From IMG/VR virus record IMGVR_UViG_3300033067_002132, positions 32,001 through 96,000 of that record: a stretch of DNA of 64,000 nucleotides. One strand, written 5' to 3'. Shown one piece after another: positions 1-64,000 of the stretch; the first letter of the stretch is position 1; the number at the start of each line of letters is the position of its first letter. The position numbers were made by a program, and so were the translations under genes. This DNA comes from a virus. Taxonomy: Duplodnaviria > Caudoviricetes. A model generated the notes under the pieces. That model saw only the letters and a program-made list of their open reading frames with translations. It made no database searches and was not told where the DNA came from.

Positions 1-693
1 TTTTCATTATATAAATTGTTACCTGAAGTTTTAAAAGATGCAAAAAAAGAATTTAATAGTCCATATTTAGATAAGGGTTGGACCTATAAAGACTATTTAT
101 ATTATCATTTAGACAAACAATTGCATAAAACTGATTATGGAATATATTTAAAGGGATTTAGTTTTCATGCACGCGCAATAACTCATAAAGAAAATTTTTC
201 TTTTTTAGATAGATCTAAATTAATGGAAATTATTCTAGATAAAATAGAAAATGAAACTTATTCGCCCGAAGATGATAAAATTCTTATTAAAATAATTTCT
301 CTATTTTCGGGGCAAATGCTTTTAGGGCGAAATATTATGCCTAGTGGAACTACCGATATCGAACAGTGTCCTGAATATGGACAAAGAATTAAATTAATGA
401 ATTTACATTTAAAATTGGCGCGAAAATTAAAAAAAGAACAAAATTCATATAAGGATTAAAAATATGAAATTAATTAAAAGAGGCGATAAAGATAATCCTA
501 ATCGAAAATTTCGTGGTGAATGTCGAGGTTGTGGATCTATATTTGAAGGAGAAAGATCCGAATTCAAACAAATAAATTATGATTTTAAAAATCAAATAAA
601 TTATGTTGGTAGTACATGTTTAATCTGTGGAGATATTTTTATTTTATTTCCTTATGATTATAAAGTAGAAGAATTAAGTGTAGGAGAACAAAT

Positions 694-1101
694 TTGATTA
701 TGAATAATCGTTTTAAATTTCGCGTTTGGGATATTATAAATAAAAATTATCTTAATATCGATGAAGATAATCAATTTTATTTTTTTAGTTTAGGAACTCC
801 TTATCATTTATCGGAAATTTTATCTTCTGATAAGCATCATCGTTTTGTTGTACAGCAGTTTACTGGATTAAAAGATACGGAAGGTAACGAAATTTACGAA
901 GGAGATATTCTTTGTGAAAAAAGAGAGAGTCCAGAGTATGCAGGAGACAACAATATAGGAAGAGTTTATTTTGCTTCGGGAACATTTTTTATTGATGGCG
1001 ATGGACCATTATTTCATCATATTTTTTCTGTTACTCCGGATATTTTAGAAGATTATTTAGTTATTGGTAATATTTTTGAAACGCCAGATTTACTTTCATG
1101 A
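694..1101 (+). CDS. YopX-family phage protein
   Basis: FKFRVWD N-terminus, QFTGLKD.EG.EIYEGDI, C-terminal VIGNIFETPDLL. Confidence 0.85.
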   Translation: MIMNNRFKFRVWDIINKNYLNIDEDNQFYFFSLGTPYHLSEILSSDKHHRFVVQQFTGLKDTEGNEIYEGDILCEKRESPEYAGDNNIGRVYFASGTFFIDGDGPLFHHIFSVTPDILEDYLVIGNIFETPDLLS

Positions 1102-1892
1102 ATCTAGAAACGTTAAATGAACTAGCAAAGAATGAGGAATTACAAAATAAATTACTTATACAAAATCCTCATAGATATATTTATAATTTGCGCGATTTAA
1201 TGAAGGTTCGTAAAACTCGCCCAAATGAATATCGTATGATCGCCACAAAAGGTCGTCATAAATTATTTGATTATGATACGGGATTATTATCTGTTTATGC
1301 AGCGGTTTTTGATGATTACGAAAATAAAGATCATTATGTTGTTCAATTACATATTGGATGTTGTGATGATGGAGAATGGGAAGCTTGGTCGAAACCATAT
1401 GCAGATAAAGATAAAGCTTGCCAAATAGTAGAAAAACTCGCTAAATTAATGGAAGAATGGACGGTTCTTCCTTCGGGCGATGAAATTAATGAACAAATAC
1501 GAGATTTAGGATTATATGGAGAATAAGATTAAAAATACTGATCCTTTTGAATTATTAATAGAAAACTCAAAATGGATCTTTGATAAAAAATATCATGATA
1601 TAGATGAAGAAATATATACGTCTTATGAAGTTTGGGAAAAAGCAATTCGTATTTTAAGAGAATTAAAAAATAAATATGAATCTAAAAATTTTCCATTACC
1701 TAACATTTGTGTAGGACCAAATAATTCTATTGATATTTTATGGGATTCTAAAAAAGCCGGAATATTTATTAATATAAATAATGAATCGTGTGATTTCTTT
1801 CTTGAAAGAAAAGATATAGAATCTAGTATTTCTGGTTTTTGCTCTAATGATAATTTTTCATATTTAGAAATTATTTCTTTTTTAAATTTATT

Positions 1893-2876
1893 ATGATAAA
1901 TGAATTAACCAAAGAAACTCTTCAAAGAATAAAGAATAATGCGCCAAATAATCGAATTCTTACTGTAGGCGATATTATTTTAGATAGATATATTTTTGGT
2001 GAAGTAAATAGAATTTCGCCCGAAGCACCTGTACCTATTGTTGAATTTACTAAAGAAACTTATGTCCCGGGTGGCGCGGCAAATGTTGCGGCAAATATTA
2101 AAGGTTTAGGGACTTCTTCTTATTTAATTGGATTCATTGGAAATAATAAAACCGATCAAGAATCTAATGAACTTTTAAGTTCCTCGTTATATGAAAGAAA
2201 TATAGTTAATTATTTAATTAAATCCGCGCAAAAAAGAACTATACAAAAAACTCGTATAATTGGCGGACATCAACAAATAGTAAGAATCGATAAAGAAGAT
2301 AAATCTTATTATTCAGAAGAAGATTATAAATATTTAAGAGATCAACTTTTAGAGGGAGATTTTTATAGAGGATTTAATGCGGTCATTTTATCTGATTATA
2401 ATAAAAAGACTATAACCCAAAAAACATTACATGATTTAAGTAGTAAATGCGAAGCTTATAATGTATATTTAGCAATTGGCGCAAAACCCGCATCTGGATT
2501 ATATATTAAACGCCCTAATCTTTTATCATTAAATAAAAAGGAAGCTTTTGAGTTAACGGGCGAAAAAAATATAATTACAGCTATAGATATTATTAAAGAA
2601 AGAATTAATCCTTATGTATTAATTATTACATTAGGAGCGGAAGGAATGGTTTTGTATGATAAATCGTTAAATAGAATTACGAATATTCCAACTTTCGCGC
2701 AAAAAGTATTTGATGTTTCTGGCGCGGGTGATACAGTATTAGCCGCTTTTGTTGTCGCTCAAGCTTGTGGCGTAGATTCGCTACAATCGGCCCTATTCGC
2801 CACTAAGGCAGCAGGGATAGTAGTGGGGAGAGTGGGAACAGCGGCAATCGATAAAGAAGTGTTTGACGAACACTAA
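1893..2876 (+). CDS. D-glycero-beta-D-manno-heptose-7-phosphate kinase (HldE/RfaE kinase domain, PfkB family)
   Basis: GDIILDRY.FGEV.RISPEAPVP, PGGAANVA.N, SDY.K, VFDVSGAGDTV motifs. Confidence 0.9.
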   Translation: MINELTKETLQRIKNNAPNNRILTVGDIILDRYIFGEVNRISPEAPVPIVEFTKETYVPGGAANVAANIKGLGTSSYLIGFIGNNKTDQESNELLSSSLYERNIVNYLIKSAQKRTIQKTRIIGGHQQIVRIDKEDKSYYSEEDYKYLRDQLLEGDFYRGFNAVILSDYNKKTITQKTLHDLSSKCEAYNVYLAIGAKPASGLYIKRPNLLSLNKKEAFELTGEKNIITAIDIIKERINPYVLIITLGAEGMVLYDKSLNRITNIPTFAQKVFDVSGAGDTVLAAFVVAQACGVDSLQSALFATKAAGIVVGRVGTAAIDKEVFDEH

Positions 2877-2897
2877 AAACTGATATAGGCTTATTAC
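2863..2897 (+). promoter_or_regulatory. sigma70-type promoter, likely leaderless
   Basis: TTGACG-N17-TAGGCT, then 6 nt, then ATG at 2898. Confidence 0.7.
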
Positions 2898-3752
2898 ATG
2901 TTTAACATTAAAATTTATTTAGAGAGAGCGGAACAAAGCCCGATTTTAATTGATACTAAAAATTGGCTTTTTCCTGGTGGAGAGGTTGGTATTAAACTTT
3001 TAGATAATAATCTTCAATTTAAATACGCCGAATTTGATTTCGTTACTATTGATGCTCGTGTTCGTAATAGTAATGATTTATTCGCTATTGCTTTAGTGCA
3101 AAATGCGATTCAAGAATTAACCGATAAACCAATTAATCTATTTCTTCCTTATCTTCCTTATGCGCGGCAAGATCGGATTTGTGATAATGGAGAGAGCTTT
3201 AGCCTTAAAGTCGTCATTAACTATCTAAATTCGCTGAAATTCAATAGAATTACTGTTGTAGATCCTCATAGTGATGTTACTCCTGCGCTCATCGATAACG
3301 TTAAAGTAGTGACTCAATTAGAAATTATTCATAACAATAATGCTTTAAAAAATCGAATTCTTGAGTTAAAACCTATTTTAATTAGTCCAGACGCCGGGGC
3401 TAATAAGAAAACGGCAAAAATTGCCGGGTATTTCGGTCATCGTGAATTCGTCCGCGCCGATAAATTACGAAATTTAACAAATGGTGATATTTTAGAAACC
3501 ATTGTTTATAAGGATGATTTTAATGGTTTAAATGTTGCAGTTTTTGACGACATTTGCGAAAAAGGCGGTACGTTTATAGCTTTAGCGAAAATATTAAAAC
3601 AAAAAAATGTAGGAAAAATCTTATTGTTTGTTACTCATGGATTATTTTCGGGAGATATGAATTTACTATATAATTCTGGAATCGATGAGATTTGGACTAC
3701 AAATAGTTATAGAGATGATTTAGATAGTAGAATTAATATTATTAAAATTTAA
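2898..3752 (+). CDS. prs: Ribose-phosphate pyrophosphokinase-like protein (possible Adps of NARP1)
   Basis: FPGGE, LPYLPYARQDR, DPHS, SPDAGA.K, DDICEKGGTF, VTHGLFS. Confidence 0.9.
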   Translation: MFNIKIYLERAEQSPILIDTKNWLFPGGEVGIKLLDNNLQFKYAEFDFVTIDARVRNSNDLFAIALVQNAIQELTDKPINLFLPYLPYARQDRICDNGESFSLKVVINYLNSLKFNRITVVDPHSDVTPALIDNVKVVTQLEIIHNNNALKNRILELKPILISPDAGANKKTAKIAGYFGHREFVRADKLRNLTNGDILETIVYKDDFNGLNVAVFDDICEKGGTFIALAKILKQKNVGKILLFVTHGLFSGDMNLLYNSGIDEIWTTNSYRDDLDSRINIIKI

Positions 3753-4601
3753 TTGTAAATCTTTATTTATTTTACAACTATGATGGGTTAAATTTTCTTT
3801 TTCATTAACTAGGTTCCATTTTCTTTCTAGAATAGGTAGGTTATTATTTAATGCAAAGTTCTTAAGTGCAATAAAATTTTGTTTTCTACAAATTCTTAAA
3901 TAAACATAACCACGTTTAGTAAAATTGACACTAATACCATCAAAACCAATAGAATTTAATTTTTCTTTAATTTGTATTAAATAATCATGCCAGTTTTTAT
4001 GTACTTCTATTCTTATAAAAGTTACATTATTTTTTCTTTTAGAAAATGTCCCATCACCATCAATAATACCTAAAAGAAAACTTAAAAAGAAAATATCATT
4101 ATTAATATTTAATTTAATAGGTGGATTATATGTTTTCGGTAAATTTAAATCTAAACCTAATTTATTATAAATAATTTTTGAATTATAAATATCCGCACAA
4201 TTTAGAATACAAATTGATGTTTGGATATTATTTATTATTACAATTTTTGTTTTTACTTTTATATTTAATATTTTTCCTAATTTTTCTAAATGATTTTTAT
4301 CTCTATTATTTAATGTAATTTTTAATTCACCTCTGTTTTGACCAATATATCCATCAGCAAGAATAAAACCTAACCAATAATAAGAAAGAGAAGATTCTTT
4401 TGTTAAAAACTCTAATTTATAGTGATTAATATCTTTTAAAGATTTTATTTTAAATCTAGAAGCGGCGGCTTTTAATGTTTTATCTTTAATATTTAATTTT
4501 TTAGCTAATTCTTTTTTATTACCTAAAGGATATTCTTTTTTTAATAATTCTATTTTTTCTTCCGTCCATTCTATTTGAGGTTTAATATAATGTTTTATCA
4601 T
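3720..4601 (-). mobile_element. Free-standing double-motif LAGLIDADG homing endonuclease
   Basis: YWLGFILADGYI and FLLGIIDGDGTF motifs; N-terminal HTH (WTEEKIELLKKEYP); C-terminal L.RKW. Confidence 0.85.
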
Positions 4602-4701
4602 AGTCTCTATATTTATCTACACATAAAATTACATTTAAAAAGATTATATGAGAATAAATTTATATTGAAGTCCCGATAAATCTGTGATACTCTTATTAAG
4701 A

Positions 4702-4776
4702 ATGAACGTTGATGAAATTTGGACAACCGATAGTTTTCGTAATGATTTAACAAATGTAAACTTAATTAATCTATAA
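4702..4776 (+). pseudogene. Second (probably displaced) copy of the prs 3' end, as a 24-aa mini-ORF
   Basis: Translates MNVDEIWTTDSFRNDLTNVNLINL*, versus prs C-terminus IDEIWTTNSYRDDLDSRINIIKI*. Confidence 0.8.
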
Positions 4777-4781
4777 TTAAT

Positions 4782-5000
4782 ATGGAACTTAACACTATTA
4801 TTCATAAACAAAATAATCAGGCGAGTATCGTTATTCCGCCCGAAGTAATTAAAATGATCGGCGGATCTCGACGAAAAAATTTGAAAATTACCGTAAATGA
4901 AAAAGATAAAACTATCTTAATTCATAATGGTAAAAAAGTAGAAGATTTTGTTGTTCCTGTTATTCCTTACGATATTTCTAAATTTATTCCACAGAATTAA
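4782..5000 (+). CDS. AbrB/MazE-like small DNA-binding protein
   Basis: SIVIPPEVIKMIG...LKITVNE pattern. Confidence 0.5.
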   Translation: MELNTIIHKQNNQASIVIPPEVIKMIGGSRRKNLKITVNEKDKTILIHNGKKVEDFVVPVIPYDISKFIPQN

Positions 5001-5003
5001 TTT

Positions 5004-5855
5004 ATGCCTATTTTCTACGATTTTTTATTAGGGGCCGATCCTGAGTTCTATATGAGAACGAATGATGGGATTTTAGCTTCCGCAGATATTTATGAAGAAC
5101 ATGGAACAGATTTTAATGGTCGTTTAGGTCGTGATGGTGGCGGTGTTTTATTTGAAATCCGTCCTACACCTTCGGTCGATCCATTTGATTTAGTAAAAGA
5201 AATTCGATTAATTTTATCAAAAATTAAAAAATCACGAAATAGTTATTTTACTAATATTAAATCTCTTCATGCTGATACTATTGTAAAATTTGATAGATAT
5301 AACAATACCGTTGGCGGACATATTCATTTTGGATATGGAAATCTTATAGATAATGAAAATTTTCCATACTCTTTGAATGAAAATTCTATTGTTGAAAAAT
5401 TAGGTAATTATCTTGGAATTCTTCTTTATGCTATTGAATATCGATCAGAAAAACACGCTAGACGAAGAGGAGAATACGGTGGAATGTTTGATTATAGATC
5501 TAAACATTATGGAATGGAATACCGGGCGCCATCTTCTTGGTTAATTTCTCCATTAATGACGACTGTTTCATTATGTTTGGCGAAAACAGTCTTTTTTCAA
5601 ATTTTAAATCAAAATAATTTTAGTTTTATTAGAGAGTGTCCAAAAGTTAATGTTTATGATTCAGGTGCATATTATAAACAATATGATTTATATTTAAGAG
5701 ATAATTTTGATAAGATTTTTGAAAGTCTTTCTAAAATGACGTTATATCCCATGTATAAATCGTATTTAGATATTATCCCTGTATTATATAAAAATGATCG
5801 TTCTTGGTATACCGAAAAAAACGTAGATCTTTACAAATCTTGGTCAATTCTATAA
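5004..5855 (+). CDS. phiEco32-like COOH-NH2 ligase (type 2)
   Basis: LGADPEF, G.DG, EIRP.P, GGHIHFG, EYRAPSSWL. Confidence 0.85.
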   Translation: MPIFYDFLLGADPEFYMRTNDGILASADIYEEHGTDFNGRLGRDGGGVLFEIRPTPSVDPFDLVKEIRLILSKIKKSRNSYFTNIKSLHADTIVKFDRYNNTVGGHIHFGYGNLIDNENFPYSLNENSIVEKLGNYLGILLYAIEYRSEKHARRRGEYGGMFDYRSKHYGMEYRAPSSWLISPLMTTVSLCLAKTVFFQILNQNNFSFIRECPKVNVYDSGAYYKQYDLYLRDNFDKIFESLSKMTLYPMYKSYLDIIPVLYKNDRSWYTEKNVDLYKSWSIL

Positions 5856-5858
5856 ATT

Positions 5859-6650
5859 ATGTGCCGACTTGCTGCTTTTCCCCCTAATTTTCCACGAGAC
5901 GAAGCTATCGAAATCTTAAAAGATTTTGAAAAATGTAATACCGATGGAACAGGATATGTTTATTTAGATGACGGCGATTTTAAAGTTTATAAATGGCCGA
6001 ATTCATTAACTGAAGTTTTAGAGGCTATTCCCGATAAGTTTTTAGGGCATATGCCTTATAGTAATGGGTGGACGCTTGTTCACTTACGCGCAGCTTCTCA
6101 TGGCGAGGTTGCATATCGAAACACGCATCCTTTTGTAATTAATAATTTAGCTTTTATTCATAATGGCATGTGGCATGAATATGATATTGCTAGAGTTTTA
6201 TTGCAAAAAATGGGTGTTAAATTAAAAGGCGAAACAGATTCAGAAGTCGCCGGTCAATTATTTGATCTTATTGGACCTAAAAAATTTACTGAAACTATTC
6301 AAGGTTCCGGTGTTTTTATGGGTTTAAAAAGAAATGGTAAATTATGGGTTTCTAAAACTAGTGGCGAATTAGAATTTAAAAAATTCGAAGGAAATCATAA
6401 ATACGTTTTAGCATCTGAATTCCCTGTTTTATCTAAATCTCGACGTGTTGTAAATGGCTGGTATTGTTTTGATAAAAATGGTGAATTAATTAAAAAATAT
6501 CAAGATCCTCTAGACAAAGCGGTAAAAACGAGTTCTACTCATGGGTGGTTAAGTTCACCCCAACGAACTTATCCATATTTTAACTATAAACCTTCTAATA
6601 AAATAGAAAATATGAGTTTAGAAGAATTTCACGCTCATTTTAGAGATTAA
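5859..6650 (+). CDS. Class II glutamine amidotransferase
   Basis: N-terminal Cys (MCRL), H.R.ASHG, NTHPF, HNG, TDSE. Confidence 0.9.
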   Translation: MCRLAAFPPNFPRDEAIEILKDFEKCNTDGTGYVYLDDGDFKVYKWPNSLTEVLEAIPDKFLGHMPYSNGWTLVHLRAASHGEVAYRNTHPFVINNLAFIHNGMWHEYDIARVLLQKMGVKLKGETDSEVAGQLFDLIGPKKFTETIQGSGVFMGLKRNGKLWVSKTSGELEFKKFEGNHKYVLASEFPVLSKSRRVVNGWYCFDKNGELIKKYQDPLDKAVKTSSTHGWLSSPQRTYPYFNYKPSNKIENMSLEEFHAHFRD

Positions 6651-6655
6651 ATGTT

Positions 6656-7360
6656 ATGCCTATTCAAATTTTAACAATTGATTCCGAATTAAGATCTGCG
6701 GAAAGTATGGGTTATAAAACCTATCTTTATCCTGAAGATGTAAATTATAAATTCCCTGTCATTCGATGGGGAAATTCAATGGAATATATCGGGTCTAATT
6801 GTACATATAATTATGAATTTGAAAAGGTTTATAATCCTAGAAAAGCAATTCGATTAAATTGTGATAAATTGCAATCTAAAAAAAGCATTTCTGAATGCGT
6901 AAAAATTCCTAAACTTTATACTAAAGAAGTCCCGCTCAATGTATTATGCGTAATTAGAGAGATTAATCATAGTTGTGGAGATAATTTTCATGTTAAATTG
7001 GGTCCTGTTAAATTAACCAGAGATCAATATGCGGCAGAATTTTTACAAACAGATACAGAGTTGAGAGTTTGGTTTGCTTTAGGTAAAACTCTGGGCGCTT
7101 ATAGAGTTCCTCTTAGAAGTAATAAAATTACTAAATATCCATGCCGTAGCGGTTGGGGATATTCATATACTTCTATTTCTAAAGAATTATCTAATTCTGT
7201 AATTAAAGCAGCAAAGATTATCGGATTAGATTTTGGCGCGGCGGATATTTTAAAATATCAAGACGAATATTATTTTCTTGAATTAAATTCCGCTCCAAGC
7301 GTAGATCATCCCGTCGTTCGCGAATTTTTTCAAAAACAAATTAATACTATTAAAGCATGA
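6656..7360 (+). CDS. ATP-grasp (RimK-like) ligase
   Basis: VIRWG, ELRV, IGLDFGAADI, FLELNSAP. Confidence 0.85.
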   Translation: MPIQILTIDSELRSAESMGYKTYLYPEDVNYKFPVIRWGNSMEYIGSNCTYNYEFEKVYNPRKAIRLNCDKLQSKKSISECVKIPKLYTKEVPLNVLCVIREINHSCGDNFHVKLGPVKLTRDQYAAEFLQTDTELRVWFALGKTLGAYRVPLRSNKITKYPCRSGWGYSYTSISKELSNSVIKAAKIIGLDFGAADILKYQDEYYFLELNSAPSVDHPVVREFFQKQINTIKA

Positions 7361-7839
7361 AAATTACCGATACTCATATTTATTTTTTCGGTGCAGAAGA
7401 TTTTCTTTCTAATTTCTACCCATACGAAACTAAAGAAGGAAGAATTACCACTTCTGAAAAAACCTTTATGGTTTTAAAAGCTTTATTTTTTGAAGATCCA
7501 GAAACCGCCGATTTAATAGAAAAAAGTCAAAGTCCCGCCGAAGCTAAAAAACTTGGTCGCCAAATTAAGAATTTTAATAAAGAGGCTTGGGATAATTTTT
7601 CGAGACTAGTAATGAAAGGTTGTTTATTGGTTAAATTTCAAAATAAAGAATTAGAAAAGAAATTATTAGATACGGGGAATCGAATTCTTGTAGAAGCGGC
7701 GCCAAATGATTTAATTTGGGGTGTCGGATTAGATCAAAATGATCCGCTTATTTTAGATGAAAAGAATTGGCGCGGAACGAATTATTTAGGATCTTTATTA
7801 ATGATGGTTAGGGAAGAAATTAAAAAAGAATTATCCTAA
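7357..7839 (+). CDS. NADAR/YbiA-family hydrolase
   Basis: FLSNFY, KA..F.D, AKKLGR.I.NF, LVEAAP.D.IWG.G, W.G.N.LG..LM.VR. Confidence 0.9.
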   Translation: MKITDTHIYFFGAEDFLSNFYPYETKEGRITTSEKTFMVLKALFFEDPETADLIEKSQSPAEAKKLGRQIKNFNKEAWDNFSRLVMKGCLLVKFQNKELEKKLLDTGNRILVEAAPNDLIWGVGLDQNDPLILDEKNWRGTNYLGSLLMMVREEIKKELS

Positions 7840-8120
7840 ATAAAAGTTCTATAATATGAAAGTCATAGTAAAAAGAGGAAAAGATAAATATAAAATTATT
7901 GATGAAAAGAAATTAATAATTAATAGAAATACGCCTGTTGGGGAAGACGCAGACTTTTATGAGAAAAAACCATATGGCGGGAAAAAAATGATAGATCCAT
8001 TAGTTATAATAGGAGAATATGGTATAGAACACACAAAATATAAAGTTTTTGATTACGAAAAGAATAAATGGGTTATTTCAGAAAGATGTCCAAAATCTTT
8101 AATCGAATTTATTAAAAATA

Positions 8121-8378
8121 ATGAAAACCAAAAATAATAAAGCTTTTACTTTAATTGAATTATTAATGGTAATAATTATTATTGCTATTTTATTTTCTTT
8201 AATTTTTCCCGTTTTAATGAAGTTTTTCACTGGATCGCACGCTTTATTAAATGGAATTTATTTATCTCATAATGATAGAATCGCCTATTTGGCGGAAAAT
8301 ATAGGAAAAGATAATCCTTTTTATTTTGATTATTCGATTACAAATGATTTTAGAAAAGTGTGGTCAACGTATGAATAA
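8121..8378 (+). CDS. Short prepilin-type N-terminal cleavage/methylation protein
   Basis: MKTKNNKA|FTLIELLMVIIIIAILFSLIFP. Confidence 0.8.
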   Translation: MKTKNNKAFTLIELLMVIIIIAILFSLIFPVLMKFFTGSHALLNGIYLSHNDRIAYLAENIGKDNPFYFDYSITNDFRKVWSTYE

Positions 8379-8492
8379 TGAAGATATAAATTTAGTACCT
8401 TTAAGAGTAGATTTATATTTAATTATGTTTTTTTTAGCGATTGTAATAATTGCGTTGAAATTATATATTTATTTATAAATAATATTAGAATT

Positions 8493-8894
8493 ATGAATGA
8501 TCCATATACGAATACAGATTTTTGCGTCCAAAGATTAATTAAATATTATAAAGAACACGGTAATCTTATTGTAGCTTTTGATTGGGACGATACTTGCCAT
8601 GATTGGCACAATAAAAGTTTTAGATATCCCCGAGTTATCGAATTACTTAAACGTTGTAATAAGCATAATTTCAGATTAATTCCTTATACTGCCGCGACAC
8701 TTGACAGATACGAAAAAATCCGTCAAGATATAGCTTCTATTGGCATATACGCCGAAGAAATTAATAAAAACCCTGTAGAATTGGTTGGAAATAACGGAAA
8801 AATTTATTATAATATTCTTTTAGATGACCGTGCGGGACTTGGACAAGCGGTAGAGATTTTAGAAACAACTTTAGATATTATTGAGAAGAGTTAA
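8493..8894 (+). CDS. HAD-superfamily hydrolase-like phage protein
   Basis: AFDWDDT motif I and LDDRAG motif IV. Confidence 0.7.
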   Translation: MNDPYTNTDFCVQRLIKYYKEHGNLIVAFDWDDTCHDWHNKSFRYPRVIELLKRCNKHNFRLIPYTAATLDRYEKIRQDIASIGIYAEEINKNPVELVGNNGKIYYNILLDDRAGLGQAVEILETTLDIIEKS

Positions 8895-9510
8895 TTAAAT
8901 TAGATTTAGTAATTCTACAATTTATACCATTAAATATATAACTCTTTTTAAGATTATCTTTTTGCCATAATGGCTGCATATTCTTGTAATGAAAACATAT
9001 TCTTTGATTTTCTTCTTTAGATAAATCAAAATCACAACAAGGGCGAATATGATCAATATGCCATTTATTTTCGCCTACACCATAATTATCCCATGACATT
9101 CCTTCAATAAATAAAGATTCTAAATATTTTTTAAATTCTATAAATGAACATCCTAATAAATTTTGTGTATGATCAGATTTATAACCATCAATAATTACAT
9201 GATTTATTCTACGTCGTAAATTTCGTTTAATTTTAAAAATAGGATTATTTTTATTTTTAATTTCCCAATTGCGTTTATGATTTTTAATTTTTTCTTTATT
9301 CGTCTTTCTATATTTTAAATCATATTCTGCTTTCTTTTCTTTATTTTTTATTGTATATTCTCTATTTTTTATAGAAATTTTTTCTTTATTTTTATCTCGA
9401 TATTCTTTTCTACATGTAAAGCACATTAAATTCATTTTATCTTTTTGTTTATTATCTAATCCAAACTCAGACAATTCTTTATTCTTTTTACATCGACAAC
9501 AAATTTTCAT
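8878..9510 (-). mobile_element. HNH/endoVII-like homing endonuclease
   Basis: N-terminal CxxC pairs; WHIDHIRPC..FDL..EENQ..CFHY.N.QPLW..DN..K. Confidence 0.8.
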
Positions 9511-9590
9511 AAACTATATTACACTATGATCCGTACTATAGGGACCTAAAAACTTGACAAATCATTTTTCTCTGATATCATATACAAATC

Positions 9591-11078
9591 ATGAAACCGA
9601 ATCCGATTACCACAATTGACCTTTATAAAACGAATCATATTAATTTTTATGACGAAAAATTAAGTATGATTTATCAGAATTTTACTCCCAGATCTACAAA
9701 GTATCTTCCTAAAGTAGATAAAACTGACGATAAAGTTGTATTGGTTGGTTTACAATATTATTTAAAATATTGGTTAAATGAAGTTTGGAATAATGAATTT
9801 TTCAATAAACCGAAATCGGTTGTTATTGATAAATATAAACGCCGAATGAATGGATGTTTAGGCGAAGGAAATTATCCTTTTTATCATTTAGAAAATCTTC
9901 ATGATTTAGGATATTTACCGTTAAGTATTAAAGCGTTACCTGAAGGATCAGTAGTAAATGCAGGAATTCCATTTTTTACTATTAAAAATACCCATGATGA
10001 TTTTAGTTGGGTTCCTGGATTTTTAGAAGATACAATTTCTGATTTAATTTGGCGGACAGCTACTAGTGCAACTATTTCACGTAAATACAAGCAAGTCGCA
10101 ATGTATTATGCTAAAGAAACCACCGATGATTATACTTATGTTGATTATTTTTATCATGATTTTCAACTTCGCGGAACAGGCGGTGTCCAAGATGCTATGA
10201 TGTCGGGAGCCGGCCATTTATTTAATTTTTATGGTTCTGATAATGTTCCTGCAATGGATTTTCTTGAAGATTATTATAATGCAGATCCTACAAAAGAAAT
10301 TATTGGAGTAGGAGTTGTTGCAAACGAACATTCTTGCGTTTGTTCAGGCGGAAAAGAAAACGAATTTAAGAATTATCAAAAATGGATTACAAAAACATTT
10401 CCTAAAGGAATCCTTTCGCTTGTAAGTGATACTTGGTCTCTTTGGAATGTTATTACAAATTATCTTCCGAAATTAAAAGAAGAAATTATTAAAAGAGATG
10501 GAAAAGTCGTAATTCGTCCTGACAGTTCTCCTAAAACTCCTTTAGAAATTATTTGTGGTGATCCAGAGGCACCAATTGGTAGTCCTGAATATAAAGGGGC
10601 AATACAATTATTATGGGAAATTTTTGGCGGAAAAACGAATAAAAAAGGATATAAAGAATTAAGTGAAAAAATTTCTTTGATCTATGGGGAAGCTATCTCT
10701 GTACAATTAGCCGATAAAATCTATAAAAAATTAAAAGAACAAGGGTTTGCTGCAAACAATGTTGTTTTTGGTATCGGTAGTGGATCATTTCTTTATGGTA
10801 TTACTAGGGACACTTGTTCCTGGGCTTGTAAAGCTACCCATTGTATTATTGATGGAGAATCTAGAGAGATTTTTAAAGATCCTATTACTGATACAGGTAT
10901 GAAAAAATCCGCAAAAGGTCTCCTTCGCGTTGATAAAATTAACGGTGAATTCGTCCTAAAAGATTGTTGTACGCCAGAAGAAGAGGCGGGCGGCGAATTA
11001 AAAGAAGTTTATCGTGATGGAAAGCTTTTGGTCGATCAAACGTTGCAAGAAATTCGTGAACGTGTGAAAAATAGTTAA
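9591..11078 (+). CDS. nadV: Nicotinamide phosphoribosyltransferase-like protein (possible Namat of NARP1)
   Basis: D.YK..H, NFTPR, GLQ, HDF..RG, A.EHS, SLVSDT, IRPDS, KDP.TD.G.KKSAKG. Confidence 0.9.
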   Translation: MKPNPITTIDLYKTNHINFYDEKLSMIYQNFTPRSTKYLPKVDKTDDKVVLVGLQYYLKYWLNEVWNNEFFNKPKSVVIDKYKRRMNGCLGEGNYPFYHLENLHDLGYLPLSIKALPEGSVVNAGIPFFTIKNTHDDFSWVPGFLEDTISDLIWRTATSATISRKYKQVAMYYAKETTDDYTYVDYFYHDFQLRGTGGVQDAMMSGAGHLFNFYGSDNVPAMDFLEDYYNADPTKEIIGVGVVANEHSCVCSGGKENEFKNYQKWITKTFPKGILSLVSDTWSLWNVITNYLPKLKEEIIKRDGKVVIRPDSSPKTPLEIICGDPEAPIGSPEYKGAIQLLWEIFGGKTNKKGYKELSEKISLIYGEAISVQLADKIYKKLKEQGFAANNVVFGIGSGSFLYGITRDTCSWACKATHCIIDGESREIFKDPITDTGMKKSAKGLLRVDKINGEFVLKDCCTPEEEAGGELKEVYRDGKLLVDQTLQEIRERVKNS

Positions 11079-11119
11079 TTCTTGACAAAACATATAAAAA
11101 GATTATAATATCAAAAAAT

Positions 11120-11671
11120 ATGAATAAAACTCTTACTACTTTAATCGCAATTGCAGGTGTCGGTTTAATCACCGTGGCAATTTTTGCATTCTCTTTAATT
11201 GGTTTTCATAATAAAGAGGTAAAATTACGTAATTTAATTACAAATAAACAAACTGATAATAAAAATGAAATGGATCGAATGTGGAAAATTATCAGTCAAA
11301 ACGCTCAAGTTACCGATATGCAAAAATCGGCGCTAATGGATATTTTTAATTCTTATGCGACGGCGCGAGCGGGAAGTGGCGGCGGTTCTTTAGCTAATTG
11401 GATTAAGGAAGCGGTCCCGAACGTGGATCAAAAGACATTTCTTAATTTACAAAATACTATTTCCGCCGAACGTGCAGGATTCGCCAATCGACAAAAAGAA
11501 ATTCTTGATTTCAAGCGAGAACACGATAATGTAATTACGACTTTTCCTAATAATATGTATGCGGCGATTTTAAATAGACAAAAAATCGATGTAGTTATTG
11601 TAACCTCTACCCGTACAGAAGACGCATTCAAAAGTGGAAAAGACGACGACATTAATCTAATTAAAAAGTAA
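11120..11671 (+). CDS. LemA-like membrane-anchored protein
   Basis: N-terminal TM helix, helical body, FP.N near C-terminus; own TTGACA/TATAAT promoter. Confidence 0.55.
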   Translation: MNKTLTTLIAIAGVGLITVAIFAFSLIGFHNKEVKLRNLITNKQTDNKNEMDRMWKIISQNAQVTDMQKSALMDIFNSYATARAGSGGGSLANWIKEAVPNVDQKTFLNLQNTISAERAGFANRQKEILDFKREHDNVITTFPNNMYAAILNRQKIDVVIVTSTRTEDAFKSGKDDDINLIKK

Positions 11672-11674
11672 AAT

Positions 11675-12889
11675 ATGTACCTATTTTGGCTATTAGCCTT
11701 AATTCCAATTATTATTGGCGCGGTAATTTTTGTAAAAAGTAAAGAAATTAATCTATTAGAATTTGGAATTGGTACGGGCGTTTGTTTACTTCTCGCCCTT
11801 ATTTTTCAAGTTATCTCTATTTTTACAGAAACAGGAGATTATGAAACTATTAGTGGTCAAATAATTAGAGTAGAGCACCATCCTAGATGGGTAGAACGAT
11901 ACACACTACACCATTCAGAAACTTATACAACTGGATCAGGTAAAAATCAAAGAACTCATACGCGGCATTGGACGACAACCGAATATGATACGCATTCTGA
12001 ACATTGGAAAGGTTGTGCGGATTTTGGCGAATTCGGCGAAATTTGTGAAAATATTTCAGAAGAAAATTATTCTTCAATTGGATTAGAATTTGGAAATAAA
12101 TCTTTTACTTATGGAAAACAATCCGCCGATCATTTTGGCGGAACTAAATCTTCTGGTGATAATAATATTTACGCAATTAATAATGAAACATTAGTAACCG
12201 TTCCGGCTATTAGTTCTAAATTTTTTAGAAACTATATTAAAGCAAGTCCCTCATTATTTAGTTTTAGTCAAGTACCTACAAATATTAATATTTATCCATA
12301 TCCTGAAAACAATTCTTTTCTTGTTTCAGAAAGATTAATTGGAACGGCGCAAAATTTAATTAATGCGCGAAAATTCGATGAAATTAATGCGCGTCTTGGA
12401 CCAAAGAAATTAGTAAATGTAATTCTCGTAGGATTTAATGAGAAAAATCAGGATTTGGGTCAATACCAACAGGCCGCTTGGGTTGGTGGGAAAAAGAATG
12501 ATTTAGTTCTGTGCTTCGGCGGTGCAAATCGTTCTCATGGAGCAACCTGGGCATATGTTTTCGGTTGGACAGAAAAAGAGATTGTCAAAAAGAATTTAGA
12601 GACTATACTTCTTGAGTCTCCTATGAACGAGGAGATTTTACCTAAAATTGAACAAGAAATTGTAAGAAATTATCAAATTAAAGATTGGTCCAAATTTAGC
12701 TATATTAGCGTAGAACCGCCGACTTGGATGTATATTGTTTATTTTGTAGTAATGATTGGAACGCAGGCTGGATTATACATTCATTTTCATAATAACGAAT
12801 ATAGTAAAGATGGTATTTCTTATTTTAAATCAAATTATGCAAGCATGGCCACTTATCCAAAGAATCGATTCAACAGATTCAAACGTTAG
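11675..12889 (+). CDS. Phage membrane protein (2 N-terminal TMs and 1 C-terminal TM)
   Basis: Hydrophobic segments; W.GGKKND motif; follows the LemA-like gene. Confidence 0.6.
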   Translation: MYLFWLLALIPIIIGAVIFVKSKEINLLEFGIGTGVCLLLALIFQVISIFTETGDYETISGQIIRVEHHPRWVERYTLHHSETYTTGSGKNQRTHTRHWTTTEYDTHSEHWKGCADFGEFGEICENISEENYSSIGLEFGNKSFTYGKQSADHFGGTKSSGDNNIYAINNETLVTVPAISSKFFRNYIKASPSLFSFSQVPTNINIYPYPENNSFLVSERLIGTAQNLINARKFDEINARLGPKKLVNVILVGFNEKNQDLGQYQQAAWVGGKKNDLVLCFGGANRSHGATWAYVFGWTEKEIVKKNLETILLESPMNEEILPKIEQEIVRNYQIKDWSKFSYISVEPPTWMYIVYFVVMIGTQAGLYIHFHNNEYSKDGISYFKSNYASMATYPKNRFNRFKR

Positions 12890-13775
12890 TAAATTTGTTT
12901 TTACAAAATCTAATGCTGTTGTAGAATCTGTATTATATAAATATCCTACGTATGAAGAACGAACTGTTATTTGTTGTTCAACAGAGTCAGGATGTCGCCA
13001 AGGTTGCCGTTTTTGTGGAACGGGAGATTATTTTGTTAGATCTTTAACCGCGCAAGAGATTGTAGAACAACCAGAATATTTATTATCACAGATAGGAATC
13101 GATCCATCGAAAATTAATAAACTTCAAATTATGTTTATGTCGATGGGTGAACCAATGATGAATTGGCAAAATTTAAAAGAAGCATTAAAAACGTTATATT
13201 TTAAATATCCGCACGCAAAACTGTTAATTAGTACCTCTGCTCCTATTCGACCCGAAGCATTTAAAGAATTAAATGACTTATCAGTAGAAATTCCTACTAT
13301 TGGTCTTCAATTTTCTGTACATGAGAGTACAAATGAAAAACGTAAACAATTAATTCCTGGCGGTACTTTAACTTTAGAAGAAATTTCAAAAACCGGAATT
13401 GAATGGTTTAATAAAACAGGAAGAAATCCATTTTTTAATTATTGTGTTCATCCAAAAAACAATTCTGATCTTGATATAGAAAATATTTTAAAATTTTTCG
13501 ATCCAACCGTTTGGCAAGCAACGCTTTCTGTTATTTGTGAGCGTGAAGAAAATGTTGCAGCGGCGAACGAACGTCAAAGACAATTAGCTTTAGATTTTTC
13601 TGATAAATTGTTAAATAAAGGATATTCTGTAAGAGTTTTTAATCCTGCTGGGCAAGATGATATTTCAGCGGGATGCGGCCAATTATGGTTCGTACAAAAA
13701 TGGATTAGAGAAAATCCACAATTTGCAAAAAGAAGTGCAGGATTTAATTTACCTAAAGTACATACCCCAAGATAA
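12837..13775 (+). CDS. RlmN/Cfr-like radical SAM RNA methyltransferase
   Basis: GCRQGCRFCGTG, MSMGEP, DDISAGCGQL; likely start ATG 12837. Confidence 0.8.
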   Translation: MQAWPLIQRIDSTDSNVSKFVFTKSNAVVESVLYKYPTYEERTVICCSTESGCRQGCRFCGTGDYFVRSLTAQEIVEQPEYLLSQIGIDPSKINKLQIMFMSMGEPMMNWQNLKEALKTLYFKYPHAKLLISTSAPIRPEAFKELNDLSVEIPTIGLQFSVHESTNEKRKQLIPGGTLTLEEISKTGIEWFNKTGRNPFFNYCVHPKNNSDLDIENILKFFDPTVWQATLSVICEREENVAAANERQRQLALDFSDKLLNKGYSVRVFNPAGQDDISAGCGQLWFVQKWIRENPQFAKRSAGFNLPKVHTPR

Positions 13776-13853
13776 ATAATTAGTGACGAAATGATTCATA
13801 CGCTACAATAAATATCATTTGACTAAAATCGAAATTCGATATAATCTTATTCC

Positions 13854-14492
13854 ATGTCATTCTTAAACAAAGAAATCGTATTAGTATTAAATTCACTGTG
13901 GATGCCAATAGGCAAGACTACCGTGCGCCAAGCTATTAAAAAGCTTTATAAAACAAGCGATGGCACCAATATGTCTGGGCGCGGAGTTGCTCTTGATTAT
14001 AATTTAGATGAAAATGGAAATCCAGATTGGGCTAATCCTATTAGTTATGTTGATGTAGAAATCGACGAATGGATTAATTTAGAAGTTCGCCCGTTTGATC
14101 CTTGGATTGACGGTGCCCGAATGAAAGTTCGCGCCCCAACGATTATTATTGCAAAAAACTACTCTGATATTCCTATGCGTGAGCTTAAGCCTACACCGAC
14201 GAATATCTTTAAACGGGATAATTATACCTGTCAATATTCAGGAAGAAAACTTCCTCGTAATAAGCTTAATTTGGATCATGTAACGCCAAAATCCCGTGGA
14301 GGAAAAAATAGTTGGAATAATCTTGTTACTTGTGCTAAAGATCTTAACTTTAAAAAAGGTGATAAAACCCCGCACGAAGCTGGATTAAGATTATTAAGTA
14401 CGCCACGCGCACCAAAAGAAAAGCCCGCGCCCTTTCTTATTACCGAAGCAGAACATCCTAGCTGGATTCCGTTTATTATTGTTAAAAAATAA
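13854..14492 (+). CDS. HNH endonuclease (McrA/HNH_5-like)
   Basis: VLVLN, RDNYTCQYSG, LDHV.P.SRGG.NSW.NLVTC...N..KG..TP.EAG. Confidence 0.9.
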   Translation: MSFLNKEIVLVLNSLWMPIGKTTVRQAIKKLYKTSDGTNMSGRGVALDYNLDENGNPDWANPISYVDVEIDEWINLEVRPFDPWIDGARMKVRAPTIIIAKNYSDIPMRELKPTPTNIFKRDNYTCQYSGRKLPRNKLNLDHVTPKSRGGKNSWNNLVTCAKDLNFKKGDKTPHEAGLRLLSTPRAPKEKPAPFLITEAEHPSWIPFIIVKK

Positions 14493-14498
14493 AAGATT

Positions 14499-15016
14499 AT
14501 GAAAAAAATTCTTATTGGAGATATTATTGTACCATGCTTTTTTATTGTATTACTAATAATAATTATTACAGTAATTTTAACGACAAAACCAAAAGAAAAG
14601 GAAATTGTAATAACAGAATCGACGAGTTTTGAAATTGTGGAAAAAGGAAAATTAAATTACGATCTTTATTATATCTTTAAAGATAAAGAAACGGGGAAAA
14701 AATACATGAAATTAGGTGGTCATCAAAGTCCGCCGATTGAATTAAAATGAAAACAAAAAATCTTACTTTTGCAGATTATTTATGTCTTATTTTTTCGACT
14801 AGTATTATCATTTGTTTTGTATATCTTTTATGTTTATTTTTATCTAAAGTGGAAAATAAAATGAACGTAGAAAAAGTAGAAAAAATACCCGAACGTTTCG
14901 AAATAGTAGAAAAAGGATCAATAAATTATAATAATTATTTTATCTTTAAAGATAAGAAAACAGAAAAAGAATATTTAAAATTTGGTTATAATACCTTTGT
15001 TATTGAATTAAAATAA
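14499..15016 (+). CDS. Tandem pair of paralogous small membrane-anchored proteins (14499-14750, 14747-15016)
   Basis: Both have an N-terminal TM and FEIVEKG..NY..Y.IFKDK.T.K.Y.K.G...IELK. Confidence 0.7.
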
Positions 15017-15017
15017 T

Positions 15018-15548
15018 ATGTCAAAAAATATTCCAATTGTAATTGATGTTGAAAGCGATGGTCCTTGCCCCGGAATGTATTCGATGGTATGCTTTGGAGC
15101 AGTAATCGTAGAGCCGGGACTTAATAGAACCTTTTATGCAAAAACTCGTCCAGTTAATAATTTATTTGTACCTGAAGCTTTGGCGATTAGTGGATTTTCT
15201 CGCGAGGATCATGTAACTTTTGATGATCCTTTAAAAGTAATGAATGAATTTTATCGATGGTTAATGAATAATAAAAATGATCCGGAAGATAGTTATTCTT
15301 TATGGTCCGACAACCCTGTTTATGATGGTCAATTCATGAATTGGTATTTCTTTACCTATTTGGGCCACAATCCTTTAGGATGGTCGGGCCGAAGAATCGC
15401 CGATTTATACGCGGGATATAAACGATATGCCTTCGCTAAATGGAAACATTTACGAAAAACTCCCCATACTCATAACCCTGTAGATGATGCGAAAGGAAAT
15501 GCCGAAGTATTACTTTTACTTTCTAAAGATATTAAAGGACTAGTATGA
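15018..15548 (+). CDS. DEDDh 3'-5' exonuclease
   Basis: IDVESDG, H.HNP.DDA.GNA. Confidence 0.85.
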   Translation: MSKNIPIVIDVESDGPCPGMYSMVCFGAVIVEPGLNRTFYAKTRPVNNLFVPEALAISGFSREDHVTFDDPLKVMNEFYRWLMNNKNDPEDSYSLWSDNPVYDGQFMNWYFFTYLGHNPLGWSGRRIADLYAGYKRYAFAKWKHLRKTPHTHNPVDDAKGNAEVLLLLSKDIKGLV

Positions 15549-16254
15549 GAAAAATTAATAAAAAAAAGCGTAAGAAAATTGATAAAGTTCCGCCGTTACC
15601 GTACAGTTTTGCTTATGGGCAAAATTTACCTAGTTATCCAAATGATGTTCCCTCTTGGTATTACGCAGGAGCAAATAAATGTCTAAATTAAATACAGATT
15701 TTTCTGATTTAGATTTACAATATAAAATGATTAATGAATCGGTGACGTTTCTTGAACAAGAAATTAATAAAACTTATAAAGAAATAGAAATCGCCGAATC
15801 TAATTTTGATACGGAAGAATTAAAAGTTTTATATCACCGTTTATATTTCAATATCATTAAATTAAATCTTGAATTAAAAAATCTTGAAAGATGGAAGAAA
15901 GAAAGTATCATTCTATGTCAAAATCAAAAAAGCGAAAGTCTCCTAAAGGATATGAAGTAATTTCTGTCGATAAAAAATATCGATATGGGGTTTTTGACTA
16001 TAGTCCTGTAGGAAAACAAAAAGCTAAAGATTATATTATTCTTTTAAAGAAAAAAATTATTAATAATAAAGAAAAATTTAAAATACATATTGTATGAGTT
16101 TTCCTATAAAACAAAAATTAGCTTATAAATATCAATATTGGCGGCGAAAGTTTTTACTTTTTTTTGGAATCTGTCCAAAATGTGGGACTAAAGTGAATTA
16201 TACAACAATGGGTCGGCCGATTTGTCCTGAATGTTCTCGGTAAAATAAAAAACT

Positions 16255-16812
16255 ATGAAAAAACTACTATTATCTATCTCACTATTATTAACATCATTAT
16301 CATTAATTGCAGGAGATGTTACCGCTGCAAGTTATCGATACGGATATGGAATGCAATTTGTTCCTAATACTGGACGTACATGGTTCTGGAATCCTTCACG
16401 AAATCCTTCTTTTTATTGTCTTTATAAAGTAACTAGAAATGGAAATAATACAAATATAATTGTAACACCAATTACTCCTGTTGCTGGAAATTTAGAAATT
16501 GGTAAATTATATATTTTTCGTCTTATTTTTGATACAGGATATGATTTAAATATGAATAATTCATTTCCACAATCTCCATTGTGTTTAGAATATAATAATG
16601 GAATTTGGAATAGTATTTTACTTCCATGCCCACCTATGCCATTTTTTGATGATCGCATTCATTATACGTATGGAACGGATTATAAAATACAAATGTTAAC
16701 AAATGGACCCGTTGCATTTTTAATAAAAAATTACGTTGTTCGTGCAATTGATGCTCATACAAACCAAGATATTATTAATGGATTAGGTCCTGTTACGCAA
16801 TATTTACCTTAA
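16255..16812 (+). CDS. Secreted protein, paralog of 17361
   Basis: Signal peptide; shares W.W.P...P..YK.T..G.N and T.G.DYK..I.NG-like motifs with 17361. Confidence 0.65.
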   Translation: MKKLLLSISLLLTSLSLIAGDVTAASYRYGYGMQFVPNTGRTWFWNPSRNPSFYCLYKVTRNGNNTNIIVTPITPVAGNLEIGKLYIFRLIFDTGYDLNMNNSFPQSPLCLEYNNGIWNSILLPCPPMPFFDDRIHYTYGTDYKIQMLTNGPVAFLIKNYVVRAIDAHTNQDIINGLGPVTQYLP

Positions 16813-16818
16813 TTATAT

Positions 16819-17310
16819 ATGTTAAAAATTAATACTAACTCTATCGTTTCATGGGGAAAAGCTAAAAAAACTGCGAAAATTTTAGCAAAAAAGATCAAAG
16901 AATTATTTCCTGATTCTGCCGTTCATTCTGTTATCAAAATTAAAACTTTAGAAGGAGATCAGTCTATTTTATCTGCGGAAGATTATTTATGTTGTGGACC
17001 TTCGGGAGAATTTTGGCAACAAAAAGAAAAAAATATCGTAAAAGGATATAATTTATTAAAAGATCAAGGTATTTTATTTGGATGGAGTGTTTTTGAACCA
17101 AAACCCGACAAAGAAATTAATTATACCAAAATTTATTGTGACGAAAAGGGATTTTATATTCTTGGTCAATGGGGCGAAAAAACCGATGAAGGATTAGTCC
17201 AAAAGGGTGTTTCCGGGGATTATATTGCACAACGTCCCGATGATCCAAGTGACGTTTGGATTATTAAAGAAGGAATTTTTAATAATACTTATCAGATTCT
17301 TTCAAACTAA
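16819..17310 (+). CDS. PGDYG-like protein
   Basis: I.TLEG, GDYI...D.W.I...IF..TY. Confidence 0.5.
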   Translation: MLKINTNSIVSWGKAKKTAKILAKKIKELFPDSAVHSVIKIKTLEGDQSILSAEDYLCCGPSGEFWQQKEKNIVKGYNLLKDQGILFGWSVFEPKPDKEINYTKIYCDEKGFYILGQWGEKTDEGLVQKGVSGDYIAQRPDDPSDVWIIKEGIFNNTYQILSN

Positions 17311-17360
17311 TTGACTAAATCACAAAAAACTGTAAGATTGTTGGTGACGGAGAACAAAAT

Positions 17361-17987
17361 ATGAATAAAATTAAAAATACACTAATGGCGATCATGGCTT
17401 TATTTCTTTCCATGATTTTTTCACCTACCTTCGCTGAAACCTATGGAGCATTTGAATATGGAAAGTATTTTAATACTTCGGGGGTCAATTCGACCCATTG
17501 GTATTGGGTTCCTGCTTATGATCCGGTAATTAAAGTTTATAAAATTACTGGGACCGGAGCAAATAGGAAAGCAGAATTTCAACCGGGCGGAATGAATACT
17601 CAATTCGACTCTGGATTTACCTATGTTGTCCGATTCTTATTTAATAAAGGATATGCGGTCCCGATTATGTATGATGGTAGCCCAAATTATCAACCACAAG
17701 CAGCATTTAATGTAAAGGCTTATATTTCGGGAAAATGGATTACTCAATTACAACCAACTCCTACTGGTCCCTGGGGCGGAATTACAGGTGGAAAGTATAA
17801 AACTTTCGGCCAGGATTATAAGGTCGGAATTATTAATGGATATTTATATGCCGCAATGGTAACTAAATATGAAACGGAAGCTAGATCCTTAACTTATGAA
17901 CAAATTGAGGCGGGATTTGAATCTATTCTATCGATAGAAAGAATATTAATATTAGTGAAATCTAATTCAAAAGGAATTTTAGTATAG
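17361..17987 (+). CDS. Secreted protein, paralog of 16255; C-terminus runs into antisense endonuclease DNA
   Basis: Signal peptide; similarity to the paralog ends near 17915. Confidence 0.6.
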   Translation: MNKIKNTLMAIMALFLSMIFSPTFAETYGAFEYGKYFNTSGVNSTHWYWVPAYDPVIKVYKITGTGANRKAEFQPGGMNTQFDSGFTYVVRFLFNKGYAVPIMYDGSPNYQPQAAFNVKAYISGKWITQLQPTPTGPWGGITGGKYKTFGQDYKVGIINGYLYAAMVTKYETEARSLTYEQIEAGFESILSIERILILVKSNSKGILV

Positions 17988-18712
17988 TAACATTTACCAT
18001 CTTGGTTTAAATATAAATTATATAAGTCTTCAATTTTTAAATCAAAGTTTATACCTCTTTTTTTAGCTGCCTCTTTTGTTTTTTTAAATTTATATTGAAT
18101 AATATTATTTATTTCGGGCGATATTTTATATTTGTAACTGTACAAAATCCTTTCATTATTTCTTGTACATTCTTTACAGACCCTACCATAAAAGAACTTT
18201 AATTCTAATATTTGTCGGCAATTAGAACAGAAACGTTTATTATCTTTTAATAAAGATTTATTTAGAATTCTAATTCTAGTAATTGATGGAATAATTCCTG
18301 CTTTTTCAATAATTTCTCCAATTGATGTATCACATCTACCTGTTATTTTTTCAATTTTATTAAAAGTAAATCCCCTTTTATATAAATCAATAATATTATT
18401 TTTTTCTTCTTCGGTAATAATTGTTTTATTTTTTGAATGCCAATTAAATTTTTGCGCGACTGTTAAAACATTATAATCTGGTTGATTAAAGATTTCTCCT
18501 ATTTCTTTATATGTCTTTCCTTCGTCTAGTAGATTTTTAATTTCTTTTTCTTTGCCATCAAACCATAATTTTTCTTTGTTAATCTTAAGGTTATATTTTT
18601 TCAAAATATGAAAAACTTTCATATATTTAACTTTTTCTGGCAAAAGATTAATTATTTCTTTAATACTTAATCCTTTATTATGTAATTCTAGAATAGAATT
18701 TTCTATAGTCAT
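17894..18712 (-). pseudogene. Homing endonuclease (HTH repeats plus HNH-like domain), C-terminally truncated
   Basis: Q.GKCYY..., SIDRIDSN followed almost immediately by a stop; the usual GY...N..L..(C)..N tail is missing. Confidence 0.6.
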
Positions 18713-19380
18713 TTGTATATAATTACACATAAAAATCCCAAATGACTAAAAATATTTCTATTTGACTTTTCGTAAAATACGTTTATAATTATCTTTGACG
18801 CTAGAAAATGTAATAGAACCTTTAATGATAAATTAATGAGCGAAATTTGTTTGAGCGTTTATAAAAATGCTATTGACGAATTCTCTAAAAAGAGTTATCT
18901 TGAATAATATGAAATCAATGCTTTCTACTTCAAATTCTTTAGATAATTTAATTTATAAATGTATTCGTCATCGAGTTCATACTGTAGATCCTAATAGATT
19001 TTCTAATGCGGATGGATATCATCTATATGGAATTCCTACCTTTTATTCTGATCTACTTGTTTATGTTGATCCGTTTTTATTTGATTTACATGCACATGAT
19101 ACCGGGCGTATTCTACGATTATATATTTTAAATAAAGAGACAAAGACGCATTTAACGGTAATTAATATGCCGTTTTGGTATAGTAGTAAATATTGTTTTA
19201 ATGAAGGTACTTGGCTAGAAGGAAAATGGGACGCCGAATTAGGAAAAGTAGTTAATATGTTAACTCGCGCCGTTATTGATAAAGAATTAGAAATCGAGGC
19301 TCAAGATCGAGAGAGAGCGCGAAAAGCTCAAGAATTAGAAAAGATGAAAATTGCCGAATTTGAGAAATTATTTGTATGAA

Positions 19381-20028
19381 TTAAATTTGATAATCTATAA
19401 TAATTTTATTTCCTTTTTTTATATTTTCTTTTCCCCATAAAGGTTGTAAATTAGTATAATGAAAACATTTTCTTTGATTTTCTTCTTGTGTTAAATCAAA
19501 AGAACTACAGGGTAAAATATGGTCTATATGCCATTCTCCATAATTATCCCAATTCATATTTGGCAGCCAAAGACTTTCTAAATATTTAACTAAAAATTCA
19601 AAAGAACAACCAATTAATGTTTCTGTTGTAAATAATTTATCTCTATTTTTTAAAGCATATCTTAATCTTCCCCTTAATGAACAAGCAATTCTATTTTGTG
19701 GTAACAAGCGCCAATTATTTCTTTGAATTCTTATTTTTATTTTTACCGATTCTAAACGTCTTCGTTCATTATTTTTTGGACCTCTTATATGTTTATTTTT
19801 TTGCCAATATCTTTTTCGATCTTCTTTTGCTTGTTCTGTTTTAGAATATTCTTTTCCTTTTAATAATTCTGTTTCTCTATTCTTTAAATACCAATTTCTT
19901 CTGACAATTTTTTGACAAGATCTACAATGATTGTGAAATCCATAAAGCCCCGTTATACATTTATTGAAGTCTTTAAATTCTTTAAAATTGTGACAAAAAT
20001 AACATTCTTTTGTTTTGACATCTTCCAT
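19381..20028 (-). mobile_element. HNH/endoVII-like homing endonuclease (paralog of 8878 and 48172)
   Basis: WHIDHILPCSSFDL..EENQ.KCFHYTNLQPLW..EN..KG. Confidence 0.8.
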
Positions 20029-20071
20029 AATATGGATTACACTAAGAAAGTGACATTATAGAAGATTATTT

Positions 20072-20647
20072 ATGAATAATACGAATTTAAGAGAAAAAGC
20101 TATTACTTTTTTTAGACAAGCCTATGATTCTGTAAATTTGAAAAGAAAATATACAGGAGTTAATTATTGGACACATACGGAAAATGTCGCGAATTTAGTA
20201 TCAAAAATCTTTAAAGATAATGATAATATGTATATTGCGGCTTTAGCTCACGATTATGAAGAGGAAGTTTCTATTAAAAATAAAGATTATTCTAGACAAA
20301 AGGTTACGGAAAACTTTGGTAAAAGGGTTACATATTTAATGGTAGAATTAACCGACGTATATACTCACGAAGCTTTTCCGATGTTTAATCGAGAGCAACG
20401 TAAGAAATTAGAAGCGGCGCGAATTTCTTGCATTAGTAATGATGCGAAAAATATCAAACTTTGTGATATTATCGATAATACGAAGGATATTGTAGAAAAT
20501 GATAAAGATTTCGCCGTCGTTTATTTAACTGAAAAATGGCAATTACTTAAAGCTTTATTTCGTGGATCAAATAAAAGACTGTGGTGTTTAGCGGTTATTA
20601 CTTTTATTAAAGCAAAATTAGAATTATTACAAGAAAATTATGAGTAA
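20072..20647 (+). CDS. HD-domain (RelA/SpoT hydrolase, Mesh1-like) protein
   Basis: RKYTG..Y..H...VA, AALAHD, FG..V..L..ELTD, IKL.D.IDN. Confidence 0.75.
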   Translation: MNNTNLREKAITFFRQAYDSVNLKRKYTGVNYWTHTENVANLVSKIFKDNDNMYIAALAHDYEEEVSIKNKDYSRQKVTENFGKRVTYLMVELTDVYTHEAFPMFNREQRKKLEAARISCISNDAKNIKLCDIIDNTKDIVENDKDFAVVYLTEKWQLLKALFRGSNKRLWCLAVITFIKAKLELLQENYE

Positions 20648-21108
20648 TCCAGTAAAATTACAAATTAATAGTTTAGAGGCGTTAGAGCGTTTAATTGGCG
20701 GCGACAGTCAATTAGAAGTTGAATTACGTAATTCTGTTGTACAGGAATTTACTAATAGACATTTAAAAGGCGTTGCTAATCAAATTAATACGAGTCAAAT
20801 TATTAAAAATATAGAAGAATCAATTAAACAATATATTACCGCACATTTCGGAACATTAGATAAAGATATTTATGGACGGTATATTAATTCAGTTACTTTA
20901 AATGGAGTAGTAAAAGAAGCAATTACTAAACATATTCAAGAAGTTTTTCCTGTAATTATTAAAGATGCAGTACAAAACGCCGTTAAATCTTTTCTAGAAA
21001 AGAATAATATCGAAGGTTTAATTCGCGTTCAATTTTCGATGTTAACTAAAGAATTTATTAAAAAAGCCGTTACAGATAAATTTCAAGAAATTACGAAGGA
21101 ATTAAATA

Positions 21109-21444
21109 ATGAGTAAATCTTTAACATTTAAAAAGTTTAGCGCGGCTGTCCGTATTCGCGGAAAGATTTTTGAAGAAAAAATTTTTAAAACTGGTCCTTG
21201 GACAGAATCAGATTACGGTTGCGCTTTAGGTGGTGAAGTTGGCGAATTACAAAACTTTATCAAAAAGCGCCGCCGAATTAATTATAAAGGTAATAAGTAT
21301 AAAAAAGAATGTAAGCATGAAATCGCCGATGTTCTTATTTATTTAGATACCGTTGCAAATAGTTTAGGTTTTACCTTAGAAGAATGCGTTATCGAAAAAT
21401 TTAATTTGACTTCTAAGAAAAATAAAATTAATATCTTTCTATAA
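21109..21444 (+). CDS. MazG-like nucleotide pyrophosphohydrolase
   Basis: GEVGEL.N.IKK, EIADV.IYL, KFN.TS. Confidence 0.8.
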   Translation: MSKSLTFKKFSAAVRIRGKIFEEKIFKTGPWTESDYGCALGGEVGELQNFIKKRRRINYKGNKYKKECKHEIADVLIYLDTVANSLGFTLEECVIEKFNLTSKKNKINIFL

Positions 21445-22463
21445 TGCGCAAGAATATAGTAATTATTTCTGTCTGGCTGGATACTCAAGAAAAAATTCTT
21501 GATGCTATCCAGCTAGTTTCTACTATAAAGAAACATTTTCCTGTTTGTCTTTATTCTCATTATCCTATTCCTGATATCGTTCAAAAAATGGCGGATTTTT
21601 CTATTTACGATAAGGAAAACGTTATCAGTAAAGAAAGCGATTTTGATGATATCGATCCCGGATTAATACCGTATTATTACGCTATTTATCCTGGATATAA
21701 GTATATTAATTCTTCTGCTAGCGGCCCTATAGTTGCTTGTTTAGCACAGACTATGCGCCCGCTTCCTATTTTAAAAATATCTGGATATACTCATTTTTTC
21801 TTTTTAGAAGGAGATCATTTGATTTCAGAAAAAGATATGAGTGTCTTTTATGATTTTATTAATCGCGGTAAAAAAGGAACTTTTATTAAATACAGCCCGA
21901 TTATGATTTCGGAGCCATTTTATTATTGTGAAATAGATTTCTTTTTAAATAACGTACCGATAATTAATACAATAGAAGAATTTAAAGACATAGTAAAAAG
22001 ACAACAAACTTTCTTGCTTGGATCTATTATTTTACATGGATTAGAAAAAGGCGGGCTAAATAATATCAATTTTATTGATTGTCACGATAACCATGATATA
22101 TTTCCTAACAGTATTTTAAATAAGTATCTTAGATCGCGCCCATATAATTATATTTTTGATGTTGTTCGCGACCACGATTCTTCTGATATTTATTTTTGTG
22201 TTGATGTAAATGATCAAAGTGGAATAGGAATTAAGTTTAAAATCGCCAGTGATTTATATAATGAAGAAATAATCACGAAAGAGAATAAATTTCTTTTTAA
22301 AAAGATTCCTTGCGATTCTTTTGTTTTTATTGAAATTTTTAATCAAAAAAATGAGAAAATAGAAGAAAAATTATATAGAAAACAAGAAGTGTTAAATACT
22401 CAAAGAAAATATATACAAATTCTGTCTTGACGAAAAATCCGTTAGATGGTAAGGTTTTAACGA

Positions 22464-23432
22464 ATGAGCAATTATTTTCCTAATATCATTGGTCAAGAGC
22501 CCGCCGTTGGACAATTGACATTTTTTCTAAATAATTATCAAAAGCACCATATTTTTCCTAATCTTTTAATCACGGGAAGTCGTGGTTATGGAAAAACCGC
22601 GATGGTACGAACTATTTCTCAAAACTTATGGAATCAAGAGGATACAGCGCATAAAAAATATGTAGAAATTACAGGCGCTGATTTTCAAAAAGGAAAAGCT
22701 CTTGAATCATTTATTGAAAACGTAATCGAACCTTATACGGTCGGAAATCAAGAATGTACTTTATTTTTTGATGAAATTCATTTGGCCGATCCAACTGTAT
22801 TAAATTGGCTATTGCACGTTTGCGAAATTAATTCTGATAATACAACTCGTAATACCTATAAGGATCGCGAATTTAATTTTGATTTTAGATATTTTACCTT
22901 TCTTTCTGCGACCACGAATCCAGAAAAACTATCTAAACCGTTAATTTCACGTTTGGAACGTATTGATTTGCAGCCATATAGTTTACAAAATTTGGCGGAC
23001 ATTTTAGTTAAACATACTAAAGATAAATTAGTATATAAAGAAAATGTTGCGACCGATATTGTTAAATCAATGCGCGGCAATCCGCGATATGTTGTGAGTT
23101 TTCTTTCTCGAAAACTATTACCCTACGTTGCAGATAAAAAAGAATTTACTCCTAACGATTGGACTGATTTAAAGAAACAGTTATCTATTCATCCTCTTGG
23201 GTTGCATAGTAACGAAATTCAATTACTTAAGTTTTTACATAAACGCCAATCTGCCACGCTTACCGAAATCGCATGTTTTCTAGGATTAGATTCTGGAACA
23301 GTGCGGCGTGACTGTGAAAGCTTTCTCCTTTCGAATTATTTAATTAGAATTGACGGAAAAAGATATATTACTGGCAAGGGTACAGAATTAATCGAAGCTC
23401 TTGACAAAACGGAAAAAGCACCTACTATTTAA
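22464..23432 (+). CDS. ruvB: RuvB-like AAA+ ATPase
   Basis: IIGQ, G.RGYGKT, FFDEIH, ATT.P..L..PL.SR, RGNPR, LGL, C-terminal wHTH with E.FL and R.IT.KG. Confidence 0.75.
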   Translation: MSNYFPNIIGQEPAVGQLTFFLNNYQKHHIFPNLLITGSRGYGKTAMVRTISQNLWNQEDTAHKKYVEITGADFQKGKALESFIENVIEPYTVGNQECTLFFDEIHLADPTVLNWLLHVCEINSDNTTRNTYKDREFNFDFRYFTFLSATTNPEKLSKPLISRLERIDLQPYSLQNLADILVKHTKDKLVYKENVATDIVKSMRGNPRYVVSFLSRKLLPYVADKKEFTPNDWTDLKKQLSIHPLGLHSNEIQLLKFLHKRQSATLTEIACFLGLDSGTVRRDCESFLLSNYLIRIDGKRYITGKGTELIEALDKTEKAPTI

Positions 23433-23934
23433 TTTATGGCATCACATCAACCTAAATTTATTACCGTTAAATTGTCCGATTTAACGAAGATGTTTAATGG
23501 AGATATGGTTATTCCTGTTGGTCGTAAATTTGCAGAAAATATGTTTTTACGCGAAAGTCAACCTGTACATATTTCGCAAACAGAACTAAAAAATACAAAT
23601 GCGCCCGCGCCAAAACCGACGATTAGAGTTATTGAAAATTTAGAAGACGCAAACGACGAATAAAATGAGAAAAATTGAATTAAAGTTTATCTGGTTAGAA
23701 GAAGGTGAAGAACAAAGCGATTTAGATTATATTATTTCTTTGATCGGGAATAGATTTACTGTACTTAATTCGTTTCCGGATGTTTTTCATAATGGATACA
23801 TCTATATCAAAAGCAATGAATCATTAGAAGAAATTAATAATTTTTTTAATGGTGATAAACGTTTTAGTAATTTTGCCGGATCGAAAGTTCTTAATAAACT
23901 CTAGAAAAACGAGCAGAAAAGTGTATAATATTGC

Positions 23935-24282
23935 ATGAGAAAATTCTTTTTATCGTTATCTTTTTGTGCGCTTTCTGCTTTAATTCTTATTAAGGCTTTG
24001 GCGATTCCATATCAACCATTGAGATTTAGTTGGGATAAATCAGTAGGTGCCGTAGCATATAGATTATATTACGGAACTAATTCAGGTCAATATAGTAATA
24101 GTATTAGTGTCGGCGATACTAATATCGCTGACGTTCCTAATCCAATAGGCGGAACTACTAATTATTTTGTTGTAACCGCTCTTAATCCTGCGGGTATCGA
24201 AAGCGGTCCATCTGTAGAATTAGCCGTTTCTTTAGATTGGCCTATTCCTCCTGCCCCTGTTAACTTTCGTCGCATTCCCTAA
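23935..24282 (+). CDS. Secreted fibronectin type III domain protein
   Basis: Signal peptide; WD....AYRLYYGT.SG.Y, YFVVTA.N..G.ES.PS. Confidence 0.75.
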   Translation: MRKFFLSLSFCALSALILIKALAIPYQPLRFSWDKSVGAVAYRLYYGTNSGQYSNSISVGDTNIADVPNPIGGTTNYFVVTALNPAGIESGPSVELAVSLDWPIPPAPVNFRRIP

Positions 24283-24629
24283 TGAAAAAAATACTATTTA
24301 GTTTTTTAGGTTCTATTGCTATCTTCGGGGCTTTATCCCAAATTTGGGTAGCCCCTGTAGATTTAAATAAAAATGGTCTTTATATTCATTTTAATGCTAC
24401 GAATGGTTATTATTCCTTTGAATATTCAAAGGATTTGACAAATTGGCAAAAAATAGGATACACTTTTATCTCAGTCGGCGAAACAAACGGTTTTAACTTT
24501 ATTAACACAGATTTCTCTAAAAATTCTAGTGCTTTTTATAAATTAAAATCAATTACCAAAGATGAATATATCTCTGTTTGGACAAACATTTGGAAATTAA
24601 ATTGGTCAACTAATAACTTTTTAAATTAA
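24282..24629 (+). CDS. Secreted protein with a Verrucomicrobia-type C-terminal beta domain
   Basis: Signal peptide; Y..EYS.DL.NW and AFYKL motifs. Confidence 0.5.
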   Translation: MKKILFSFLGSIAIFGALSQIWVAPVDLNKNGLYIHFNATNGYYSFEYSKDLTNWQKIGYTFISVGETNGFNFINTDFSKNSSAFYKLKSITKDEYISVWTNIWKLNWSTNNFLN

Positions 24630-24633
24630 AAAT

Positions 24634-25050
24634 ATGAATACATTCTATATTCAAGTAAATCGAAATCCTAATGCGCTCGCCTCTCTTAAGGCGATTTTTA
24701 ATCAATATGGCGTTATTTATACTGATCGCCAATTAACCCCGCCTAAATATATTTATGTTAGTTATACGGGTAATGGGAGTTATTATGCACGAAATCAAAA
24801 TCTTGTGTCGGGAGTTTTTGTTTATGATGCTCTGCAAGATCTCGGGTCAATCGTAGATATTTTTGCGAATAAAATTGCAAAGAATATTAAATTCGATCTT
24901 ACTTATCGTAAATCGGATGGTACGGTTGATGATTATCAAATTCTTGATATTCAAGAGTCGGATAGTGAGCGCATTATTGCGAATGTTTTTAATCGAGGAA
25001 TTCGTCATTTTAAATGGTCTGGAATTCGTTCTTTAACCGCAGTAAAGTAA
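24634..25050 (+). CDS. Protein with WYL-like C-terminal domain
   Basis: TYRKSDG...; RGIRHFKWSGI. Confidence 0.45.
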   Translation: MNTFYIQVNRNPNALASLKAIFNQYGVIYTDRQLTPPKYIYVSYTGNGSYYARNQNLVSGVFVYDALQDLGSIVDIFANKIAKNIKFDLTYRKSDGTVDDYQILDIQESDSERIIANVFNRGIRHFKWSGIRSLTAVK

Positions 25051-25080
25051 AGTCTTGACTACGATAAGTCTTTGATAGAG

Positions 25081-25114
25081 AATGGTTAACGTAGAAAGGC
25101 GTTAACCATTTTTT
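25081..25114 (+). terminator. Intrinsic terminator
   Basis: AATGGTTAACG/CGTTAACCATT hairpin followed by a T run. Confidence 0.7.
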
Positions 25115-25658
25115 ATGATGTTAATAATTACATTGATTGTTGGTGTTTTAATAGGGATATTTAAAATCAGTAAAAGAAAAATTGACAAGAACGCAAAATC
25201 GGATTAAGGTTATCTCAAGTAAATAACATATGAACAAAAATACTAAGCAACGTTTCAAGGCGGCACAAAAAGAGGGTCAAAGCGTCAATATGACGATTCG
25301 AAAGACCTATAAGGGCGCGAGTAAAGGACAGTATCGCGAGGTTCCGGTAACTATCCATATCGCCAAGCCTGACGGAAGTGGAGTAATTTCCGAAAATTCT
25401 AAGCGAAATATGCGGATGCGAGTTCTGCATAATAAGGGCGCGGGTAAGGATGGTAATGGATCGCTCACGGTTCACGAACCGATTCACAAGGATCTTCCTT
25501 GCAATCCTCTAAAGCACAAGAATTATGGAAAGAATCGCGCCGAACTGATGCAAGAAGCGGCGGAAGGTGGCGGTGATGGCGGCGGAACATTTGTTAAAAT
25601 TCCGCGAAAACCTACCGTGAAGACCGTTTGATAAACACAATGGCCTCCGGTCATTTGA

Positions 25659-25689
25659 GGGGAGGCGAAAGCCTCCCCATTTTTCTTTT
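25659..25689 (+). terminator. Intrinsic terminator
   Basis: GGGGAGGC-GAAA-GCCTCCCC followed by a T-rich tail. Confidence 0.8.
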
Positions 25690-28037
25690 ATGAAACTTAC
25701 ATTTATTTATGCGGTGTTTATTACTCTCGTTCTTCTTTATACTTTTATTGGATGTTCTGATCCTAAATCCGCAATTAAAACTTTAGAAAGTAGCGGATAT
25801 ACTAATATCGTAATTACCGGATCTCGTCCATTCGCTAAAGGAAGTGATGATTTTTATTCCACTGGATTTAAAGCAAATTCTATTAATGGTACTTCTGTTT
25901 CCGGTTCCGTTACTAAAGGATTCTTTAAAGGATCAACAATTCGATTAGATTAATGTATGGAAGAACAAATTTCACTTGCTCTAAAACGTTTTCATCTAGA
26001 AATAGAAGTAAATAGTAATGTTATTACATTGTTAGATAAACAAAAAGAAATTACTTTAGGATTTTTTAAAAACAACGAGGAATTATTTTCATTTCTTTGT
26101 GGATATGAAAAAGGATTTTCCGCGGGGCAATGGGATATGTTTAATCGTTAATTATGAATATTGAAACTTTAAAGCGAGCCACACAATTAACTAAAGAATT
26201 AAAAGAAATTACTGAAAATGAAGAATTAAAAGACAAGTTATCTTTATTTTCAATGGATTACCATTCGGCTTTAAGTAATATTTCAGAAGTTAATATTTCA
26301 GATAATTCTATTTCTTTTCTTGCTTCAGGATATGCGAGAGGTTATTTTGAAAATGAATTTACAGTAACTTGGGATTTCTTAGATAATCCAAATAAATATA
26401 TCCAAAAAAAGAGACTAGAAGCTTTAGAAAAAGCAGAAAAAGAAGAGGAAGAACGCAAGAAAAAGTTAGAAGAACGAGAGCGCCAAAAACTTAAAGAATT
26501 AAAAGAAAAATATGAATCCACCCAATTGTTACGAATGTAAATATATTAAATCTATTCCTGGCGACGCGCACGTTTCTTGCATTCATCCTAAAATTGGCGG
26601 AGATAATATTTCCGCATTATTTCTTGCTCTTTTATTTCCCGATAAGTTCACGAAAAGATTAAATGTTACGGGAAATGAACATGGAATTAGAAAAGGATGG
26701 TTTGCGTGGCCTGTTAATTTCGATCCGGTCTGGTTAGAAACCTGCGATGGGTTTGAAAAGAAAGGAGAATAAATAAAAATATGCTTGTATTAAACTCAAG
26801 CCTTGGTTATAATTCTGTCGTTAGTCTTGCGGTAAGTATTGCAATCAGTCTGTCATAAATCGGCGCACGTCCAATTATTAAGGTATAACCCCAAAAATTA
26901 TCGGAGCCGTAAAAGAGCAATTAGTCAATCAGTTAGTCAAGCGGTAATTCGGAAAAATAACCTAAATTAACGAGAGAAGAATTAAGGTTCTTCTCTCACT
27001 TATAATATATGGAATATAAAGATTTAGCAAATAAAGAAATTAAAGTCGGCGATTTCATCATTTATTCTGCTCTATGTTGTCGATCATCGGTACTTAAATA
27101 TGGGCGAGTTGTAGAATTAGGAATACGAAAAGATACATATGATGAAAAAAATTTGGGTTGGCCAACTTTAAAAGTAATTAGCGCAGATAGAATGAATTAT
27201 TGGAATCGCGAAAAAGAAGAAGATGAATCGAAATGGGAAATCCAAGCTAATGGCCGAATTATTACTTTAGGTTTTGTTAATCGTTGTTTAGTTATTCCTA
27301 TTGAATGCGTTCCTGTAGAAGTTCAAAATCTTTTAAAATGAAACCGTTGTTAAATTACTTTTGTAAAAATGGAATTCCTATTGATTTAGAATTCAAAATT
27401 GGACTATTAAAATTTGTCCAAAAAGGTACATTACAATTAGAAAAAGAAAATCATTTTAAATTTACTAATTCTAACGGTGATAATAAGGTTTCTTTTAATT
27501 TAGCACAAGTAATTTCTATTGCAGAAGATCGCCCCCATATTATCGTTAAAACATGAAAATTTTTCATTGTATTCTTTTAGGTTTTTTTATTATTTTAACG
27601 ACAATTACTTTTGCATTAGGAAGTTTATTCTTTTTTATCGACGGATTTTATTTTATTTCTATTGTTTTTTACTTAATAACTATAGGATTAGGATTTAATG
27701 TACATAAATTTTTTAGAAAATTAATTGACTAATGAAAATTACTAATATTTTAGCAAAAGACGGGTCATATCAAATTTTTAAAGGCGGGCAAATAACCATT
27801 TCTTATCCAACAAATAGTAATGGAGCTAGAGTTAATTTATCTAATGGGCAAGAATTAGAAGAATTATTAATTTTAAATCCTATGTTTAATTTTCTTAATG
27901 ATTCAATTGATCCTAAAACTATTCAAATTCATGGATTTGTTTATGATCAATGTCAAGGAAATTTTCATTCGGTTAGAATTTGGTGCCGATATGATTAAAT
28001 CCTTGCCAATTAGTAAAATCTTTGTTAGGCTAGAGAA

Positions 28038-28451
28038 ATGAATCAGCGAACACTTAATCGATGCATCGAAATCGCTAAGGCAATGGCTCCGCAGAATTTG
28101 GAGCATCGCTGTAGTCATGTAACCTTTTTGATCGGTAAGGGTGGGCGAATTTGTTATATTGGTACTAATGGAAGTAAAACTCACCCTAAGATGCTTGAAT
28201 ACGATTATGATAATTATAATGATCGTAAGTGTCGTATTCATAGTGAATTTCGGACAATTTTGAAGGCATCTGTAAAAGAAAAGACAGAAGATTTGTCTCA
28301 TTTTTCTATTATGAATTTGCGTGTGGATAGAAAAGATACTCTTAACATGGGTCGCCCGTGTTCTGGTTGTATGTCTATTATTCGTCAAATGGGAATTCGT
28401 GACGTTTTCTATTCTAATCGCGAAGGCGGAATTAGTTATGAACGTGTATAA
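28038..28451 (+). CDS. Cytidine/dCMP deaminase-fold protein
   Basis: HSE and PCSGC zinc motifs. Confidence 0.75.
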   Translation: MNQRTLNRCIEIAKAMAPQNLEHRCSHVTFLIGKGGRICYIGTNGSKTHPKMLEYDYDNYNDRKCRIHSEFRTILKASVKEKTEDLSHFSIMNLRVDRKDTLNMGRPCSGCMSIIRQMGIRDVFYSNREGGISYERV

Positions 28452-28468
28452 TTTACCAATAAAAAATT

Positions 28469-29077
28469 ATGAAAGTAACAATTGATAACGAAGATTACGA
28501 ATTAGATATCGAAAAAGCTAAAGAATTAGGTCTTCTGAAAAAGAAGATTATTCTTAAATCAGGACAGGTTTATTCTAATGGATCTGTTAAGGTTCTATTA
28601 ATTGCTGATGATAATGAGGATAGTTTTATTTTAACAGGGCGTAATGGGAATATTTGCACATGTTTTTATGATAGTCCTAAAGATATCGATATTATTTTTA
28701 ATTTAATAGAGACTAAACAATGGAAATATGTTGGCGAATTAGGAAAAGATGTATCTTTGGATTATTTTAAGACTTAATTTATGAAAATTACAATTGATAA
28801 GAAAGATTACGAATTAAACGTGGAAAAAGCAAAAGAATTAGGTGTTTTAAATGAATATCGAGAATTAACACCAGGAGATATTTATAAAACTCCTAATGTA
28901 ACGGTGATTTTAGGATATAGTCATTACGATAGAAAATTTTATTTATTTGGTGCGACACAAAATCCGTTTCTTGGTTTCGGTGACAGACCTTTAAGTGCAG
29001 AAGATATGAAAAAATATTTAAATGAAATCGATTTTAAATTTGTTAAAAACGTTTCCTTAAATATAAATGATATTTGA
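28469..29077 (+). CDS. Tandem paralogs (28469-28777, 28781-29077)
   Basis: Shared N-terminus MK.TID..DYEL..EKAKELG.L. Confidence 0.7.
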
Positions 29078-29108
29078 CAAAACGGCAAATTGGATCTAAT
29101 ATGTCTTT

Positions 29109-29216
29109 GGTCCGCGGGGACCAGATAAAACCGCGCCAAGAGTCTCAATGAGGCACAAGATTCTTGGCTAATAAATGGGCCTCCATCCTGCGGGTGATGG
29201 TACAATGAGACCCGCA
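29109..29216 (+). ncRNA. Candidate ncRNA of three tandem H-type pseudoknots
   Basis: Starts at the predicted +1 of TTGACA-N17-TAATAT; six complementary stem pairs. Confidence 0.6.
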
Positions 29217-29900
29217 ATTATTGTAAGTAAAGAGTTAATTAGTATTAATTCTTGCCGGGGGTAAGCGTGACTTTGAATCCGCCGCGCCCCCGGATTTTAA
29301 TTTCCAGAAATTATGAACGAAAATCCTAGAACCGATGTCGATATACTAAATTATTTTCATAGTTTAAATACGTTCGCACACAGATTAGGATACGGGGGCA
29401 TTACTCTAACTAAAAAATATTTTAGCCTTACTAAAAATAAAACTGAATACCGTTTTGATAAATTAGATGAACTTTCGGTATTTCTTTGTGAAAAAAAGTT
29501 TGAATAAACAAAAACATGAATATTCGCGCATTCCTTAAAAATTGTAATCCTTTTGGTAAAAAGAATTGGCCCAATAAATACGTGATTTATAAGTTTAATC
29601 CGCCGGTATATGATGGGCCATTTTCCGATGAAAAAGCTTCTGAGGTTGCCTGTGAAAGTAGATGTTTAGCGCCGCAAATGGCGAATCAAATTTATATTTC
29701 AGATAAAATTCCTAGTAACGCCGAACATATTGATGGAAAACATCTATAATATGAATTCTTTTGATAAATATAAATATTATTGTATCTTTGTAGATTGTCA
29801 GCAAGAACAAAAAGAATTAAAAGATTGTCTGGATTTCGCGGTATCCAATGGTTATAATTTAGCAGCGGATAAAATTAAAAATCTGATTCTTTAGATTAAT

Positions 29901-29987
29901 GGCGTCATGGCGGAATCGAAGACGCATTTGCCTCAAAAGCAAACGGTTTAAAAAACCATAAGGGTTCAAGTCCCTTTGACGCTACCA
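29901..29987 (+). tRNA. tRNA-Leu(CAA)
   Basis: GGCGTCA/TGACGCT acceptor, TTTGC-CTCAAAA-GCAAA anticodon arm, long variable arm, TTCAAGT loop, CCA. Confidence 0.9.
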
Positions 29988-30199
29988 TTTTATGAATAAA
30001 ATCTTTCTCCTTAATGAAAACGGAAGAATCTATGTATATAAAAATGGAATTAGTAAAGACGAGTGTCTTAATTTAGTTCTTCATTCGCCACCTAGTATTT
30101 TACATACAGATGTACAAAAATGGGTAAATAAAGCGAAACATAATTCTAGTTTTTCCTTAAATTATAAAGATAGGTTAATTTGCATCGATTTAAATCAAT

Positions 30200-30664
30200 A
30201 TGAATAATCCTAATTGGTCCGCTATTGCCGCGATGACAGATTTGCGAGTTATTGGAAATGGGCCAAAAATTCCTTGGCATATTTCTGAAGATTTTAAGCA
30301 TTTTAAGCGGACGACAATGGGAAAAACTATTGTGGTCGGCCGAAGAACTTTTGAAACGCTTCCACCATTACCCGGGCGCGATATAATTGTATTAAGTAAT
30401 AATACAACGACACTAATTAATGGCCGATTACCAATATCTATCGATACATTAAAAGAAAAGTATTGGGATAAAGAATTAATTATTTGTGGCGGCGGCGAAA
30501 TTTATAAACTTTTACTCCCATTTGTTAATCAATTGATTCTTACCAAGGTTCATTTAAACTATGAGGGTAACGTTTTCTTTCCTAAATTTGAGTCAAAATT
30601 TAATTTAACTGAAACAATTTGCCAAACTCCCATTTACAGCATCGAAATTTGGAAAAAAAAGTAA
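30200..30664 (+). CDS. folA: Dihydrofolate reductase
   Basis: VIG....IPW....D..HFK..T.G..IVVGRRTFE.L.PLPGR; CGGGEIY; FFP. Confidence 0.95.
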   Translation: MNNPNWSAIAAMTDLRVIGNGPKIPWHISEDFKHFKRTTMGKTIVVGRRTFETLPPLPGRDIIVLSNNTTTLINGRLPISIDTLKEKYWDKELIICGGGEIYKLLLPFVNQLILTKVHLNYEGNVFFPKFESKFNLTETICQTPIYSIEIWKKK

Positions 30665-30751
30665 GATATATTAATAGTTTAGTTGGAATACTGTCTATTT
30701 CAATTATTGCTTATTACATTATTAAGATATATCTATCAACAAAATAAAAAT

Positions 30752-30937
30752 ATGGAAAAAGAATTTGAATTAAATGTTTTTCAGGAACATCCTACTCATC
30801 CGCCGCACCCGAACATTCCCGAACCTAGCGTGATTGCAATTTGCATTGTCGGCGTTGCATTATTCTTTCTTTTTCGCTGGCGTAAACAATTTAGTCCGCG
30901 CAACGTTCCTATTAAATTTCATGATTTGCTCAAGTGA
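30752..30937 (+). CDS. Minimal PEP-CTERM-tail protein
   Basis: IPEPS + TM helix + RWRK; likely start ATG 30752. Confidence 0.7.
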   Translation: MEKEFELNVFQEHPTHPPHPNIPEPSVIAICIVGVALFFLFRWRKQFSPRNVPIKFHDLLK

Positions 30938-31500
30938 AAATTTCTATAAGTAATCATAAGTGCCCAAATTGTCAAAATTTTCTTTATTTTAAAGAAATCG
31001 AAGAGAATCGAGTACAAATTTGGTGCGGGCAACCTGATAATATTTGTAATAATCAGGGCGCAAATGATGGAGCGGTAGCTAAAAATGAAGATTCCGCATT
31101 TACTATTTTAATGCAAAAGCTTGGATATGAATAATTTATGAAATTAGTTAAAAATTCCGAAAAAAGAGCCTTTGAAATACAAACGACCGTACCTTTCTTT
31201 TTAGATCTTCAAGCACTAAATAAAAAGTATTTCGGTGCTATTCTGGATGAAAAAAAGTTTTTTATTACACAAGAAAAATATCGTAAAGGAAATTTTAAAC
31301 TTCTTTGTTTAGAAGAATTAACTGTTGGCAATGGTATTTTTGGTTTTGAAAGTCCTGATTTCTTAGTCTTATTAAATCGTATTTATACTTCTCAATTAGA
31401 ACTTTTTGTTTTTGATAACCATAAAGATCTTCTTCGTTGGTTATTAGAATAAACAAAAAAGTATTTGACGAAAAGACAATATCAGAATAATATTACCACT

Positions 31501-31842
31501 ATGGAAAATAAAGCATATACCCTACCATCGGAAGCGCAATTTGCTGTTGAAGACGTTGCGCGATTAAACAGTATCCACAAAGCCACCGCCGCAGCCTTTG
31601 TTAAGGATCAATTCACTAAGAATCTTGTAACTAAATCAGGTAAGCGAGAAACCGGCAAGAAGGGCAAGCCTGCGACCCTTTATAGCCGAGTTACCGTCAA
31701 CGCTGCCGTTGCCGAAGTTGTTACTCAAACTCCGTCTCCGACCGTTGAGAGCGCGGGAACGCCTATTGCAGACGTTGTTAATGGAACAGCGCCCACTGTT
31801 GCCGTTGACGCTTCTATTACCGCAGAACCCGTAACCGCTTAA
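31501..31842 (+). CDS. Winged-helix-like protein with Ala/Thr/Pro-rich C-terminal tail
   Basis: GKKGKPATLY wing motif; own promoter (31465) and terminator. Confidence 0.55.
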   Translation: MENKAYTLPSEAQFAVEDVARLNSIHKATAAAFVKDQFTKNLVTKSGKRETGKKGKPATLYSRVTVNAAVAEVVTQTPSPTVESAGTPIADVVNGTAPTVAVDASITAEPVTA

Positions 31843-31870
31843 TTTAAATTAAAAAGGAGATAAAAAAGAT

Positions 31871-31900
31871 GGGGGCGAACAATCGCCCCCTTTTTTATTT
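31871..31900 (+). terminator. Intrinsic terminator
   Basis: GGGGGCGA/TCGCCCCC followed by a T run. Confidence 0.85.
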
Positions 31901-31905
31901 ATTTT

Positions 31906-32460
31906 ATGGATATCGATGCCTCTTTTATTGAAAAATATAAGTTTCTAATTCATTATAACATTAGAAAGTTTTCTAACTATTATGGAAGTTTAAATCGTTA
32001 TGAAGATTTTTTTAATACAGCTCTTTTAGTAATTTATAATAATATTGATAAATTTGATCAAACTAAAACTAAAGGAACATTAGAAGGCTTTTTATCTACA
32101 AAAATTCGGCAAAAGATTATTGATATTATTAGAACGGAAACTCATACTAGTTCAAAAAAGAAGGAAAAAGAAGTTCATATTTCATTTAGTACGCCCGAAT
32201 TAGAAGTTGTAAGTAAAAATTTAAAAGAAGAAGATAGATTAAAAGAAATCGACGACAAAGAAATTATATCTATCGCTTTAAATGAATTAGATGAAAGAGA
32301 AAAAGATGTAATTACTAATTTATTTTATAACGATACATTAAGCGTAGAATTAGCTAATAAATATAAAATCTCAGGCTCAATGGTTAGTCTTATTAAAAAT
32401 TCTGCGATGAAGAAAATGCGTGATAAATTAGAATATATGAATATTAAATCGGTTGTTTGA
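31906..32460 (+). CDS. RNA polymerase sigma70-family factor (regions 2 and 4)
   Basis: IDKFD.TK...F...IRQ.IID.IR; L..LDEREK.VI...FY......ELA....IS...VS.I...A.KKMR. Confidence 0.8.
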   Translation: MDIDASFIEKYKFLIHYNIRKFSNYYGSLNRYEDFFNTALLVIYNNIDKFDQTKTKGTLEGFLSTKIRQKIIDIIRTETHTSSKKKEKEVHISFSTPELEVVSKNLKEEDRLKEIDDKEIISIALNELDEREKDVITNLFYNDTLSVELANKYKISGSMVSLIKNSAMKKMRDKLEYMNIKSVV

Positions 32461-32489
32461 CGAAAGGGAAAAGAGATGGCATGATTAGA

Positions 32490-32850
32490 ACGTTGACCGG
32501 GAGTAAGACATTAGACGCTAATAACGGCTAATCTCGAAAATGAAACCGGGATTTGACATATTAAGAGTAAATGATGGCGCTATTAAGTCGTCTCTATAGA
32601 AAATTTTAGCCAAATCTAGGGGAATTGGATACCTTGTATCCGACCCGCTTTTGAAATACTAGACTTAGACGAAATTGAAAAGCTAAAGACTTTGGGGGTT
32701 GGGAGGAACTTAAAACCCCCTGCAATTTTTAAGAGAAAAACATCGGCCGATGGGAGAGTTTAAAAAACCATAACTATCCACGCGAGATAGGGATTAAATA
32801 AAAATATTCTAGCCCTGGTCGGGCTTTGATGCGTATTCTCTCCTCTCTTA
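32490..32850 (+). ncRNA. Candidate structured ncRNA modules
   Basis: ORF-free, downstream of TTGACG-N17-CATGAT; multiple stems and pseudoknot pairings. Confidence 0.5.
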
Positions 32851-32899
32851 TTACTAAATGCGGATTTGACAAAAGAGAAAAAGGCGGTAAGATGATTTC

Positions 32900-33636
32900 A
32901 TGTTAGTGAGGCATAGCTGACATTCACTTTCAGATTTAATAGATTTCCTAAGTTACCGTAAAAGGAACTAAAAATCTTTTAGGGTTTAGGCTAGAATACC
33001 TAAAATAGCACGTTCTCAATTGCTAATCTGACGAACGACAAATTAAATGATTAGCTAAAGGGCTCTGTATTAAAAATCTAGAAGTGGTGAAAGAGCATTA
33101 AACTTCTATATAATTTGGCCGTGATGATCGTACCAAATTTGATTGTTTTATTAATCATCTTAAAAGAAACCGGAATAGCCATACTAGTTAGGTATTGTTC
33201 CTAACGGATTAGTAGAAATATTAATCAGATTGTTCAAGTCGGTCATATGGGCTAACCCCATAAAATGGAGTTCCCCTTGCGAGGATAGAACTATAGGTTT
33301 CTTTTTATAAATTTTCGGTTATACCATACGAAACTAAGCTGAGTAAACGGTTAAAGATTTGAGGTTTAGCACTGTACAGGATCTCAAAATTCACTGTTGA
33401 AAGTCGAATATAAAACAGATATTCCTTAGCGGGAAAAAGGGTTTTATTGTTTGTTCTATAAATGGGCAGGCTAATATATAGTAACTTAGCCTTAAAATTT
33501 TAGGTAATAAATGTTGCAACGTTTATTTCCTAGTTTGGTGAAAACCAAGCTTACTAAGTAAATATACGTAATAAGGTGGAATAACCATTAATTACTATTT
33601 TCAATTGTGTGTATGCGAGCAAGGTCGCATATTTTA
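32900..33636 (+). ncRNA. Candidate large ornate ncRNA (~735 nt, GOLLD/ROOL size class)
   Basis: ORF-free; sigma70 promoter at 32866; nested long-range helices, GNRA-capped hairpins, one pseudoknot. Confidence 0.65.
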
Positions 33637-34770
33637 CTTAATAATTTGCACTGTGCTAAAGCCTCCCGTCTAATTAACGGTCCTATCAGCCGAGGCAATC
33701 CCGTATGATAGTAGTCGGGCCAAATTTAACAAAAGAATAATTATATGAGCGCAAAAGGTGTCCATGATCGTTGTTCAGAATTAAAAGATAATAAAGAAAC
33801 TCGCAATCTTAAAAACACTAAACGATGGCTTAAAAGAATAAAGCATCGAAAAGATCGGCGTGAGAATAAAGTAACAGAAATGGAATAATTATATGAATGG
33901 CAAACATCTTGGAGAATTATATTTAAAGTTTCATAAAGGTGATAGTCTTACAGACGCCGAATTGAAAGAATATAATAAATTTTGCGACGAAATGGCGAAT
34001 TTTTGTGGTGTTACAGGAAATTCAATGGTTCTGCCTCGATTTGCAATAGATTGGCAGACTACTGAAAACCAAATGTTTCATCGGAAAATTGATAAAGAAT
34101 AATTTTTTAAATTGTAGTCAGAGAAATCTGATGGGATAATGCGGAAAAAGATATACTAGTGAGATGTGTATCCTGTTGCCGCTGACCTAATGGGGAAGAA
34201 CCAGGCATCCCGGGAAATTGCTCACCAACAGCCTTACAATTTATTATTTGACAACACAGAAAAGAAAGTATATAGTCTTAACCATGACACCAAACGATAT
34301 TCAAGTAGGTAAAATTTACGTTAACTCTATTAAAAACCAAAAATATTTGGGTATTGGTTTACGAAAAATGTGGGAAGGAACCTTTGGTAATAAAGATTCA
34401 AATTTTGAAGAAAAAAGGCTTGTAATTATAGAAGGAAATCCTGAGTATATTGGATTAATTGTTCAATCTCCCGAAAATTGTTCAGAAGAATATTGGGATG
34501 ATTTCCGACTAGATAATAGTTAATTTTAATAGTATATGCGGACAGGCAAATGTGGGATAATTCGCCTAGGCCAATGCGACCGCCCCCACTATACTATTTT
34601 ATATAATTGTAAAAGATTTGAGAGTTAGAACGGTCAAAACATGCAAAGAAATCTACATTTCATTTGCAAACAATACCGGCATAGTGTAGAATATGTCTCT
34701 CAGATGGAATAATAGATACGACAGTTATAGTTGAAACATTTTTCTAAATAATTGCCGTTGACTGATTTTC

Positions 34771-34907
34771 GGCTGTATAGTTTAATTAGAGATCTGAATG
34801 GGTAGAAACAACTAAAAAGTACAATTAGGATGACTATCGGTAGGATTTCATAGTAAAACCTTGGAGTAATCCATTACATGCTTGGTCAATACAGGCTACA
34901 GCCACCA
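34771..34907 (+). ncRNA. tRNA-like RNA with expanded D-loop and variable region, CCA end
   Basis: GGCTGTA/TACAGCC-ACCA acceptor; GCTTG/CAGGC T-stem. Confidence 0.65.
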
Positions 34908-35237
34908 ATTTCATTCGGGTAAAAGATAGATGCTTCCAATAGAGCAAACCAAAAAATTTGTAGCTATTAGCGTATATGAAGCGAATAAGTAAACCAAAAG
35001 TTGAAATGCGAGTAATTATCGCGTGAAATCCTTAATTTACCCGGATGAAAATTTTATGAAAACATTTCTTTTAACTTATACAGAAGACGTTACTCATATC
35101 GGGGATGATAGCGAAAGAACAGAAATCAATACGGATTTCTTGCATACCACAAAAGAGCGGGCTATTATTCTAAGAGACGAAAAACTCGCCAAACCGAATA
35201 TTTATTCTAACGTTAAACTTTACGAACTGACCGAATT

Positions 35238-35585
35238 ATGAAAATTACTGTATCTTACGAAGAAGCGGTGAGGTTAATTTGCGAAAAGATTCCCGGCGCA
35301 ACGGAAGTTGTTATTTCGAGAAAAAAGAAGATTCCTGTATCAGATCTTCCTGTACAATGTAAACAAGCATTAAATGCGATTGCGCAGCATTTTACCGAAG
35401 AACAAGCGACAAGTGGAAAAATTCCTTTTATTAAAAGTATTCGTGAAATTTTTGCTCACCTTGGATTGGCGGATGCTAAATATTTAACTGAAAGGGGCCG
35501 ATCTCTTTTAATTAGAGAATTTTCTAAAGGAAAAATTCCCGTTTTTACTTTTGATCATATTCTTAGTTGGCAAGTTCCACATTGA
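35238..35585 (+). CDS. Protein with ribosomal bL12 C-terminal-domain-like motif
   Basis: KIPFIKSIREIFAHLGLADAKYLTE resembles KI..IK..R....LGL.EAK..VE. Confidence 0.55.
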   Translation: MKITVSYEEAVRLICEKIPGATEVVISRKKKIPVSDLPVQCKQALNAIAQHFTEEQATSGKIPFIKSIREIFAHLGLADAKYLTERGRSLLIREFSKGKIPVFTFDHILSWQVPH

Positions 35586-36646
35586 CTAATTGGAAATTCA
35601 TTTAAGTAATTTATGAAATTTCAAATAATTAAGCCAGTCGCCCGAGACAGTCAAATTTATAATGCGGCCGATAAGCCTGGAATGGGACGAGGAAAAAAGA
35701 TAATTCCTGGCGGCAGAGTGGTTGTTGACAAAAATATTTGTTTAATCTATAGTGTCATTGGATACGAAGAAAACAATGCTATTTGTCAAAGTTGGGACGC
35801 TTTTGGTACTGTTTATGAAGAAAGAATTCCAAAGGAAAATCTAATTTCTTATTCAAAAAATAAACTATCGCAAAAATCAGAAGAAGAAATGGAAAGAGAT
35901 TTAGAAGAACAACTTCTTTCTGAAACAGGGTGTACGTATTGGTCTAATTAAAAAAAATATGAAAGTTACATTAAATACCCCACCGGCACAAAAAATTGTT
36001 TGTTTAAATGATTTTAAAGATGGAGAAATTGGCGTTATTGATAAATGGATACATCCTCAGTATGAAGGACTTGTCGTTCAACGTTATGATACGGGTTTAG
36101 TTATATTTGGAAAAGAAACTCGCTCATGTTTTCCTTTCATTTATCAAGATAAGAATTTTCACCTTTTAAATGATATTAATAAAGCTGCAATTCGTTTGCT
36201 TAATTCTGGCGAATCGATTACTATTACTCCCGATTAATGATTAAATATCTTTTAATTTTAACTGATGTTGAAGTTAATCAGTATTATTATTCATTTTCTT
36301 CTGATAAGAATAAAGAAGAATTGAATGAAGAACTTATTAATGTATTAAAAAAATCTACACTTATTTATCCGGGAGTTTTTTATAATCATTCTGTACGTCC
36401 AAATTATGGTGAAAAATACGTAATTTTAACATTGGATGAATTCTGGGAAAAACATTTAAATTAAATATATGTCACTACCATTATGGACACTTCCCAAAGA
36501 AATTCGTAATTCTAAAGAAAAACATCAGCTTGTAATTCGGCTAAAAGATCATGAAGAATCTTTACAACGAGCAAAAAACATTGTAAAGTATCATGAGAAA
36601 AGAATTATTGAATTAAATGCGGAAATTAAAAAATTAGATCTATAAT

Positions 36647-36913
36647 ATGACAAAAGTCAATGTTATTTTATGTAATAAATGCGGCGATAAGATTTATAGT
36701 CGGGCGCGGCATGATTTTCGTTGGTGCTCTTGTAAATCTGTTGCGGTAGATGGGGGATTTGATTATCTTAAAATTTGTGGCGATTTAGAGAATGTTACTA
36801 AACTTACTGTAGAGATTCCCCAAACGAAAAAAGAATTATTTAACGATTGGAATTATAGATTTGATAAATACGGAGTAATTAAAGATATTGACGAAAAAGA
36901 AAATCTGGCGTAG
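36647..36913 (+). CDS. Conserved phage zinc-finger protein
   Basis: C..CGD.I.S...HDF..C.C..VAVDGG..Y. Confidence 0.7.
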   Translation: MTKVNVILCNKCGDKIYSRARHDFRWCSCKSVAVDGGFDYLKICGDLENVTKLTVEIPQTKKELFNDWNYRFDKYGVIKDIDEKENLA

Positions 36914-37004
36914 GGTAATTTTATTGGAGCCCGCATACGTGGCCCCCGGCGAACATGGGATACCGGGAATTAAAATGCGAAAGTTGTTCGTTGGCTCCAA
37001 TTTC

Positions 37005-37081
37005 GGACCTTTAGCTCAATTGGTTAGAGCGAAGCACTCATAATGCTTGGGTTATAGGTTCAAGTCCTATAAGGTCCACCA
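37005..37081 (+). tRNA. tRNA with CAT anticodon (elongator Met or Ile2)
   Basis: GGACCTT/AAGGTCC acceptor, AAGCA-CTCATAA-TGCTT, GGTTCAAGTCC, CCA. Confidence 0.92.
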
Positions 37082-38312
37082 ATTTCAAAAAAAAATATTT
37101 ATGACTAATTTAGATATCATTCAAGCTTTTTCGGCGGCGGATATTCTTTGTGCAAACGATGATATGGCGGCACAAATTAATAATCTTTCTATTCAAGAAT
37201 TAAAAGATTTAATTTTGATTTGGAAGGGTAAAAGAGATGATCCTTCTGTTAAATCGATGGTAGAATTATGTCTTGAAGATTATCTTCACGAAAAAGAAAA
37301 GATTTTTCTCGTAGCAAAATTTAAACCTTTTATTTCACAATTTACAAAAGAAGAAAAAGAATTAGTTAAAAAACATATTAGTGGATGGGCTTTTGGTTTC
37401 TTCGGAAAACTACTATAATAAAAAAATATGAAAATGATTATCTCTAAAACCGTGGTCGATGAAATTTGTGCAAGGAAAATGTCAAAACTCGCCGAAGTAA
37501 TGAAAGATGAACTTGAACGAGATATTATTGTAAAATATGAATTTACTTTAGAGGAACAAATTTCGTGTCTTCGGAATTATTTGATGGGATTACTTGGCAG
37601 TATTGTAGATGTTAATAAAGTCGAGTTTATTATTGAAGAAGAAAAAGAACAAACAACGGGACAATATACGGTTATTTATTCTCATGGGGGACTCGTTCTT
37701 AAAAAATATGTTACTTTAGATCCTACAAAAGATCCATTTCCACAAATTTTAAATAATTATCAAATTCATCCTGGAAATATCTGGTTTCTTTTTGAAGGGT
37801 GGGCTAAAGAGGTATAAAAATGAACATTTCATCTAATCTTTTAAGTAATCAAAATTTACATAAGAAAAAACAAGTTGCTATCTATATTTCTGTAGATGAA
37901 GAAGAAGAAGAAGATATTCTTCCGCTTTTAGAAACAATTTGTATAAATACTAAAGTCTTTCATCATCCGATTCAAGGTATTACAATAGCTTCTAAAGGAA
38001 TTGTAGAAATTAAACGAAATTATTAAGAAAATGAAAATCATCGGTGTCGTTATTAAAGATACTTGGGGAAAGACTTGGAAGCTACCCGCACCAAATCGTC
38101 ATGCCGATTTAATTCAATTAATGGTGAAAACTTATATTTCTACTACAGGCAAAGACGAAACGCCCAAAATACTGTTCCAAGGATTCTATACCGACACCGA
38201 TGAAATTCTTTCGAGAACTGATGCTTATCAATTAGTTAATACAACTGGACAAAAAATTATTAATCGCCCGAGTCAGCAATTATATAGCGAAGATTTGTGG
38301 TAAGTTTTAATA

Positions 38313-38436
38313 GTTAATGTAGAAAATTGGCAAATCAGGGGGTTTGTACCGAAAACAGAAATCACAGGGAAGACCGCCGATTAATGATATAGCTGTTAGA
38401 CATTAATTTATGTAGGTTCGACTCCTACCATTAACT
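38313..38436 (+). ncRNA. Class II tRNA-like RNA with inflated anticodon loop
   Basis: GTTAATG/CATTAAC acceptor, TGGCAAA D-loop, GTAGG-TTCGACT-CCTAC T-arm; no 7-nt anticodon loop and no CCA. Confidence 0.6.
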
Positions 38437-39158
38437 ATTTCTTGACTTATTTTTTTTCACTGTTAGGATTAATCCAATATGAATCCAACTAGACGAATTA
38501 CAAGACAAGAGGAACGGATAATCGATGGAAAAACCTTTATTTTAACTAAAAATGAGGAAATGAATTATAGTGGAGAATGGGAAGAAAGCGGATTCGATTT
38601 AATTATTGGAGGAAAAATTGTACAAACTTTTATTTGTTATCCATTCGACGAGTGGATTCTTGCCGAATTAAAAAGATATGTTAAGTGAAAAACAAGATTT
38701 TCTACTTTATTGGAAGCGTCGCCGTCGCGAACTATTAAACGCTCTTAATCATTATATTCAAGATAAAGGATTATCTTTTGGTATAATGGCAGGGACTTTA
38801 TTTAAAGACGATAAACATAAAATCGTCGATTTAATAGAAGATAAAACTATCGAATTGTATTTGACATTTCTAAAAAACATTGATAAACGTATTGGTGAAT
38901 TAGGACATCCAACATTAGAACAATCTGAATTTTTTAGAAACTTTAATATCAATTACTATAACTTTTTGAAAAATACTTTTGAATTTTAAAATTTATGGTT
39001 AAATATTCAATTTACGAAGTCTTTTTTAAAAGAGAAAATTATCGAAATCGCCATTATGTATTAAATCATTTATTTACTAAGAGCGAAATCGAAAATGTAT
39101 TAAAAGAGATTGACAAAAAGGGAAAATTCGAAGATGATCGATATTCAATAACGATTGT

Positions 39159-42100
39159 ATGAGAAAACGAAGACGTAATACTCCAAAAGAAATTGAAAAT
39201 TTGAAGAGGGTTCAAGCTTCAAATCCTGATAAATTAATTTATACTTCTTGGTTGGATCAATCGTATAAAGAGAGATGGTGGGTCTCGCCAGCTAAACAAT
39301 TTGATTTTAGTAAATTCGATACTCTTTTTTACTCTTTAAAACATCCAAAAGCACCCGTAATTAAATTTTAATATATGAAGGAAAATAATATCTATTTGGT
39401 TTCAGGAAAACGCGCTGATCTAATTCAAGCTATTTCTTTTTGGTTAGGAACCGAAAATAAAACAATACATCCTAATTTAGATTATCTTATTCATGGTAGC
39501 GATTATAATGATCTATATACTCTCGCTATTCTTTATGTAGATGAAACAGGTAAAAAAGAGTCCTTTCTTTCTTTTAATACAGAAGAAGGTATTTATTCTT
39601 TTTTTAGTTCTCATTCGTTATACAACGAATATAAGAGAATTAAATTTGACGGATATATTAATTTTCGTAAGTTTCTCGAAAATAAAATGACACAAAAGTA
39701 TGAAATCGGCGATATATTTTCTTATGGAGAATCGCCCGATAAAAGATATTTTATGCTTTGTACCAATTACGCGGGTCAATTTTTCTTTATTAATTTAAAT
39801 ACTTATACTACTGTCACAGCTTTTGATAATATTGATGATGTTTTTAGAAATACTTTTTACGGTGATCTAGTCTATGTAGGTAAAATTGGTGACTTTTTAA
39901 AGACTTAAATCTAATAAACATATGCTAGCTTTTCCTGGTATGCTAATTCCCGCCGCCGAAAGGGCGAAAATGAAGTGTCCAAAAGACGCTGATAAATTTG
40001 ATAGAAATGAATTTCCTCATTTTTATGTTTTTTGTATGATGCAATTAGGGCGCTCATTAGTTAATAGTTCCTCTCACTGGTCTAACGCCGAAATCATTGC
40101 TAAAATTCCTGACGACAGCATTAAAACCGTTACGCCTGCCGAACTATGCGAAATGGGTTTCGTTTAATTTAAATTAATATATGAAAATTACCGTAAAAGA
40201 AAATAAAGAAGGAAAATCCTCAAAAGTTTTTCCTATTTTGATGGAAAGTACATCAACAAATAATATTTATTTATTCCTTAATCCAAGGGAAGCGATTCCT
40301 TTAGTAATAAAAAATGGTGGTTATGAAATAGGCGAACGTATTGAAGCAGATTTTTATAATGCTCTTAAATGGGTGCGATTTTGCGGCGCAATTACTTTAG
40401 AGAACGACTAATTTTATGAAAAAAGAAGTTATTTTAAATACGGCGCGAAATACAGTAAATATTAATGAAGTTAATACAGATAAATTGTATTTACTTACAG
40501 AACCAAGTGGAAAACCAATTGGTATTTTAACAAGTGCTTCATATGTTTGTGTTTCAGATAAGAAAGATTTAGGTAATTACTTTTTTATATCATTAGACGT
40601 GGGTTTTACGCGAAGAAATGGTTATTATACTCAAGAATATAATGATACTAAACAACTTTCTTTAAAAGAATATTTTACTAAGTTTAATAGTACAACGGGA
40701 AGAAAAATTTATCAATTTGATACGTTTAAGGAAATAGCGGAATATATTGTAAAATATGAAGAATAATATGAAAAAATTTATATATTGTTATCGCAAAATC
40801 TATGCTCTAGATTATATACAAAAAGAATTAAATACAATGGGTGATGAAGGATGGGAATTAGTAAATGTTATTTATCAAGATTGTTTTTATATTGCCTTTT
40901 TTAAGAAAGAGATTTAATAATGAAACGTCGATTTAATACAAAAGCGGAAATCGCCGCGCTGAAAAGAATTCAGAAATCTAACCCGAATAAAAGAGTTTAT
41001 ATTTCTGCTGTTGCAAATCCATATAAACTTCCTTGGGTTCCTTGGTTTATTAAAGATCTTCAATTAGATAGTTTTAGTGGTTGTTTTTATTCATTAAAAC
41101 GTCCAAAAGCACCTGTCTTGAAATTTTAATAAAATTATTCAATTTATGAGGCGAAAAAATACACAAACAGAATACGAAAATTTATTAAATGTTCGCGCCC
41201 GAAATCCTAATAAATTAATCTATTTTAATTGTCCTGATCATAAATATAAAGAAGGTTGGTGCTTTGCAAAAATAGGCGCATTAAGAGATTTTTATATTGA
41301 TATGTTATTTTATACTCTTAAGCGCCCCAATACTAAAATGAAAATGTCAGAATATAAATTATGAGAAATAATACAATTAAAGAATTAAAAGAATTAGATA
41401 GGGCGCGGCGCGAAACGCCAAACAAACGTGTTTATTTCAATTTAAAATTAAATAGATATTCTGGCGGATGGTGTTCTGATATATTAAAAAATATAGAACT
41501 TCCAAGATTTCGTCTACATCCTGTGCAATTACATAATTTTTACACCTTGAAACGTCCACACGTTAGGGAAATTTCTAAATGCGATAATTGGTAATTTTAT
41601 GCTAAGAAAAAATACTCCTGAAGAAAAGGTTTTACTAAGAAAGATTTTTAAAGAAAAACCTAATAAATTAGTCTACATTAATTATATCGAAAATTCTTAT
41701 AAATCAGGATGGTATAAGGTGAAAATCGGCGCCCTTAATCATGATGTAATTAATAATATGGAATTATTCTTTACTTTAAAACACCCGAAGGTGAAGAAAA
41801 TTAGACAATATACATTAGAGTAATTATGATAAGAAAGAATACACAAGAAGAAATAGAAAATTTAAAAAGAGTTTGGGCGCAAAATCATAAAAAACTCATT
41901 TATATAAATGCTTGTATAAATCCTTATAAATACGGATGGAAAAAATACTATATAGGTGAATTTTCATACAACGAATTAATTACTTTTTTAAATAGCGGCG
42001 ATCTTTTCATTACCTTAAAAAGACCTAATTCAAAAAATATTCGCGACTTGACCTGTACAAAAGAATACGCTATCATTTATAGATAATTATATGACTAAAA

Positions 42101-43049
42101 CTATCGTAAACGGACAAATCGTAGAACAGCCCGCGCAATTAAAATCAATTGAATTATTCTACGCTCTTAATCTTTCTGATAATCCCCAAAAAGCTGCTGC
42201 AAGCCCAATTAATACAGAATTTCTTAATCATGCTTTTCATATTTCTTTAGTTCATAATGGTTTGGGCGGACAAAATGATTTAATTAAAGTAATTACTTCT
42301 TCGGGCGCAATTATTTATTATGTTGGACGATGGAATGACGGTTTAGTAAATCAGCCGAAAAAGAAGCCTATTGTTCTTAAATATTTTCTTAATTATGATA
42401 AAATTATAGAAAAAGTAATTACATCTAGACCTAAAGATTTTAATTACGTCGAATTATTAGTTAAAGAGTATCTTCTGGACACTGATCTAATCTATTGTTA
42501 TCTAAATGCAGATAATAAAGGAGATGGAACTCTTTATTTAGGTCAATGGAACGATGGAATCGTGGAATAAAATATGATTAGAACCAATACCCCAAAAGAA
42601 ATCGCCGCCATCATTGAGGCGGGGCGCAAAAACCCCAACAAGATTATTTACATAAATGCCTGTGATAATCCCTATAACTCTGGATGGTTCAAACGGAAAG
42701 CAAAAGATTTTCCCGTATTTAATGAATCTCGATTTACAAATTCATTTTGTTATCATACTCTAAAATATCCTAAGATTCTAAAACGCGACAAAATCGATTG
42801 GATTTAATTATGCTAAGATTAAACACAGAACAAGAAATCGAAGAATTAAATAGGACCTTGCGGCGCAATCCGAATAAGTTAGTTTATTATAATGCGCGCA
42901 TGAATCCTTATAATTGCGGTTGGGTAATTGCGAGAATTAAGGATATCCCTGTGAACAGTATCCCTAAACCTAAGAATTATTTTAAAATTGTTTCAGAAAG
43001 AGTCTTTTTTAGTCTAAAAAGACCTAATGCACCTATTAATGATATCTAG
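39159..43049 (+). repeat. Eight-member paralogous small-protein family (39159, 40920, 41146, 41361, 41599, 41826, 42574, 42810)
   Basis: Shared R.NT..E...L......NPNK.(I/V)Y.N...N.Y..GW...F(Y/F)(T/S)LK.P. Confidence 0.85.
40768..40917 (+). CDS. DUF4177-like small protein (not in ORF track)
   Basis: LNTMGDEGWELV...FFKKE. Confidence 0.6.
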   Translation: MKKFIYCYRKIYALDYIQKELNTMGDEGWELVNVIYQDCFYIAFFKKEI

Positions 43050-45122
43050 AATAAAGAAACTAATATCTATTTTAGATAATTTATACTTCGGGCGCAATTC
43101 TAATAAGGAATTATTAGTTAATTCTATAGTAACACCCATTTCTGAAAACTATATTTAATCTTTTTCACACTCTTCTAGTGTGGCAAAAAGAAAAAATAAA
43201 ATAGACATAAAACAAAACAAAGAATTCTTTGTAACCTCTTGTTACTTAAGAATATATAAAAAGATAAAGAAGATAATAGAAGAGAAGAATGACTCTAGGT
43301 ATATAGAGAGAGAAAGAAAAGAATAGATAAAAGGTGATAATAAGCGGGTTTCTAGCACTTATTTAACTAAATAGCTAAAAATCGTCCCATTATTGGGAAA
43401 ATTAACAAAAAAATTGACAAAACCCCAATAAAAGCTATACTTTCACTATATGAATCGAGATTCTACTCCTACAGAGAGTGATTTGGCTGATATAGAAAAC
43501 AAAGAAGTTATTTCTAATGATTTTATTAAACTTACGCCCGAAGCTCTTAAACTTTTGAAAGAAATTTGCCGCGAAGCTAAACAAGATTTTCGCCAAACTA
43601 AAGAATCGCAACTTCCTAATAATCAATAAGTTATGCACCAATTTTTCGGCGGACTATTTATAGGTTTAGTTATAGGAATTAATCTTATTTTTTGTATAAA
43701 TAATACCAACACAAAATTTCAATACAAAGAAGATTACAAGAAAGGTATCGGTCATTACGTTGTCGATCAGGCAACGGGGAAAAGTGAATTTAAATACTTT
43801 TATCAAACGAATTTTTCCGCCGCGAATAAAGAATAATAAACAATAATAAAGAATTATGAAAGATTTAACGGCTTTAGCGTTTTTTATAGGTTTTCTTTTA
43901 GGTCTAGCTTTGATGGGCGGGTTAGCACTTTCGTTCAATTATTCTTATAATAAGAAAGCTCTTGAAGTAGGAGCAGCAGAATACTATCATGCTTCGCCGA
44001 GTTCATCATCTGTAGAATTTCGGTATATCACTAACTATCAGGTACTTAGCGCCCGAACTAATAAGTAAAAAATGAAAACTTACCGCGCCGCAAATGGGGG
44101 AATTAACGAGTATAAACAAGGAGAAAAGGATGTTACTCTGTGTGGTCTTTTTGACGTTGCTGATCTTCGTTATATTGTGGAAAAACTAGAAAAGAAAGAA
44201 GAAATTGAATTGCCGCGCCCAATTAATCGAGTAGAATTGGCCGAAAAAGGAATTAAAGATGAGTTTATGATGGGCCTATAAACAAAAAAAAATATATAGA
44301 GTACGTAACGATACCCTAAAAATCTTTTTTAAAATGTGTATCAGTAACTTTTCTTTCTTTGTTATTTCTTTGGGACTCAAGATCATTGGATTCACGCTTG
44401 GGGCCGTTTAACACGTAGCTTCGTACCCGGAATCATAATCTGCCGCTGTCAAAACTTCAAATAAATAAAAATAACCGCTGTTAGAAACTATTACAGTTAG
44501 TATAGAAATAAGAGAATAATTATATGAAAATTATCAATAAGATTAATAATACTCCGAGCTAAATTAAATCGGGAGATATCGTTTCTTGTTCTGGAACTTT
44601 ATATCTTATTTTAAAAATTACAGAGAATAATTATATTTTATATTTTCTTGATCTTAGTAAGAATTTAACGTATGCCGCGTCTGGAACTTTAGAAACATTA
44701 GTTAATCGTAATAATCTTGTTTTTGTTACCGACAATTACGATATTATTCTAAACAATCCGGCGGATTAATAAAATATTGACTTTGTTTGAATTTGTGATA
44801 ATCTCATTGGTGAAGAAGACCCAATGACAGTCTTTTATTGCTGTAACCCTAATGTCTCGATTGAGAATGCGCCGAATAGATTAGGGCTAGAAAGAAAGTG
44901 GCGAGAACAGCAAATTAATTTTATGGAAACACTACTACTGTTTATCACAATCATTTCTTGCATTTGGATCGCGCTAATGTTTTGTAGTTATATGTTATGG
45001 TTAACTACATACGGATTATCAGAAACTATTGAGAAATGTAGTGGAAATAGGTTTCTGTTATTTCTTGCCGCGATTGTTTGGGTTGCGGTTTACTATTTGA
45101 AGAATTAATTTTAAATAATTTC

Positions 45123-45216
45123 GGTCCCATAGTTTAATGGTAAAACGCACGGCTTATACCCGTGATAAGCTCTAGATTTGGGCACGTTCTAGGTTCGAAT
45201 CCTAGTGGGACTACCA
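45123..45216 (+). tRNA. tRNA-Ile(TAT) with long variable arm
   Basis: GGTCCCA/TGGGACT acceptor, CACGG-CTTATAC-CCGTG, ~24-nt variable region, CTAGG-TTCGAAT-CCTAG, CCA. Confidence 0.85.
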
Positions 45217-46397
45217 ATTTTCTAAATAATATGAATACCATTACCACAAAGGCCAATCCTGTTATTAAAACCCCTAGAATTGGAGATCTTTATTTAGATA
45301 GTAATGAAGAATTATATATTTTAGCTAGAGTAGATCTAAACGTTTATTCCGCGATTTCTTTGAAGGATGGGGAACCTTGGACTTCGGACCCAAGACCAAC
45401 AGTTCAAGAAGCAATTTATGGCTTGATTTTTTGTAAAAGGAACGCTAAGATCACTATTGAATGAACGCCACCGAAGCAAATAAGAATAGAAAGATCGGCG
45501 ATAAAATTACCTTTAATTTGGATCATAGCCCGCATGCAATGGGCGAGGGAATTATCGTAAGATTCGACGATGATTACTGTATCGTAAAAATTACTAAAGA
45601 TTGTCAAGAATATGGTCTAAAATTTGAATGCGGGCGCGATATCGTTGTCTTTTTCGACGAAATAACGAGTAAATAATTATGAAATACATTCTCACCCAAT
45701 TTTTTCCTGAATTATCTTTTATTGGTAATGCGAGGGACGCACAATTAATTTTGAATTCTGAAATTCTTAAATAATGAATAATTTCGACCAACTATTTTTA
45801 TTGTTTTTCATCGTAATGTTTGTCTTGATTATTCTAAAAGTTACTCAGAATTAAATTATGCACGCGCACGATCTAAATAAGCTAATAAATAAGGTAATTG
45901 CCGCGAAAAGTGGGGATTCTATTTATATCGGCGAGTGTATGTCAAGTGAAGAATTGGTGGATTTTTATCTTTATCTTTTGCGGCGCCTAATTTTTCCTGT
46001 TGTTAATTCATATAAAGAGGGCGAAAATCTTTATTATATTTTAACAGTGAAGAAAAAGTAGTGGACTATTGACAAACAGAAAAAGAGATTTAGACTGGAA
46101 AAACATGAAACGCGCATTTATCCATCTACCTAACGGTCAAACGTTTGAACTAAACAGAACGAGTAATGAAGAAATAACAGGCGTTGAAGTTGTCCAATTA
46201 CGAAGCTCTATGAAGGAAGCAGTTTCGTTTAGTTCCGAAGCTTTTACTGGGCCTAATTTCGATAAGAAAGTTATTTTGGTTCTGTGGGGCGAGGTACTCA
46301 AAAATTCTTTTATCACGATCGAGTAGAAACCTATTGACGAAAAGTAAAAAAGGATTTAGCCTTTTCAAGTCGAACGAAACATTAACTGAAAAATTCA

Positions 46398-46943
46398 ATG
46401 AATACCGATACCATTGCCCCTACGCCGACCGCCGAAATCGTCTCGCCCGAGACTCAGGAAGCCGTTAACGCTCTGCTTGCCAAGGTTGACGCTCCTCCCG
46501 TGCAAGACGCGGTTGAAGTCGCGCCGCCTGTTTCTGAAACGGTTTCCGCGCCCATTGCGGAAATCATCTCTGCCCCCGCCGAATCGGTTTCAGCGGAAGT
46601 TCCCGCTCCCGCGCCGATTGCTGAAACTACCCCCACCCCCGCTCAGGTTGCGGCGACCCCTCCCGCCGCAACCCCTGCCCCTGCCGCCCCTGTGATTGAG
46701 GCACGCAAGGTTTCCGTCGAAATTCTTTTCCCTAACAAGGAAGAGTTTACCAAGCGGGATATTGAAGTAATTAACGAGACGAATTACGTCGGCGCAAGTG
46801 AGCTGATTAATATGCTCGTTAGTACGGGTCAGGTTGAAAAGGTCCGCAAGCAGCCTCAGGCTGGACGTGGCAAGCCCACCGATATTTTCCGGTTGACGCC
46901 CAAGGCGCCGATTGCGAAAAACAAGAAGAATAACAAGAAGTAA
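46398..46943 (+). CDS. Pro/Ala/Thr-rich N-terminal region plus winged-helix-like C-terminal domain
   Basis: GRGKPTDIFR wing motif like 31501; own promoter and terminator. Confidence 0.55.
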   Translation: MNTDTIAPTPTAEIVSPETQEAVNALLAKVDAPPVQDAVEVAPPVSETVSAPIAEIISAPAESVSAEVPAPAPIAETTPTPAQVAATPPAATPAPAAPVIEARKVSVEILFPNKEEFTKRDIEVINETNYVGASELINMLVSTGQVEKVRKQPQAGRGKPTDIFRLTPKAPIAKNKKNNKK

Positions 46944-46960
46944 CTTCGTCGGTCCTTCAC

Positions 46961-46992
46961 AGGGGGAGGGGGTTTTACCCCCTCCCTTTTCT
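46961..46992 (+). terminator. Intrinsic terminator
   Basis: G-rich/C-rich hairpin followed by a T run. Confidence 0.7.
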
Positions 46993-47230
46993 TCTCTCTC
47001 TATGAATATAAATAGGGAAATCATACTAGCTTCGCCCATACTCAAAAAGCAATGGGAACAATCGATGCTATCTATGGAAGAATTTATTCTAAGAGCGGTG
47101 GATAATTTTGTGGTAAATTCGAAAGGGGGATCGAATGGTATTTCTTCTAATTTTGGCTCTAACGGTAGTGCTGGGTGTTCGTCTCTAAACTCTTGACATC
47201 GAATTCGGTTTTGAATAATCTATTGCCCGC

Positions 47231-47893
47231 ATGAGAGTTCTATTCACCCGCATTTCATCTAACAAAAAAACGGGTCCTATTCCCGTCTCTCTTACAACCG
47301 CAGACTCATGCCCCGACGTTTGTCCTTTGAAGAAAAAAGGTTGCTATGCATTTTTAGGGTATATAAGAATTCATTGGGATCGTGCCAATAAAACAGGTAT
47401 GAAATGGGGCGAATTTTGCGTAGAAATAGCTTTATTGCCTTCGGGACAATTGTGGCGCCACGATCAGGCGGGAGACCTGCCAGGAAAGAATAACAAAATT
47501 GACGCGCCCAAACTCGCTTTATTGGTTGAGGCTAATCTTGGCAAAAAAGGATTTACTTATACGCATAAGCCTTTAACAAAAGAAAATAGCGCCGCGATTA
47601 AGTATGCGAATTCTAATGGTTTCACGATCAATCTATCGGCCAATAATCTAAGGCACGCAGATGAATTAGCTAAAAAGAACGTTGGACCGGTTGTGACGTT
47701 GCTACCAAAGGATCAAATGAATAATTGCTTGACCCCCGAGGGGCGCAAAGTTATTGTCTGTCCCGCAGTCACGCGAGTAAATACAAATTGCATGACTTGC
47801 AAGCTGTGCGCAAATGCGAAAAGGTCAGTTATCATAGGTTTTCCTGCGCATGGCGTGGCCAAAAACATTGTGGACAAGATCGCGAAAGAATAA
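47231..47893 (+). CDS. Cys-rich Gp88/DUF7227-like phage protein
   Basis: S.NKKTG.IPV, SCP..CP....CYA, RH..AGD, CPA......C..CKLC, IGF.AHG. Confidence 0.65.
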   Translation: MRVLFTRISSNKKTGPIPVSLTTADSCPDVCPLKKKGCYAFLGYIRIHWDRANKTGMKWGEFCVEIALLPSGQLWRHDQAGDLPGKNNKIDAPKLALLVEANLGKKGFTYTHKPLTKENSAAIKYANSNGFTINLSANNLRHADELAKKNVGPVVTLLPKDQMNNCLTPEGRKVIVCPAVTRVNTNCMTCKLCANAKRSVIIGFPAHGVAKNIVDKIAKE

Positions 47894-48171
47894 GTATATG
47901 GAAAAGAAATCGACATCCCTAATTTCGCTTCGTTATCGTGGTTTTAAGGTTAAGTATCTATGTCCCGGAAACGTGCGGGGATCGCGAGTTAAGATTATCG
48001 ATTTGCGACATGACGAATCGGTTACGCTTTGTTTAGAGGATGAATATCGGGATTCTAGCGAGCAAGCTTACAACTGGTTAGAAGAACACGGCATTAAGAT
48101 TGTCGCTACTATGCTGGAACGAAATGAGGAAGTTTTCTTGACTGAGGATTTCAAAACCCATATTGTCTAGG

Positions 48172-48894
48172 TTAAAGGATTTTTGATCCTTTTTTCATGT
48201 TTTCTTCTTTCCATAAAGGTTGCAAGTTAGTATAATGAAAACATTTATGTAAATTTTCCTCTTTTGTAAGATCAAAAGAAACACAAGGAAGAATATGATC
48301 TATTTCCCATTTTCCATAATTATCCCAAGACATATTTTCTTTAAATTTCATTTCTAGATAAGACTTAAGATAATCAATAGAACAACCAAGATAAGCAATA
48401 GTTCTCTCTCTGTTGCAATTAAAGATATTTCTAATATATTTATTTAATCTGCGGCGTAAATTAGATTTAATTCTATATTGAATATTATTCTTTCTTCTGT
48501 TTCTATACATTTCTCTCACTTTTTCTTTATTTAATAATTTCCATCGTCTTGAAGCTTCCCTTTTTATCTTCATTTTTTCTGGATTAGCATGTCTAATTAT
48601 TTTATTTTTTAGAACTTCGCATTTCTTACAATAAGGACTAAAAATTCCCTTTTTCGATTTATTAAAAAAAGATAAATCAAATAAAGTCCCACAAAATTTA
48701 CAAATTTTTTCTGTTCGTTCTTTTTTCTTTTTAAATCTTTCTCTTTCTATATTATTCCTTCTTAAAATAGAATAAATAGTAGTTTTATTTACATTAAATA
48801 GTTTTTCTAATTCTTTTCCTTTTATATTGCTTATATAAGCTTCTATTATTTGTTTTTCTTTTTCTTCAGAAGTTTTATTATGCGTTTTTCTCAT
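48172..48894 (-). mobile_element. HNH/endoVII-like homing endonuclease with N-terminal HTH
   Basis: WEIDHILPC.SFDL.KEEN..KCFHYTNLQPLW..EN..KG; likely start 48894. Confidence 0.8.
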
Positions 48895-48970
48895 ATAAGA
48901 AATTACACAGAAAATTAGGGTTTCCATAATAATAGTTGACACAAATGGTTTTTTGTGAGAAACTCAAAGT

Positions 48971-49390
48971 GTGATTAAACATTTACTTTCTTTTTTATTG
49001 TGTTGTAATGTTTTTGCAGGTCAATATAATGAAAATGAAATAGTAGCAACCGTTTTAATTTTAGAAGCAGGCGGTGAAAAAGACGATAGATGTATGTCCG
49101 CCATTTACGAAGTAATTTGTAATAGGCAAATAAAAAGACATTTATCAAAAATAGAGGTTTGTTTACAAAAATATCAATTTTCTGAATTTAATGATGGAAA
49201 AATCAAAGAAAAAATAGCGAAAGCAAAAAAGCACCCAAAGTACAAGAAAGCCCTAAGTTTAATTAGTATGAAAACTGATTATACTCAGGGCGCGACGCAT
49301 TTCTACTCTACTAATATTGCCAAACCATACTGGGCAAAAAAGATGAAAGAAACGCTTGCTTTAGGAGCGTTTAAGTTCTATAAGGAATAA
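48971..49390 (+). CDS. Cell wall hydrolase (SleB/Hydrolase_2)
   Basis: EAGGE, VI.NR, QFS, GATHFY....PYW, FY. Confidence 0.85.
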   Translation: MIKHLLSFLLCCNVFAGQYNENEIVATVLILEAGGEKDDRCMSAIYEVICNRQIKRHLSKIEVCLQKYQFSEFNDGKIKEKIAKAKKHPKYKKALSLISMKTDYTQGATHFYSTNIAKPYWAKKMKETLALGAFKFYKE

Positions 49391-51140
49391 AATTTTATGC
49401 AAAACTTTCTAAATATCGCGAAAATAAATCGTAATAATTTTATTAAACGTTGCAGTAAATGCGACGAGGCAAAACTTGATTTATTCGAATATAAAGATAG
49501 TGTATTCGATGAAAAATTCACGCTAATTTGCTCGTGCTGTCATTACGTAATATTTAATCTCTCTGTTTTGGACTAAGAAAAACAGTTATTGACTTTCAAT
49601 CGGCGATTTAGTATTTTCTAACCATGAAACTTGACCAAGCTCTCGCCTATCTCAAAAGTTCCGGTTTCAAAATCACTCAGAAAGGCACAAAAACTTTTTT
49701 GGTTCAAAAGGGGAATGATCACCCTTGGCAAGCGGGAGAAGAGAAATTAATTAGAGTCGCGGAAAAGTACAAAAACATTCAAGAATAATTGACGCAAAAC
49801 GTTCACGTTTAAGTCTATGCAAATCACCCGCAGATCCCCCCTTACTGGCGAGAAGAATACTCGCGAAATTCCCGTGACTTTTCAAAACATAAAAGAATGG
49901 CAAAATGGTAAGTCAATTCAAGACGCTATGCCAAATCTTTCGGCGGAAGATCGAGAGTTTATTATGACTGGTTATACTCCCGAAGATTGGGCGAAAATGT
50001 TTCCGTCCGAACCTGAGAACTAAGTAAAAATTCTTATTGACGTTTAGCGCGGAATCGTTAGATTCAAGCCTATGAAATTAACTAAGTACCCTTTCAACGG
50101 AAGATGGCGCGTGGAAATGGTAGGAACGATTGACGAAATCGATTCTTATCTAATTCGCTTATACAATATTGGTGCGACAAATGCGACTTTTGAGCGCGAT
50201 CAATTGGAGACGTTTTTTCATATTGACTTGGAAAAGAAACGGTGGGAAAAGGCTTTGTCCGGCTGGTTGCAAATCCAAAATGCCGAAAACGAAACGCGCA
50301 AATTGTGCCGAATTGCACAGAAACAGCGCCGGGATAAAATTCCCATTTATTCGCAAGTAATGCAACGTTTGGCGCAAGAAGAAATCGCGGCAATTCCTAT
50401 TCCTGAAATCAAATCTGCTGTCCTGTCGCTTAAGAATCACGACTATAAGGGAATCTCTTATATCGTGGGGACCGATCATGAGGCGGAAATGATGAGTAAG
50501 GAAACGGAAATCCCTGCCAAAATTAACGTAAAGAAAATGACGGCGCGAAATTTTTCTTGCAACGCAACGGCAAGCGAGTAAGGATGAAGCCATGAACGGA
50601 CAAGAATTTTCCCAAAAGCAAACGGCAATCTTTAATAAGTATGAAATCACAGATCCGAGAATGGTCTCGATTATTTCATGCCAAGCTTGGGAGGATAATC
50701 ATTCGGACGGTTATGAAGCCGTCCTAGTAAAAACTGAAAAATATTGTCAGTTTACTGAAACGATCTTGAGTGCGTTTTTCGCTAGTATTAAATTGCGCTA
50801 AACAAGAATATAAGCCATGCCTCATTTGCCCATTTCTTTAGCTCTTTTGACAGATTTAGAAAGAGAAGAAAGCATAAGACGGGAAAGAACGGAAAAATAT
50901 ATCTTTGAAATAAAAGAAGCAAAGAAAGAATTCGAAAAAATGAATGAAATACATCACGGTTTTATTGGTTATTGGCCCGAAATGAACGAGCAAAAAAAGG
51001 CCAAACTATCCAGCCCTAAATGGGCCGATTTTCGGAAAAAGGGAAAAATCAAAGGGTGGCAGCGGAATAAACGTTGACGCGGAAATTAATTTAGGATAGG
51101 CTTTCGGTGTTGTGAGATTGGAGAGAGTTGAAACAACAAC

Positions 51141-51284
51141 GGCGGGGTAGTTTAATTGGTAAAATATTTTCCTTTTTTTGGTAGGCAATAGGGATCAATA
51201 TTGCCAATATCCGAAACGAAATCAAGACTGATCCTCTTGAATAAAATAAGGAAAAAGTTGCGGGTTCAAATCCCGCTCTCGTCT
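51141..51284 (+). ncRNA. tRNA scaffold whose anticodon loop is replaced by a two-hairpin kissing-loop insert
   Basis: Acceptor, D and T arms intact; TTTTCCTT/AAGGAAAA stem encloses ~75 nt. Confidence 0.7.
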
Positions 51285-52458
51285 GCTCCAATAATTAGCT
51301 AAAGTTAAATAAAGCTAAAAAAACAGAAAAACGAGGCGTCAAATTATACGCCTACACAACACAAAATGGAATATAAATATCTTCCCCATTACGACGATAA
51401 AACGTCAATAAGATTCGGCGAACTACCTTTGCCAAAGGAGATTTTTGCGCGGCAGGAATTAATGCGCGAAATTGGATTTACTGCGGGCGAGGAAGTTTGG
51501 AAGAAAGGGTATGGATACGTACCCATTTATTATTTCGTTCGCGAATTAACGAAAGACGAGCAAAATCTTTTGTGCCTTTGCCCCTTGACGGATGAGACGG
51601 CCGATGGTAAATTTCGTTCATGACGCCAATTACGCTGACCCCCGAGCAATTGCTTAACCTGCTTAAAGATTGCAAACGCGAAAGCGTTTTGTGCTGTAAT
51701 AGTTCGCTGCCAATTAAGCTTGTTTTGATCACTGAAATGCGTGAGGGACCGACAGGCTATTTGCCGCGCAGTATTTTCGGTGTTTATTACAAAAATCAAG
51801 TCGGGCGATTTTTTAATTCTTTGGAGGAAGCAATTGAATGCTATTGCCGAATTGAGAAAGCGAACGAAAGATTTCCTTGACGCTCAAAGACATTAGTTAA
51901 TACTCTCTCGCATGAACTCCACGATACTCAAAGTCTCTTATACTGGAACGCAGATTATCATCGCGAAAACGCTGGCCGCGATGCGAATTAAGAATCCCGC
52001 GCCGATTAAGTTCTATCCTACCAGAGCGGCGAGAGGAACTCATAACGTTGAGCGTATGTTCACGGTTTACCTTGAAGTTGAGACCACCACGGGGCGAATT
52101 CTGAGCGGCGGCGTGCAAGTTAACTAAATCTTTTATGGTAACAAAAACCTTTGCTTTCCTTCCTCTTAATAACAAGCAAGCAACGCCCGAATTTCGCTCT
52201 TTTATTTTGTCATTTATTGAAGGAATTAGAGTAGCGGAATCGGCACGCGGGCACGTTGTGCGAATTGAACCTACACTAAGCGGGGATTGTTCCGGTTGGT
52301 TGCTTGTATGCGAAGCGGAAATGGGAAAAGTTATTGGACAGTATTTGTCAAATCTCAATATTGAGCTTCGCGAGATTTGAAAACGCCCACTTGACAAAAA
52401 GCAAAGTCTCAGCTAACCTTTAGAAGTCGGTAGGAAAACAACGAAACGAAACAACACT

Positions 52459-52806
52459 ATGAAGAACGAAACCTTTGTGAACAGTCTCTTGAATGCGTCG
52501 GTCCCTACGGGCAAGATCGATTTGGCCGCGGTCCAGGCGGCGATTCAGGAAAAGAACGATGAGAACAACCGCGCCAAGATCGAACGCGCCCGCAATCTTT
52601 TCGAACGGTTGAATGGGGAAGTCACGTCCGCCGTGGAAAGCCTGCGAATCATTCGTCAGCAGGAAAAGGAAGCGAAGCAAACCGTGATTCGGCATGCTGC
52701 CGCTTTCGCCACGTTCAAGGAAACGGGCGATCTCAATAAGGTCGCGGCGATCCTGTACCCCGGCGAGAAGATCGCGCAGGAAAATTTCGTCCGCCGATAT
52801 TCCTGA
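52459..52806 (+). CDS. Hypothetical coiled-coil protein upstream of the pistol ribozyme
   Basis: ORF with own promoter TTGACA-N17-TAACCT at 52391. Confidence 0.7.
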   Translation: MKNETFVNSLLNASVPTGKIDLAAVQAAIQEKNDENNRAKIERARNLFERLNGEVTSAVESLRIIRQQEKEAKQTVIRHAAAFATFKETGDLNKVAAILYPGEKIAQENFVRRYS

Positions 52807-52817
52807 TCGCATAACAA

Positions 52818-52887
52818 ACTCGACTAGGCGAGTATAAATAGATAATTAAGCCTAGTGCGTTTGCGGGTAAAACCCCGCAAGGTTTAT
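52818..52887 (+). ncRNA. Pistol self-cleaving ribozyme
   Basis: ACTCG-ACTAGG-CGAGT-ATAAA-TAG-ATAA-TTAA-GCCTAGT-GCG-P3 hairpin-GT-TTAT; matches the pistol layout element by element. Confidence 0.88.
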
Positions 52888-53020
52888 GATATTAATTATA
52901 TATTATCTCCGAATTGCAAGTGCCTTGCGCCGCGCAATTTATCCCTGAAACAACAGGGGTTAAAAGCTTCAAGCTAAAGGAAAAAAAAGCCTTCGTGCTG
53001 TCGGTGTTTGTTTCCTTCGT

Positions 53021-53061
53021 TGAGTGGGGCGGGGAGAGAAATCTTCCCGCCTCATTTGTTT
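53021..53061 (+). terminator. Intrinsic terminator
   Basis: TGGGGCGGGGAGA-GAAA-TCTTCCCGCCTCA hairpin followed by a T-rich tail. Confidence 0.7.
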
Positions 53062-53097
53062 ATTGACATGCGCGGTGCATTTAGCTAATTTGATCGC

Positions 53098-53607
53098 ATG
53101 CAAGACCTGACCGCTTCTCTCGCCGATAGTCTTTCACGCAAACACTATCGCAAGACGCCTGCCATGTTTTCCGTCATGACTCTGCGCGATAAACTTCCTT
53201 TCGATTCTAAGCCTCTCGCCGATGATCCTAATAAAATTGCCGATTATTGTCGCCAAGCAATTATTGGCAAAAAAGGGTACAATCCCGACGTGGAAAGTTG
53301 TTGGGTTATCGTAATGAATACGCGCCGACGAATTGAAGGGCATTTTCTAGTAGCAACAGGAACTCTCGACACTTTGTTAGTTCATGCTCGCGAAGTGTTT
53401 CGCGGCGCTATTCTTGCCAATGCTGCGGCGATTGTTCTTATGCATAATCACCCAAGCGGCGACCCGACTCCGAGCGAAGCTGATATCCGCGTGACCCGAG
53501 AAATGATTAGAGCGGGCCAACTACTAAAAATCGAAGTATTAGATCACGTAATTTTAGGAGAACCTAAGCATTGCTCGCTTAAGGAATTAGGGTATTTTAC
53601 TTATTAG
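53098..53607 (+). CDS. radC: RadC/JAB-domain protein
   Basis: HAREVFR.AI, HNHPSGDPTPS.AD, LDHVI. Confidence 0.92.
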   Translation: MQDLTASLADSLSRKHYRKTPAMFSVMTLRDKLPFDSKPLADDPNKIADYCRQAIIGKKGYNPDVESCWVIVMNTRRRIEGHFLVATGTLDTLLVHAREVFRGAILANAAAIVLMHNHPSGDPTPSEADIRVTREMIRAGQLLKIEVLDHVILGEPKHCSLKELGYFTY

Positions 53608-54078
53608 GCAAAATTTGCCTATTGACTTTTCATTTTCGTTCTGATAGCTTTAAATTATGCAAATCGACAAGCAACTACTCATCGCCCGCAACACGCTTCT
53701 CAACCTGAACGAAGAGTTGGCTGGATATCGCATTTACTTCATGGGTGATAAATTCCGCGAGGATACCACGGTACAAGTTCATGAAATTCTTTCGCGAATT
53801 CTGATCCTTAAAGACCAAGTGGAAACCGCATTGGAAAGTGTCACAATGCCTTTCAAGGTTCAAGTGGCGGCGGGCGAATTGAATCCTGGCGATAAAGCTT
53901 TTTTGATCGAAACGAATCCCGAAATGGGAATGGAAGAAACCCTCGACTGGACCTGTACATATATCGGCCAAGAAAAGGTTCTTTTCGAATACGTAAAACA
54001 AGGAAAACAAACGAGAACCACAATGCGGAATAAAACTGAGATTGTTTGGAAACTGCGCTAAATTAAATTCGATTGAAA

Positions 54079-54294
54079 AATCCCCGATTCTAGAATTTAT
54101 TGCTAAATAAAAAGCCTACTCAAATTCCCTGGTTCTAGAAAGTCGCGCTAAATAAAAGTACGTAGCGCGGACCCTGGCCGATTGGGCGCATAGCGGGCCG
54201 AACTAGCCGGGGCAATTAGAGTAGAAACCCTTAAGAATTAAAACTATGGTAAAAACCCTTAAGAACAGGCGTTATGGTAAAAACAACTAAGATC
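54079..54294. repeat. Two sets of imperfect direct repeats
   Basis: 2x AAAT.CC..TTCTAGAA...GCTAAATAAAA; 3x GTA(A/G)AAAC..TAAGA. Confidence 0.55.
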
Positions 54295-54367
54295 AGCACC
54301 TAGAAGAAAAGAGCTAAGGAAAAGAACTATTGCAACGCCAATGGCTTTCTGCCAAGCTTTCGCTCCT

Positions 54368-54916
54368 ATGAATCCTATTGAAACCCTAAAGACATTCGCG
54401 CACAATCCTCCCGGATTTGCCAGTTTTACCTATACGGCAAAAGGTAGCGGGGAAACTGCGCGGCATACCGTCATCCTCGGATTTGACTACAACAAGAGTG
54501 TGGAAAAGAGCCTAACCGATTTGGCGTGCATTAATCGGGCGGATTTCCCCGCAATTTCGGATGAATTGTGGCCCGTTGCCGTTTCGGAAATTCGGGCCAG
54601 TCTCGAAAAGACGCTGGCCGCGCACGTAAGGGGCGAGCAAAACGCGGACTACACAAAAAAGGATCAGTATTTGTCCCTGGGGTTTTCTGGTATGCACGTT
54701 AACCTTAATGACGGAAGCCTACAAGTTTTCGGGCTGGCGCACGCTAAGACTGTCCTGGTGCCCGGCGAATATAAGCCCGTCAAATCCCGTCCCCTCACGC
54801 TGGCCAAGGAAGCCATCCGCAAGACGCTGGCCGTGGGAAAATTCCGCGAGTTTGCCTTTGACTCCGGGACGATACACACTGTCCGCATGAACGGTTCGAC
54901 CCTCGAAATCGAGTAG
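54368..54916 (+). CDS. Conserved hypothetical phage protein
   Basis: Long ORF behind a TTGCAA promoter; YK.VKS..LT.AK..IRK.L...KFR.F. Confidence 0.65.
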   Translation: MNPIETLKTFAHNPPGFASFTYTAKGSGETARHTVILGFDYNKSVEKSLTDLACINRADFPAISDELWPVAVSEIRASLEKTLAAHVRGEQNADYTKKDQYLSLGFSGMHVNLNDGSLQVFGLAHAKTVLVPGEYKPVKSRPLTLAKEAIRKTLAVGKFREFAFDSGTIHTVRMNGSTLEIE

Positions 54917-55347
54917 GGGGAAAGACTATGCTCTTTCTCCTAATCGTTATCATTATCATCCTTTGTGCCGCTTACCATGAATAGAATAAAAAACGCTATC
55001 CTAATTCTTTTTTGGGTAGGCGTAGGATTCGGCGTTATTTTCGTAGTTTTTACCTTTATTTCGAACCTTTATTCTTCCTAGTTATGAAGCTAACCTTTTG
55101 CCTTGTATGGGGTCGCAATCGCCAGTTTCGCCTAAGCGAGCAAGGCTTAGCTGTGCTGCGCGTCCTTCGTCCCTTTGGCCCCTTGCCGTTCCTGCGGTGG
55201 GATTCCGTTGTGCGATTCGATCCTGGCCTTGCGTTGCTTGCGTTGCTCTTTTCGCTCCTTTTCGCATTTACCTATTGACGGCAAAAACCGTGTCTGATAC
55301 CGTTTCCTTGTCGGTCGCAGAAACAACCAAAACAAATTAGATAGAAC

Positions 55348-56166
55348 ATGAAAGCCAAACTTTACTTGCACGCTGGCGGAGCCCTTACAACGTGGGACGC
55401 GCTTAATGCTCTGCCCACCCCGCCCGCGATTGGCAAACACGTCCCTGTTGGACACGCGGCCTTTTTGGACCGCATCGAAAGACTGTTGCCCGTGGACGGA
55501 TTCAGTGTGATCGAACGCCAGATTGCCGTCGCAAAGGACGGGGCGCGGATGTTTGCGCTCCTTCAACTAGCCCACCCTAGCCTAACGTGTGGCGATGGGT
55601 CAGGGTATATCATGGGTGTGCGAAACTCTCACGACAAGGCGTTTGCCGCTTCTGTTACCGTGGGCCGTTGCCCCTTCGTTTGCGATAATCTCGCGTTTTC
55701 GTCCGGGGCGGATGGTGTTGTCGTTAATCGGCGCCATATTGGGGGCGTGCATCGTGACTTGGGCGGAATGGTTATGGAGTTAATCGCGGGGCTCGCCGAT
55801 CGATTCCGGATTACGGATGCTCGGGACGCTTGTTATCGGGGCGCTACGCTTGACAATCGGGACGCTGATCACTTCGTTTTAGAGTTGTACCGCAACGGGG
55901 CGATTGGTTGGGGCGAAGCACGCCGTGTTCTCGCGGAGTACCACGGGACGGCCGTTAACCCCGACAAGGTTGAATTCCGTCATGCGGAATTCGAACCCCG
56001 GACCGCCTATTCTCTTTTCAACGCTTTTACGCAAGAATTGAAGGGAATTGACGACAAGGGTGTGGCCCACCCTAACGTTTGGGAACTCCCGAAGGCGACC
56101 GCAATCGCGTGCGAAGTGTTCGACCGCCTTTGCACCTTCAACCCCGCCGGGGCGATTGTCGTCTAG
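55348..56166 (+). CDS. DUF932-family protein
   Basis: G.RNSHDK, FVCDNLAF, RH, T.YSLFNAFT..LK. Confidence 0.8.
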   Translation: MKAKLYLHAGGALTTWDALNALPTPPAIGKHVPVGHAAFLDRIERLLPVDGFSVIERQIAVAKDGARMFALLQLAHPSLTCGDGSGYIMGVRNSHDKAFAASVTVGRCPFVCDNLAFSSGADGVVVNRRHIGGVHRDLGGMVMELIAGLADRFRITDARDACYRGATLDNRDADHFVLELYRNGAIGWGEARRVLAEYHGTAVNPDKVEFRHAEFEPRTAYSLFNAFTQELKGIDDKGVAHPNVWELPKATAIACEVFDRLCTFNPAGAIVV

Positions 56167-56176
56167 TGTGACTCAC

Positions 56177-56207
56177 GGGGAAGGGGGCTTTCCCCCTTCC
56201 CCCCTCT
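56177..56207 (+). terminator. GC-rich hairpin, possible terminator
   Basis: GGGGAAGGGGG/CCCCCTTCCCC hairpin with a weak tail. Confidence 0.5.
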
Positions 56208-56573
56208 CCTCAATTCCAATCTCTACCAACACTAAAAACCATGAATTCCACCATCGCGAAAAATCTCGAAAACTGGCGTGAGTCCCGCGGGCTTAACATT
56301 CGCCGAAACGAAGTCAACCGAATCCTCGCTCAACGGGTCGCAAACGAAGCGGCAGAGAACGCCCGGCGAGCCGAGGAAGCCTTGCAAGCGGGGCTTGCGT
56401 CAGATCGGATCGAACGTGCCAAACGTATGGGGGCTACCCCGCCCGCTTCTGCTATCGACGTAAAGTTTCGGCGCGGGTCGGATGGAAGGGGCGGGCGTAC
56501 TTTCTGGGAATGGATTTTCCCCAAGCAAATCGAGACTGTCGCGGCCTATTAAGTAAAAGCGCGTAGGCTATCG

Positions 56574-56603
56574 CCCCCTAGGTCACAAGCCTAGGGGGTT
56601 TTT
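56574..56603 (+). terminator. Intrinsic terminator ending the GC-richer block
   Basis: CCCCTAGG/CCTAGGGG followed by a T run. Confidence 0.8.
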
Positions 56604-57563
56604 CTTATACCCCGCCAACGCTCTAGGATCGACGGAGAAGCGTTTTGATTGCGCGACGATACCAACAGAACGCCAACAATTAATGATAACGCCAGACAAA
56701 CCGCTGTAGCTACCCTATAGGCACGGTCGATAGCGCCGAAAGCCAACTAACTGTTAAAGGAAGCTAGGCAAAAAGTGCCGTTTTGAACTAAATGGGCGCG
56801 AATAAGAAAGATCACTAAGAAATTATGCCCCCCAATTTCTTAATTAATTTTAGTAGTGAAATTTCGTAGATGCCCCCGGGGAGGTCGAATTAACTCGCTC
56901 ATTATCATTTAAACCTTTTATTATATATTCTTTCTTTCCCCACATATATATAAATCATTAATAACGTATTATAATTTAATCTTTTATTGTATATATTACT
57001 CTCTATATCTTTATCTATTATTCCTCTTCTAAAAAGAAGTCGAAGTTATAGTTTTTTGTAAAAATGGCGGGGGTCATATTTATTCTATAGCTTTATTATA
57101 GATATAGGGGGGGTATTTCTTATTCTATATAGATTTAAAAATATTAATAAATATTAGTTTTTATAAAAATGGCCCGAAGTATATTTTTTATAGACCTTTG
57201 TTATAGATACTCTTTTTTTATTCTGTGTAATAATGTTTAGATTTCCGCCCGAATATATTTAATATAAAACAATGAATACAGAAGAAAATGATGTTTTATG
57301 GAATCTTGCTAAGGAAAGTTTAGATGTACTTAAAGAACAAGATAAAAATGCGGCGCCATTAATTATAGTTGGATTTAATAATCAAACTACTCAGGTTTAT
57401 TCTTATACTCTTCCTTATCCCGGATTAACTTTATTAGATTATTCATTAATTCTTGGTTCTATTGCTAAGGATCATTTAAATACTTTTAATTATGATTCTA
57501 AAAAATTAGAACAAATAAAATTAGAAATCGCCCAAGGATTTATAGAAGGATTAAATTCAAAAA

Positions 57564-57893
57564 ATGAAACGACTGAAACAAACATTTAAAATAGTTCTAT
57601 TGTTATTAATCACAATGAATCTTGGGGCCGATGATATTAAATTAGCCTGGGATTATAAAAGCAATTTACCTTTTGAGTTTTTTGAAATACAACGAAGAGA
57701 TTTATATTCTAATTCTTTCGAACCGATAGTAAGAACGACAAATACTTTTTATAGAGATACTAATGTTTTCAACCATAATATCTATGTATGGCGCGTTTAT
57801 ACGATATTTAAACAAGGATCTACGAATGTTTATTCAGATTCTTCTAATTATGTTACAAATACCGCGGATAAACATCAATATACCATAGATTAA
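57564..57893 (+). CDS. Secreted FN3-like protein
   Basis: Signal peptide; LAWD, F.IQR, Y.D, Y.WRV, S..SN. Confidence 0.55.
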   Translation: MKRLKQTFKIVLLLLITMNLGADDIKLAWDYKSNLPFEFFEIQRRDLYSNSFEPIVRTTNTFYRDTNVFNHNIYVWRVYTIFKQGSTNVYSDSSNYVTNTADKHQYTID

Positions 57894-57983
57894 TGTTTTT
57901 ACCTCTTTTTATAGTTGCTTGGATTCTTTTAGGGTTATTTAAAACTCTTTTCTCTAGTGTTTCTTATATTTCTTCTAATAACT

Positions 57984-58388
57984 ATGAATATTTACCCACA
58001 AGAACAAAACAAAAATCGATTAGTAAAAAATCTACCAAAAAAATACGATAAAGGATGGGGTTATGAATTATGGATTCATAATGATAATAATTATTGTGGA
58101 AAAATTCTTCATTTTTATGCGGGCGGACAAGGAAGTTTTCATTATCATATAGATAAAATAGAAACTTGGTATATTTCTTCAGGATCATTTAATGTTTATA
58201 TTATGGATACAGAAACAGCCGATCCATATTTAATACAATTAAAACAAGGAGATACATTGCATATTAATAGGGGTGTTCCACATAAAATTCTTTGTTTTGA
58301 AGAAGGTGATATATTTGAAATATCTACGCAACATTTTGAACACGATTCTTACAGAATTGGAAAGGGAAATTCACAATTAAAAAAATAA
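57984..58388 (+). CDS. Cupin (mannose-6-phosphate isomerase-like)
   Basis: KGWGYE.W..N...YCGK.L, S.HYH..K.ETW, H....G..H, E.ST.H...DSYR. Confidence 0.85.
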   Translation: MNIYPQEQNKNRLVKNLPKKYDKGWGYELWIHNDNNYCGKILHFYAGGQGSFHYHIDKIETWYISSGSFNVYIMDTETADPYLIQLKQGDTLHINRGVPHKILCFEEGDIFEISTQHFEHDSYRIGKGNSQLKK

Positions 58389-58428
58389 CTTTTTAGTTAT
58401 AAAATATATAGGAGTGTAAATTAATAAG

Positions 58429-59148
58429 ATGTCAAAAAAAGATCACTCAATTAGGGTTCCTCAACGAGATAAAATTAAAAATAATTTAAATATCAAGGAG
58501 AGAAACGATTTAACTGATAATCAAAAAAAATTTTTAGAAATTGCTCAATCTAATGAATGTAAAATGATGTTCGTTTCGGGTCCTGCGGGTGTGGCTAAAA
58601 CGTATTTGGCTGTTTTAGTAGCTTTAAGACTATTAAATGCGAAAAAAGTAAGTGATATTTTATATATTCGTAGCGCGGTAGAAAGTTCTGATCATAAATT
58701 AGGATATTTACCCGGCGAATCTGAAGATAAAATGTTACCATATATTCAACCTTTAATAGATAAATTAGATGAATTATTATCTAAGATAGAAACTGATGGA
58801 TTAGTTAAAGAACAGCGCGTAAAGGGTCAACCAGTAGGGTTTATGCGCGGATTAAACTGGAATGCTAAAGCTATTATAGCAGACGAAATGCAAAACTGTT
58901 CTTATAAAGAACTAGTTACATTAATGACAAGAGCAGGAGAATTTTCTAAAGTCTTTATATTAGGAGATCCTATGCAAAGTGATATTAATGGTAAAAGTGG
59001 ATTTAATCAAATGTATAATTTATTTAATACAGAAGAAGATAAGAAAAATGGAGTTTTCTGTTTTAAATTTACTAAAGATGATGTTGTTCGTAGTGGATTA
59101 GTTAAATATATATTGGAAAAACTAGAGTCTGTTACTGTTACAAAATAA
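58429..59148 (+). CDS. phoH: PhoH-family ATPase
   Basis: GPAG.AKT, LGYLPG, MRG, DE.QN, TR.G, GD..QSD, VRS. Confidence 0.92.
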   Translation: MSKKDHSIRVPQRDKIKNNLNIKERNDLTDNQKKFLEIAQSNECKMMFVSGPAGVAKTYLAVLVALRLLNAKKVSDILYIRSAVESSDHKLGYLPGESEDKMLPYIQPLIDKLDELLSKIETDGLVKEQRVKGQPVGFMRGLNWNAKAIIADEMQNCSYKELVTLMTRAGEFSKVFILGDPMQSDINGKSGFNQMYNLFNTEEDKKNGVFCFKFTKDDVVRSGLVKYILEKLESVTVTK

Positions 59149-59206
59149 ATAAAAGATTAGATAATTACGATTACTCATATATAATAAGTGTAACAACTTA
59201 TTGTTT

Positions 59207-59617
59207 ATGAGTAATTTTTCTTATTATTGTATGGAATGTGGTTCTCCTACCACAGAATTTAAACCAAAATTTTGTCCGTCTTGTGGAAAACCCTTTTTCC
59301 AAAGTAGTAATTCTTCTTCTAAACCAATAGTTCCTTCTACTATTAAACCTTCTAAAAAAGAAGAACCTCCTGATATTCTTGATGAAGACGATGACGATGA
59401 TTTTATAGAGGATAATAATAATCCTACGATTATAGAAAATGCTTCAGATTCTTTTGATTTACAAGATCTTGAAAGAAAAAGAGTAACATTAAAAGATTTA
59501 GAACATCAAGAAAAAATCGGATCTGTTAGAGATCCTATTAAAAAAGTATCTAAAAAACAAGCATTGGAGGAATTTAAAAAAGAAGCTAGTGCATCTTCTA
59601 GAGTAAATAAACGTTAA
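59207..59617 (+). CDS. Zinc-ribbon protein with acidic tract
   Basis: YC.ECG...KP.FCP.CG; DEDDDDD. Confidence 0.65.
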   Translation: MSNFSYYCMECGSPTTEFKPKFCPSCGKPFFQSSNSSSKPIVPSTIKPSKKEEPPDILDEDDDDDFIEDNNNPTIIENASDSFDLQDLERKRVTLKDLEHQEKIGSVRDPIKKVSKKQALEEFKKEASASSRVNKR

Positions 59618-59619
59618 TT

Positions 59620-60309
59620 ATGGAAAAAAATTCATCTTTTGAGGAAAATATTTATTTAATTGATAAAGAAATACGTAAAAGAAAAGGAGAATGGACTTTA
59701 ACAGCGTTATCTTGGATGGATTTTGACGATATTTCTCAAATATTACGTATTCATATATACAAAAAATGGTTCTTATATGATCAAAAAAAACCATTAGGAC
59801 CTTGGATTAATACTATAATTACTAATCAAATTAAAAATTTAATTAGAAATAATTATGGTAATTATTCTAGACCTTGTTTAAAATGTGCTGCTTCTGAAGG
59901 AGACGATTTATGTAGTATTTATACAAAACAATGTAATGCTTGTCCTTTATATGCACATTGGGAAAAAAATAAAAAACAAGCTTATGATATAAAATTACCT
60001 GTTACAATAGAAAATCATACTAATGAAATTAGTGAAATGCCGAGCGAATCAATAGATATTGATTTAAATGCTAATAATATTCATGAATATATGATGAAAA
60101 ATTTAAAACCTTTAGAATTAAAAATATATAATTATTTGTATATAGAGCATAAAACAGAATTAGAGGTTGCTAAATTAATGGGTTATAAAACTAATGAAAA
60201 AGGAAGAAGTCCTGGATATAAACAAATTAAAAACATTAAAAAGAATATTATTATTAAAGTTAAAAAGGCTTTAGTCGATGGAGAAATAGAAATTATAAAA
60301 TATGGATAA
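59620..60309 (+). CDS. Divergent sigma-factor-like protein with Cys-rich insert
   Basis: Region-2-like DD..Q.L..HI..KW..YD....W...II.NQI.N..R; region-4-like L.P.E..IY..LY...E.EVA..MG. Confidence 0.6.
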   Translation: MEKNSSFEENIYLIDKEIRKRKGEWTLTALSWMDFDDISQILRIHIYKKWFLYDQKKPLGPWINTIITNQIKNLIRNNYGNYSRPCLKCAASEGDDLCSIYTKQCNACPLYAHWEKNKKQAYDIKLPVTIENHTNEISEMPSESIDIDLNANNIHEYMMKNLKPLELKIYNYLYIEHKTELEVAKLMGYKTNEKGRSPGYKQIKNIKKNIIIKVKKALVDGEIEIIKYG

Positions 60310-61444
60310 TATTAAACAATTAAATAATTTATTAGATCAATCTCCTGAAGAAAGAACAGTTGAATTATCAGATAAACAGAAAAAAGATGTTTTAGAATTT
60401 TGGGAGAAAAATAAAAATCCTGAATGTGCTCCGGATTTAAAATCTCTTGTTGCAGTAGCTTGGGGCGATAAAGAAGATACAAGAAGTTGGAAAGGGCGTT
60501 TAGTAAGAGAATATTTAGTATCTAAACAAATAAAACCACGATTAACTCAAGAATACGTACCTAAAAAGAAAGAAGAATTAAAACCCGAAGAAAAAGAATT
60601 CGTTGCGAATAATTATCATCGTATGGGCGCATTAGAATTAGCGCGTACATTATTTAATAATGAGACATTATCTCCTTTACATAAAGAAACAAAATTAGTA
60701 ATCGATTATTTAAGCGAATTAAATCCAAAGGTTGGAGAACAAATAGAAGAAGATACAGGATTAGCTAGAGATAATTATAATCCGCCAAAATCATTACCCC
60801 AAGTATTAGGACGAGTAAATAAAAATGTTTATAATGGAATTGATGAAAAGAAAATTACCATTAAACAAAAAAAGCAATTATGGACGCTTGTTGGTTATTT
60901 ACATACGATGAGATTTAATTCTCAAATTAATACCTTTAAAAAAATAGAAGAACGTTTATTATTTGAATCGGAATTTATACGTTGTACTTATGATAAAGAT
61001 GATTTAAGTGAAGAAGAAGTAGATCAATATATTGTATATGCTACAGAGGTTTTAATTTCTCAATCTATTTTGAATCGAATAGAAACTCTTGAAATTAATC
61101 AAGATGAACAAATGGAAGAAAGAAGAGGACAAATTAATATTGGTCTTGTAGATGCCGTTAAATCGTTAAGAGATGAATATAATAAATGTATTAAACGCCA
61201 AAATGATTTATTAGAAGATCTAAAAGGTAAAAGAAAAGAACGAATTAATACTAAATTAAAAGAAACCGCGAGCGTATTAAATCTTGTTCAATTATGGAAA
61301 GAAGAAGAAACAAGAAAACAACTTATTGATCTTGCTAATAAAGAACAAGCTGATTTAAAAGAAGAAATAGAAAGATTATCTTCGTTAGACGAAGTAAAAG
61401 CAAGAATTATGGGTATTACAGAAGACGAAATTTTATTTGGTTAA
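60302..61444 (+). CDS. Hypothetical helical protein before terminase (possible small subunit)
   Basis: Position and coiled-coil C-terminus only. Confidence 0.4.
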   Translation: MDNIKQLNNLLDQSPEERTVELSDKQKKDVLEFWEKNKNPECAPDLKSLVAVAWGDKEDTRSWKGRLVREYLVSKQIKPRLTQEYVPKKKEELKPEEKEFVANNYHRMGALELARTLFNNETLSPLHKETKLVIDYLSELNPKVGEQIEEDTGLARDNYNPPKSLPQVLGRVNKNVYNGIDEKKITIKQKKQLWTLVGYLHTMRFNSQINTFKKIEERLLFESEFIRCTYDKDDLSEEEVDQYIVYATEVLISQSILNRIETLEINQDEQMEERRGQINIGLVDAVKSLRDEYNKCIKRQNDLLEDLKGKRKERINTKLKETASVLNLVQLWKEEETRKQLIDLANKEQADLKEEIERLSSLDEVKARIMGITEDEILFG

Positions 61445-61451
61445 TAAGTAT

Positions 61452-63329
61452 ATGTTTTACGCACCCGATAAATATAAAAAAGAATGTGTTAATTTAAATG
61501 ATATTTATTATCAACTTCAGGGAACTTTAGAAGATAAAGAAGCAAAAATTACTTTAGCTAGATTTCTAAGACAAAATCTTGGATTAACAACATATTTACT
61601 TACAGGAATTCAGTTAGCACCTTATCAAGAACTAACATTAAAAGGATTTTTTAATCGTAATTTTTCAATGTGTGTTTGGGGTCGTGGTTGCGCGAAAAGT
61701 TTTATATCTTCTGTTTATTGTATTTTACAATGTTTATTTGAACCAAATACTAATATTTTAATTGCGGGTCCTACATTTAGAACCTCTCGTTTCATTTTTG
61801 AAAAAATAGAACAGATAGCTTCTTCTCCTAACGCGCAATTATTAGCCCAATGTTTTACTCAAAAAAGTATTCGTCGAAATGATTTATTTGAATGGAAAAT
61901 TAATGGCGGATCTATTAAAGCTATTCCATTAAATGGTGAAAAAATTCGTGGTTTTCGTGCTAATATATTAATTCTTGACGAGTTTTTATTACTTCCTGAA
62001 GAAATAGTTAAAACCGTATTAATGCCTTTCTTAGTAGCCCCTCAAAATATTAGTGAACGTATTAAAATACGTAAATTAGAAGATGCCTTAATTAAAAAGG
62101 GTAAAATGAAAGAATCAGAGCGTCGTAAATTTACATCTAATGTAAAAATGATCGCTCTTTCATCCGCGAGTTTTACCTTTGAAAATCTTTATAAAGTTTA
62201 TAGTGATTGGGTACATAAAATATATAAAGATCCTAAAGATACTTCTAAAGAAGAAGAGGAAGAAAACGAATTAATTAAAAATTCTACTTATTTCGTTTCT
62301 CAATTAAGTTATAAAGCTATTCCTGAAGAATTAATAGATAAAACTATTATCGATGAAGCAAAATCGGGCGGATCTGATGCTATTTTTCAACGAGAATACG
62401 AAGCTCAATTTACTGATGGAAGTGAAAGTTATTTTAGCTTTAAAAAAATGATAGAATGTACTTTTAAATTAGGCGAATCTCCACACGCTAAATTAATAGG
62501 AGATAGCGATAAAAAATATATTCTTTCTATTGATCCTAGTTTTAGTAATAGCCCAACTTCTGATTTTTTTGCTATGTCTGTTTTTGAATTAAATGAAGAA
62601 AATAAGACAGGGACACTTGTACATTCTTATGCTAAAGCAGGAACAGATTTAAAATTCCATATTGAATATTTTTATTATTTAATTAAAAGTTTTAATATTG
62701 TAATGATTTTATCTGATAATGCAGATGGAAATTTTATACAAAGTGCCAATGAATCTAAAACATTTAAAGATAATCATATAAAATATGAGTTCGTAGAATT
62801 TGAAAGTGAATTAGAAGGACAAGAATACGAAAGAGAATTACAAAAAGCAAAGAAAGATTATAATTTAGAAGGTCGTAAAATTTGTTTTAAACAAGTTTTT
62901 ACTCAAAACTTTATTCGCCGATCCAATGAATTATTACAAACGAATATAGATAGAAAAAGAATCTTTTTCGCGTCTAATATTAATGGTAATGAAGTGGCTT
63001 TTGAAAAAGAAACACAAGCAGATATTAATTTAACCACAATAGGAGAAGAATTTTTAAGTGAAATTATAGATAATGTTGATTCTAACATTTATGGTACAAA
63101 AAAAGAATGTTCTTTAATTGAAGTTAAAACAAATCCACAAGGAAATCAAACTTTTGATTTACCTTTAAATTTGAAAAAGAATAAATCACCCAATAGAGCG
63201 AGAAAAGATAGATATACTGCATTATTATTAGGAAATTGGGCTATTAAATGTTATTATGAAATAATGGGCTTTCAAGCTCAAAAACAAGTTTTTGATTTTG
63301 AACCTTTTATGATAGATCAAGCTAAATGA
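61452..63329 (+). CDS. terL: Terminase large subunit
   Basis: GRGCAKS Walker A, IRGFRAN.LILDEF Walker B, F.REY.A.F, SIDPS nuclease Asp, KDRY.A. Confidence 0.85.
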   Translation: MFYAPDKYKKECVNLNDIYYQLQGTLEDKEAKITLARFLRQNLGLTTYLLTGIQLAPYQELTLKGFFNRNFSMCVWGRGCAKSFISSVYCILQCLFEPNTNILIAGPTFRTSRFIFEKIEQIASSPNAQLLAQCFTQKSIRRNDLFEWKINGGSIKAIPLNGEKIRGFRANILILDEFLLLPEEIVKTVLMPFLVAPQNISERIKIRKLEDALIKKGKMKESERRKFTSNVKMIALSSASFTFENLYKVYSDWVHKIYKDPKDTSKEEEEENELIKNSTYFVSQLSYKAIPEELIDKTIIDEAKSGGSDAIFQREYEAQFTDGSESYFSFKKMIECTFKLGESPHAKLIGDSDKKYILSIDPSFSNSPTSDFFAMSVFELNEENKTGTLVHSYAKAGTDLKFHIEYFYYLIKSFNIVMILSDNADGNFIQSANESKTFKDNHIKYEFVEFESELEGQEYERELQKAKKDYNLEGRKICFKQVFTQNFIRRSNELLQTNIDRKRIFFASNINGNEVAFEKETQADINLTTIGEEFLSEIIDNVDSNIYGTKKECSLIEVKTNPQGNQTFDLPLNLKKNKSPNRARKDRYTALLLGNWAIKCYYEIMGFQAQKQVFDFEPFMIDQAK

Positions 63330-64000
63330 ACGAAAAATGTTTAATTTGTTATAAAGATATTAATAATGATGGCCATTTTTGGAAAGAACATCGTATTAAG
63401 ATAGAGAATTATTATTATCAATATATTCCTAATAAAGATTTATATACAAAAGAACAAATACCATTTAAATCAAGAGAACAATATTTATTAAATAATTTTA
63501 TAAATAGAAGTAATCTTTCTAAGTATTTAAATGAATTATCAGAAAATGATGCGAAAAAATTCTGTTTAGATCTTTTAATTAAAAGAAAAGAAATCAAAAA
63601 TTTAATTTGGACTCCTACTCAAACCGAACTTAAAAGTCTTATTTTTCCTACTATATTAACATATAATAGATTATTTAAAGAAGGATATTATCAATTATGT
63701 GCTGATAATAATTTTACTAATAAATTCGAAAATCCTAATTTTAAACATCTCGTTAGTAATCCAGAATATAATGATAGGGCGCATCATATTATTATTGATA
63801 GTAGAGAACAAACACCATTAAGATTTAAAGATTTTCCTATTCAAGTAAGCAAACTAGAATATGGGGATTATGGGTTTTCTAATAGTAAATGCTCTTTATA
63901 TACGTATGTAGAAAGAAAAAATGTCGTTGATTTTATTTCTACATTGTCTTCGGGATATGAAAGATTTATTAAAGAAATTGAAAGAGCTTATAATGATGGG
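63326..64000 (+). CDS. ERCC4-domain nuclease (runs off window end)
   Basis: IDSREQ.P, L.YGDY, VERK...DF..TL....ERF..E..R. Confidence 0.8.
   Translation, partial: MNEKCLICYKDINNDGHFWKEHRIKIENYYYQYIPNKDLYTKEQIPFKSREQYLLNNFINRSNLSKYLNELSENDAKKFCLDLLIKRKEIKNLIWTPTQTELKSLIFPTILTYNRLFKEGYYQLCADNNFTNKFENPNFKHLVSNPEYNDRAHHIIIDSREQTPLRFKDFPIQVSKLEYGDYGFSNSKCSLYTYVERKNVVDFISTLSSGYERFIKEIERAYNDG

What the first reader, a model, noticed from the sequence alone, without database searches (positions are those of the whole stretch)
3681..4782. Intron-less homing cassette that rebuilds its target gene and re-supplies promoter and start codon
The prs 3' end occurs twice, on either side of the antisense LAGLIDADG gene: in-frame IDEIWTTNSYRDDL (3681-3752) and orphan VDEIWTTDSFRNDL (4708-4776), with many synonymous differences. 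The orphan copy has an ATG (4702) 8 nt after a promoter TTGAAG-N17-TACTCT and stops 5 nt before the next gene. Inference: the element inserted into prs, brought a recoded cleavage-resistant tail, and uses the displaced tail as a leader ORF that keeps the downstream ligase operon expressed.
Basis: partly seen in the sequence, partly recalled or inferred. Interest (0 to 1): 0.75.

Follow-up and report, generated by a model that had tools for sequence, protein, structure and literature searches.

The report
Homing endonuclease scar behind phage prs
A selfish DNA-cutting enzyme gene sits at the end of a phage NAD-rescue gene (prs-like) and is followed by a stranded second copy of that gene's last 35 codons from a different phage lineage; this recombination scar is of a kind known from fungal mitochondria, and there is no good evidence that the stranded copy works as a promoter or leader.

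Summary
An intact prs-like gene (2898-3752) is overlapped tail-to-tail by a free-standing two-motif LAGLIDADG endonuclease gene (3720-4601, minus strand). Beyond that gene's 5' flank lies an open 35-codon remnant of a second prs tail (4669-4776), which ends 5 nt before the next gene.

Homologues of this endonuclease sit at the prs 3' end in about a dozen unrelated phage contigs. None of them carries an orphan, and neither do some 40 endonuclease-free prs loci. The orphan resembles a different prs lineage (P0007/P0024 type) more than it resembles the in-frame copy.

Against the one close relative (L003), nucleotide identity is 81% in the prs body. It rises to 96% over the last 38 nt of prs plus the endonuclease 3' end.

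Best reading: this is an intronless-homing or recombination scar that joins two phage lineages at the endonuclease. It is the phage counterpart of fungal mitochondrial mobile ORFs that carry a foreign C-terminus.

The "re-supplied promoter, start codon and leader ORF" part is not supported. The promoter match is 7/12, whereas the phage's consensus promoters score 11-12/12, and nothing shows conservation or expression.

The scan has reported similar scars on other phage DNA (nadV, helicase, ligase). This is a new member of a known kind, of moderate interest.

The parts
2898..3752 (+). Intact prs-like gene (PRPP-synthetase family; possibly the Adps enzyme of the NARP1 NAD+-rebuilding pathway), 284 aa
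   Evidence: Pfam Pribosyl_synth and Pribosyltran_N. PHROG 619, E=4e-76. Covers positions 8-279 of 285 of the family HMM. A NAMPT-like gene lies at window ~10.15-11.0 kb.
3648..3752 (+). In-frame copy of the duplicated prs C-terminal segment (SGDMNLLYNSGIDEIWTTNSYRDDLDSRINIIKI*)
   Evidence: The part before the IDEIW motif matches the body's own clade, P0003/P0004/P0014.
3715..3791 (.). Block that is 96% identical (74/77) to relative L003: the last ~12 prs codons plus the endonuclease 3' end. This is the most recently exchanged tract.
   Evidence: Change-point analysis: 81% identity to its left, permutation 8/1000. pfkB baseline is 84%.
3720..4601 (-). Free-standing single-chain LAGLIDADG homing endonuclease gene, 293 aa, with an N-terminal helix-rich extension and two LAGLIDADG motifs (LGFILADGY, LLGIIDGDG)
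   Evidence: Pfam LAGLIDADG_3, E=2e-9. Family profile matches PDB 2dch, I-AniI and I-HjeMI across both domains. Catalytic Asp columns are invariant in 25 homologues. Single copy in the 193.7-kb genome.
3720..3752 (.). 33-nt antisense overlap of the prs end and the endonuclease end. It lies in the non-conserved C-terminal extension of the endonuclease.
   Evidence: The conserved endonuclease core ends at LPILERKW, and the tails beyond it vary from 0 to ~35 aa. Overlaps of 45, 9 and 39 nt occur in L004, L006 and L007.
4602..4664 (-). Endonuclease 5' flank with a conserved -10-like TATAAT (reverse complement of 4643-4648). It is alignable with the same flank in L004 up to about 4660, which marks the right end of the shared cassette.
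   Evidence: Alignment A4 and direct reading of the sequence.
4660..4669 (.). Non-homologous junction between the endonuclease flank and the interior of a second prs allele (at about family-HMM position 246, the FSKG codons)
   Evidence: The position is inferred from where each similarity ends.
4669..4776 (+). Orphan prs tail: open 35-codon remnant plus stop (SPDKSVILLLRMNVDEIWTTDSFRNDLTNVNLINL*)
   Evidence: Tail HMM E=1.1e-7. Closest to the P0007/P0024 lineage, including Asn in place of the near-invariant Gly before IDEIW. The stop lies 5 nt before the next gene, as tight as in endonuclease-free relatives (5, -4, 55 and 16 nt).
4665..4693 (+).
   Evidence: 7/12 to consensus, so not listed by the scan at its 9/12 threshold. 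The phage's two best-scoring promoters in the scanned 12 kb score 11-12/12; five near-consensus sites across the window are listed.
4702..4776 (+). 24-codon ATG-initiated ORF inside the orphan (candidate leader ORF, untested)
   Evidence: Sequence only. Shine-Dalgarno-like motifs are rare in this phage (5 of 56 ORFs), so the start context is uninformative.
4782..5855 (+). Downstream genes: a 72-aa protein of unknown family and a phiEco32-type COOH-NH2 ligase. GATase, ATP-grasp and NADAR genes follow.
   Evidence: The 72-aa protein has no homologue in the 5.8-billion-protein search. A 71-aa gene plus ligase pair also occurs in L004.

Best explanation
A free-standing LAGLIDADG homing endonuclease gene (HEG) occupies the site immediately behind a phage prs-like gene, on the opposite strand. 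Its family is found repeatedly at that site in other phages.

The orphan prs tail on its far side is the scar of an exchange between two diverged phage lineages. On the left, the join is homologous, inside or upstream of prs.

The result is one complete, working prs, the HEG, and then the last 35 codons of the other prs still abutting its own downstream gene. This is what one-sided intronless homing, or HEG-stimulated recombination, is expected to leave. The orphan is most simply a young, not yet decayed remnant.

Shown: the anatomy, the family-to-locus association, the different lineage of the two tails, and the identity gradient toward the HEG.

Inferred: that cleavage by this enzyme drove the event, where it cuts, and which side was resident. 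I favour orphan plus downstream genes as resident, at about 60:40.
For: 1. The duplication is real and specific: E=1.1e-7 to the tail HMM.
2. The HEG has both LAGLIDADG motifs, with invariant catalytic Asp columns. No intron is present.
3. HEG homologues at 41-65% identity lie at the prs 3' end in L004/5, L006 and L007/8 (convergent and overlapping) and in L009/10 and L201 (co-directional). More distant ones lie near prs in L011, L090, L093, L095 and L102. The downstream genes differ among these loci. The distribution is patchy: the close prs relatives L206, L207, L208 and L211 lack the HEG.
4. None of ~12 HEG-linked and ~40 HEG-free prs loci has an orphan. It is therefore an event-specific scar.
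5. The orphan is nearer the P0007/P0024 lineage than the in-frame copy, at both protein and DNA level, and its residues all fall within natural family variation. Both copies therefore evolved under selection in separate genomes.
6. Identity to L003 is 84% in pfkB, 63-81% in prs, and 96% in the last 77 nt next to the HEG, with permutation p about 0.008.
7. The orphan's stop is 5 nt from the next ATG, matching the tight packing behind prs in HEG-free relatives.
8. Precedents: mitochondrial mobile endonuclease ORFs that carry a foreign C-terminus and leave the native one downstream (PMC3630166); one-sided illegitimate double-strand-break repair during T4 homing (PMC2988022).
Against: - No close HEG-free relative was found, so the empty site and the direction of transfer are not observed.
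- The relative L003 ends 39 nt past prs. Whether it also carries the orphan is unknown, and the 96% block rests on only 77 nt, part of it dual-coding.
- One HEG homologue (L089, 49% identity) is not next to prs, so the family is not strictly locus-bound.
- HEG-plus and HEG-minus alleles show no clear distinguishing bases in the conserved IDEIWTT codons, so a target site cannot be named.
- Cleavage activity is untested.
Confidence: 0.72

Rival explanations
1. The cassette brought a recoded, cleavage-immune tail, and the displaced native tail has been put to use: a promoter at 4665-4693 and the ATG at 4702 drive a 24-codon leader ORF whose translation, ending 5 nt before the next gene, keeps the downstream ligase operon expressed.
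For: The remnant's frame is open with an in-frame ATG, and its stop is 5 nt from the next start. An extended -10-like TGtGATACT lies 10 nt before the ATG. This resembles the short or absent leaders of the phage's consensus promoters, whose -10 ends 6-9 nt before the ATG. L004 and L006 carry consensus promoters between the HEG and the downstream gene.
Against: The promoter match is 7/12, below the scan threshold, in sequence where such matches are commoner in shuffles than in the real DNA. Near-consensus sites matching a strict pattern number only 5 in 64 kb. The open frame and the tight stop are simply inherited from the former coding sequence. No second genome carries the orphan, so selection on it cannot be tested. 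Other HEG-bearing loci manage without any orphan. Read-through from the prs operon across the antisense HEG would also express the downstream genes.
Confidence: 0.12
2. The orphan is not the resident gene's old tail. It is baggage: a scar made in an earlier host, or DNA on the donor's side (orphan plus the 72-aa gene and ligase operon). The prs body is the resident part.
For: The in-frame copy up to NSYRDDL matches the clade of the gene's own body, and only the last ~12 codons are in the 96% block. The gene order around prs differs widely among relatives: in L004 the ligase module follows NAMPT. The right-hand side could therefore be the imported part.
Against: This is the same event viewed from the other side. 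It needs a longer imported tract, and no evidence favours it over the mirror reading. pfkB-prs-HEG synteny is shared with L003, but what lies downstream in L003 is unknown.
Confidence: 0.13
3. Assembly artefact: two co-occurring strains (one with the HEG, one without) were mis-joined in the metagenome assembly.
For: The record is a metagenome-derived virus contig. The right-hand junction has no independent confirmation.
Against: The two tails share no exact repeat of k-mer length. The junction does not fall in a repeated sequence. The left junction is confirmed in an independent sample. The contig is rated complete.
Confidence: 0.03

Closest known systems
Mobile endonuclease ORFs (mORFs) of fungal mitochondria that create gene hybrids: Allomyces macrogynus atp6; Glomus sp. 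atp6, atp9, cox2, nad3; Rhizopus atp9; Mortierella cox2 (PMC3630166)
   Same: A LAGLIDADG (or GIY-YIG) ORF sits in the 3' end of a conserved gene. An in-frame C-terminus keeps the gene whole, and a second, diverged C-terminus from another lineage lies just downstream of the endonuclease. The two copies differ mostly by changes compatible with function.
   Different: This case is in a phage, not an organelle. The endonuclease is on the opposite strand and overlaps the gene end antisense; it is not fused in frame or co-directional. Only the last ~12 codons are demonstrably linked to the endonuclease. Most relatives carrying the same endonuclease have no duplicate.
[quoted passage not shown]
   Same: A free-standing endonuclease gene lies between or at the end of conserved genes and is sporadically present among relatives. 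Flanking DNA is co-converted, giving an identity gradient toward the nuclease gene. Illegitimate joins arise when one flank lacks homology.
   Different: The T4 enzymes are GIY-YIG or HNH, not LAGLIDADG. No natural T4-family case with a retained duplicate gene end was found in the papers read. Cleavage was not tested here.
Nuclease genes at boundaries of genetic exchange between phages (ICP1 study, PMC10448857)
   Same: The endonuclease marks a switch in sequence relatedness between otherwise related phages.
   Different: That study describes mosaic boundaries, not a stranded duplicate of the target gene's end, and involves different nuclease families.

Membership tests
LAGLIDADG homing endonucleases (single-chain, two-motif) | Two LAGLIDADG motifs, each with a catalytic acidic residue, in one polypeptide with two alpha-beta-beta-alpha-beta-beta-alpha domains | tested here: met
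   The motifs LGFILADGY and LLGIIDGDG are present. D83 and D181/D183 are invariant in 25 homologues. Pfam LAGLIDADG_3, E=2e-9. The profile aligns to 2dch, I-AniI and I-HjeMI over residues ~74-255. The fold itself was not modelled.
LAGLIDADG homing endonucleases (single-chain, two-motif) | Site-specific cleavage of the endonuclease-free allele | not testable with these tools
   Needs enzyme and substrates. Allele comparison gave no clear target-site signature.
Free-standing HEG / intronless homing element | Not embedded in an intron or intein | tested here: met
   No Rfam family hit at E<=1 in 2800-5200. The ORF is on the strand opposite prs, and prs is uninterrupted.
Free-standing HEG / intronless homing element | Sporadic presence at a fixed locus among related genomes | tested here: met
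   Present behind prs in the window, L003, L004/5, L006, L007/8, L009/10 and L201. Absent in L001, L206-L208, L211 and 34 of 36 IMG/VR prs loci. Exception: L089 is not at prs.
Free-standing HEG / intronless homing element | Co-conversion of flanking DNA (higher relatedness next to the HEG) | tested here: inconclusive
   96% against 81% identity to L003, p about 0.008. This rests on only 77 nt, and the relative's contig ends there.
mORF-type gene hybrid (endonuclease plus foreign C-terminus plus stranded native C-terminus) | Two C-terminal copies flank the endonuclease; the upstream one is in frame with the gene | tested here: met
mORF-type gene hybrid (endonuclease plus foreign C-terminus plus stranded native C-terminus) | The downstream copy matches the endonuclease-free close relative (native); the upstream copy is foreign | tested here: inconclusive
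   No close endonuclease-free relative exists in the collections. The two copies belong to different lineages, but polarity is unresolved. The part of the in-frame copy before the IDEIW motif looks native to the body.
PRPP synthetase family / NARP1 Adps | PRPS fold with the family's conserved residues, paired with a NAMPT-like Namat gene | tested here: inconclusive
Pfam and PHROG matches to ribose-phosphate pyrophosphokinase. A NAMPT-like gene lies 6.4 kb downstream. Substrate (ribose-5-phosphate or ADP-ribose) was not tested.

The most novel reading that the evidence does not exclude
Phage homing-endonuclease cassettes may be self-compensating. Besides supplying a replacement gene end, they would convert the stranded native end into a short translated leader with its own near-leaderless promoter, restoring transcription and translational coupling of the operon they interrupt. 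The orphan would then be a maintained functional part, not debris.
Probability: 0.1. Interest if true: 0.6.

Novelty: new member of a known kind. Interest (0 to 1): 0.36.

Why it matters
This is a cleanly readable natural footprint of how a free-standing homing endonuclease crosses between diverged phage lineages when only one flank is homologous. The target gene stays whole, and the other lineage's gene end is left as a datable scar.

It also defines a LAGLIDADG family that favours the 3' end of phage prs-like genes. These genes probably belong, with NAMPT, to an NAD+-rebuilding counter-defence module, and several endonuclease types cluster around both genes. Selfish nucleases may therefore be a main route by which such counter-defence genes are shuffled among phages.

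Practically, chimeric gene ends like this one can mislead phylogenies and annotation of prs and Adps. The enzyme and its conserved target are also a ready candidate for a new meganuclease specificity.

Tried and rejected
- Close relatives. Nucleotide search of cultured phages found nothing. Protein-guided scans of IMG/VR with prs and with the ligase found only distant loci or none. The 72-aa downstream protein has no homologue at all.
- Orphans elsewhere. I searched ~210 fetched loci with a tail HMM for further orphan tails. Only the window has one.
- Target site. I compared IDEIWTT-region codons of HEG-plus and HEG-minus alleles. No consistent discriminating positions emerged.
- L004 similarity. 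I considered that the ATATGGACTAC at the start of the gene downstream of the HEG in L004 might be a mini-remnant of the prs ATTTGGACTAC. The following codons are unrelated, so I treat it as chance or microhomology.
- Cassette-borne promoter. I considered that the HEG cassette carries an outward promoter, because L004 and L006 have TTGACA-N17-TATACT-N6-ATG next to the HEG. These lie at different distances from the HEG and belong to the phages' general promoter class, so they are probably resident.
- Short tail as signature. I considered that the truncated prs tail (ending ...IKI) marks this HEG. Short tails also occur without it (L209) or with a different NUMOD4 gene (L210).
- Designed overlap. 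I considered that the antisense overlap is a designed dual-coding feature. It lies in the non-conserved C-terminal extension of the endonuclease, so it is probably incidental.
Full report
**Setting.** The window is bases 32001-96000 of a 193,745-bp IMG/VR virus record rated complete. It is AT-rich and tightly packed. Around the finding the plus strand carries:
- a pfkB-family kinase (1893-2876);
- a prs-like gene (2898-3752);
- a 72-aa gene of unknown family (4782-5000);
- a phiEco32-type COOH-NH2 ligase, a class-II amidotransferase, an ATP-grasp protein and NADAR.

A NAMPT-like gene follows at about 10.15 kb. PRPS-like plus NAMPT-like genes are the signature of the phage NARP1 NAD+-rebuilding pathway (papers listed). 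I did not test which substrate this enzyme uses, so I call it prs-like.

**Checking the observation.**
- The prs-like ORF ends ...GIDEIWTTNSYRDDLDSRINIIKI* at 3752.
- A 293-aa ORF on the minus strand (3720-4601) overlaps that end by 33 nt. It is a LAGLIDADG protein (Pfam LAGLIDADG_3, E=2e-9; PHROG 4645 'endonuclease').
- Beyond its start lies ...MNVDEIWTTDSFRNDLTNVNLINL*, whose stop is 5 nt before the next gene.
- In the 14-codon core the copies differ at 10 of 42 nt: four synonymous codon changes and four conservative replacements.

I built an HMM from the C-terminal region of 119 family members and searched six-frame translations of every locus fetched. The window's stop-to-stop frame 4669-4773 scored E=1.1e-7 over HMM positions 11-43, and it matched positions 246-276 of the full-length prs HMM.

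The copies share no exact repeat long enough to cause a mis-assembly. The left junction recurs in an independent sample.

**The endonuclease.**
- Twenty-five homologues align with both LAGLIDADG motifs and invariant acidic residues.
- The family profile matches solved single-chain enzymes (2dch, I-AniI, I-HjeMI) across both domains.
- No intron or other Rfam RNA is present, and prs is uninterrupted. The gene is therefore free-standing.
- Its conserved core ends at LPILERKW. The ~30 residues beyond vary in length and sequence among homologues, so the antisense overlap with prs looks like compact packing and not a designed dual-coding segment.

**Where the family lives.**
- The closest homologues I could place all sit convergent to, and overlapping, the 3' end of a prs gene: P0122 (65% identity), P0129 and P0138. 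Their contigs are otherwise different and the downstream genes differ: a nucleoside deoxyribosyltransferase-like gene, a 79-aa ORF, and a radical-SAM gene.
- More distant members lie directly behind prs on the same strand (L009/L010, L201) or close to prs or a prs fragment (L011, L090, L093, L095, L102).
- One homologue (L089, 49% identity) sits next to a DNA methyltransferase instead, so the association is strong but not absolute.
- Close prs relatives without the endonuclease exist (L206, L207, L208, L211). In them the next gene begins 5, -4, 55 or 16 nt after the prs stop.

This patchy presence at a fixed site is the normal behaviour of a homing endonuclease gene.

**The orphan is an event-specific scar.** No other endonuclease-linked locus carries a second tail, and none of about 40 endonuclease-free prs loci does. 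It also shows that the orphan is not a regular component of the mobile unit.

**The two tails come from different lineages.**
- The orphan is nearer to the P0007/P0024 type. It shares Asn in place of the near-invariant Gly before I/VDEIW, then SFR.DLT.VN.
- At the DNA level it is also more like the P0007 tail than like the in-frame copy.
- Every orphan residue in the core falls within natural family variation. Most of the divergence therefore accumulated while both tails were parts of working genes in separate genomes.
- The in-frame copy's part before the IDEIW motif (FSGDMNLLY) matches the clade of the gene's own body (P0003, P0004, P0014). Its last residues (DSRINIIKI) resemble other lineages.

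**Evidence for recent exchange next to the endonuclease.** The only close relative is a 1470-bp contig (L003) with the same pfkB-prs order (pfkB 88% amino-acid identity). It ends 39 nt into the endonuclease's 3' end. Nucleotide identity to the window is:

| Segment | Identity to L003 |
|---|---|
| pfkB | 84% |
| prs, first 145 nt | 63% |
| prs 3043-3714 | 81% |
| 3715-3791 | 96% (74/77) |

A change-point scan places the step at 3715, and only 8 of 1000 permutations do as well. Third-codon-position identity rises from 62% to 16/18.

This fits co-conversion tracts around a homing endonuclease. However, it rests on 77 nt, part of which codes on both strands, so I rate it suggestive.

**The right-hand junction.** The endonuclease's 5' flank is alignable with that of L004 up to about 4660, including a conserved TATAAT on the endonuclease strand (reverse complement of 4643-4648). 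The prs-like frame opens at 4669. The join between cassette and second prs allele therefore lies within about 10 nt and shows no homology. It is an illegitimate join.

**Mechanism proposed.** Two diverged phages recombined at this locus, most likely after a double-strand break made by the endonuclease in a prs allele lacking it.
- On the left, repair used prs homology.
- On the right, the partner had different genes behind the endonuclease, so the end was joined without homology inside the other prs.
- The product keeps one complete prs. The other allele's last 35 codons remain attached to their own downstream gene.

One-sided homing with illegitimate junctions has been shown experimentally in T4 (Parker et al. 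1999, as reviewed in PMC2988022). The same architecture is well documented for mitochondrial mobile endonuclease ORFs: endonuclease, a foreign C-terminus in frame, and the native C-terminus stranded downstream (Allomyces atp6; Glomus atp6, atp9, cox2 and nad3; PMC3630166).

Which side was resident cannot be decided without an endonuclease-free close relative. The tight 5-nt spacing between orphan and next gene argues that those two have always been neighbours.

**The promoter, start codon and leader ORF.**
- TTGAAG-N17-TACTCT matches the consensus at 7 of 12 positions. The scan lists only matches of 9/12 or better, and even at that level it finds fewer in the real sequence than in shuffles (62 against 75).
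- The phage's two best promoters in the scanned 12 kb are near-perfect (TTGACA-16-TATAAT at 11082; TTGACA-16-TATCAT with TG at 9554). A strict near-consensus pattern finds only five sites in 64 kb.
- An extended -10-like TGtGATACT at 4683-4691 is a slightly better candidate. The phage's promoters do sit 6-9 nt before start codons. That is not evidence for this site.
- Shine-Dalgarno-like motifs are rare (5 of 56 ORFs), so the ATG context says nothing.
- The open frame and the close stop are inherited properties of a former gene end.
- Other endonuclease-bearing loci have no orphan.

I therefore give the exaptation idea about 0.1.

**Comparison with earlier scan notes.** The scan has already reported endonuclease-plus-orphan configurations on other phage DNA: behind nadV, in a helicase 3' end, and at a ligase 5' end. 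I reached the mitochondrial comparison from the literature before reading those notes. They agree with this reading but are not independent evidence.

**Verdict.** The polarity and the extent of the imported tail are unresolved, and the regulatory exaptation is unsupported. This is a new, clean phage member of a known kind of event.

Noticed in passing
window 8878-9590: A 210-aa HNH-motif gene on the minus strand (8878-9510) overlaps the end of a plus-strand 133-aa gene by 17 nt. It sits directly upstream of a near-consensus promoter (TTGACA-16-TATCAT with TG, at 9554) and the NAMPT-like gene start (~9590). L004 has a LAGLIDADG gene at the same relative place before NAMPT, and L206 and L207 have an unannotated ~260-aa minus-strand gene there. 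Both genes of the putative NAD+-rebuilding pair therefore appear to be endonuclease hotspots.
   Followed up: partly
P0026 (490 aa, Logan contig): A prs homologue whose called ORF carries an N-terminal LEM-3-like GIY-YIG nuclease domain (Pfam E=8e-12). This is either a fusion or a GIY-YIG endonuclease gene read through into prs.
   Followed up: partly
L090:618-2398: A LAGLIDADG homologue (256 aa) is followed on the same strand by only the C-terminal half of a prs (family-HMM positions 143-279, 136-aa ORF overlapping the endonuclease end), and then by a GIY-YIG gene. No N-terminal prs half lies upstream. This is a truncated or fractured prs.
   Followed up: partly
L210:3858-4415: A NUMOD4-domain gene (185 aa), a different endonuclease type, starts at the very stop codon of a prs whose tail is short (...RINVFKL*).
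   Followed up: no
window 2898-3043 vs L003: The first ~145 nt of prs are only 63% identical to the close relative L003. The upstream pfkB is 84% identical and the rest of prs 81%. This is a second sharp relatedness boundary inside the gene (strongest change point, 0/500 permutations).
   Followed up: partly
window 9554, 11082, 43414; L004:5931; L006:3351: Near-consensus sigma-70-type promoters in these phages end 6-9 nt before the ATG of the gene they precede. Shine-Dalgarno-like motifs are rare (5 of 56 ORFs). Many transcripts may be leaderless or nearly so.
   Followed up: partly
L004:5897-5910 (minus strand): The gene downstream of the endonuclease in L004 begins ATATGGACTAC, which is 10/11 identical to the prs core ATTTGGACTAC. 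This could be chance or a microhomology used in joining.
   Followed up: no
L089:2049-4986: A 49%-identical homologue of the endonuclease lies next to a DNA methyltransferase gene and a second, larger LAGLIDADG-like ORF, not next to prs. This may be a case of target switching within the family.
   Followed up: no

Follow-up and report, generated by a model that had tools for sequence, protein, structure and literature searches.

What kind of genetic element occupies the gap between open reading frames at 29078-29312, where an initial annotation had placed three H-type pseudoknots in tandem? The window, which is the whole stretch of 64,000 nucleotides analysed here, covers bases 32001-96000 of an IMG/VR virus record of 193,745 bp that is rated complete; positions are those of the window unless given as genome positions. 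The source is an uncultured phage lineage. Hundreds of metagenomic sequences are related to its large terminase at 57-63% identity, many of them from marine surveys, and the closest cultured relative reaches at most 32% over half its length.

The analysis identifies a discrete, non-coding and highly structured element on the plus strand, and this element is real. In the most likely reading, to which we assign a probability of about one half, gap 29078-29312 is the gene for a stand-alone early small non-coding RNA of ~185-195 nt, which could possibly double as a leader for downstream genes. Sequence signals indicate that the element is probably transcribed.

The locus and its predicted fold

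The ORF-free gap contains the whole element, and all genes neighbouring it lie on the plus strand. Immediately upstream is a plus-strand ORF of 98 aa (28781-29077) with only remote relatives in public data. This ORF and the one before it (28469-28777, 102 aa) are tandem paralogues with the common N-terminal motif MK(V/I)TID..DYEL..EKAKELG, and the pair likewise has only remote public relatives. The first downstream ORF, also on the plus strand, encodes 64 aa (29313-29507). Residues 22-45 of its product match a short unit of which much longer proteins from metagenomes contain 4-8 copies (best E = 2e-10), and the ORF may represent a single copy of such a repeat module. Farther downstream of the element are a tRNA-Leu at 600 nt and a gene for dihydrofolate reductase (DHFR) at 900 nt. 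A protein-coding reading of the gap was rejected, as its frames span only 7-29 codons and none crosses the element. A minus-strand ORF of 92 aa (28939-29217) was also discarded as coding, being an antisense overlap with the upstream gene.

The element had been described as GC-rich in an AT-rich genome, and its G+C content is indeed 50-52% against 29.4% for the phage genome. Both the ORF-free gap and a composition of 50% G+C in such a genome favour a small RNA gene, as does the abundance of RNA genes in this phage (~27 tRNAs, one tmRNA and one Pistol ribozyme). The ~27 tRNA genes lie within the first 25 kb of the genome. Three over-long tRNA matches with large inserts occur within the window, at 51141-51284 (144 nt), 38313-38436 (124 nt) and 45123-45213 (91 nt); ARAGORN calls only the last of these, as tRNA-Ile(tat). 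The window also contains a zone of very high G+C (46379-56800; up to 75% in 80-nt windows), which is mostly covered by ORFs and may have been acquired recently or reflect a chimeric assembly.

The predicted fold comprises five helical domains, and each of the first three could close as an H-type pseudoknot (pk1, pk2 and pk3). Every pairing initially claimed for these knots is present in the sequence, given three corrections. The first concerns pk1 (29109-29135, plus strand), in which GGUC(C) 29109-13 pairs with (G)GACC 29118-22 and (C)GCGG 29113-17 pairs with CCGC(G) 29131-35. This knot had been drawn with 4 + 5 bp. The pairing exists, but trimming to ~5 + 3-4 bp is required because the 4 + 5 bp version leaves zero nt between the stems. 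The resulting stems are GGUCC/GGACC and GCGG/CCGC, with AGAUAAAA as the A-rich crossing loop. Loop 1 is only 0-1 nt, which makes pk1 sterically tight, and pk1 is the weakest of the three knots because a plain 8-bp hairpin at 29106-25 competes with it. Both features count against the small-RNA reading.

The second correction concerns pk2 (29135-29183, plus strand). Its stem 1 has 11 bp, formed by (G)CCAAGAGUCU at 29135-45 and AGAUUCUUGG(C) at 29158-68; the two strands pair as originally listed but are not exact complements, since one pair is a G.U (G29142.U29161). Stem 2 joins GAGGC of the loop (29150-54) to GCCUC 29179-83. The third correction is to the claim that the knots abut: there are no spacers between them, but pk2 and pk3 overlap by one base because C29183 would be paired in pk2 stem 2 as well as in pk3 stem 1. 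In pk3 itself (29183-29216, plus strand), CCAUC 29183-87 pairs with GAUGG 29196-200 and UGCGGGU 29189-95 pairs with ACCCGCA 29210-16. This is classic H-type geometry, with a stem 1 of 5 bp, a loop 1 of 1 nt, a stem 2 of 7 bp and a loop 3 of 9 nt, and such textbook proportions support the small-RNA reading.

Beyond the knots, an A+U-rich single-stranded linker (29217-29229, plus strand) is the sole longer unpaired stretch. It precedes the two further hairpins that had been noted up to 29293, and both of these are present. Hairpin 4 (29230-29253) has a 10-bp A+U-rich stem with one G.U pair and the loop UAGU, whereas in hairpin 5 (29255-29293) a G+C-rich outer stem of 8 bp is separated by an internal loop from an inner stem of 5 bp, which is capped by a loop of 7 nt. 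Pairing probabilities are 1.0 for pk2 stem 1, 0.94 for pk3 stem 2 and 1.0 for hairpin 4. As the first three domains have no spacers between them, they could line up as a single rod of ~36 stacked base pairs, which would start with the very first nucleotide and take up the first 108 nt.

Folding beyond chance and the search for relatives

To score chains of pseudoknots, we used our own simple H-type model, with stacking energies, a penalty of 9 kcal/mol per knot and limits on loop length. Pseudoknot-aware folding of this kind had been proposed as a check on the initial annotation, and it scores the three-knot chain at -31.9, against -5.9 +/- 3.9 in dinucleotide shuffles (z = -6.6; 0/1000 shuffles score as well). 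No pseudoknot chain on either strand of the 194-kb genome, which contains stretches much richer in G+C, scores better. The element is therefore certainly strongly folded, far beyond chance.

Most of this chain-energy signal comes from three strong hairpins. When the three primary helices are kept constant and shuffling is confined to the remaining 63 nt, the real score is reached in 15/1000 cases (1.5%), so the pseudoknot layer is only moderately beyond chance; three pseudoknots still form in 58/500 such shuffles (12%). These frequencies are a point against the small-RNA reading; within this energy model the tandem-knot fold is plausible, with suggestive support for the pseudoknot layer.

For nested folding of 29100-29300, z is -3.5 on the plus strand and -3.7 on the minus strand. 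Being equal on both strands, it does not pick a strand, and that the plus strand does no better is a further weakness of the small-RNA reading. The chain score does differ, at -31.9 for the plus strand against -16.2 for the reverse complement, and three G.U pairs in the structure become A.C mismatches if read on the other strand. The plus strand is favoured because of the chain score and the G.U pairs, together with the promoter, the U-run and terminator-like hairpin, and the direction of the neighbouring genes. This strand preference, the nested and chain z-scores and the top rank of the chain in the genome all argue for a small RNA.

Relatives of the element were sought by sequence, by pattern and by gene neighbourhood. 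A blastn search of 50,697 phage records, at E <= 0.01 and then at E <= 10, gave chance matches only, inside ICP1 coding genes, and megablast of 20 kb gave no match. Exact and degenerate patterns for pk1, pk2 and pk3 found nothing in IMG/VR, or chance matches in contigs of 70% G+C; the pk3 pattern found only four chance matches, in G+C-rich contigs, in the JGI metagenomes and no match in GTDB genomes. The flanking proteins offered as a route only the 98-aa and 64-aa ORFs with their remote or missing relatives, and the two remote-relative contigs reached in this way carry an unrelated 100-nt spacer. Loci retrieved by a DHFR-based search belong to unrelated phages.

A search based on the large terminase (TerL) was more productive, yielding >550 related fragments at 57-63% identity. 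What these relatives have in common with the phage is limited to the AAA gene and the structural block; the 23-58 kb accessory region is not shared. On this sequence comparison, the 35 kb between the AAA gene and the structural block, element included, is lineage-specific. A covariance model built from the locus had no match in the 50 of these >550 fragments on which it was run, no paralogue in the phage's own genome and no match in T5, T4, rV5, phi92, FelixO1, 121Q or KVP40; in CBA120 it gave a single spurious match of 15.9 bits in the wrong strand context. Pseudoknot scans detected terminators only in five TerL-related fragments, and nothing comparable in the tRNA clusters of T5, FelixO1 and phi92. 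Judged by these searches, the element is a new sequence type. Because no homologue was found, there is no sign of conservation and no covariation, and this lack of homologues, which counts against the small-RNA reading, is the main weakness of the case.

The same lack bears on the reading that the element has no function and is a G+C-rich remnant, such as a decayed gene fragment or a recombination scar, with accidental pairings. The absence of homologues anywhere searched, the ORFan neighbours, the lineage-specific accessory region and the noticeable share of shuffles in which G+C-rich loops pair by chance all fit such a remnant. A remnant would nevertheless have to produce a whole-element z of -6.6 and the best chain in 194 kb, to lie exactly between a family promoter and a hairpin with a U-run, and to lack any reading frame through it. 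With this evidence on the other side, we regard absence of function as quite improbable.

Promoter, terminator-like end and the leader alternative

The knots had been said to start exactly at a predicted +1, and this claim stands. A plausible sigma-70-type promoter on the plus strand (29074-29102) consists of TTGACA 29074-79, a 17-nt spacer and TAATAT 29097-102, with 10/12 matches. Its -10 hexamer ends at 29102, which predicts a start at ~29108-10, and G29109, the first base of pk1, is the predicted start 7 nt past the promoter.

This promoter belongs to a family. Genome-wide, TTGACA-N16-18-TAnnnT occurs at 28 sites on the plus strand against 6 on the minus strand, where base composition leads to an estimate of ~9 per strand. 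Most family sites have TTGACAAA, an A-rich spacer and then (TG)TAAGAT or TAATAT; examples are at genome positions 3922-3949, 15747-15774, 23026-23053 and 64866-64893. The sites are located in the early, plus-strand part of the genome, typically 10-20 nt ahead of a start codon, and several lie 9-13 nt ahead of tRNA genes. The promoter of the element is unlike the others in having ~200 nt of structure before the next ORF, where 9-20 nt is usual. A match to the phage's own promoter family, followed by this much structure, argues for the small-RNA reading.

At the other end, hairpin 5 and the U-run behind it (29255-29303, plus strand; -21.2 kcal/mol, followed by A-UUUU-AA-UUU) form a probable intrinsic terminator or 3'-protecting hairpin, as suggested by the sequence. 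The stem is interrupted, the U-run is short and interrupted, and a simple terminator scan makes no call, which weakens the small-RNA reading. The 64-aa ORF starts ~10 nt past the U-run, and read-through could feed it.

If these signals act as predicted, the sequence of events would involve: initiation by the host RNA polymerase at G29109 (+/- 1) from the early sigma-70-type promoter; partial termination at the hairpin and U-run 29255-29303; and read-through into the small ORFs, the tRNA-Leu and the DHFR gene. The base-paired 5' end and the knotted stack would then hinder 5'-end-dependent decay, by RNase E entry or by a 5' exonuclease of the RNase J type, and the 3' hairpin would block 3' exonucleases. 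With its 5' end buried in a helix, a stack of ~36 bp and one longer single strand, the RNA should therefore be long-lived. We infer that its action would be in trans, and that it would most likely bind protein as a scaffold or a decoy.

The main rival to this proposal assigns the structure to a cis-acting 5' leader, resembling an attenuator or riboswitch, for the downstream genes. Here, the knotted domain would respond to a ligand, a protein or temperature, and so determine whether transcription ends at hairpin 5 or continues into the 64-aa ORF, the tRNA-Leu and the DHFR gene. The order of promoter, structured domain, terminator-like hairpin and ORF supports such a leader. Moreover, the next plus-strand family promoter is at 32866, 3.8 kb downstream, with none between 29074 and 32866; the promoter may therefore mainly serve the downstream genes, which favours a leader role. 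The promoter at 32866 itself falls in a second gap free of ORFs (32461-33892, 1.4 kb), which may contain a further large RNA.

A possible switch can also be drawn. In a partial transcript, the GCCUCC at 29179-84, where pk2 stem 2 has its 3' strand, can pair with the GGGGGU at 29257-62 in the 5' strand of the terminator, and this helix could serve as an antiterminator that competes with pk2. However, the alternative helix is short, with 6 pairs of which 2 are G.U, and is made of runs of G and of C, which pair easily by chance. No riboswitch family matches at E <= 10, the downstream ORF, itself without relatives, does not point to any ligand, and other family promoters have leaders of only ~10-20 nt. 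One observation elsewhere in the window suggests that the phage may use riboswitch-like leaders: a match resembling the Moco riboswitch (52916-53088), which at 24.7 bits and E = 0.027 is below the gathering score of 36. It directly follows a Pistol ribozyme (52818-52887; 68.6 bits) and lies ahead of the ORF 53098-53607. On this balance, the leader is a possibility that we hold only tentatively.

A bolder version of either role is that the element is a phage counterpart of the 'pseudoknot stalk' of eukaryotic viruses, in which three coaxially stacked H-type knots at the first transcribed nucleotide give resistance to 5'-end-dependent decay or a tandem-knot sensor sets read-through of the terminator. 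We consider this rather unlikely. If true, either version would represent a novel class of regulatory or stable RNA in phages.

The small-RNA reading has interest of its own, as large phages have many small RNAs of unknown function and few with a defined architecture. If expressed and folded as predicted, this one would be a compact, self-contained tandem-pseudoknot RNA from an early promoter, and it would strengthen the growing case that pseudoknot modules are used by phages at the ends of RNAs. Such a candidate can readily be synthesised and assayed for resistance to nucleases, for protein partners and for control of the terminator. Its immediate value is limited, since the prediction comes from one sequence of an uncultured phage.

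Known RNA classes and comparison with known systems

Rfam 15 has no match in the element at gathering score, and at E <= 10 it gives two chance-level matches only (at 15.3 and 13.1 bits, where the gathering scores are 60 and 80). The families compared by covariance model included ribozymes, riboswitches with H-type pseudoknots, pRNA, Y RNA and large phage RNAs, and the known riboswitch and ribozyme classes were discarded as candidates. ARAGORN finds neither a tmRNA nor a tRNA at 29000-29400. These negative results at the locus agree with the initial description of an element that has no tRNA-like domain; a tRNA-like end was also rejected on the loop of hairpin 5, which does not fit a T-loop.

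Tandem pseudoknots are a hallmark of tmRNA PK2-PK4, and the element might on that account be a fragment or derivative of tmRNA that retains the pseudoknot arc. It is like PK2-PK4 in having several H-type pseudoknots in a row and a translation-related gene neighbourhood. In contrast to tmRNA, it has no tRNA-like domain and no tag frame, and both ARAGORN and the Rfam tmRNA model (RF00023) are silent at the locus. The phage has a genuine tmRNA at genome 16147-16554, outside the window, which is full-length and A+T-rich and scores 94.5 bits with Rfam; ARAGORN gives it an unusually long tag ending ...ENVLV. The element has no similarity to this RNA, and as a separate, complete tmRNA exists elsewhere in the genome, the element is not the phage's tmRNA.

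A related proposal is a repeat RNA like the antitoxins of type III toxin-antitoxin systems. In these systems (ToxIN, CptIN, TenpIN), tandem direct repeats are followed by a gene for an endoribonuclease of the ToxN/AbiQ type, and antitoxins of the ToxI type are flanked by a promoter and a terminator, as the element appears to be. The three units here are not sequence repeats and have no paralogue, and the downstream 64-aa ORFan has no ToxN/AbiQ-like match, all of which argues against a type III antitoxin. Taken as one alternative, descent from tmRNA or kinship with type III antitoxins is largely refuted and highly improbable.

Another alternative is a nuclease roadblock at an RNA boundary, resembling the coremin element (xrRNA-C / xrRNA-WCC) of RNA viruses. 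A nuclease moving 5' to 3' would trim upstream transcripts as far as pk1 and the next hairpin and stall there, leaving the structured RNA and protecting what lies downstream. In xrRNA-C and its Watson-Crick variant, a hairpin loop pairs with the 3' end of a spacer, and a second hairpin follows directly (PMC10520033, PMC10321173). Coremin/xrRNA-C stalls Xrn1 and has a first hairpin of ~4 bp, a loop of the form YGAD or YGNNAD and a spacer of 8-10 nt (PMC10520033, PMC10321173). The layout of pk1 is similar: its hairpin of 4-5 bp has coremin's GUC/GAC core, the short G+C loop is complementary, through GCGG and CCGC, to the 3' end of an A-rich spacer (..AUAAAAC..), and the stable 11-bp hairpin follows immediately.

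The likeness does not extend to detail. Although the stem GGUC/GACC fits, the loop CGCGGG has a G where YGNNAD needs an A, and the spacer is 12-13 nt rather than 8-10. The match is at chance level, as GTC-N4-6-GAC-N2-6-AAAC is expected about once per strand in this genome and occurs once, and strict coremin-type motifs are not enriched in the genome. The host, moreover, has no Xrn1, and with a promoter directly in front, the 5' end can be defined even without a roadblock. We therefore judge a roadblock of this type unlikely, and the likeness to coremin is by analogy a possible way of working, not family membership. By the same analogy, the 5'-terminal helix and the coremin/xrRNA-like layout of pk1 and the next hairpin may confer nuclease resistance on a stand-alone small RNA.

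Pseudoknots near RNA ends occur in other viruses. The upstream pseudoknot domain of the tobamovirus 3' UTR consists of three abutting pseudoknots before a tRNA-like structure. Tobamoviruses differ in that the present element belongs to a DNA phage, lies at a predicted RNA 5' end rather than in a 3' UTR and lacks a tRNA-like end. As an analogy only, the two are alike in having three H-type knots without spacers that could stack as one rod, with further hairpins after them. In T-even phages, the 5' leader of the gene 32 mRNA carries a pseudoknot of the H type at its very 5' end. Here, the downstream gene is an unrelated 64-aa ORFan, and three pseudoknots and a terminator-like hairpin lie between the start and the ORF; pk3 nevertheless has the same geometry as the gene 32 knot, with a 1-nt loop 1 across a 7-bp stem 2.

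A further comparison is with the stable small RNAs of large lytic phages, namely rnaC and rnaD of T4 and RNAI, RNAIII, RNAIV and RNA2H of T5 (NC_005859), which are encoded in tRNA regions and whose function is unknown. The element has no sequence or model similarity to these RNAs, its covariance model finding nothing in T5 or T4. We know of no report of a tandem-pseudoknot architecture among them. In its general character the element is like them: short, promoter-driven, structured and non-coding by prediction, and located in a large lytic phage among tRNA genes and small early ORFs.

Follow-up and report, generated by a model that had tools for sequence, protein, structure and literature searches.

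A conserved non-coding locus beside a phage sigma-factor gene carries a candidate structured RNA family with two members

The largest gene-free gap of a 193,745-bp phage genome (32461-33744, 1284 nt) raises the question of whether DNA of this kind specifies functional RNAs or is spacer between genes. The gap was studied within a window of 64,000 nucleotides, the whole stretch of DNA that was analysed and whose coordinates are used here. A sequence-only reading had assigned about 2.3 kb of intergenic DNA in this region to some ten helix-closed RNA modules separated by A/T spacers and belonging, with elements elsewhere in the window, to one undescribed system. The region is indeed largely ORF-free, although its measured extent is smaller, ~2.06 kb, distributed over 32461-33744, 34524-35022, 34103-34283, and 36914-37004. 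No ORF of at least 50 aa is present on either strand of 32461-33744 or 34524-35022 (499 nt) under table 11, TAG=Q, or table 4; alternative genetic codes, which opened no frame, were rejected as an explanation for hidden genes.

An Rfam scan of the region at E<=10 matched only the tRNA at 37005, so the modules are not all members of known families.

37005-37081, + strand: tRNA-Met(CAT), called by ARAGORN; Rfam tRNA 73.6 bits.

ARAGORN places phage tRNAs at 29901 and 37005; the latter is the real tRNA that had been recognized from the letters alone, and the pistol ribozyme reported at 52818 likewise holds, with 52818-52887, outside the region, matching its model at 68.6 bits. The elements at 38313 and 51141 are tRNA bodies carrying 70- and 75-nt inserts. 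Nothing in 32490-37004 reaches the RF00005 tRNA threshold (29 bits) or matches this model even at E<=10, and neither GOLLD (RF01998) nor ROOL (RF03087) is matched at gathering or permissive thresholds. Ribozyme models (pistol, twister, hammerhead, hatchet, HDV-like) found no match within 32461-37081, ARAGORN called no tmRNA, and no repeats, iterons, or CRISPR-like arrays were found in the region. A bacterial Y RNA (YrlA) was considered and rejected; the 193.7-kb genome has no TROVE/Ro60 match, with control genomes scoring as they should, and there is no Rfam match.

The module-like appearance of the gap is not evidence for modules, because shuffled sequences give equal domain counts. The MFE fold of the gap contains 13 exterior domains, compared with 12.1+/-2.0 in 40 dinucleotide-shuffled versions of the 1284-nt sequence, and the proposed series of helix-closed units with A/T spacers does not rise above chance; exterior spacers comprise 46 nt with 70% A+T in the real fold and 59+/-19 nt with 75% A+T in the 40 shuffles. 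The motif TGGGATA is not enriched window-wide (13 copies against 7.7+/-2.8 expected). Its copies at 34131 and 34552 read as extended -10 elements.

Folding energies gave a divided answer. The fold z-score is -1.0 for 32461-33100, -4.3 for 33101-33744, and -2.0 for 34524-35022, with -0.2 for a coding control. Four single modules reach z-scores near -3.4 to -3.7 (33160-33309, 33501-33640, 34612-34710, and 34771-34910), the first coinciding with a domain designated Block B, and the remaining modules fall between -0.7 and -1.1. Block B thus folds better than its shuffles, whereas about half of the modules sit near -1. A reduced z-score scan of the genome found local signals to be mostly weak. By blastn, the modules share no sequence with one another or with other parts of the genome, and a covariance model found no Block B paralogs in the genome. 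The suggestion that the region and the elements at 29109, 38313, 44838, and 51141 make up a single system was not borne out, as no sequence or covariance-model similarity connects them.

Comparative evidence comes from the sole relative found, a 2.1-kb Logan contig (L007) in which the gene order of ORF, sigma factor, and non-coding stretch is the same. The sigma factor's only relative is P0100 on this contig (47% aa identity), and the ORF upstream of the sigma gene is also common to both (54% aa identity). Blastn against deposited phages returned no match to the locus, scans of IMG/VR anchored on the sigma-factor and terminase proteins yielded no further homologs, and word-indexed searches with the two sigma proteins recovered each only itself. 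A sigma-alignment scan of IMG/VR and JGI metagenomes produced one match (L008, 31% identity), which lacks a similar RNA, and exact-pattern scans of IMG/VR and 185k species genomes found no true homolog; eight IMG/VR exact-pattern matches were dismissed as chance hits to antisense coding sequence. A DUF7695 neighbour has many homologs in unrelated gene contexts.

Between the two phages, DNA identity is 64-66% in the flanking genes, 80% in Region A (85% ungapped), 87% at 32866-32927, and 70% in Block B. The conserved part of the locus is laid out as follows.

31906-32460, + strand: phage sigma-factor gene (Pfam Sigma70_r4/r2; PHROG sigma factor), directly upstream of the locus.
32457-32485, + strand: promoter-like P1 (TTGACG-17-CATGAT), overlapping the sigma stop codon.
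32585-32865, + strand: Region A, the non-coding block of highest sequence conservation.
32620-32646, 32647-32683, and 32694-32720, + strand: Region A hairpins, the last with a GC stem and a T run after it.
32730-32850, + strand: branched domain of Region A, including a palindrome of 12 nt and, at 32774-32790, a hairpin that covaries.
32866-32893, + strand: promoter P2 (TTGACA-16-TAAGAT).
32900-32923, + strand: 8-bp hairpin, conserved, where the P2 transcript is predicted to begin.
32928-33107, + strand: variable cassette V.
33112-33139, + strand: hairpin P0, overlapping a conserved TATAAT.
33162-33305, + strand: Block B, a structured RNA domain of ~145 nt.

The counterpart of the putative promoter P1 in L007 is TTGACA-16-TAGGAT with a divergent spacer, and P2 retains identical hexamers and 16-nt spacing around a different spacer sequence. 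Conserved hexamers at these two sites support the sigma70 promoters proposed earlier; promoter-like sites overall (56 against 47.4+/-6.2 in shuffles) show no excess. In the hairpin following P2, a U-G pair has become C-G in L007, where the stem has one extra pair. Hairpin P0 carries one compensatory change, U-A to C-G; a promoter role for its TATAAT is doubtful because L007 has no usable -35.

In Region A, none of the 77 consensus pairs is lost in either phage, with 4 double and 9 one-sided changes, and many of its G-U pairs hold on the + strand only. Its domain at 32732-32860 has a fold z-score of only -1.1, and the compensatory support for Region A, as read from the alignment, is weaker than that for Block B. 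Region A and the first half of the gap fold like their shuffles (z ~ -1), and the conservation of Region A could act at the level of DNA, for example through operators or the 12-nt palindrome. One alternative, which we regard as improbable for the locus as a whole, is that it is regulatory DNA with structured leaders, an early-promoter/operator cluster in which Block B serves as a cis-acting 5' leader of riboswitch-like or protein-binding type that controls downstream genes. The two conserved promoters, the invariant palindrome, and several conserved TTGAC motifs would suit such a cluster, as would the finding that Region A, although its unpaired parts are conserved like its paired ones, is of ordinary stability.

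Small-peptide genes offer another account of the conservation, exemplified by a frame of 23/25 aa at 32692-32763 that neither phage interrupts and in which a 6-nt indel stays in frame. The frame is shared because the sequences are near-identical there; it begins with TTG, lacks a Shine-Dalgarno sequence, overlaps the GC-rich hairpin, and differs at three codons, two of them non-synonymously. Across Block B and most of the stretch the two phages share no open frame, and we find coding of this kind very hard to credit.

The cassette downstream of P2, whose fold is no better than chance (z=-0.8), cannot be aligned with the 205-nt segment that occupies the same place in L007. That segment contains a degenerate tRNA at contig positions 1546-1616 (Rfam tRNA 38.6 bits, 6-nt anticodon loop) that ARAGORN does not call as a tRNA, an exchange that fits a modular, tRNA-operon-like layout.

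Block B provides the strongest case for structured RNA. Its stacked helices P1-P2-P3 close a junction bearing P4, P5, P6, and P7, of which P5 is missing from L007 and P6 is a T-loop hairpin with a 5-bp stem and the loop TTCAAGT; this canonical T loop does not adjoin the closing stem. The domain is completed by hairpin P8 at its side and by an 11-nt strand, ATAGAACTATA, that is invariant. In a hand alignment of 45 pairs, 30 are unchanged, 2 have one-sided changes, 12 have double compensatory changes, and 1 is broken. A second alignment (A7), fitted to the Block B structure, has 11 of 46 pairs changed on both sides and 100% of cells paired; none of 500 shuffles reaches that level of double change, and slid controls give 1-2. 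One-sided changes number 2-3, and at most one broken pair lies outside P5. The common fold is near-optimal in both phages, with z-scores of -3.5 for the window copy and -3.6 for the L007 copy and, in L007, an energy no more than 0.7 kcal/mol from the MFE, and both G-U pairs and pairing-preserving one-sided changes are explained on the + strand only. All covariation derives from one pairwise comparison (n=2 sequences); on this compensatory substitution, Block B is a conserved structured RNA and a candidate new RNA family with two members.

The earlier claim of structured RNA is thereby sustained for at least one independently folding module with strong compensatory change relative to L007, and covariation was informative there while most other modules allow no comparison; the modules beyond Block B are candidates. 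The view that functional non-coding RNA rather than spacer occupies the locus also gains support, in that non-coding blocks outconserve the flanking genes and Block B has compensatory changes. The same two observations oppose the notion of non-functional spacer or decayed genes with chance structure, which draws on the equally modular look of shuffles and on the half of modules with z near -1 and to which we attach scarcely any probability. The sequence comparison already contradicts it for 32585-33305; it may apply to 33323-33500, to 33641-33744, and to parts of 34524-35022.

For Block B as a leader, its position in L007, where an ORF starts ~19 nt after its end, is suggestive, and the invariant strands AATAG and CTATA could pair alternatively, as they do in the L007 MFE fold. 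The same ~19-nt interval, compatible with a leader, counts against an RNA acting in trans. A leader dedicated to one gene is argued against because the two phages have unlike genes 3' of Block B; the L007 ORF has no homolog in the window phage genome, and here 420 nt more of non-coding sequence follow Block B. Leaders tied to no particular gene are unusual. Sites acting at the DNA level, moreover, leave the 11 compensatory pair changes and the + strand G-U pattern unexplained.

Further stretches are present in the window phage, with no comparative partner for the first of them on the short L007 contig.

33323-33744, + strand: non-coding tail, no counterpart on L007.
33501-33640, + strand: stable hairpins, z=-3.7.
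33611-33632, + strand: terminator-like hairpin followed by a T-rich tail, from a terminator scan.
34524-35022, + strand: second ORF-free stretch, whole-stretch z=-2.0.
34612-34710, + strand: stable branched hairpin, z=-3.35.
34771-34910, + strand: tRNA-like element, z=-3.5.
36914-37004, + strand: GC-rich element immediately upstream of the tRNA, with nested helices inside an outer helix of 8 bp.

The tail flanks at 33338-33487 and 33641-33744 each have z=-0.7. Examined by eye, the element at 34771-34910 has an acceptor-type stem of 7 bp, with ACCA after it, and a second stem of 5 bp capped by a T-loop-like loop of 7 nt, GTCAATA; this T-like arm directly precedes the 3' acceptor strand, a long arm replaces the D and anticodon arms, and the tRNA model finds no match there even at E<=10. 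A promoter-like site at 34752-34781 overlaps its 5' acceptor strand. In 36914-37004, which has no Rfam match, a loop of 6 nt has its complement in a strand further downstream, with which it may form a pseudoknot; the element's z of -1.1 does not score pseudoknots. For 33323-33744, 34524-35022, and 36914-37004, support for the predicted structures is thermodynamic only.

The terminator-like hairpin bears on a further alternative, in which a single long "ornate" RNA of ~740 nt would run from P2 (start near 32900) to 33611-33640 with Block B as one of its domains. One strong conserved promoter, one terminator-like site at the far end, and the z-score of -4.3 for the second half of the gap as a whole are what such an RNA predicts, and there are precedents in the long, abundant ncRNAs reported beside phage K tRNA genes (PMC9241854) and in GOLLD and ROOL near prophage tRNAs (PMC5737381). 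L007, however, has no counterpart of 33323-33744, only ~430 nt from P2 to the next ORF, and a swapped middle cassette, and for these reasons no long-range architecture is conserved. As the long-range helices of the MFE fold are also without comparative support and Rfam yields no GOLLD or ROOL match, we consider a single long RNA unlikely, while granting it some weight.

We favour the reading that the locus is probably a conserved, early, host-promoter-driven stable-RNA locus of the phage tRNA-region kind, containing Block B. Host RNA polymerase would read rightward from the sigma70-type promoters at 32457 and 32866 through Region A, the 5' hairpin, the relative-specific cassette, and Block B. 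One or two primary transcripts would result, which host tRNA-processing enzymes probably cut, and the folded domains would persist as stable RNAs. These RNAs may act in trans by shape, as protein ligands or tRNA mimics, instead of pairing with an adjacent gene. Such transcription and processing are suggested by the promoters and the tRNA-like neighbours, and the tRNA bodies with large inserts elsewhere in the window and the degenerate tRNA of L007 also accord with this reading.

This stable-RNA locus has partial parallels among known systems. T4 RNAC (species 1) and RNAD (species 2) are likewise phage-encoded folded ncRNAs of ~100-150 nt situated among tRNA genes. No sequence or model similarity to them was found, however, and the RNAs described here would follow a sigma-factor gene, with the nearest true tRNA 3.7 kb off. 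Stable folded RNAs lie beside the tRNA genes of large phages and, to our knowledge, the functions of such RNAs, T4 RNAC and RNAD among them, have remained unknown for decades. GOLLD, ROOL, and phage K lnc001/lnc002 are long, ORF-free, structured, promoter-driven RNA loci in phages and prophages of low-GC bacteria, often beside tRNAs (PMC5737381; PMC9241854; 10.1101/2024.12.08.627333). The present locus is comparable in context, as an ORF-free, putatively promoter-driven locus in a tRNA-bearing phage, but its conserved unit is small (~145 nt), the surrounding parts are swapped, and the L007 locus is much shorter. The combination of a T-loop hairpin and acceptor-like stems inside a larger non-decoding RNA recalls the tRNA-like domains of YrlA and tmRNA, as does the ACCA end after a 7-bp stem at 34771-34910; in Block B, by contrast, the T-loop arm lies away from the closing stem, and there is no Rfam match. 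Theta/HDV-like ribozymes are small folded RNAs that flank phage tRNAs (PMC10879173), and theta ribozymes lie 3' of the tRNA, with a cleavage site at the tRNA 3' end. The element at 36914-37004 is reminiscent of such ribozymes in lying 3 nt before a tRNA and in its possible pseudoknot, but it is upstream of that tRNA and matches no ribozyme model.

A bolder idea, to which we assign a low probability, is that Block B, Region A, and the tRNA-shaped, insert-bearing elements at 34771, 38313, and 51141, together with the degenerate tRNA of L007, constitute one swappable library of tRNA mimics, whose early expression would tie up or misdirect host proteins recognizing tRNA shape, or else that Block B represents a new class of ribozyme or ligand-sensing RNA. 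Targets of such mimics could include defence nucleases that cleave tRNA and enzymes that process or modify it.

The find is thus best described as a candidate RNA family with two members rather than an "undescribed system", and its interest is moderate. The locus nonetheless presents a clean case in which non-coding DNA outconserves the adjoining sigma gene, many compensatory changes back a compact 145-nt fold that has a T-loop arm, and the middle cassette differs between relatives. If its RNAs do act as tRNA mimics, against host defence or in the control of host RNA enzymes, they would add a new layer to phage-host conflict.

The phage record (193,745 bp, ~30% G+C) has a coding density of 91% on a crude gene map, and its largest gap on that map is the 1284-nt stretch at 32461-33744, immediately downstream of the gene for a phage sigma factor (31906-32460). 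The surrounding block combines small genes of early type with genes of nucleotide metabolism (dCMP deaminase-like, DHFR) and scattered tRNAs. Neither 32461-33744 nor 34524-35022 contains an ORF of at least 50 aa on either strand under table 11, TAG read as Q, or table 4. With 34103-34283 and 36914-37004 added, the ORF-free DNA totals ~2.06 kb, against the roughly 2.3 kb of intergenic DNA in the sequence-only reading. A 115-aa ORF at 35238-35585 weakly resembles the C-terminal domain of ribosomal protein L7/L12 (E=2.8e-4, short of the Pfam threshold).

No close relative was found among deposited phages, IMG/VR or species genomes. When the sigma factor served as query in an exhaustive HMMER search, a single relative was returned, the protein P0100 (47% identity), encoded on the 2128-bp Logan contig L007 (run SRR15461344). 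This contig retains the upstream ORF (54% aa identity) and the sigma gene, beyond which lie 882 gene-free nt. DNA identity is 66% in the upstream ORF and 64% in the sigma gene, whereas in the non-coding DNA it reaches 80% across 32585-32865 (Region A), 87% across 32866-32927 and 70% across 33108-33310. No alignment was possible between 32928-33107 and its L007 counterpart. Non-coding DNA that exceeds the adjoining genes in conservation is under selection, and blocks 80-87% identical beside genes at 64-66% bear out the proposal that they are functional sequence rather than spacer.

The proposal that the region comprises ~10 helix-closed modules with short A/T spacers did not survive comparison with shuffled sequence. 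Folded with a 200-nt pair span, 32461-33744 yields 13 helix-closed domains and 46 spacer bases (70% A+T), and 40 dinucleotide shuffles yield 12.1+/-2.0 domains and 59+/-19 spacer bases (75% A+T), so that the modular look is no more than chance. The overall folding energy is nonetheless below chance (z=-3.3), and the signal is located in the second half of the gap, since z is -4.3 for 33101-33744 vs -1.0 for 32461-33100; 34524-35022 gives -2.0 and a coding control -0.2. With module boundaries drawn from the fold, four modules (33160-33309, 33501-33640, 34612-34710 and 34771-34910) fold better than chance at z ~-3.4 to -3.7, whereas the remaining six score from -0.7 to -1.1. No sequence is common to any two modules, or to a module and the remaining genome.

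Promoter-like elements conserved in L007 occur at two positions, the second followed by a conserved hairpin:

32457-32485, + strand: promoter-like site overlapping the sigma stop codon; L007 pattern like that of 32866-32893, with hexamers held and spacer diverged
32866-32893, + strand: promoter-like TTGACA-16-TAAGAT; hexamers and spacing the same in L007, spacer sequence diverged
32900-32923, + strand: 8-bp hairpin where the transcript is predicted to begin, conserved in L007

Two further ORF-free gaps outside the window, at genome positions 15751-16564 (814 nt, L017) and 23040-23419 (380 nt, L018), each start with a short sequence like the promoter region 32866-32927 (blastn) and may be additional ncRNA loci of the same phage. 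Elsewhere, a near-consensus promoter (TTGACA-17-TATAGT, 34248-34284) ends 7 nt upstream of the ATG at 34284, a spacing that points to a leaderless mRNA for the 79-aa ORF starting there. The sequence TGGGATAAT, which reads as an extended -10 element (TGnGATAAT), occurs twice in non-coding DNA (34131-34139 and 34552-34560), and a third TGGGATA lies at 36956, within the element preceding the tRNA.

The strongest case for a structured RNA is Block B, for which the predicted architecture is as follows:

33162-33305, + strand: Block B; P1 (10 bp), P2 (5 bp) and P3 (4 bp) stacked, closing a junction
junction arm, + strand: P4, 6 bp, conserved 7-nt loop
junction arm, + strand: P5, 8 bp, GAAA loop; missing from L007
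junction arm, + strand: P6, 5 bp, tRNA-type T loop TTCAAGT
junction arm, + strand: P7, 5 bp
side hairpin: P8, plus an invariant 11-nt strand

Of the 45 pairs in a hand alignment with L007, 30 are identical, 2 differ on one side, 12 differ on both sides yet still pair (five of them in P4 by itself) and 1 is broken. A covariance model built from the window's structure realigned L007 at 137.6 bits with all helices but P5; 11 pairs changed on both sides, all cells paired, a count matched by 0/500 shuffles and set against 1-2 double changes in slid-partner controls. Block B shows the covariation expected of a real fold (11-12 double compensatory changes), as seen in two sequences only and in an alignment biased towards the model. 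The shared fold in L007 lies 0.7 kcal/mol above that sequence's own optimum, and G-U pairs together with U-G to C-G or U-A changes are consistent with the + strand only.

In Region A, 77/77 consensus pairs hold in the window and in L007 alike, 4 of them changed on both sides and 9 on one; in its hairpin at 32774-32790 two pairs are swapped and the loop length altered between the phages. Its unpaired parts are conserved too, its stability is not unusual and it holds an invariant 12-nt palindrome. Overall, an RNA role is likely, and conservation of DNA-level sites possible. Both phages have an open 23/25-aa frame beginning with TTG (32692-32763; L007 1261-1338), and a 6-nt indel leaves it in frame; this is probably due to near-identity alone, a micro-peptide being possible though unlikely. 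Between Region A and Block B, the window's cassette (32928-33107) is not notably stable and is unrelated to the L007 segment at that position, a degenerate tRNA (Rfam, 38.6 bits) whose anticodon loop has 6 nt and which ARAGORN does not call. That the cassette is exchanged while the blocks on either side are conserved most strongly favours a modular layout in the manner of a tRNA operon.

Three further elements are candidates:

33323-33744: not represented on L007, a short contig on which an unrelated ORF begins ~19 nt after Block B
34771-34910: tRNA-like element; 7-bp stem then ACCA, adjoining 5-bp stem with a 7-nt loop
36914-37004: element 5' of the tRNA, lying 3 nt before it; z=-1.1

The second carries a 78-nt arm in place of the D and anticodon arms, fails the tRNA model, and has a promoter-like site overlapping its 5' strand. 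The third matches no family and may form a pseudoknot, judging from its sequence. Separately, 29074-29300 has the appearance of an sRNA gene complete in itself, with a promoter (TTGACA-17-TAATAT), GC-rich hairpins (z=-3.0 for 29105-29220) and then a GC-rich hairpin and T run near 29256-29300.

Rfam confirmed the tRNA recognized in the region, tRNA-Met(CAT) at 37005, and the pistol ribozyme at 52818-52887 (full-length, 68.6 bits, E ~1e-10). The rest of the flagged region has no Rfam match even at E<=10, and its modules are thus not simply known families. Two tRNA bodies lie beyond it: 38313-38436 (29.4 bits) has acceptor, D and T arms with the anticodon arm replaced by 70 nt, and in 51141-51284 (47.2 bits) 75 nt are inserted into the anticodon loop. 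Group I introns would need more room than these inserts offer, so both look like non-decoding tRNA shells. A tRNA-Ile(TAT) at 45123-45216 (65.1 bits) has an unusual ~20-nt extra arm. G+C is 0.40-0.55 at 46000-48000 and 50000-57000 vs ~0.30 elsewhere; the pistol ribozyme and genes for DUF7227 and DUF932 lie in this stretch, which may have been inserted from elsewhere or represent a different genome module.

The closest published likenesses are RNAC and RNAD of T4, stable RNAs of unknown function (PMC9697503); two abundant lncRNAs of phage K that adjoin tRNA genes (PMC9241854); GOLLD and ROOL, found near tRNAs in prophages (PMC5737381; 10.1101/2024.12.08.627333); and tRNA-like domains such as YrlA. 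Ro60, the YrlA partner, is not encoded by the phage, and the locus matched none of these kinds wherever membership could be tested. The ~10 tertiary-folded modules and the functions proposed for them are hypothetical. The locus itself, on the comparative evidence, is a real and conserved + strand non-coding RNA locus; it includes one well-supported new structured RNA domain, the predicted Block B, and probably further ones.

Follow-up and report, generated by a model that had tools for sequence, protein, structure and literature searches.

A predicted structured non-coding RNA locus of conserved and exchangeable modules in a large, uncultured, AT-rich phage

Background

What does a phage encode in a gap of well over a kilobase that holds no reading frame and, if the product is RNA, is it a single large molecule or several? 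Few families of large structured phage RNAs are known; those described, GOLLD and ROOL among them, are architecturally striking and have no known function. GOLLD, of about 800 nt, has its conserved region on the 3' side, joined to a less conserved 5' part by a variable linker in which a tRNA may lie, and both GOLLD and ROOL self-assemble into homo-oligomeric cages. Smaller RNAs are familiar from the tRNA operon of phage T4, which gives rise to small stable RNAs (species 1 and 2, rnaC, rnaD) that are structured non-tRNAs of unknown function; they are about 120–140 nt long, lie inside the tRNA cluster, derive from a phage-tRNA-type transcription unit and are matured by host tRNA-processing enzymes. 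For the locus described here, a first-pass annotation made from the sequence had proposed one ornate RNA of ~735 nt at 32900–33636, with its own promoter.

Methods

The DNA analysed (the window, 64,000 nt) comprised positions 32001–96000 of a 193,745-bp IMG/VR virus record rated complete by CheckV; coordinates are those of the window unless given as genome or contig positions. The sigma factor gene that precedes the gap (Table 1) was used as the anchor for finding a relative. Sites were taken as sigma-70-type promoters when TTGACA and TAnnnT hexamers stood 16–18 nt apart on the coding strand before transcription units. Covariation was scored from one pairwise comparison, window versus relative, these being the two sequences known; helix arms were placed by explicit coordinates and by a model-based alignment, which replaced a MAFFT alignment of Block B. 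The MAFFT alignment had two misplaced gaps and hid most of the covariation. The covariance model (R1) was built from the window sequence alone and our own structure.

Genome context of the gap

The phage genome has a GC content of 29.4%, carries almost all of its genes on the + strand without Shine-Dalgarno sequences, and encodes 21 tRNAs and one tmRNA as called by ARAGORN, the tmRNA being backed by Rfam at 94.5 bits. Between the sigma factor gene and a cluster of small + strand genes starting at 33745 lies the interval 32461–33744 (1284 nt), which is the largest gap in the record without an ORF of at least 45 aa and has a GC content of 0.36 versus 0.294 genome-wide. The gap stays closed under table 4, with TAG=Q and with TAA=Q; an alternative genetic code was accordingly rejected, and the ORF-free character that the first-pass annotation had described was borne out. 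No paralogue of the gap was found in the phage's own genome. A possible link to Ro60 and Y RNA was dropped, the genome having no TROVE domain and the locus no ACAGCAA motif. Two DNA sequencing runs contain the stretch, with identical sequence and zero variants, and no RNA run is on record.

A relative with the same locus

Word-based protein searches with the sigma factor returned the sigma gene alone. HMMER, run in full against 1.84 billion representatives, identified a single real relative (P0002, 47% identity, E 3e-37), encoded on a 2128-nt Logan contig (L003, hereafter the relative). The next-best matches were rejected, P0003 for its bacterial chemotaxis context and P0004 because it lies on a densely coding phage contig without a gap. 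Synteny extends upstream to the gene before the sigma gene (gene X, protein identity 54–62%), and a sister contig (L040) represents the upstream part of the same relative and adds a DHFR gene further upstream. Downstream, the sigma gene of the relative is followed by an ORF-free gap of 882 nt that aligns with the gap in the window.

Beyond this contig the phage stands apart. The sigma factor and gene X each have just one relative among 5.8 billion proteins, no close relative of the phage was found in GenBank phages or IMG/VR, and a terminase search gave relatives at 27–32% identity only. Comparison of the gap by blastn with 50,697 phage records gave no match, and exact-pattern scans of viral contigs with five patterns gave either nothing or 30 chance matches without further similarity. 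Three metagenome contigs (55% GC) obtained by pattern scan were rejected because they had only a 22-mer in common with the locus, as were three unrelated bacterial MAGs from a pattern scan of genome contigs, with 18–21 nt in common only.

Nucleotide identity to the relative is 68% in gene X, 63% in the sigma gene and 61% from promoter P1 to the start of Block A; after Block A itself (Table 1) it reaches 86% across promoter P3 and the 5' hairpin (32861–32927), falls to 46% in the variable module (32928–33039), a level also given by shuffled sequence, and is 62% in M2 (33040–33161) and 72% in Block B. The flanking genes, at 63–68%, are therefore less well preserved than several of the non-coding blocks. 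Their conservation in the relative indicates that Block A, the 5' hairpin, M2 and Block B are under selection.

Table 1. Features of the locus and of related promoter copies, with counterparts in the relative (L003)
Feature	Position	Strand	Counterpart in the relative	Remarks
Sigma-70-family factor gene (regions 2 and 4)	31906..32460	+		Pfam Sigma70_r4 6e-8, Sigma70_r2 1e-4; PHROG sigma factor
Promoter-like site P1	32457..32485	+	TTGACA-16-TAGGAT, 1039-1066	TTGACG-17-CATGAT with TG extension; overlaps sigma stop codon
Block A	32585..32860	+	1155-1439, 82% identical	Best-conserved non-coding block
Probable promoter P3	32866..32893	+	1444-1471, both hexamers identical	TTGACA-N16-TAAGAT
5' hairpin	32902..32921	+	Conserved	GTTAGTG...AGCTGAC; begins 8 nt after the -10 box
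M1	32930..33031	+		Variable helix-closed module; 6-7 bp closing stem, three arms
M2	33047..33158	+		Conserved module with a closing helix and a hairpin
M2 closing helix, ATGATTA/TAATCAT	33047 / 33152		TAGATT/AATCTA	2 double changes kept
M2 hairpin, AATTTGG/CCAAATT			AATTCGG/CCGAAT	1 double change kept
Block B	33162..33305	+		Conserved 145-nt multi-helix domain
Block B helix P1, AAAAGAAACC/GGTTTCTTTT	33162 / 33296		AAAAGAAATC/GATTTCTTTT	1 double change kept
Block B helix P3, GTTAGG/CCTAAC			CAACAG/CTGTTG	5 double changes kept; loop TATTG unchanged
Block B helix P6, TATGGG/CCCATA			CTTAGG/CCTAAG	3 double changes kept
Block B helix P7, CCT/AGG			CGG/CCG	2 double changes kept
3' extension	33306..33610	+		Two hairpins and a ~220-nt multi-branch domain; this phage only
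Terminator-like hairpin, GTATGCGAGCAAGGTCGCATAT, then TTTACTTAAT	33611..33642	+		8 pairs, 3 G-C, weak T run (consensus scan)
TTGACA-N16-TAAGAT copy	genome 3922			8 nt before tRNA-Leu, then tRNA-Leu, tRNA-Asp
TTGACA-N16-TAAGAT copy	genome 23026			12 nt before tRNA-Lys, then tRNA-Arg
TTGACA-N16-TAAGAT copy	genome 15747			~370 ORF-free nt before tmRNA

Promoters

The genome has 26 copies of TTGACA-N16-18-TAnnnT on the + strand and 6 on the - strand, with a spacer that is usually A-rich, and this strand bias argues for a genuine class of promoter recognised by a sigma-70-type holoenzyme. Promoter P3 agrees with the sigma-70-type promoter at 10/12 positions and, judged by its sequence, belongs to that type. 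Its exact subtype, TTGACA-N16-TAAGAT, is found four times in the genome, the copy at 32866 included, and the other three stand before tRNA or tmRNA genes (Table 1). In the relative the hexamers are retained and the spacer has diverged (~6/16 positions differ). The promoter that the first-pass annotation had placed at 32866 is therefore present, kept in the relative and of a class that precedes RNA genes, and it is probably real. A second site, P1, of the class to which P3 belongs, overlaps the sigma stop codon in both phages, which points to an upstream promoter of its own for Block A. No terminator was found by consensus scan between Block A and P3; the same scan gave a weak terminator-like hairpin at 33611–33632, at the 3' end of the RNA first proposed.

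Structure and covariation

Block A, of 276 nt, lies upstream of the RNA first proposed and is preceded by P1, its own site of the P3 promoter class. Its consensus fold (RNAalifold) has 68 pairs, including AAGAGA/TCTCTT and GGAGAG/CTCTCC helices; compared with the relative, four pairs show double changes, 4–6 show one-sided changes via G-U, and none is broken. Slid controls gave no double changes and the shuffle control gave 37/500, a weak result at 82% identity and with two sequences. Block A is no more stable than shuffles (z -1.0 and -0.6) and contains an invariant run of 35 nt. Its structure is plausible rather than proven, with weak compensatory evidence.

The 5' hairpin that follows P3 is maintained in the relative by a change of U-G to C-G, and one additional pair is gained there. 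Next to it M1 folds by MFE into a four-way junction of cloverleaf shape (z -1.78). The cloverleaf is a feature of the MFE fold only, M1 matching no tRNA model (RF00005) by Rfam at E up to 10 and giving no call by ARAGORN. M1 has no homology to the relative, which carries at this place a different helix-closed module. The core of that module, at 1546–1616, is a tRNA-like element that scores 38.6 bits with the Rfam tRNA model; its T arm is canonical, its anticodon loop measures 6 nt, CCA is missing and ARAGORN makes no call on it. In both phages the insertion point is bounded by two conserved motifs, ACATTCA on the side of the hairpin and AACGA on the other. From this alignment M1 is best described as a swappable cassette that is replaced by the tRNA-like element in the relative.

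M2 is closed by a helix that the first-pass annotation had drawn and that the relative supports; three double-changed pairs of the module are kept, and its folding signal against shuffles is absent (z -0.46). The closing helices of M2 and Block B are separated by 2–3 nt. Block B itself opens with the 10-bp helix P1, followed by P1b, P2 and the hairpins P3, P4, P5, P6 and P7, and has z scores of -3.32 in the window and -3.19 in the relative.

Over M2, Block B and the leader, 14 double-changed pairs are kept relative to L003, two pairs show one-sided changes (G-U to G-C) and one double change breaks a terminal pair. By our own arithmetic, 14/15 kept has a probability of ~1e-5 if a random double change pairs in ~3/8 of cases. 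Model R1 matched positions 1764–1909 of L003 over its full length (105.5 bits, E 2e-23); neither the rest of the window nor four further non-coding loci of the phage gave a second copy. In the R1-based alignment 99% of cells were paired, versus 34–50% when the 3' partners were slid by 1–3 columns, and 15 double changes were counted versus 0–2 when slid. Two of these 15 were discounted as coming from a spurious third row (window 183–207, E 0.8) and two as lying in the poorly aligned P4, which leaves 11 robust double changes in Block B, distributed over P1, P3, P6 and P7 as in Table 1. Block B and M2 thus behave as a conserved structured RNA in the two sequences compared. Block A, P4, P5 and the leader all contain G-U pairs, which suit the + strand only.

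All helices quoted in the first-pass annotation are present within 1 nt, including TCAGATT (32930)/AATCTGA (33025), TTGGT-GAAA-ACCAA (33536) and ATGCGA/TCGCAT (33613–33630), and they fared differently in the comparison. Helix P1 of Block B and the ATGGG/CCCAT helix (P6) are supported by the relative, and the covariation sought for the RNA was found, with the single broken pair noted above. Two others find no such support: in L003 the TTAGTA-GAAA-TATTAA hairpin (P4) is degenerate, and the GCTCT/AGAGC pseudoknot that had been proposed lacks a complementary partner.

These substitutions bear on the possibility that the gap acts as DNA (as an origin of replication, a signal for packaging or injection, or a group of protein-binding sites) or is a decaying, non-functional spacer, with the helices being incidental. 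Large ORF-free regions of big phages can be origins or terminal signals, and the invariant run of Block A with no thermodynamic excess would suit such an element. Against this, no iterons or tandem repeats were found at the gap, its conservation exceeds that of the neighbouring genes, and the changes in stems are compensatory, the one-sided ones passing through G-U, a strand-asymmetric substitution that is meaningless in duplex DNA. We consider a DNA-level explanation extremely unlikely. The comparison instead indicates that the locus carries a real structured non-coding RNA on the + strand.

Extent of the locus and its 3' part

The 3' part (33306–33640) folds better than shuffles (z -3.29), and 150-nt windows in 33401–33650 stand out from the genome background (z -2.6 and -3.3). 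In the same local thermodynamic test no 150-nt window across 32900–33400 was an outlier. For the 746-nt stretch as a whole the folding energy was -177.5 kcal/mol on the + strand (z -3.05 versus shuffles) and -152.4 kcal/mol on the - strand (z -2.37); against 128 composition-corrected windows of the same genome the z score was -1.46 and the rank 9/129. The folding signal of the stretch resides in Block B and the 3' part, and is weak in M1.

The relative has no counterpart of the 3' part, since a protein gene begins there 19 nt after Block B, and by this comparison the 3' domain is lineage-specific. What the relative retains of 32900–33636 is ~260 nt (M2 and Block B) and the 20-nt 5' hairpin, along with the promoter. 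A single RNA of 735 nt that spans exactly this interval is consequently not supported, M1 being swapped and the 3' 330 nt missing in the relative. The boundaries of the first-pass annotation were misplaced at both ends: conserved non-coding sequence begins at ~32585, with a promoter at 32457, and the last 330 nt are specific to this lineage. Its observation of a structured + strand RNA locus held, as did its interpretation in so far as this concerned a structured + strand RNA with a probable promoter, covariation and no known family; the limits that it set, and the notion of one unit between them, did not.

The gene arrangement raises the question of whether the RNA is instead a cis-acting leader of the downstream early genes, such as a put-like processive antitermination element, a riboswitch or an attenuator, that lets transcription past the hairpin at 33611 into the small-gene cluster. 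The RNA does have a promoter on one side and many small + strand genes in a row on the other, with a terminator-like hairpin between it and the genes in the window, and in the relative Block B ends close before the next start codon. The downstream genes differ, however: the gene at 1925 of L003 that starts after Block B has no homologue anywhere in this genome, so that there is no conserved regulated gene, and the same downstream gene is not kept as would be usual for a riboswitch or leader. In the window the first gene lies 440 nt beyond Block B, all other copies of the promoter subtype precede RNA genes, and no riboswitch or leader family was matched in Rfam. A cis-acting leader is, on this evidence, very unlikely.

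Comparison with known RNA families

The structured RNA of the locus fits none of the RNA families in Rfam. No GOLLD, ROOL or OLE was found in the window at the gathering threshold, and at E up to 10 nothing credible was found on 32300–33900, 32486–32865 or 32895–33312. Specifically, GOLLD (RF01998) was not matched on these window regions or on L003 1440–1930 at E up to 10, the covariance model of ROOL (RF03087) was not matched in the window regions or L003, and that of OLE (RF01071) was not matched in the window regions. With these models run, the reluctance of the first-pass annotation to assign the RNA to GOLLD or ROOL proved justified. The negative result with Rfam 15 presumably also applies to RNase P, SRP, 6S and Y RNA to the extent that these are modelled. 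The sole Rfam matches in the window at the gathering threshold were a Pistol ribozyme and tRNAs, all located elsewhere.

In architecture the locus invites comparison with GOLLD, which occurs near tRNA islands and whose 3' region is conserved and 5' region less so, with a linker that varies and sometimes contains tRNAs (Kretsch et al., bioRxiv 10.1101/2024.12.08.627333). Like GOLLD, the locus is phage-borne, extends over several hundred nt with many helices, sits in a tRNA-rich genome and combines conserved with variable parts, a tRNA-like element occupying the variable part of the relative. Block order and total size also resemble GOLLD; here, unlike in GOLLD, the 5' block is the better conserved one. 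Further differences from GOLLD are the lack of a covariance model match, the apparent internal promoter and the number of members, which is two. ROOL is likewise a large structured RNA of phages and prophages that often lies near tRNA islands (bioRxiv 10.1101/2024.12.08.627333), and the locus differs from it in having no model match.

This likeness is the basis for reading the locus as one giant multi-domain RNA of ~0.75–0.85 kb, running roughly from 32490 or 32585 to 33305, GOLLD-like and possibly self-assembling. Block A would form the 5' domain, M1 a variable linker with room for a tRNA-like element, and M2 and Block B the 3' domain; P3 would lie inside the RNA or be a second start. Such an RNA would agree with the succession of conserved, variable and conserved parts, with the size (720 nt in this phage, ~750 nt in the relative) and with the placement of the relative's tRNA-like element within a helix-closed insertion, and the whole recalls the GOLLD architecture of Kretsch et al. 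(bioRxiv 10.1101/2024.12.08.627333). M2 and Block B directly adjoin one another, Block A runs to P3 without a terminator, and a perfect 10-nt complement joins 32888–32897 to 33153–33162, partly kept in the relative with one G-C to A-U swap as judged by eye. On the other side, short sub-stretches searched at E up to 10 likewise gave no GOLLD, ROOL or OLE, the P3 hexamers fit the promoter class found before other RNA genes, and the consensus folds have no conserved long-range helix between Block A and the 3' domain, the modules closing locally. One giant RNA is therefore unlikely, although it keeps some weight. The bolder proposal, an undescribed family of giant ornate phage RNAs of ~0.8 kb composed of Block A, a tRNA-bearing variable linker, M2 and Block B, with tRNA-type promoters, occurring in freshwater phages, organised into domains in the manner of GOLLD, perhaps self-assembling as it does, and having no similarity to it in sequence or model, strikes us as quite doubtful.

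The nearest functional analogue is probably to be seen in the small stable RNAs of T4. The locus differs from them in that its unit in the window contains no canonical tRNA and its conserved parts are larger (145 to 276 nt). The tRNA and tmRNA genes of the phage itself provide a second comparison: the locus has their promoter subtype, the short distance from -10 box to first structured element seen at the tRNA genes and, in the relative, a tRNA-like element within the unit. It departs from them in that the unit in the window matches no tRNA or tmRNA model and in the features of the L003 element described above (anticodon loop, missing CCA, ARAGORN-negative), which set that element apart from the phage tRNA genes.

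Proposed function

The account that we favour, with somewhat better than even confidence, is that of a locus for stable RNAs, with some modules conserved and others open to exchange, in a large, uncultured, AT-rich phage, whose RNAs are processed and act in trans. Two tandem promoters of the host sigma-70 type, at 32457 and 32866, would drive non-coding + strand transcripts, made early by host RNA polymerase, that would fold into a string of helix-closed modules. Host tRNA-processing nucleases would then trim these transcripts into stable RNAs, as in a tRNA operon; since M1 has no tRNA score here, its processing by tRNA enzymes is conjecture. The stable RNAs would act in trans during infection, most plausibly on translation or the tRNA machinery, that is, on the machinery supposed to be served by the other stable RNAs of the phage (21 tRNAs and tmRNA). 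What was observed is the ORF-free gap, its conservation beyond that of the adjacent genes, the compensatory changes, the + strand polarity given by G-U pairs and the link of the promoter class to RNA genes; transcription, processing, trans action and target are all inferred in this scheme.

Several points count against the operon-like account. The abutment of M2 and Block B and the insertion of a helix-closed module at a fixed point fit one multi-domain RNA equally well. Block A and M2 are no stabler than their shuffles, and the stretch ranks no higher among same-genome windows than the position given above. Finally, nothing points to a specific target.

Significance

To the few families of large structured phage RNAs the locus adds an Rfam-negative set of RNA domains that are conserved, with clear compensatory changes, between two phages, two members being its weakness as an RNA family. 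The promoter class that it has in common with tRNA and tmRNA genes links it to the stable RNAs of the phage, and the exchange of M1 for a tRNA-like cassette in the relative constitutes a natural experiment in modularity. Block B, at 145 nt, is a tractable target for structure determination and for the hunt for partners. If the RNAs are stable in infected cells, the locus would widen the repertoire of translation-linked RNAs in big phages.

Long-range complementarity at the RNA locus

A perfect 10-nt complement was found between window positions 32888-32897, which span the -10 box and start region of the P3 promoter, and 33153-33162 at the 3' end of the conserved module M2. In the 2.1-kb Logan contig L003, the one known relative of the RNA locus, 6 bp of this complement are retained, with one G-C pair exchanged for A-U, as read by eye. 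The pairing would be relevant only to read-through transcripts initiated at the upstream promoter (P1, 32457-32485). A TROVE (Ro60) domain was not detected in the six-frame translation of the whole genome.

Other structured RNA signals

The phage encodes a tmRNA with an unusually long tag as predicted by ARAGORN, and the gene is preceded by a TTGACA-N16-TAAGAT promoter and ~370 ORF-free nt. Two Rfam tRNA matches in the window are lengthened by long internal inserts and neither was called as a tRNA by ARAGORN; they may be tRNA scaffolds with added domains. The top composition-corrected folding signal of the genome lies outside the window at genome ~185,600-187,000 on both strands, overlaps an ORF-free gap (186183-186565), and returned no Rfam match at the gathering threshold.

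Additional RNA and protein features of the phage genome (window coordinates unless noted)
Feature	Location	Strand	Length or setting	Rfam score
tmRNA	genome 15747-16554 region (L042 248-1055)		outside window	94.5 bits
tRNA match	38313-38436	+	124 nt	29.4 bits
tRNA match	51141-51284	+	144 nt	47 bits
DUF7227	47231-47893		high-GC island
Pistol self-cleaving ribozyme	52818-52887	+	high-GC island	68.6 bits, E 2e-10
RadC-like JAB protein	53098-53607		high-GC island
DUF932	55348-56166		high-GC island

High-GC island

At window positions ~46000-57000 the GC content rises to 42-55%, against 29% for the phage genome. Overlapping ORFs are carried on both strands of this region, and three protein features and the Pistol ribozyme fall within it. 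The island resembles an acquired module of mobile or anti-restriction type.

Expression signals and host

Across the whole genome, no Shine-Dalgarno signal was present at start codons. Promoters were of the classical TTGACA/TAnnnT form with A-rich spacers, 26 on the plus strand and 6 on the minus strand. Taken together, the missing Shine-Dalgarno signal and these classical promoters constrain the identity of the host.

Follow-up and report, generated by a model that had tools for sequence, protein, structure and literature searches.

As far as is known, bacteria and their viruses remove introns from their tRNAs by group I self-splicing only. For small inserts in the tRNA genes of phages we know of just one report, on the Lak phages, which left them without an explanation. 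The tRNA genes of these megaphages contain small “enigmatic” introns whose mechanism was not explained, and the insert in the example shown possibly encodes a tRNA of its own (Devoto et al. 2019, PMC6784885). Other RNAs that resemble the locus described here in one respect or another are the group I introns, such as those of tRNA-Leu(UAA) and the Azoarcus tRNA-Ile, the YrlA Y RNAs and tmRNA, and the type III hammerhead ribozyme.

We analysed a window of 64,000 nucleotides, bases 32001-96000 of the virus record IMGVR_UViG_3300033067_002132, which has 193,745 bases, is rated complete and has a G+C content of 29.4%. The virus is a tailed phage of a bacterium, and its AT-rich genome is of ~194 kb. 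We place the host among the bacteria because the phage has a tmRNA (full-length, genome 16147-16554, locus L058, 94.5 bits), because its terminase is nearest to those of Bacillus phages, and because the genes around the locus are of bacterial type. Besides the tmRNA there are about 27 tRNA genes, and in most of these the CCA is encoded. Two tRNA-Ile(UAU) genes, a tRNA-Gln(UUG) and a tRNA-Asn(GUU) are 91-94 nt long, with a variable arm of roughly 20 nt (window 45123-45216; genome 3050-3140, 10954-11047 and 17155-17247); among bacterial tRNAs, an arm of this kind is usually confined to those for Leu, Ser and Tyr.

The interrupted gene lies in an island at ~46-57 kb of the window (46000-57000), where the G+C content is 40-58% in a genome of 29%. 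The island holds many small genes on the same strand, among them those for a cell-wall hydrolase, RadC, DUF932 and DUF7227, and has the appearance of an accessory or counter-defence region that was acquired. Searches of the neighbouring genes against Pfam and PHROGs named no RNA enzyme.

The Rfam tRNA model (RF00005) matched 51141-51284 on the plus strand with 47.2 bits, against a gathering score of 29, skipping ~75 nt of the anticodon loop. The initial annotation had reported an intact acceptor stem, D arm and T arm here, and all three are present in the sequence and covered by a match above the gathering score. It had also read the anticodon as replaced by an RNA module, which does not hold: the triplet UUU (51175-51177) follows directly 3' of U33. 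Of the gene finders it had proposed as a check, tRNAscan-SE or ARAGORN, ARAGORN missed the gene at default settings and, with introns allowed, called a tRNA-Lys(UUU) with a 70-nt insert at 51178-51247, the intron being placed at sequence position 38. The gene and the ribozyme downstream are laid out as follows.

51141-51177, plus strand: 5' exon of the tRNA-Lys (acceptor 5' strand, D arm, anticodon-stem 5' strand, U32, U33 and anticodon UUU)
51178-51247, plus strand: insert of 70 nt, the candidate intron, directly after the anticodon (ARAGORN)
51248-51284, plus strand: 3' exon (A37, A38, anticodon-stem 3' strand, 4-nt variable loop, T arm, acceptor 3' strand and discriminator U)
52818-52887, plus strand: pistol ribozyme (68.6 bits, gathering score 34.5), 1.5 kb downstream of the tRNA and within the island

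The exact position of the predicted splice points is ambiguous by 1-2 nt owing to runs of U and A. The acceptor stem has 7 bp, three of them G-U, and the 3' exon encodes no CCA, unlike most tRNAs of the same phage. BLAST searches of the exons against phages returned only generic matches to the D and T arms, from tRNA-Gly and others, and were uninformative about identity.

We tried a range of methods to find relatives. Neither the phage collection nor the plasmid collection contained a close DNA relative, and pattern scans of viral contigs, for DNA patterns and for the terminase, and of metagenome and genome contigs gave only chance matches or unrelated tRNAs. The proteins encoded on either side were used instead: the 85-aa protein downstream led to one contig (L005), and cluster members of the 74-aa protein upstream led to five more (L043-L047). 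These six short metagenome contigs, from at least five samples, are the sole relatives found. They have the same gene order and carry a tRNA-Lys(CUU) with a 51-nt insert at the same position (ARAGORN, introns allowed); the tRNA of L005 was called by ARAGORN and falls below the Rfam gathering score. A profile search gave 30 relatives of the downstream protein, and none of the six loci examined carries a tRNA, so that the protein has no fixed association with the RNA. When the phage genome and every retrieved locus were searched with a covariance model of the insert, no second copy turned up (best remaining hit 20 bits, E 0.06), and a regular-expression search likewise found none.

In the relatives the tRNA abuts the upstream gene and overlaps its stop codon by two bases. 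As the tRNA starts inside that stop codon, it has no promoter of its own in these contigs. The promoter that had been proposed for the window gene is weak, with a -10 hexamer that matches at three of six positions and lies below our scan threshold, and it is not conserved in the relatives.

The anticodon stem and the two hairpins reported earlier are all there, the stem as 8 bp and both hairpins in the minimum-energy fold. The layout was incomplete, however, as a third helix, 51176-51181 with 51211-51216, had been overlooked. With this helix the insert is a three-way junction rather than two free hairpins, composed of the following parts.

51167-51174 with 51248-51255, plus strand: P0, 8 bp, the anticodon stem plus the 32:38 and 33:37 pairs
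51175, plus strand: wobble base 34, the sole unpaired nucleotide between P0 and Pa (U in the window, C in the relatives)
51176-51181 with 51211-51216, plus strand: Pa, anticodon bases 35-36 and the first four insert bases, in minimum-energy folds
51184-51205, plus strand: hairpin 1, 7 bp with an 8-nt loop, within the loop of Pa, in the window only
51217-51221, plus strand: junction strand J2, CGAAA, invariant in the window, L005, L043 and L047
51222-51240, plus strand: Pb (hairpin 2), 6 bp with a 7-nt loop
51241-51247, plus strand: junction strand J3, AUAAAAU, invariant in all sequences

The order of the junction is the same in both lineages: P0 (8 bp), one free base, Pa (6-7 bp), the 5-nt strand, Pb, the 7-nt strand and back to P0. 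Read from the sequence, J3 can alternatively pair with the U run that holds anticodon bases 35-36. The 5' and 3' ends of the insert are not paired with each other, and the insert has no T-loop-like loop and no CCA.

To see how selection has acted we compared four distinct sequences from two diverged lineages. At the synonymous sites of the downstream gene the two lineages are 72% identical, a divergence large enough to be informative. Every one of the 154 pair cells holds a standard pair. Six pairs have changed on both sides, against 1.5 expected, a number reached in none of 500 shuffles. Four of them are in Pb (four of its six pairs), the T stem contributes one, and the sixth, at the top of the extended anticodon stem, is the 32:38 pair, which is U-A in one lineage and C-G in the other; all eight P0 pairs are standard in each of the four sequences. 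The six pairs of Pa are also kept throughout, with changes on one side only. In the tRNA body the elbow tertiary pair has gone from G19-C56 to A19-U56, while U8-A14, A15-U48, G18-U55 and U54-A58 are kept, as read from the alignment. Outside the 12 invariant junction nucleotides, identity within the insert is about 42%, compared with the 72% at the synonymous sites mentioned above.

In an alignment such as this, stems that covary, loops that vary and a core that stays fixed are the signature of an RNA selected for its fold, and from the substitution pattern the gene has clearly remained functional since it acquired the insert. The earlier description of a tRNA-shaped RNA with a structured insert is borne out as that of something real and selected. 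The two-sided change at the predicted 32:38 pair shows that pairing is selected at a place where decoding tRNAs usually have none. The lysine anticodon is found in both lineages, as UUU in the window and CUU in the relatives.

The initial annotation had made a kissing-loop module the central feature of the RNA. The complement between the loops does exist: 51192-51197 and 51229-51234 match perfectly over 6 nt, with a duplex energy of -7.7 kcal/mol and a chance probability of about 0.002-0.007. It is absent from the sole relatives, however, where the position of hairpin 1 is a gap. Covariation of the loop pairs in homologues, which had been put forward as a check, was not found, as the two loops of the relatives share just two complementary bases. 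Aligned with the reverse complement of Pb, hairpin 1 matches at 14 of 17 positions; the alignment has a single gap, and in one stem pair both bases differ. Hairpin 1 probably arose as an inverted copy of Pb, and inverted copying by itself would make the two loops complementary. The predicted kissing loop is thus a lineage-specific feature of the window and not part of the element's core. It may stabilise parallel packing of Pa and Pb.

How does this insert compare with the systems outlined above? Like the Lak introns it is a short insert in the anticodon loop of a phage tRNA, far smaller than group I, with no Rfam class and no known means of removal. It is short, lacks a group I core and restores a tRNA when removed, which are the marks of the “enigmatic” phage introns, a class that is descriptive only. 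Unlike the Lak example it is not tRNA-shaped, and the anticodon itself contributes to its three-way junction. In sequence it bears no similarity to the Lak inserts, and a different phage and host are expected.

The likeness to group I introns lies in the site, the anticodon loop, and in a P1-like hairpin formed by the last exon and first intron bases. Base U36 pairs with G in L005 and L047, partly like group I, and with A in the window and L043-L046. The insert is 51-70 nt as against ~200 nt or more, however, has no P3-P9 core, and ends in U with no terminal G. Apart from tRNA, no Rfam family, Intron_gpI, YrlA and hammerhead included, matched 51141-51284 at E values up to 10, and no Intron_gpI match reached the gathering score elsewhere in the phage. 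On size, the missing core, the missing terminal G and the absence of an Rfam match we rejected a group I intron, in agreement with the earlier view that the insert is too short for one.

With the YrlA Y RNAs and tmRNA the locus has in common a selected, L-shaped tRNA body carrying a non-decoding structure in place of the anticodon loop. In contrast to them the window RNA ends at the acceptor stem and not in an extended arm, its D arm is complete, and a lysine anticodon is present. The Ro-binding helix is absent, and TROVE (PF05731) was not found in the whole phage genome although the controls matched. With no TROVE protein and no YrlA match, a Y RNA was also rejected.

The hammerhead (type III) is likewise a ~50-nt three-way junction, has an unpaired pyrimidine after a U-A closing pair, and has side-hairpin loops that can touch. 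The junction strands of the insert, in contrast, are of 1, 5 and 7 nt (CGAAA and AUAAAAU for the longer two), in the wrong order and of the wrong sequence, and Rfam gives no hammerhead match.

The window holds a second odd tRNA-like gene, at 38313-38436 on the plus strand (Rfam tRNA, 29.4 bits), with perfect acceptor and T arms and a weak D stem. Here ~70 nt replace the anticodon arm and form an extra arm and a 7-bp hairpin with a 14-nt loop. It has a short motif in common with the insert, but it is arranged differently and is not matched by the insert model.

Our preferred reading, to which we give a probability of about 0.45, is that a small intron of the type called “enigmatic” in phages interrupts the tRNA-Lys(UUU) directly after the anticodon and is removed in trans, and that the gene provides the phage's sole decoder of AAA. 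In the precursor the anticodon stem would be extended by the 32:38 and 33:37 pairs into P0, the wobble base would lie free at the three-way junction with anticodon bases 35-36 locked in Pa, and Pb would branch off between the invariant CGAAA and AUAAAAU single strands. The insert would be cut out after base 36 and before base 37, and the halves, held together by P0, would be rejoined by enzymes acting in trans, a putative endonuclease and a host ligase such as RtcB. The conserved junction would then be a recognition or catalytic element for removal.

Codon usage fits such a role. The phage uses AAA at ~74 per 1000, among the two most frequent codons counted, and AAG at 7.7 per 1000, and there is no other tRNA-Lys(UUU) in the phage, although its ~27 tRNAs cover most A-ending codons. 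In both lineages, a 7-nt loop with U33 and A37 is regained when a single contiguous stretch is taken out. As the lysine triplet is kept, a 7-nt loop can be restored and no other tRNA-Lys(UUU) is present, we regard an intron as at least as likely as a non-decoding RNA. The agreement on lysine comes from two lineages only and could arise by chance roughly one time in three.

The enzymes would have to be supplied in trans, as the phage encodes none. Searches of the phage for RtcB, an Rnl2-type ligase and a CCA enzyme found none, nor was there an EndA-type splicing endonuclease (tRNA_int_endo, PF01974), for which archaeal controls matched; an Rnl1 search is uninformative, as its control too matched nothing in any genome. 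We know of no splicing route for such an insert in bacteria. Two bacterial routes were considered and rejected: an RNase III-type cut calls for an offset of 2 nt, and that between the two splice points is 3 nt or 1 nt, and for excision by RNase P and RNase Z the insert lacks an acceptor-like stem.

The product would be an unusual decoder. Without the insert the gene departs from the full set of canonical dimensions, a 7-bp acceptor stem, a 5-bp anticodon stem and a 7-nt loop with bases 32 and 38 unpaired. The spliced form would have an anticodon stem of 6 bp, or else 2 nt at position 26, and that of the relatives would combine a Watson-Crick C32-G38 pair with an acceptor stem of 8 bp. As discriminator the gene has U or C, varying between the two among near-identical copies, whereas in bacterial tRNA-Lys it is usually A.

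These departures would fit an RNA that is never spliced, and the main alternative, which we consider somewhat less likely, is a tRNA-shaped non-coding RNA whose ends are processed like those of a tRNA and whose anticodon arm is a rod, with P0 stacked on Pa, bearing a side hairpin. One may speculate that it acts, for example, as a decoy or sponge for a nuclease directed at tRNA-Lys or for another tRNA-binding defence or host factor. The structure of the insert is under selection, with covariation in Pb and invariant junction strands, and the change from U-A to C-G at 32:38 is unusual for a decoding loop. The 6-bp anticodon stem, the relatives' 8-bp acceptor stem and the variable discriminator point the same way. 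So do the position of the gene amid small accessory genes with RadC, DUF932 and DUF7227, as on mobile elements, and the relatives' overlap with the upstream stop codon and lack of a promoter of their own. Against this, the gene retains a spliceable arrangement of lysine anticodon, U33 and A37, and the phage would otherwise be without the tRNA-Lys(UUU) that its codon usage demands. Rfam gives tRNA only, the kissing loop is not conserved, and we know of no partner and of no such tRNA-like class. The natural, tRNA-scaffolded RNA that does not decode, as first proposed for this locus, therefore gains from the unusual mature form and loses from the retained lysine triplet, an intron being at least as likely.

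A dead tRNA gene, hit by a DNA insertion and now either drifting or kept as a signal for RNase P and RNase Z to cut a polycistronic transcript, would explain why default ARAGORN missed the gene, why the L005 relative is under the Rfam gathering score, and why the tRNA is absent from other loci with relatives of the downstream gene. We think this improbable. All helices are still fully paired since the lineages split, with six pairs and the elbow pair changed on both sides, and a cutting signal alone would not require the conserved core of the insert. A gene that has been kept working since the insert arrived is hard to reconcile with decay.

Slightly less probable still is that the insert is a new small ribozyme, whose junction cleaves itself and possibly rejoins the exons with no protein endonuclease. 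In size and layout it resembles the small self-cleaving ribozymes, with three helices, variable loops, covarying stems and invariant strands of 5 and 7 nt, and the strand at the 5' splice point is contested by two pairings, Pa and the invariant 3' strand. The pistol ribozyme 1.5 kb downstream means that ribozymes do occur in this island. However, no Rfam ribozyme matches even at E values up to 10, the order and sequences of the junction are unlike the hammerhead core, and we know of no natural small ribozyme that makes both cuts and the joint. We give an equally low chance to the 51-70-nt junction representing a novel class of small catalytic RNA, able to excise itself from the anticodon loop unaided or with just a general host ligase.

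An archaeal or eukaryal intron cut at a bulge-helix-bulge by the splicing endonuclease is very unlikely, for although the insert lies at the canonical position (between bases 36 and 38) or adjoins it, a 3-nt bulge, 4-bp helix and 3-nt bulge cannot be drawn in either lineage, the splice region being a near-continuous helix with one pyrimidine mismatch or a three-way junction, and the phage has no tRNA_int_endo match and an apparently bacterial host.

Other unusual tRNA-like sequences came to light among the fetched contigs. A contig of a Cyanothece sp. metagenome-assembled genome (L038, 4100-4700, minus strand) carries three tandem tRNA-like genes with inserts of ~50 nt and a common stretch of ~22 nt. 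ARAGORN calls two of them, with introns of 48 nt and 52 nt, and a tmRNA-like T-arm fragment adjoins. These genes may be another kind of interrupted bacterial tRNA. In two GC-rich viral contigs (L003, 8880-8945, and L004, 3380-3445) a T arm and an acceptor-like 3' end lie just after a gene. The T arm and its flanking bases are identical to those of the window tRNA-Lys, and no full tRNA is evident.

Returning to the interrupted tRNA-Lys, the comparison goes beyond recording its presence, as the tRNA body and the insert have both remained under selection since the insert was acquired. It also defines the core of the insert as three helices and 12 invariant junction bases, with the anticodon itself part of a helix. 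tRNA-Lys(UUU) is a classic target of anticodon nucleases, and an interrupted phage copy of this tRNA may bear on the conflict between phage and host. At ~145 nt the gene offers a compact substrate with which to distinguish protein-based tRNA splicing in bacteria, a new small ribozyme and a tRNA-shaped RNA that does not decode. If the junction does remove itself, no smaller self-excising intron would be known, and bacteria or their viruses would have a means of splicing that has not previously been described for them.

Follow-up and report, generated by a model that had tools for sequence, protein, structure and literature searches.

The window, meaning the whole 64,000-nucleotide stretch of viral DNA analysed here, is part of a 193,745-bp IMG/VR virus record with a CheckV completeness of 100%, in which matches to a large terminase, PhoH, an endolysin-like protein and endonuclease VII attest to its phage nature. 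At Rfam gathering scores, about 24 tRNAs, one tmRNA and one pistol ribozyme were found across the genome, with no member of any other Rfam ribozyme family, and a descriptor scan likewise found a single pistol. The pistol lies in a GC-rich island (approximately 49500–57000; GC 0.40–0.58, the genome as a whole having 0.29) whose right edge, near 56900–57000, is sharp and which contains small unknown genes, the pistol with the protein gene preceding it (hereafter the cassette; Table 1), a RadC gene (53098–53607) and a DUF932 gene (55348–56166). The island genes are devoid of Shine-Dalgarno runs, and no DNA similar to positions 51300–54100 was found among the GenBank phages. The DNA around the relatives of the cassette has a GC content of 0.35–0.52, which suggests that the island was acquired from a phage or another element of higher GC content.

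Table 1. Coordinates of the cassette, of the parts of the ribozyme and of the flanking elements in the window.
Feature	Position	Strand	Basis or remark
Promoter-like site, TGGACA-N16-AATATT	52335–52362	+	9/12 matches; gene begins ~97 nt downstream
Protein gene (115 aa, mostly helical, family unnamed)	52459–52806	+	ORF, homologues, predicted fold
Stop-to-P1 spacer, 11 nt	52807–52817	+	Sequence
Full-length pistol ribozyme, predicted self-cleaving	52818–52887	+	Rfam RF02679
P1 hairpin, 5 bp (ACUCG/CGAGU)	52818–52822 / 52829–52833 (hairpin 52818–52833)	+	Rfam alignment
Pseudoknot, 6 bp, P1 loop ACUAGG with CCUAGU	52823–52828 / 52851–52856	+	Rfam alignment
A-rich linker, AUAAAUAG	52834–52841	+	Agrees with the upper-case Rfam consensus AUAAAuA
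P2, four A-U pairs (AUAA/UUAU)	52842–52845 / 52884–52887	+	Rfam alignment
UUAA	52846–52849	+	Rfam alignment
Active-site loop between the P2 5' strand and P3, UUAAGCCUAGUGCG	52846–52859	+	Rfam alignment
Purine-32 (A); G33-C41; G40; G42	52849; 52850/52858; 52857; 52859	+	env25 numbering
P3 hairpin, UUUGCGGG / CCCGCAAG, 8 pairs including the closing U-G, loop UAAAAC	52860–52867 / 52874–52881	+	Rfam alignment, fold
Predicted scissile G|U junction, two nt	52882–52883	+	Rfam structure line
20-codon ORF (MILIIYYLRIASALRRAIYP), not regarded as a gene	52886–52948	+	ATG at 52886
Non-coding spacer, pistol to terminator, 133 nt	52888–53020	+	Would be the body of a released 3' fragment
Strong intrinsic terminator (17-pair stem closed by a 4-nt loop, then a U-rich tail)	53021–53058	+	Ends the transcription unit

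The promoter-like site upstream of the gene is a weak candidate for what may be the cassette's own promoter, and sites of this kind are no more numerous in the region than in shuffled sequences. On the other side of the terminator, a TTGACA (53063–53068) is followed after 17 nt by TAATTT and then by the RadC ATG at 53098; if these two boxes do act as a promoter, it would yield a RadC mRNA with little or no leader. A link between RadC and the pistol was ruled out, in that no pistol-like core was found near the RadC homologues at 80 IMG/VR loci, and the matches to the Moco, FinP and L20 leader models in 52916–53088 did not reach their cut-offs and were attributed to chance.

Three unusual tRNA-like elements were also observed on the plus strand of the window. 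The one at 51141–51284 (Rfam tRNA, 47.2 bits) has intact acceptor, D and T arms and a 75-nt insert in the anticodon loop, and a gene of this kind whose insert is 58 nt long was found in the syntenic contig L236 (726–850; 40.7 bits), so that this odd form is conserved. A tRNA-Ile(UAU) at 45123–45213 (65.1 bits) carries about 20 extra nucleotides in the variable region, while a borderline 124-nt match with a long insert at 38313–38436 scores 29.4 bits, right at the cut-off.

Identity of the ribozyme and its place in the pistol class

The segment at 52818–52887 matches the Rfam Pistol family (RF02679) over the entire model (positions 1–68 of 68) with 68.6 bits, the gathering score being 34.5 bits, and with E = 2e-10 in the 64-kb window; the match was repeated both in the whole-genome search and in a permissive scan. 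A preliminary description of this DNA had proposed a pistol ribozyme in the 3' UTR of a phage gene, beginning 11 nt after its stop codon, and all of this holds: every element listed there was found at its place, the distance was confirmed in the sequence, and the ribozyme does lie between the stop of the upstream gene and a terminator, in a genome of confirmed phage nature. The env25 numbering and the Rfam structure line can be fitted to the window pistol one to one up to nucleotide 43. The nucleotides to which core roles in the pistol have been assigned, namely A32, the G33-C41 pair, G40 (the proposed general base) and G42 (PMC6154101), are all found in the window, and the junction joining P3 and P2 is that expected for the class, where it is strictly of two nucleotides, usually G-U, and holds the scissile bond (PMC4604425). 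Cleavage by pistol ribozymes depends on divalent ions; it generates 2',3'-cyclic phosphate and 5'-OH ends (PMC4604425).

When the sequence is folded without constraints, the minimum-free-energy structure (z = –3.6) includes both P3 and the pseudoknot helix. P2 helices of 3–4 bp are of the usual length, also in the relatives of the cassette, but that of the window is the only all-A/U P2 among 41 parsed pistols, and with just four A-U pairs cleavage could be slow or the ribozyme could misfold. Four DNA runs returned only contigs identical to the window and the 5' half of a pistol from another phage.

To place the element within its class, IMG/VR was searched with the core pattern, which yielded more than 117 loci; 91 distinct 5' cores were aligned with that of the window, giving a set of 92 phage pistols. 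P1 and the pseudoknot covary in this set, with 97% of the cells paired against 72% in shuffles and with changes on both sides in 263 P1/pseudoknot cells, and the signal disappears when the partners are slid by 1–3 columns; with both helices in the same register as in the window, the covariation score is 0.65, against 0.17 in shuffles. The first pseudoknot pair (A6-U39) is A-U in the window and U-A in the consensus, and A-U recurs in 26 of the 92. G33, C34, G40, C41 and G42 are invariant throughout, an invariance mostly preset by the search pattern. According to a rough survey of 101 IMG/VR pistols, one quarter of them start at most 3 nt from the upstream stop codon. The P1 and pseudoknot sequence of the window was found in 28 further metagenome contigs, whose flanks are unrelated and in which no homologues of the genes neighbouring the window pistol were detected.

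Several other arrangements were encountered among these pistols. Five of them occur within about 4 kb in one IMG/VR phage contig (L168, 306–4330) and four lie close together in another (L102), and several of the clustered pistols in such contigs are located just upstream of Shine-Dalgarno sequences. A near-identical 5' core (P1 GAUG/CAUC, pseudoknot AGUCAG/CUGACU) is present in L084, L086, L099, L104, L105 and other huge-phage contigs of 350–400 kb, followed by a stretch made only of A and U, in which a normal P3 and P2 were not found. Finally, in the metagenome contigs L210, L222 and L217, pistols with a window-type P1 and pseudoknot adjoin, on either side, tRNA-like 3' halves (GGUUCGAnUCC), which hints at a link of some pistols with tRNA processing.

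Linkage with a small protein gene

The gene upstream of the pistol encodes a protein of 115 amino acids, for which AlphaFold2, run on the single sequence, predicts one long helix at residues 22–89 (pLDDT 87). No family match was found in Pfam or PHROG, and no usable indication of its function came from the ESM Atlas, from a fold search in BFVD or from a profile search against the PDB. Word-based searches for related loci and proteins returned no relatives of this ORF, nor did single-protein IMG/VR scans with the homologues P0009 and P0006 give any matches; only an exhaustive phmmer search, against 1.84 billion cluster representatives, revealed 13 full-length homologues (E ≤ 5.5e-4). These are 24–45% identical to the window's protein in the alignment and share two conserved motifs, LRxxRxQEKxAK and TGD...YP, of which the invariant LR..R..E part is located on the long helix.

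DNA could be read for ten lineages of this family, mostly on short contigs, consisting of the window and the loci of P0001, P0002, P0004, P0005, P0006, P0007, P0009, P0010 and P0011; P0014 was counted together with P0006 because the pistols of their contigs (L247 and L241) are identical, and P0003, P0008, P0012 and P0013 stand outside the count. In nine of the ten lineages, the window included, a pistol lies directly 3' of the stop codon, at a distance of 6–21 nt. The pistols of the relatives score 41.6 bits (P0001, L236/L237, truncated by the contig end), 54.0 bits (P0002, L238), 60.0 bits (P0004, L239), 52.5 bits (P0005, L240), 58.9 bits (P0006, L241–243, and P0014, L247), 47.8 bits (P0009, L246), 60.6 bits (P0010, L248) and 35.0 bits (P0011, L249), the last one being complete by eye, and Rfam searches found no further pistols elsewhere in the approximately 30 kb of homologue loci. 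The exception is P0007 (L244/L245), which has no pistol, and for which a scan of the L244 gap relaxed to E ≤ 10 detected no known ribozyme; the gene can thus do without it. At this locus, a long hairpin (GGUGGA...UCCACC; L244 1174–1370, the same in L245) is followed by AAUAAAGCCUAGAGCU, similar to the pistol linker plus the 3' strand of the pseudoknot, and then by a terminator and a TTGACT promoter. The hairpin together with AAUAAAGCCUAGAGCU could be the relic of a pistol or a rearranged pistol.

The P1 helix differs from lineage to lineage (ACUCG, AGUGG, CGUGG, ACUGG or UGUGG), with a matching 3' strand each time, and P2 and P3 differ throughout through compensatory changes, the catalytic core being intact. 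The maintenance of the pairing in P1, P2 and P3 by compensatory changes, alongside proteins of only 24–45% identity, is a signature of selection acting on the RNA. Among the pistols linked to the gene, the ACUAGG/CCUAGU pseudoknot hardly changes in sequence, whereas the pseudoknot sequence of other phage pistols varies freely. The DNA downstream of the cassette is unrelated between lineages and the neighbouring genes are mostly different, except in L236, which is syntenic with 50072–52806 of the window over five genes at 37–73% identity.

The association is one-sided. When some 150 further IMG/VR and metagenome loci with pistols were scanned with the family HMM, no convincing member was found, the sole extra match being a weak one (E 0.005) in L164, about 1.3 kb from the pistol of that contig. 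Taken together, the survey of the linkage and the HMM scan indicate that most pistols follow other genes and that the 115-aa gene almost always has a pistol. That pistols occur near phage genes has been known since the discovery of the class (Harris et al., 2015; PMC4604425). No description of the gene-specific cassette was found in the searchable literature, which did not cover Weinberg et al. (2015) on ribozyme-associated genes; the pistol element itself belongs to a known class, to which the gene-specific cassette adds something modest but useful.

Downstream RNA and the proposed role of cleavage

The pistol and the 115-aa gene can be regarded as a conserved two-part cassette, in which cleavage, on balance, probably serves to fix the 3' end of the mRNA and insulate the gene, in a constitutive manner. 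Transcript processing that alters stability or translation is the general proposal for bacterial ribozymes (PMC6765202), and the setting of the mRNA 3' end by cleavage fits with a gene and a pistol that, as far as the comparison of the loci goes, have been inherited together. Once the unit is transcribed, the ribozyme would fold behind the polymerase, and the 2'-oxygen of G52882 would attack the adjacent phosphate, cutting the G52882|U52883 bond by internal transesterification. The upstream mRNA would then end 76 nt past the stop codon, with the compactly folded ribozyme and a 2',3'-cyclic phosphate at its terminus, and the second product, roughly 180 nt long and beginning with the 5'-OH of U52883, would extend to the terminator. 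In this way the message would be split from the spacer, the terminator and any read-through, and with a 3' end that stays the same in any context, neither its stability nor its translation would depend on the sequence that happens to lie downstream. For a gene that passes from one phage genome to another, and that is found here in a GC-rich island, the pistol would resemble an insulator carried along on the 3' side.

Non-coding DNA of 130–710 nt follows the pistol in every lineage and is often closed by a terminator-like hairpin, which lies 91–350 nt past the pistol in the window, L238, L241/L247 and L246; in L241 and L247 the next genes are convergent. From this arrangement the cassette appears to end a transcription unit in several lineages. 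In L238, a good promoter (TTGACA-N17-TACAGT) is located just upstream of its homologue. Since this non-coding DNA is kept and an element that merely makes a 3' end needs none, the downstream RNA may matter. The ribozyme might instead produce the 5' end (5'-OH) of a small non-coding RNA of about 180 nt, with the upstream gene merely supplying the promoter, an alternative that is rather unlikely. It is consistent with a cut so near the 3' end of the pistol that just 5 ribozyme nucleotides stay on the downstream product, with the failure to find a promoter-like site in the stretch from pistol to terminator, and with the strong structure of the L241 spacer (z = –5.0) and of the window fragment taken with its terminator (z = –4.3). 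Against it, the window spacer without the terminator is barely more stable than shuffles (z = –1.86) and that of L238 is no more stable than shuffles at all (z = –0.3); the spacers share no common sequence between lineages, that of the window having neither similarity to those of its relatives nor a second copy in the genome, and L244, which has no pistol, still retains the spacer and the terminator. The feature that has been preserved is how closely the ribozyme follows the stop codon, and nothing downstream; therefore, an action in cis on the upstream mRNA is favoured. The preliminary description had also considered the release of a nearly leaderless mRNA for the 20-codon ORF, and this idea, which has in its favour an AUG placed 3 nt past the predicted cut and a peptide with a hydrophobic start and a basic end, is scarcely credible. 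About 60% of the ATGs in the GC-rich island open at least 20 codons, so that an ORF of this length is unremarkable; moreover, none exists at the orthologous place in the relatives, L238 and L239 being without a nearby AUG and L246 having an AUGAUAU string that stops after two codons (AUG-AUA-UAA). In E. coli, leaderless initiation is disfavoured by a 5'-OH end and by extra 5' nucleotides, which also counts against it.

The near-obligate co-occurrence of gene and pistol in nine of ten deeply diverged lineages leaves room for the protein itself to be involved. Being helical and rich in Arg and Lys, it could bind the pistol RNA or its cleaved ends and so control the cutting, protect the cyclic-phosphate end or act as a partner of the RNA, in line with the proposal that an endogenous protein may interact with a ribozyme (PMC6765202). 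The location of the invariant LR..R..E motif on the long helix and the nearly fixed pseudoknot of the linked pistols would agree with such binding; however, no RNA-binding family or fold match emerged from the Pfam/PHROG, BFVD, PDB profile and ESM Atlas searches, cis action on the mRNA explains the co-occurrence equally well, and common descent may account for the conserved pseudoknot, which together make direct binding distinctly improbable. A functional protein–RNA pair in the wider sense, in which the ribozyme or its cyclic-phosphate and 5'-OH products are acted on by the protein, or the cassette is a self-contained mobile expression unit that needs its ribozyme so that the gene can work whatever its genomic surroundings, is rather doubtful as well; should it prove true, a role specific to one gene could be assigned to a natural pistol for the first time. 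At the other extreme, the pistol might be a neutral or selfish passenger with no role in the phage, brought along with the GC-rich island. The compositionally foreign surroundings, the presence of one ribozyme only in 194 kb and the loss of the pistol in one lineage speak for it, but the compensatory changes that keep P1, P2 and P3 paired, and the intact core nucleotides, at the protein divergence reported above, render it very unlikely.

In one sublineage (L241 2931–3278, L247 and L248 853–911), the RNA past the pistol is both conserved and strongly structured, and contains two copies of GGACUAGAAG, similar to the 5' strand of the pistol pseudoknot (GACUAGG).

For the pistol, as for most self-cleaving ribozymes of bacteria and phages, the biological role is still not known (PMC6765202). 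A ribozyme kept on one small gene through deep divergence offers a simple system, made of one gene, one ribozyme and one terminator, in which it could be asked what cleavage does, whether it acts on 3'-end stability, insulation, the release of a downstream RNA or a protein–RNA partnership.

Comparison with known systems

With respect to the pistol class, represented by env25 and the related crystal structures 5K7C and 5KTJ (PMC4604425), the window element has the same architecture, core and association with phage genes; what it adds is the near-obligate tie to one protein family, and the sole structural difference is the weak all-A/U P2. It also resembles the phage and prophage operons punctuated by hammerhead, twister or pistol ribozymes between small genes (PMC6765202), in that it lies few nucleotides past the stop of a small gene and in that mRNA processing is the proposed role in both cases. 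In contrast to those operons, the ribozyme of the window is the only one in its genome, precedes a terminator instead of separating two cistrons, and tracks a gene family and not a position within an array. Ribozyme-punctuated operons are defined by at least two ribozymes in neighbouring gaps, and the 193,745 bp of this genome hold one pistol; the cassette as proposed here is defined by a pistol at most approximately 25 nt past the stop codon of a family member, and in the window it begins 11 nt past it.

Like the glmS ribozyme (PMC6765202), the window pistol is tied to one gene and would act in cis on its mRNA. The two differ in that glmS is located in the 5' UTR and needs GlcN6P as a cofactor, whereas the pistol occupies the 3' UTR and shows no sign of requiring a ligand. 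Among synthetic devices, the ribozyme insulator RiboJ standardises expression through a cleavage that redefines the transcript end. Similarly, with twister ribozymes placed in the 3' UTRs of reporter genes, cleavage beside the coding region redefines the transcript end and alters expression (cited in PMC6765202). Compared with these engineered constructs, the pistol of the window would be a putative natural counterpart, located on the 3' side and inherited together with its gene.
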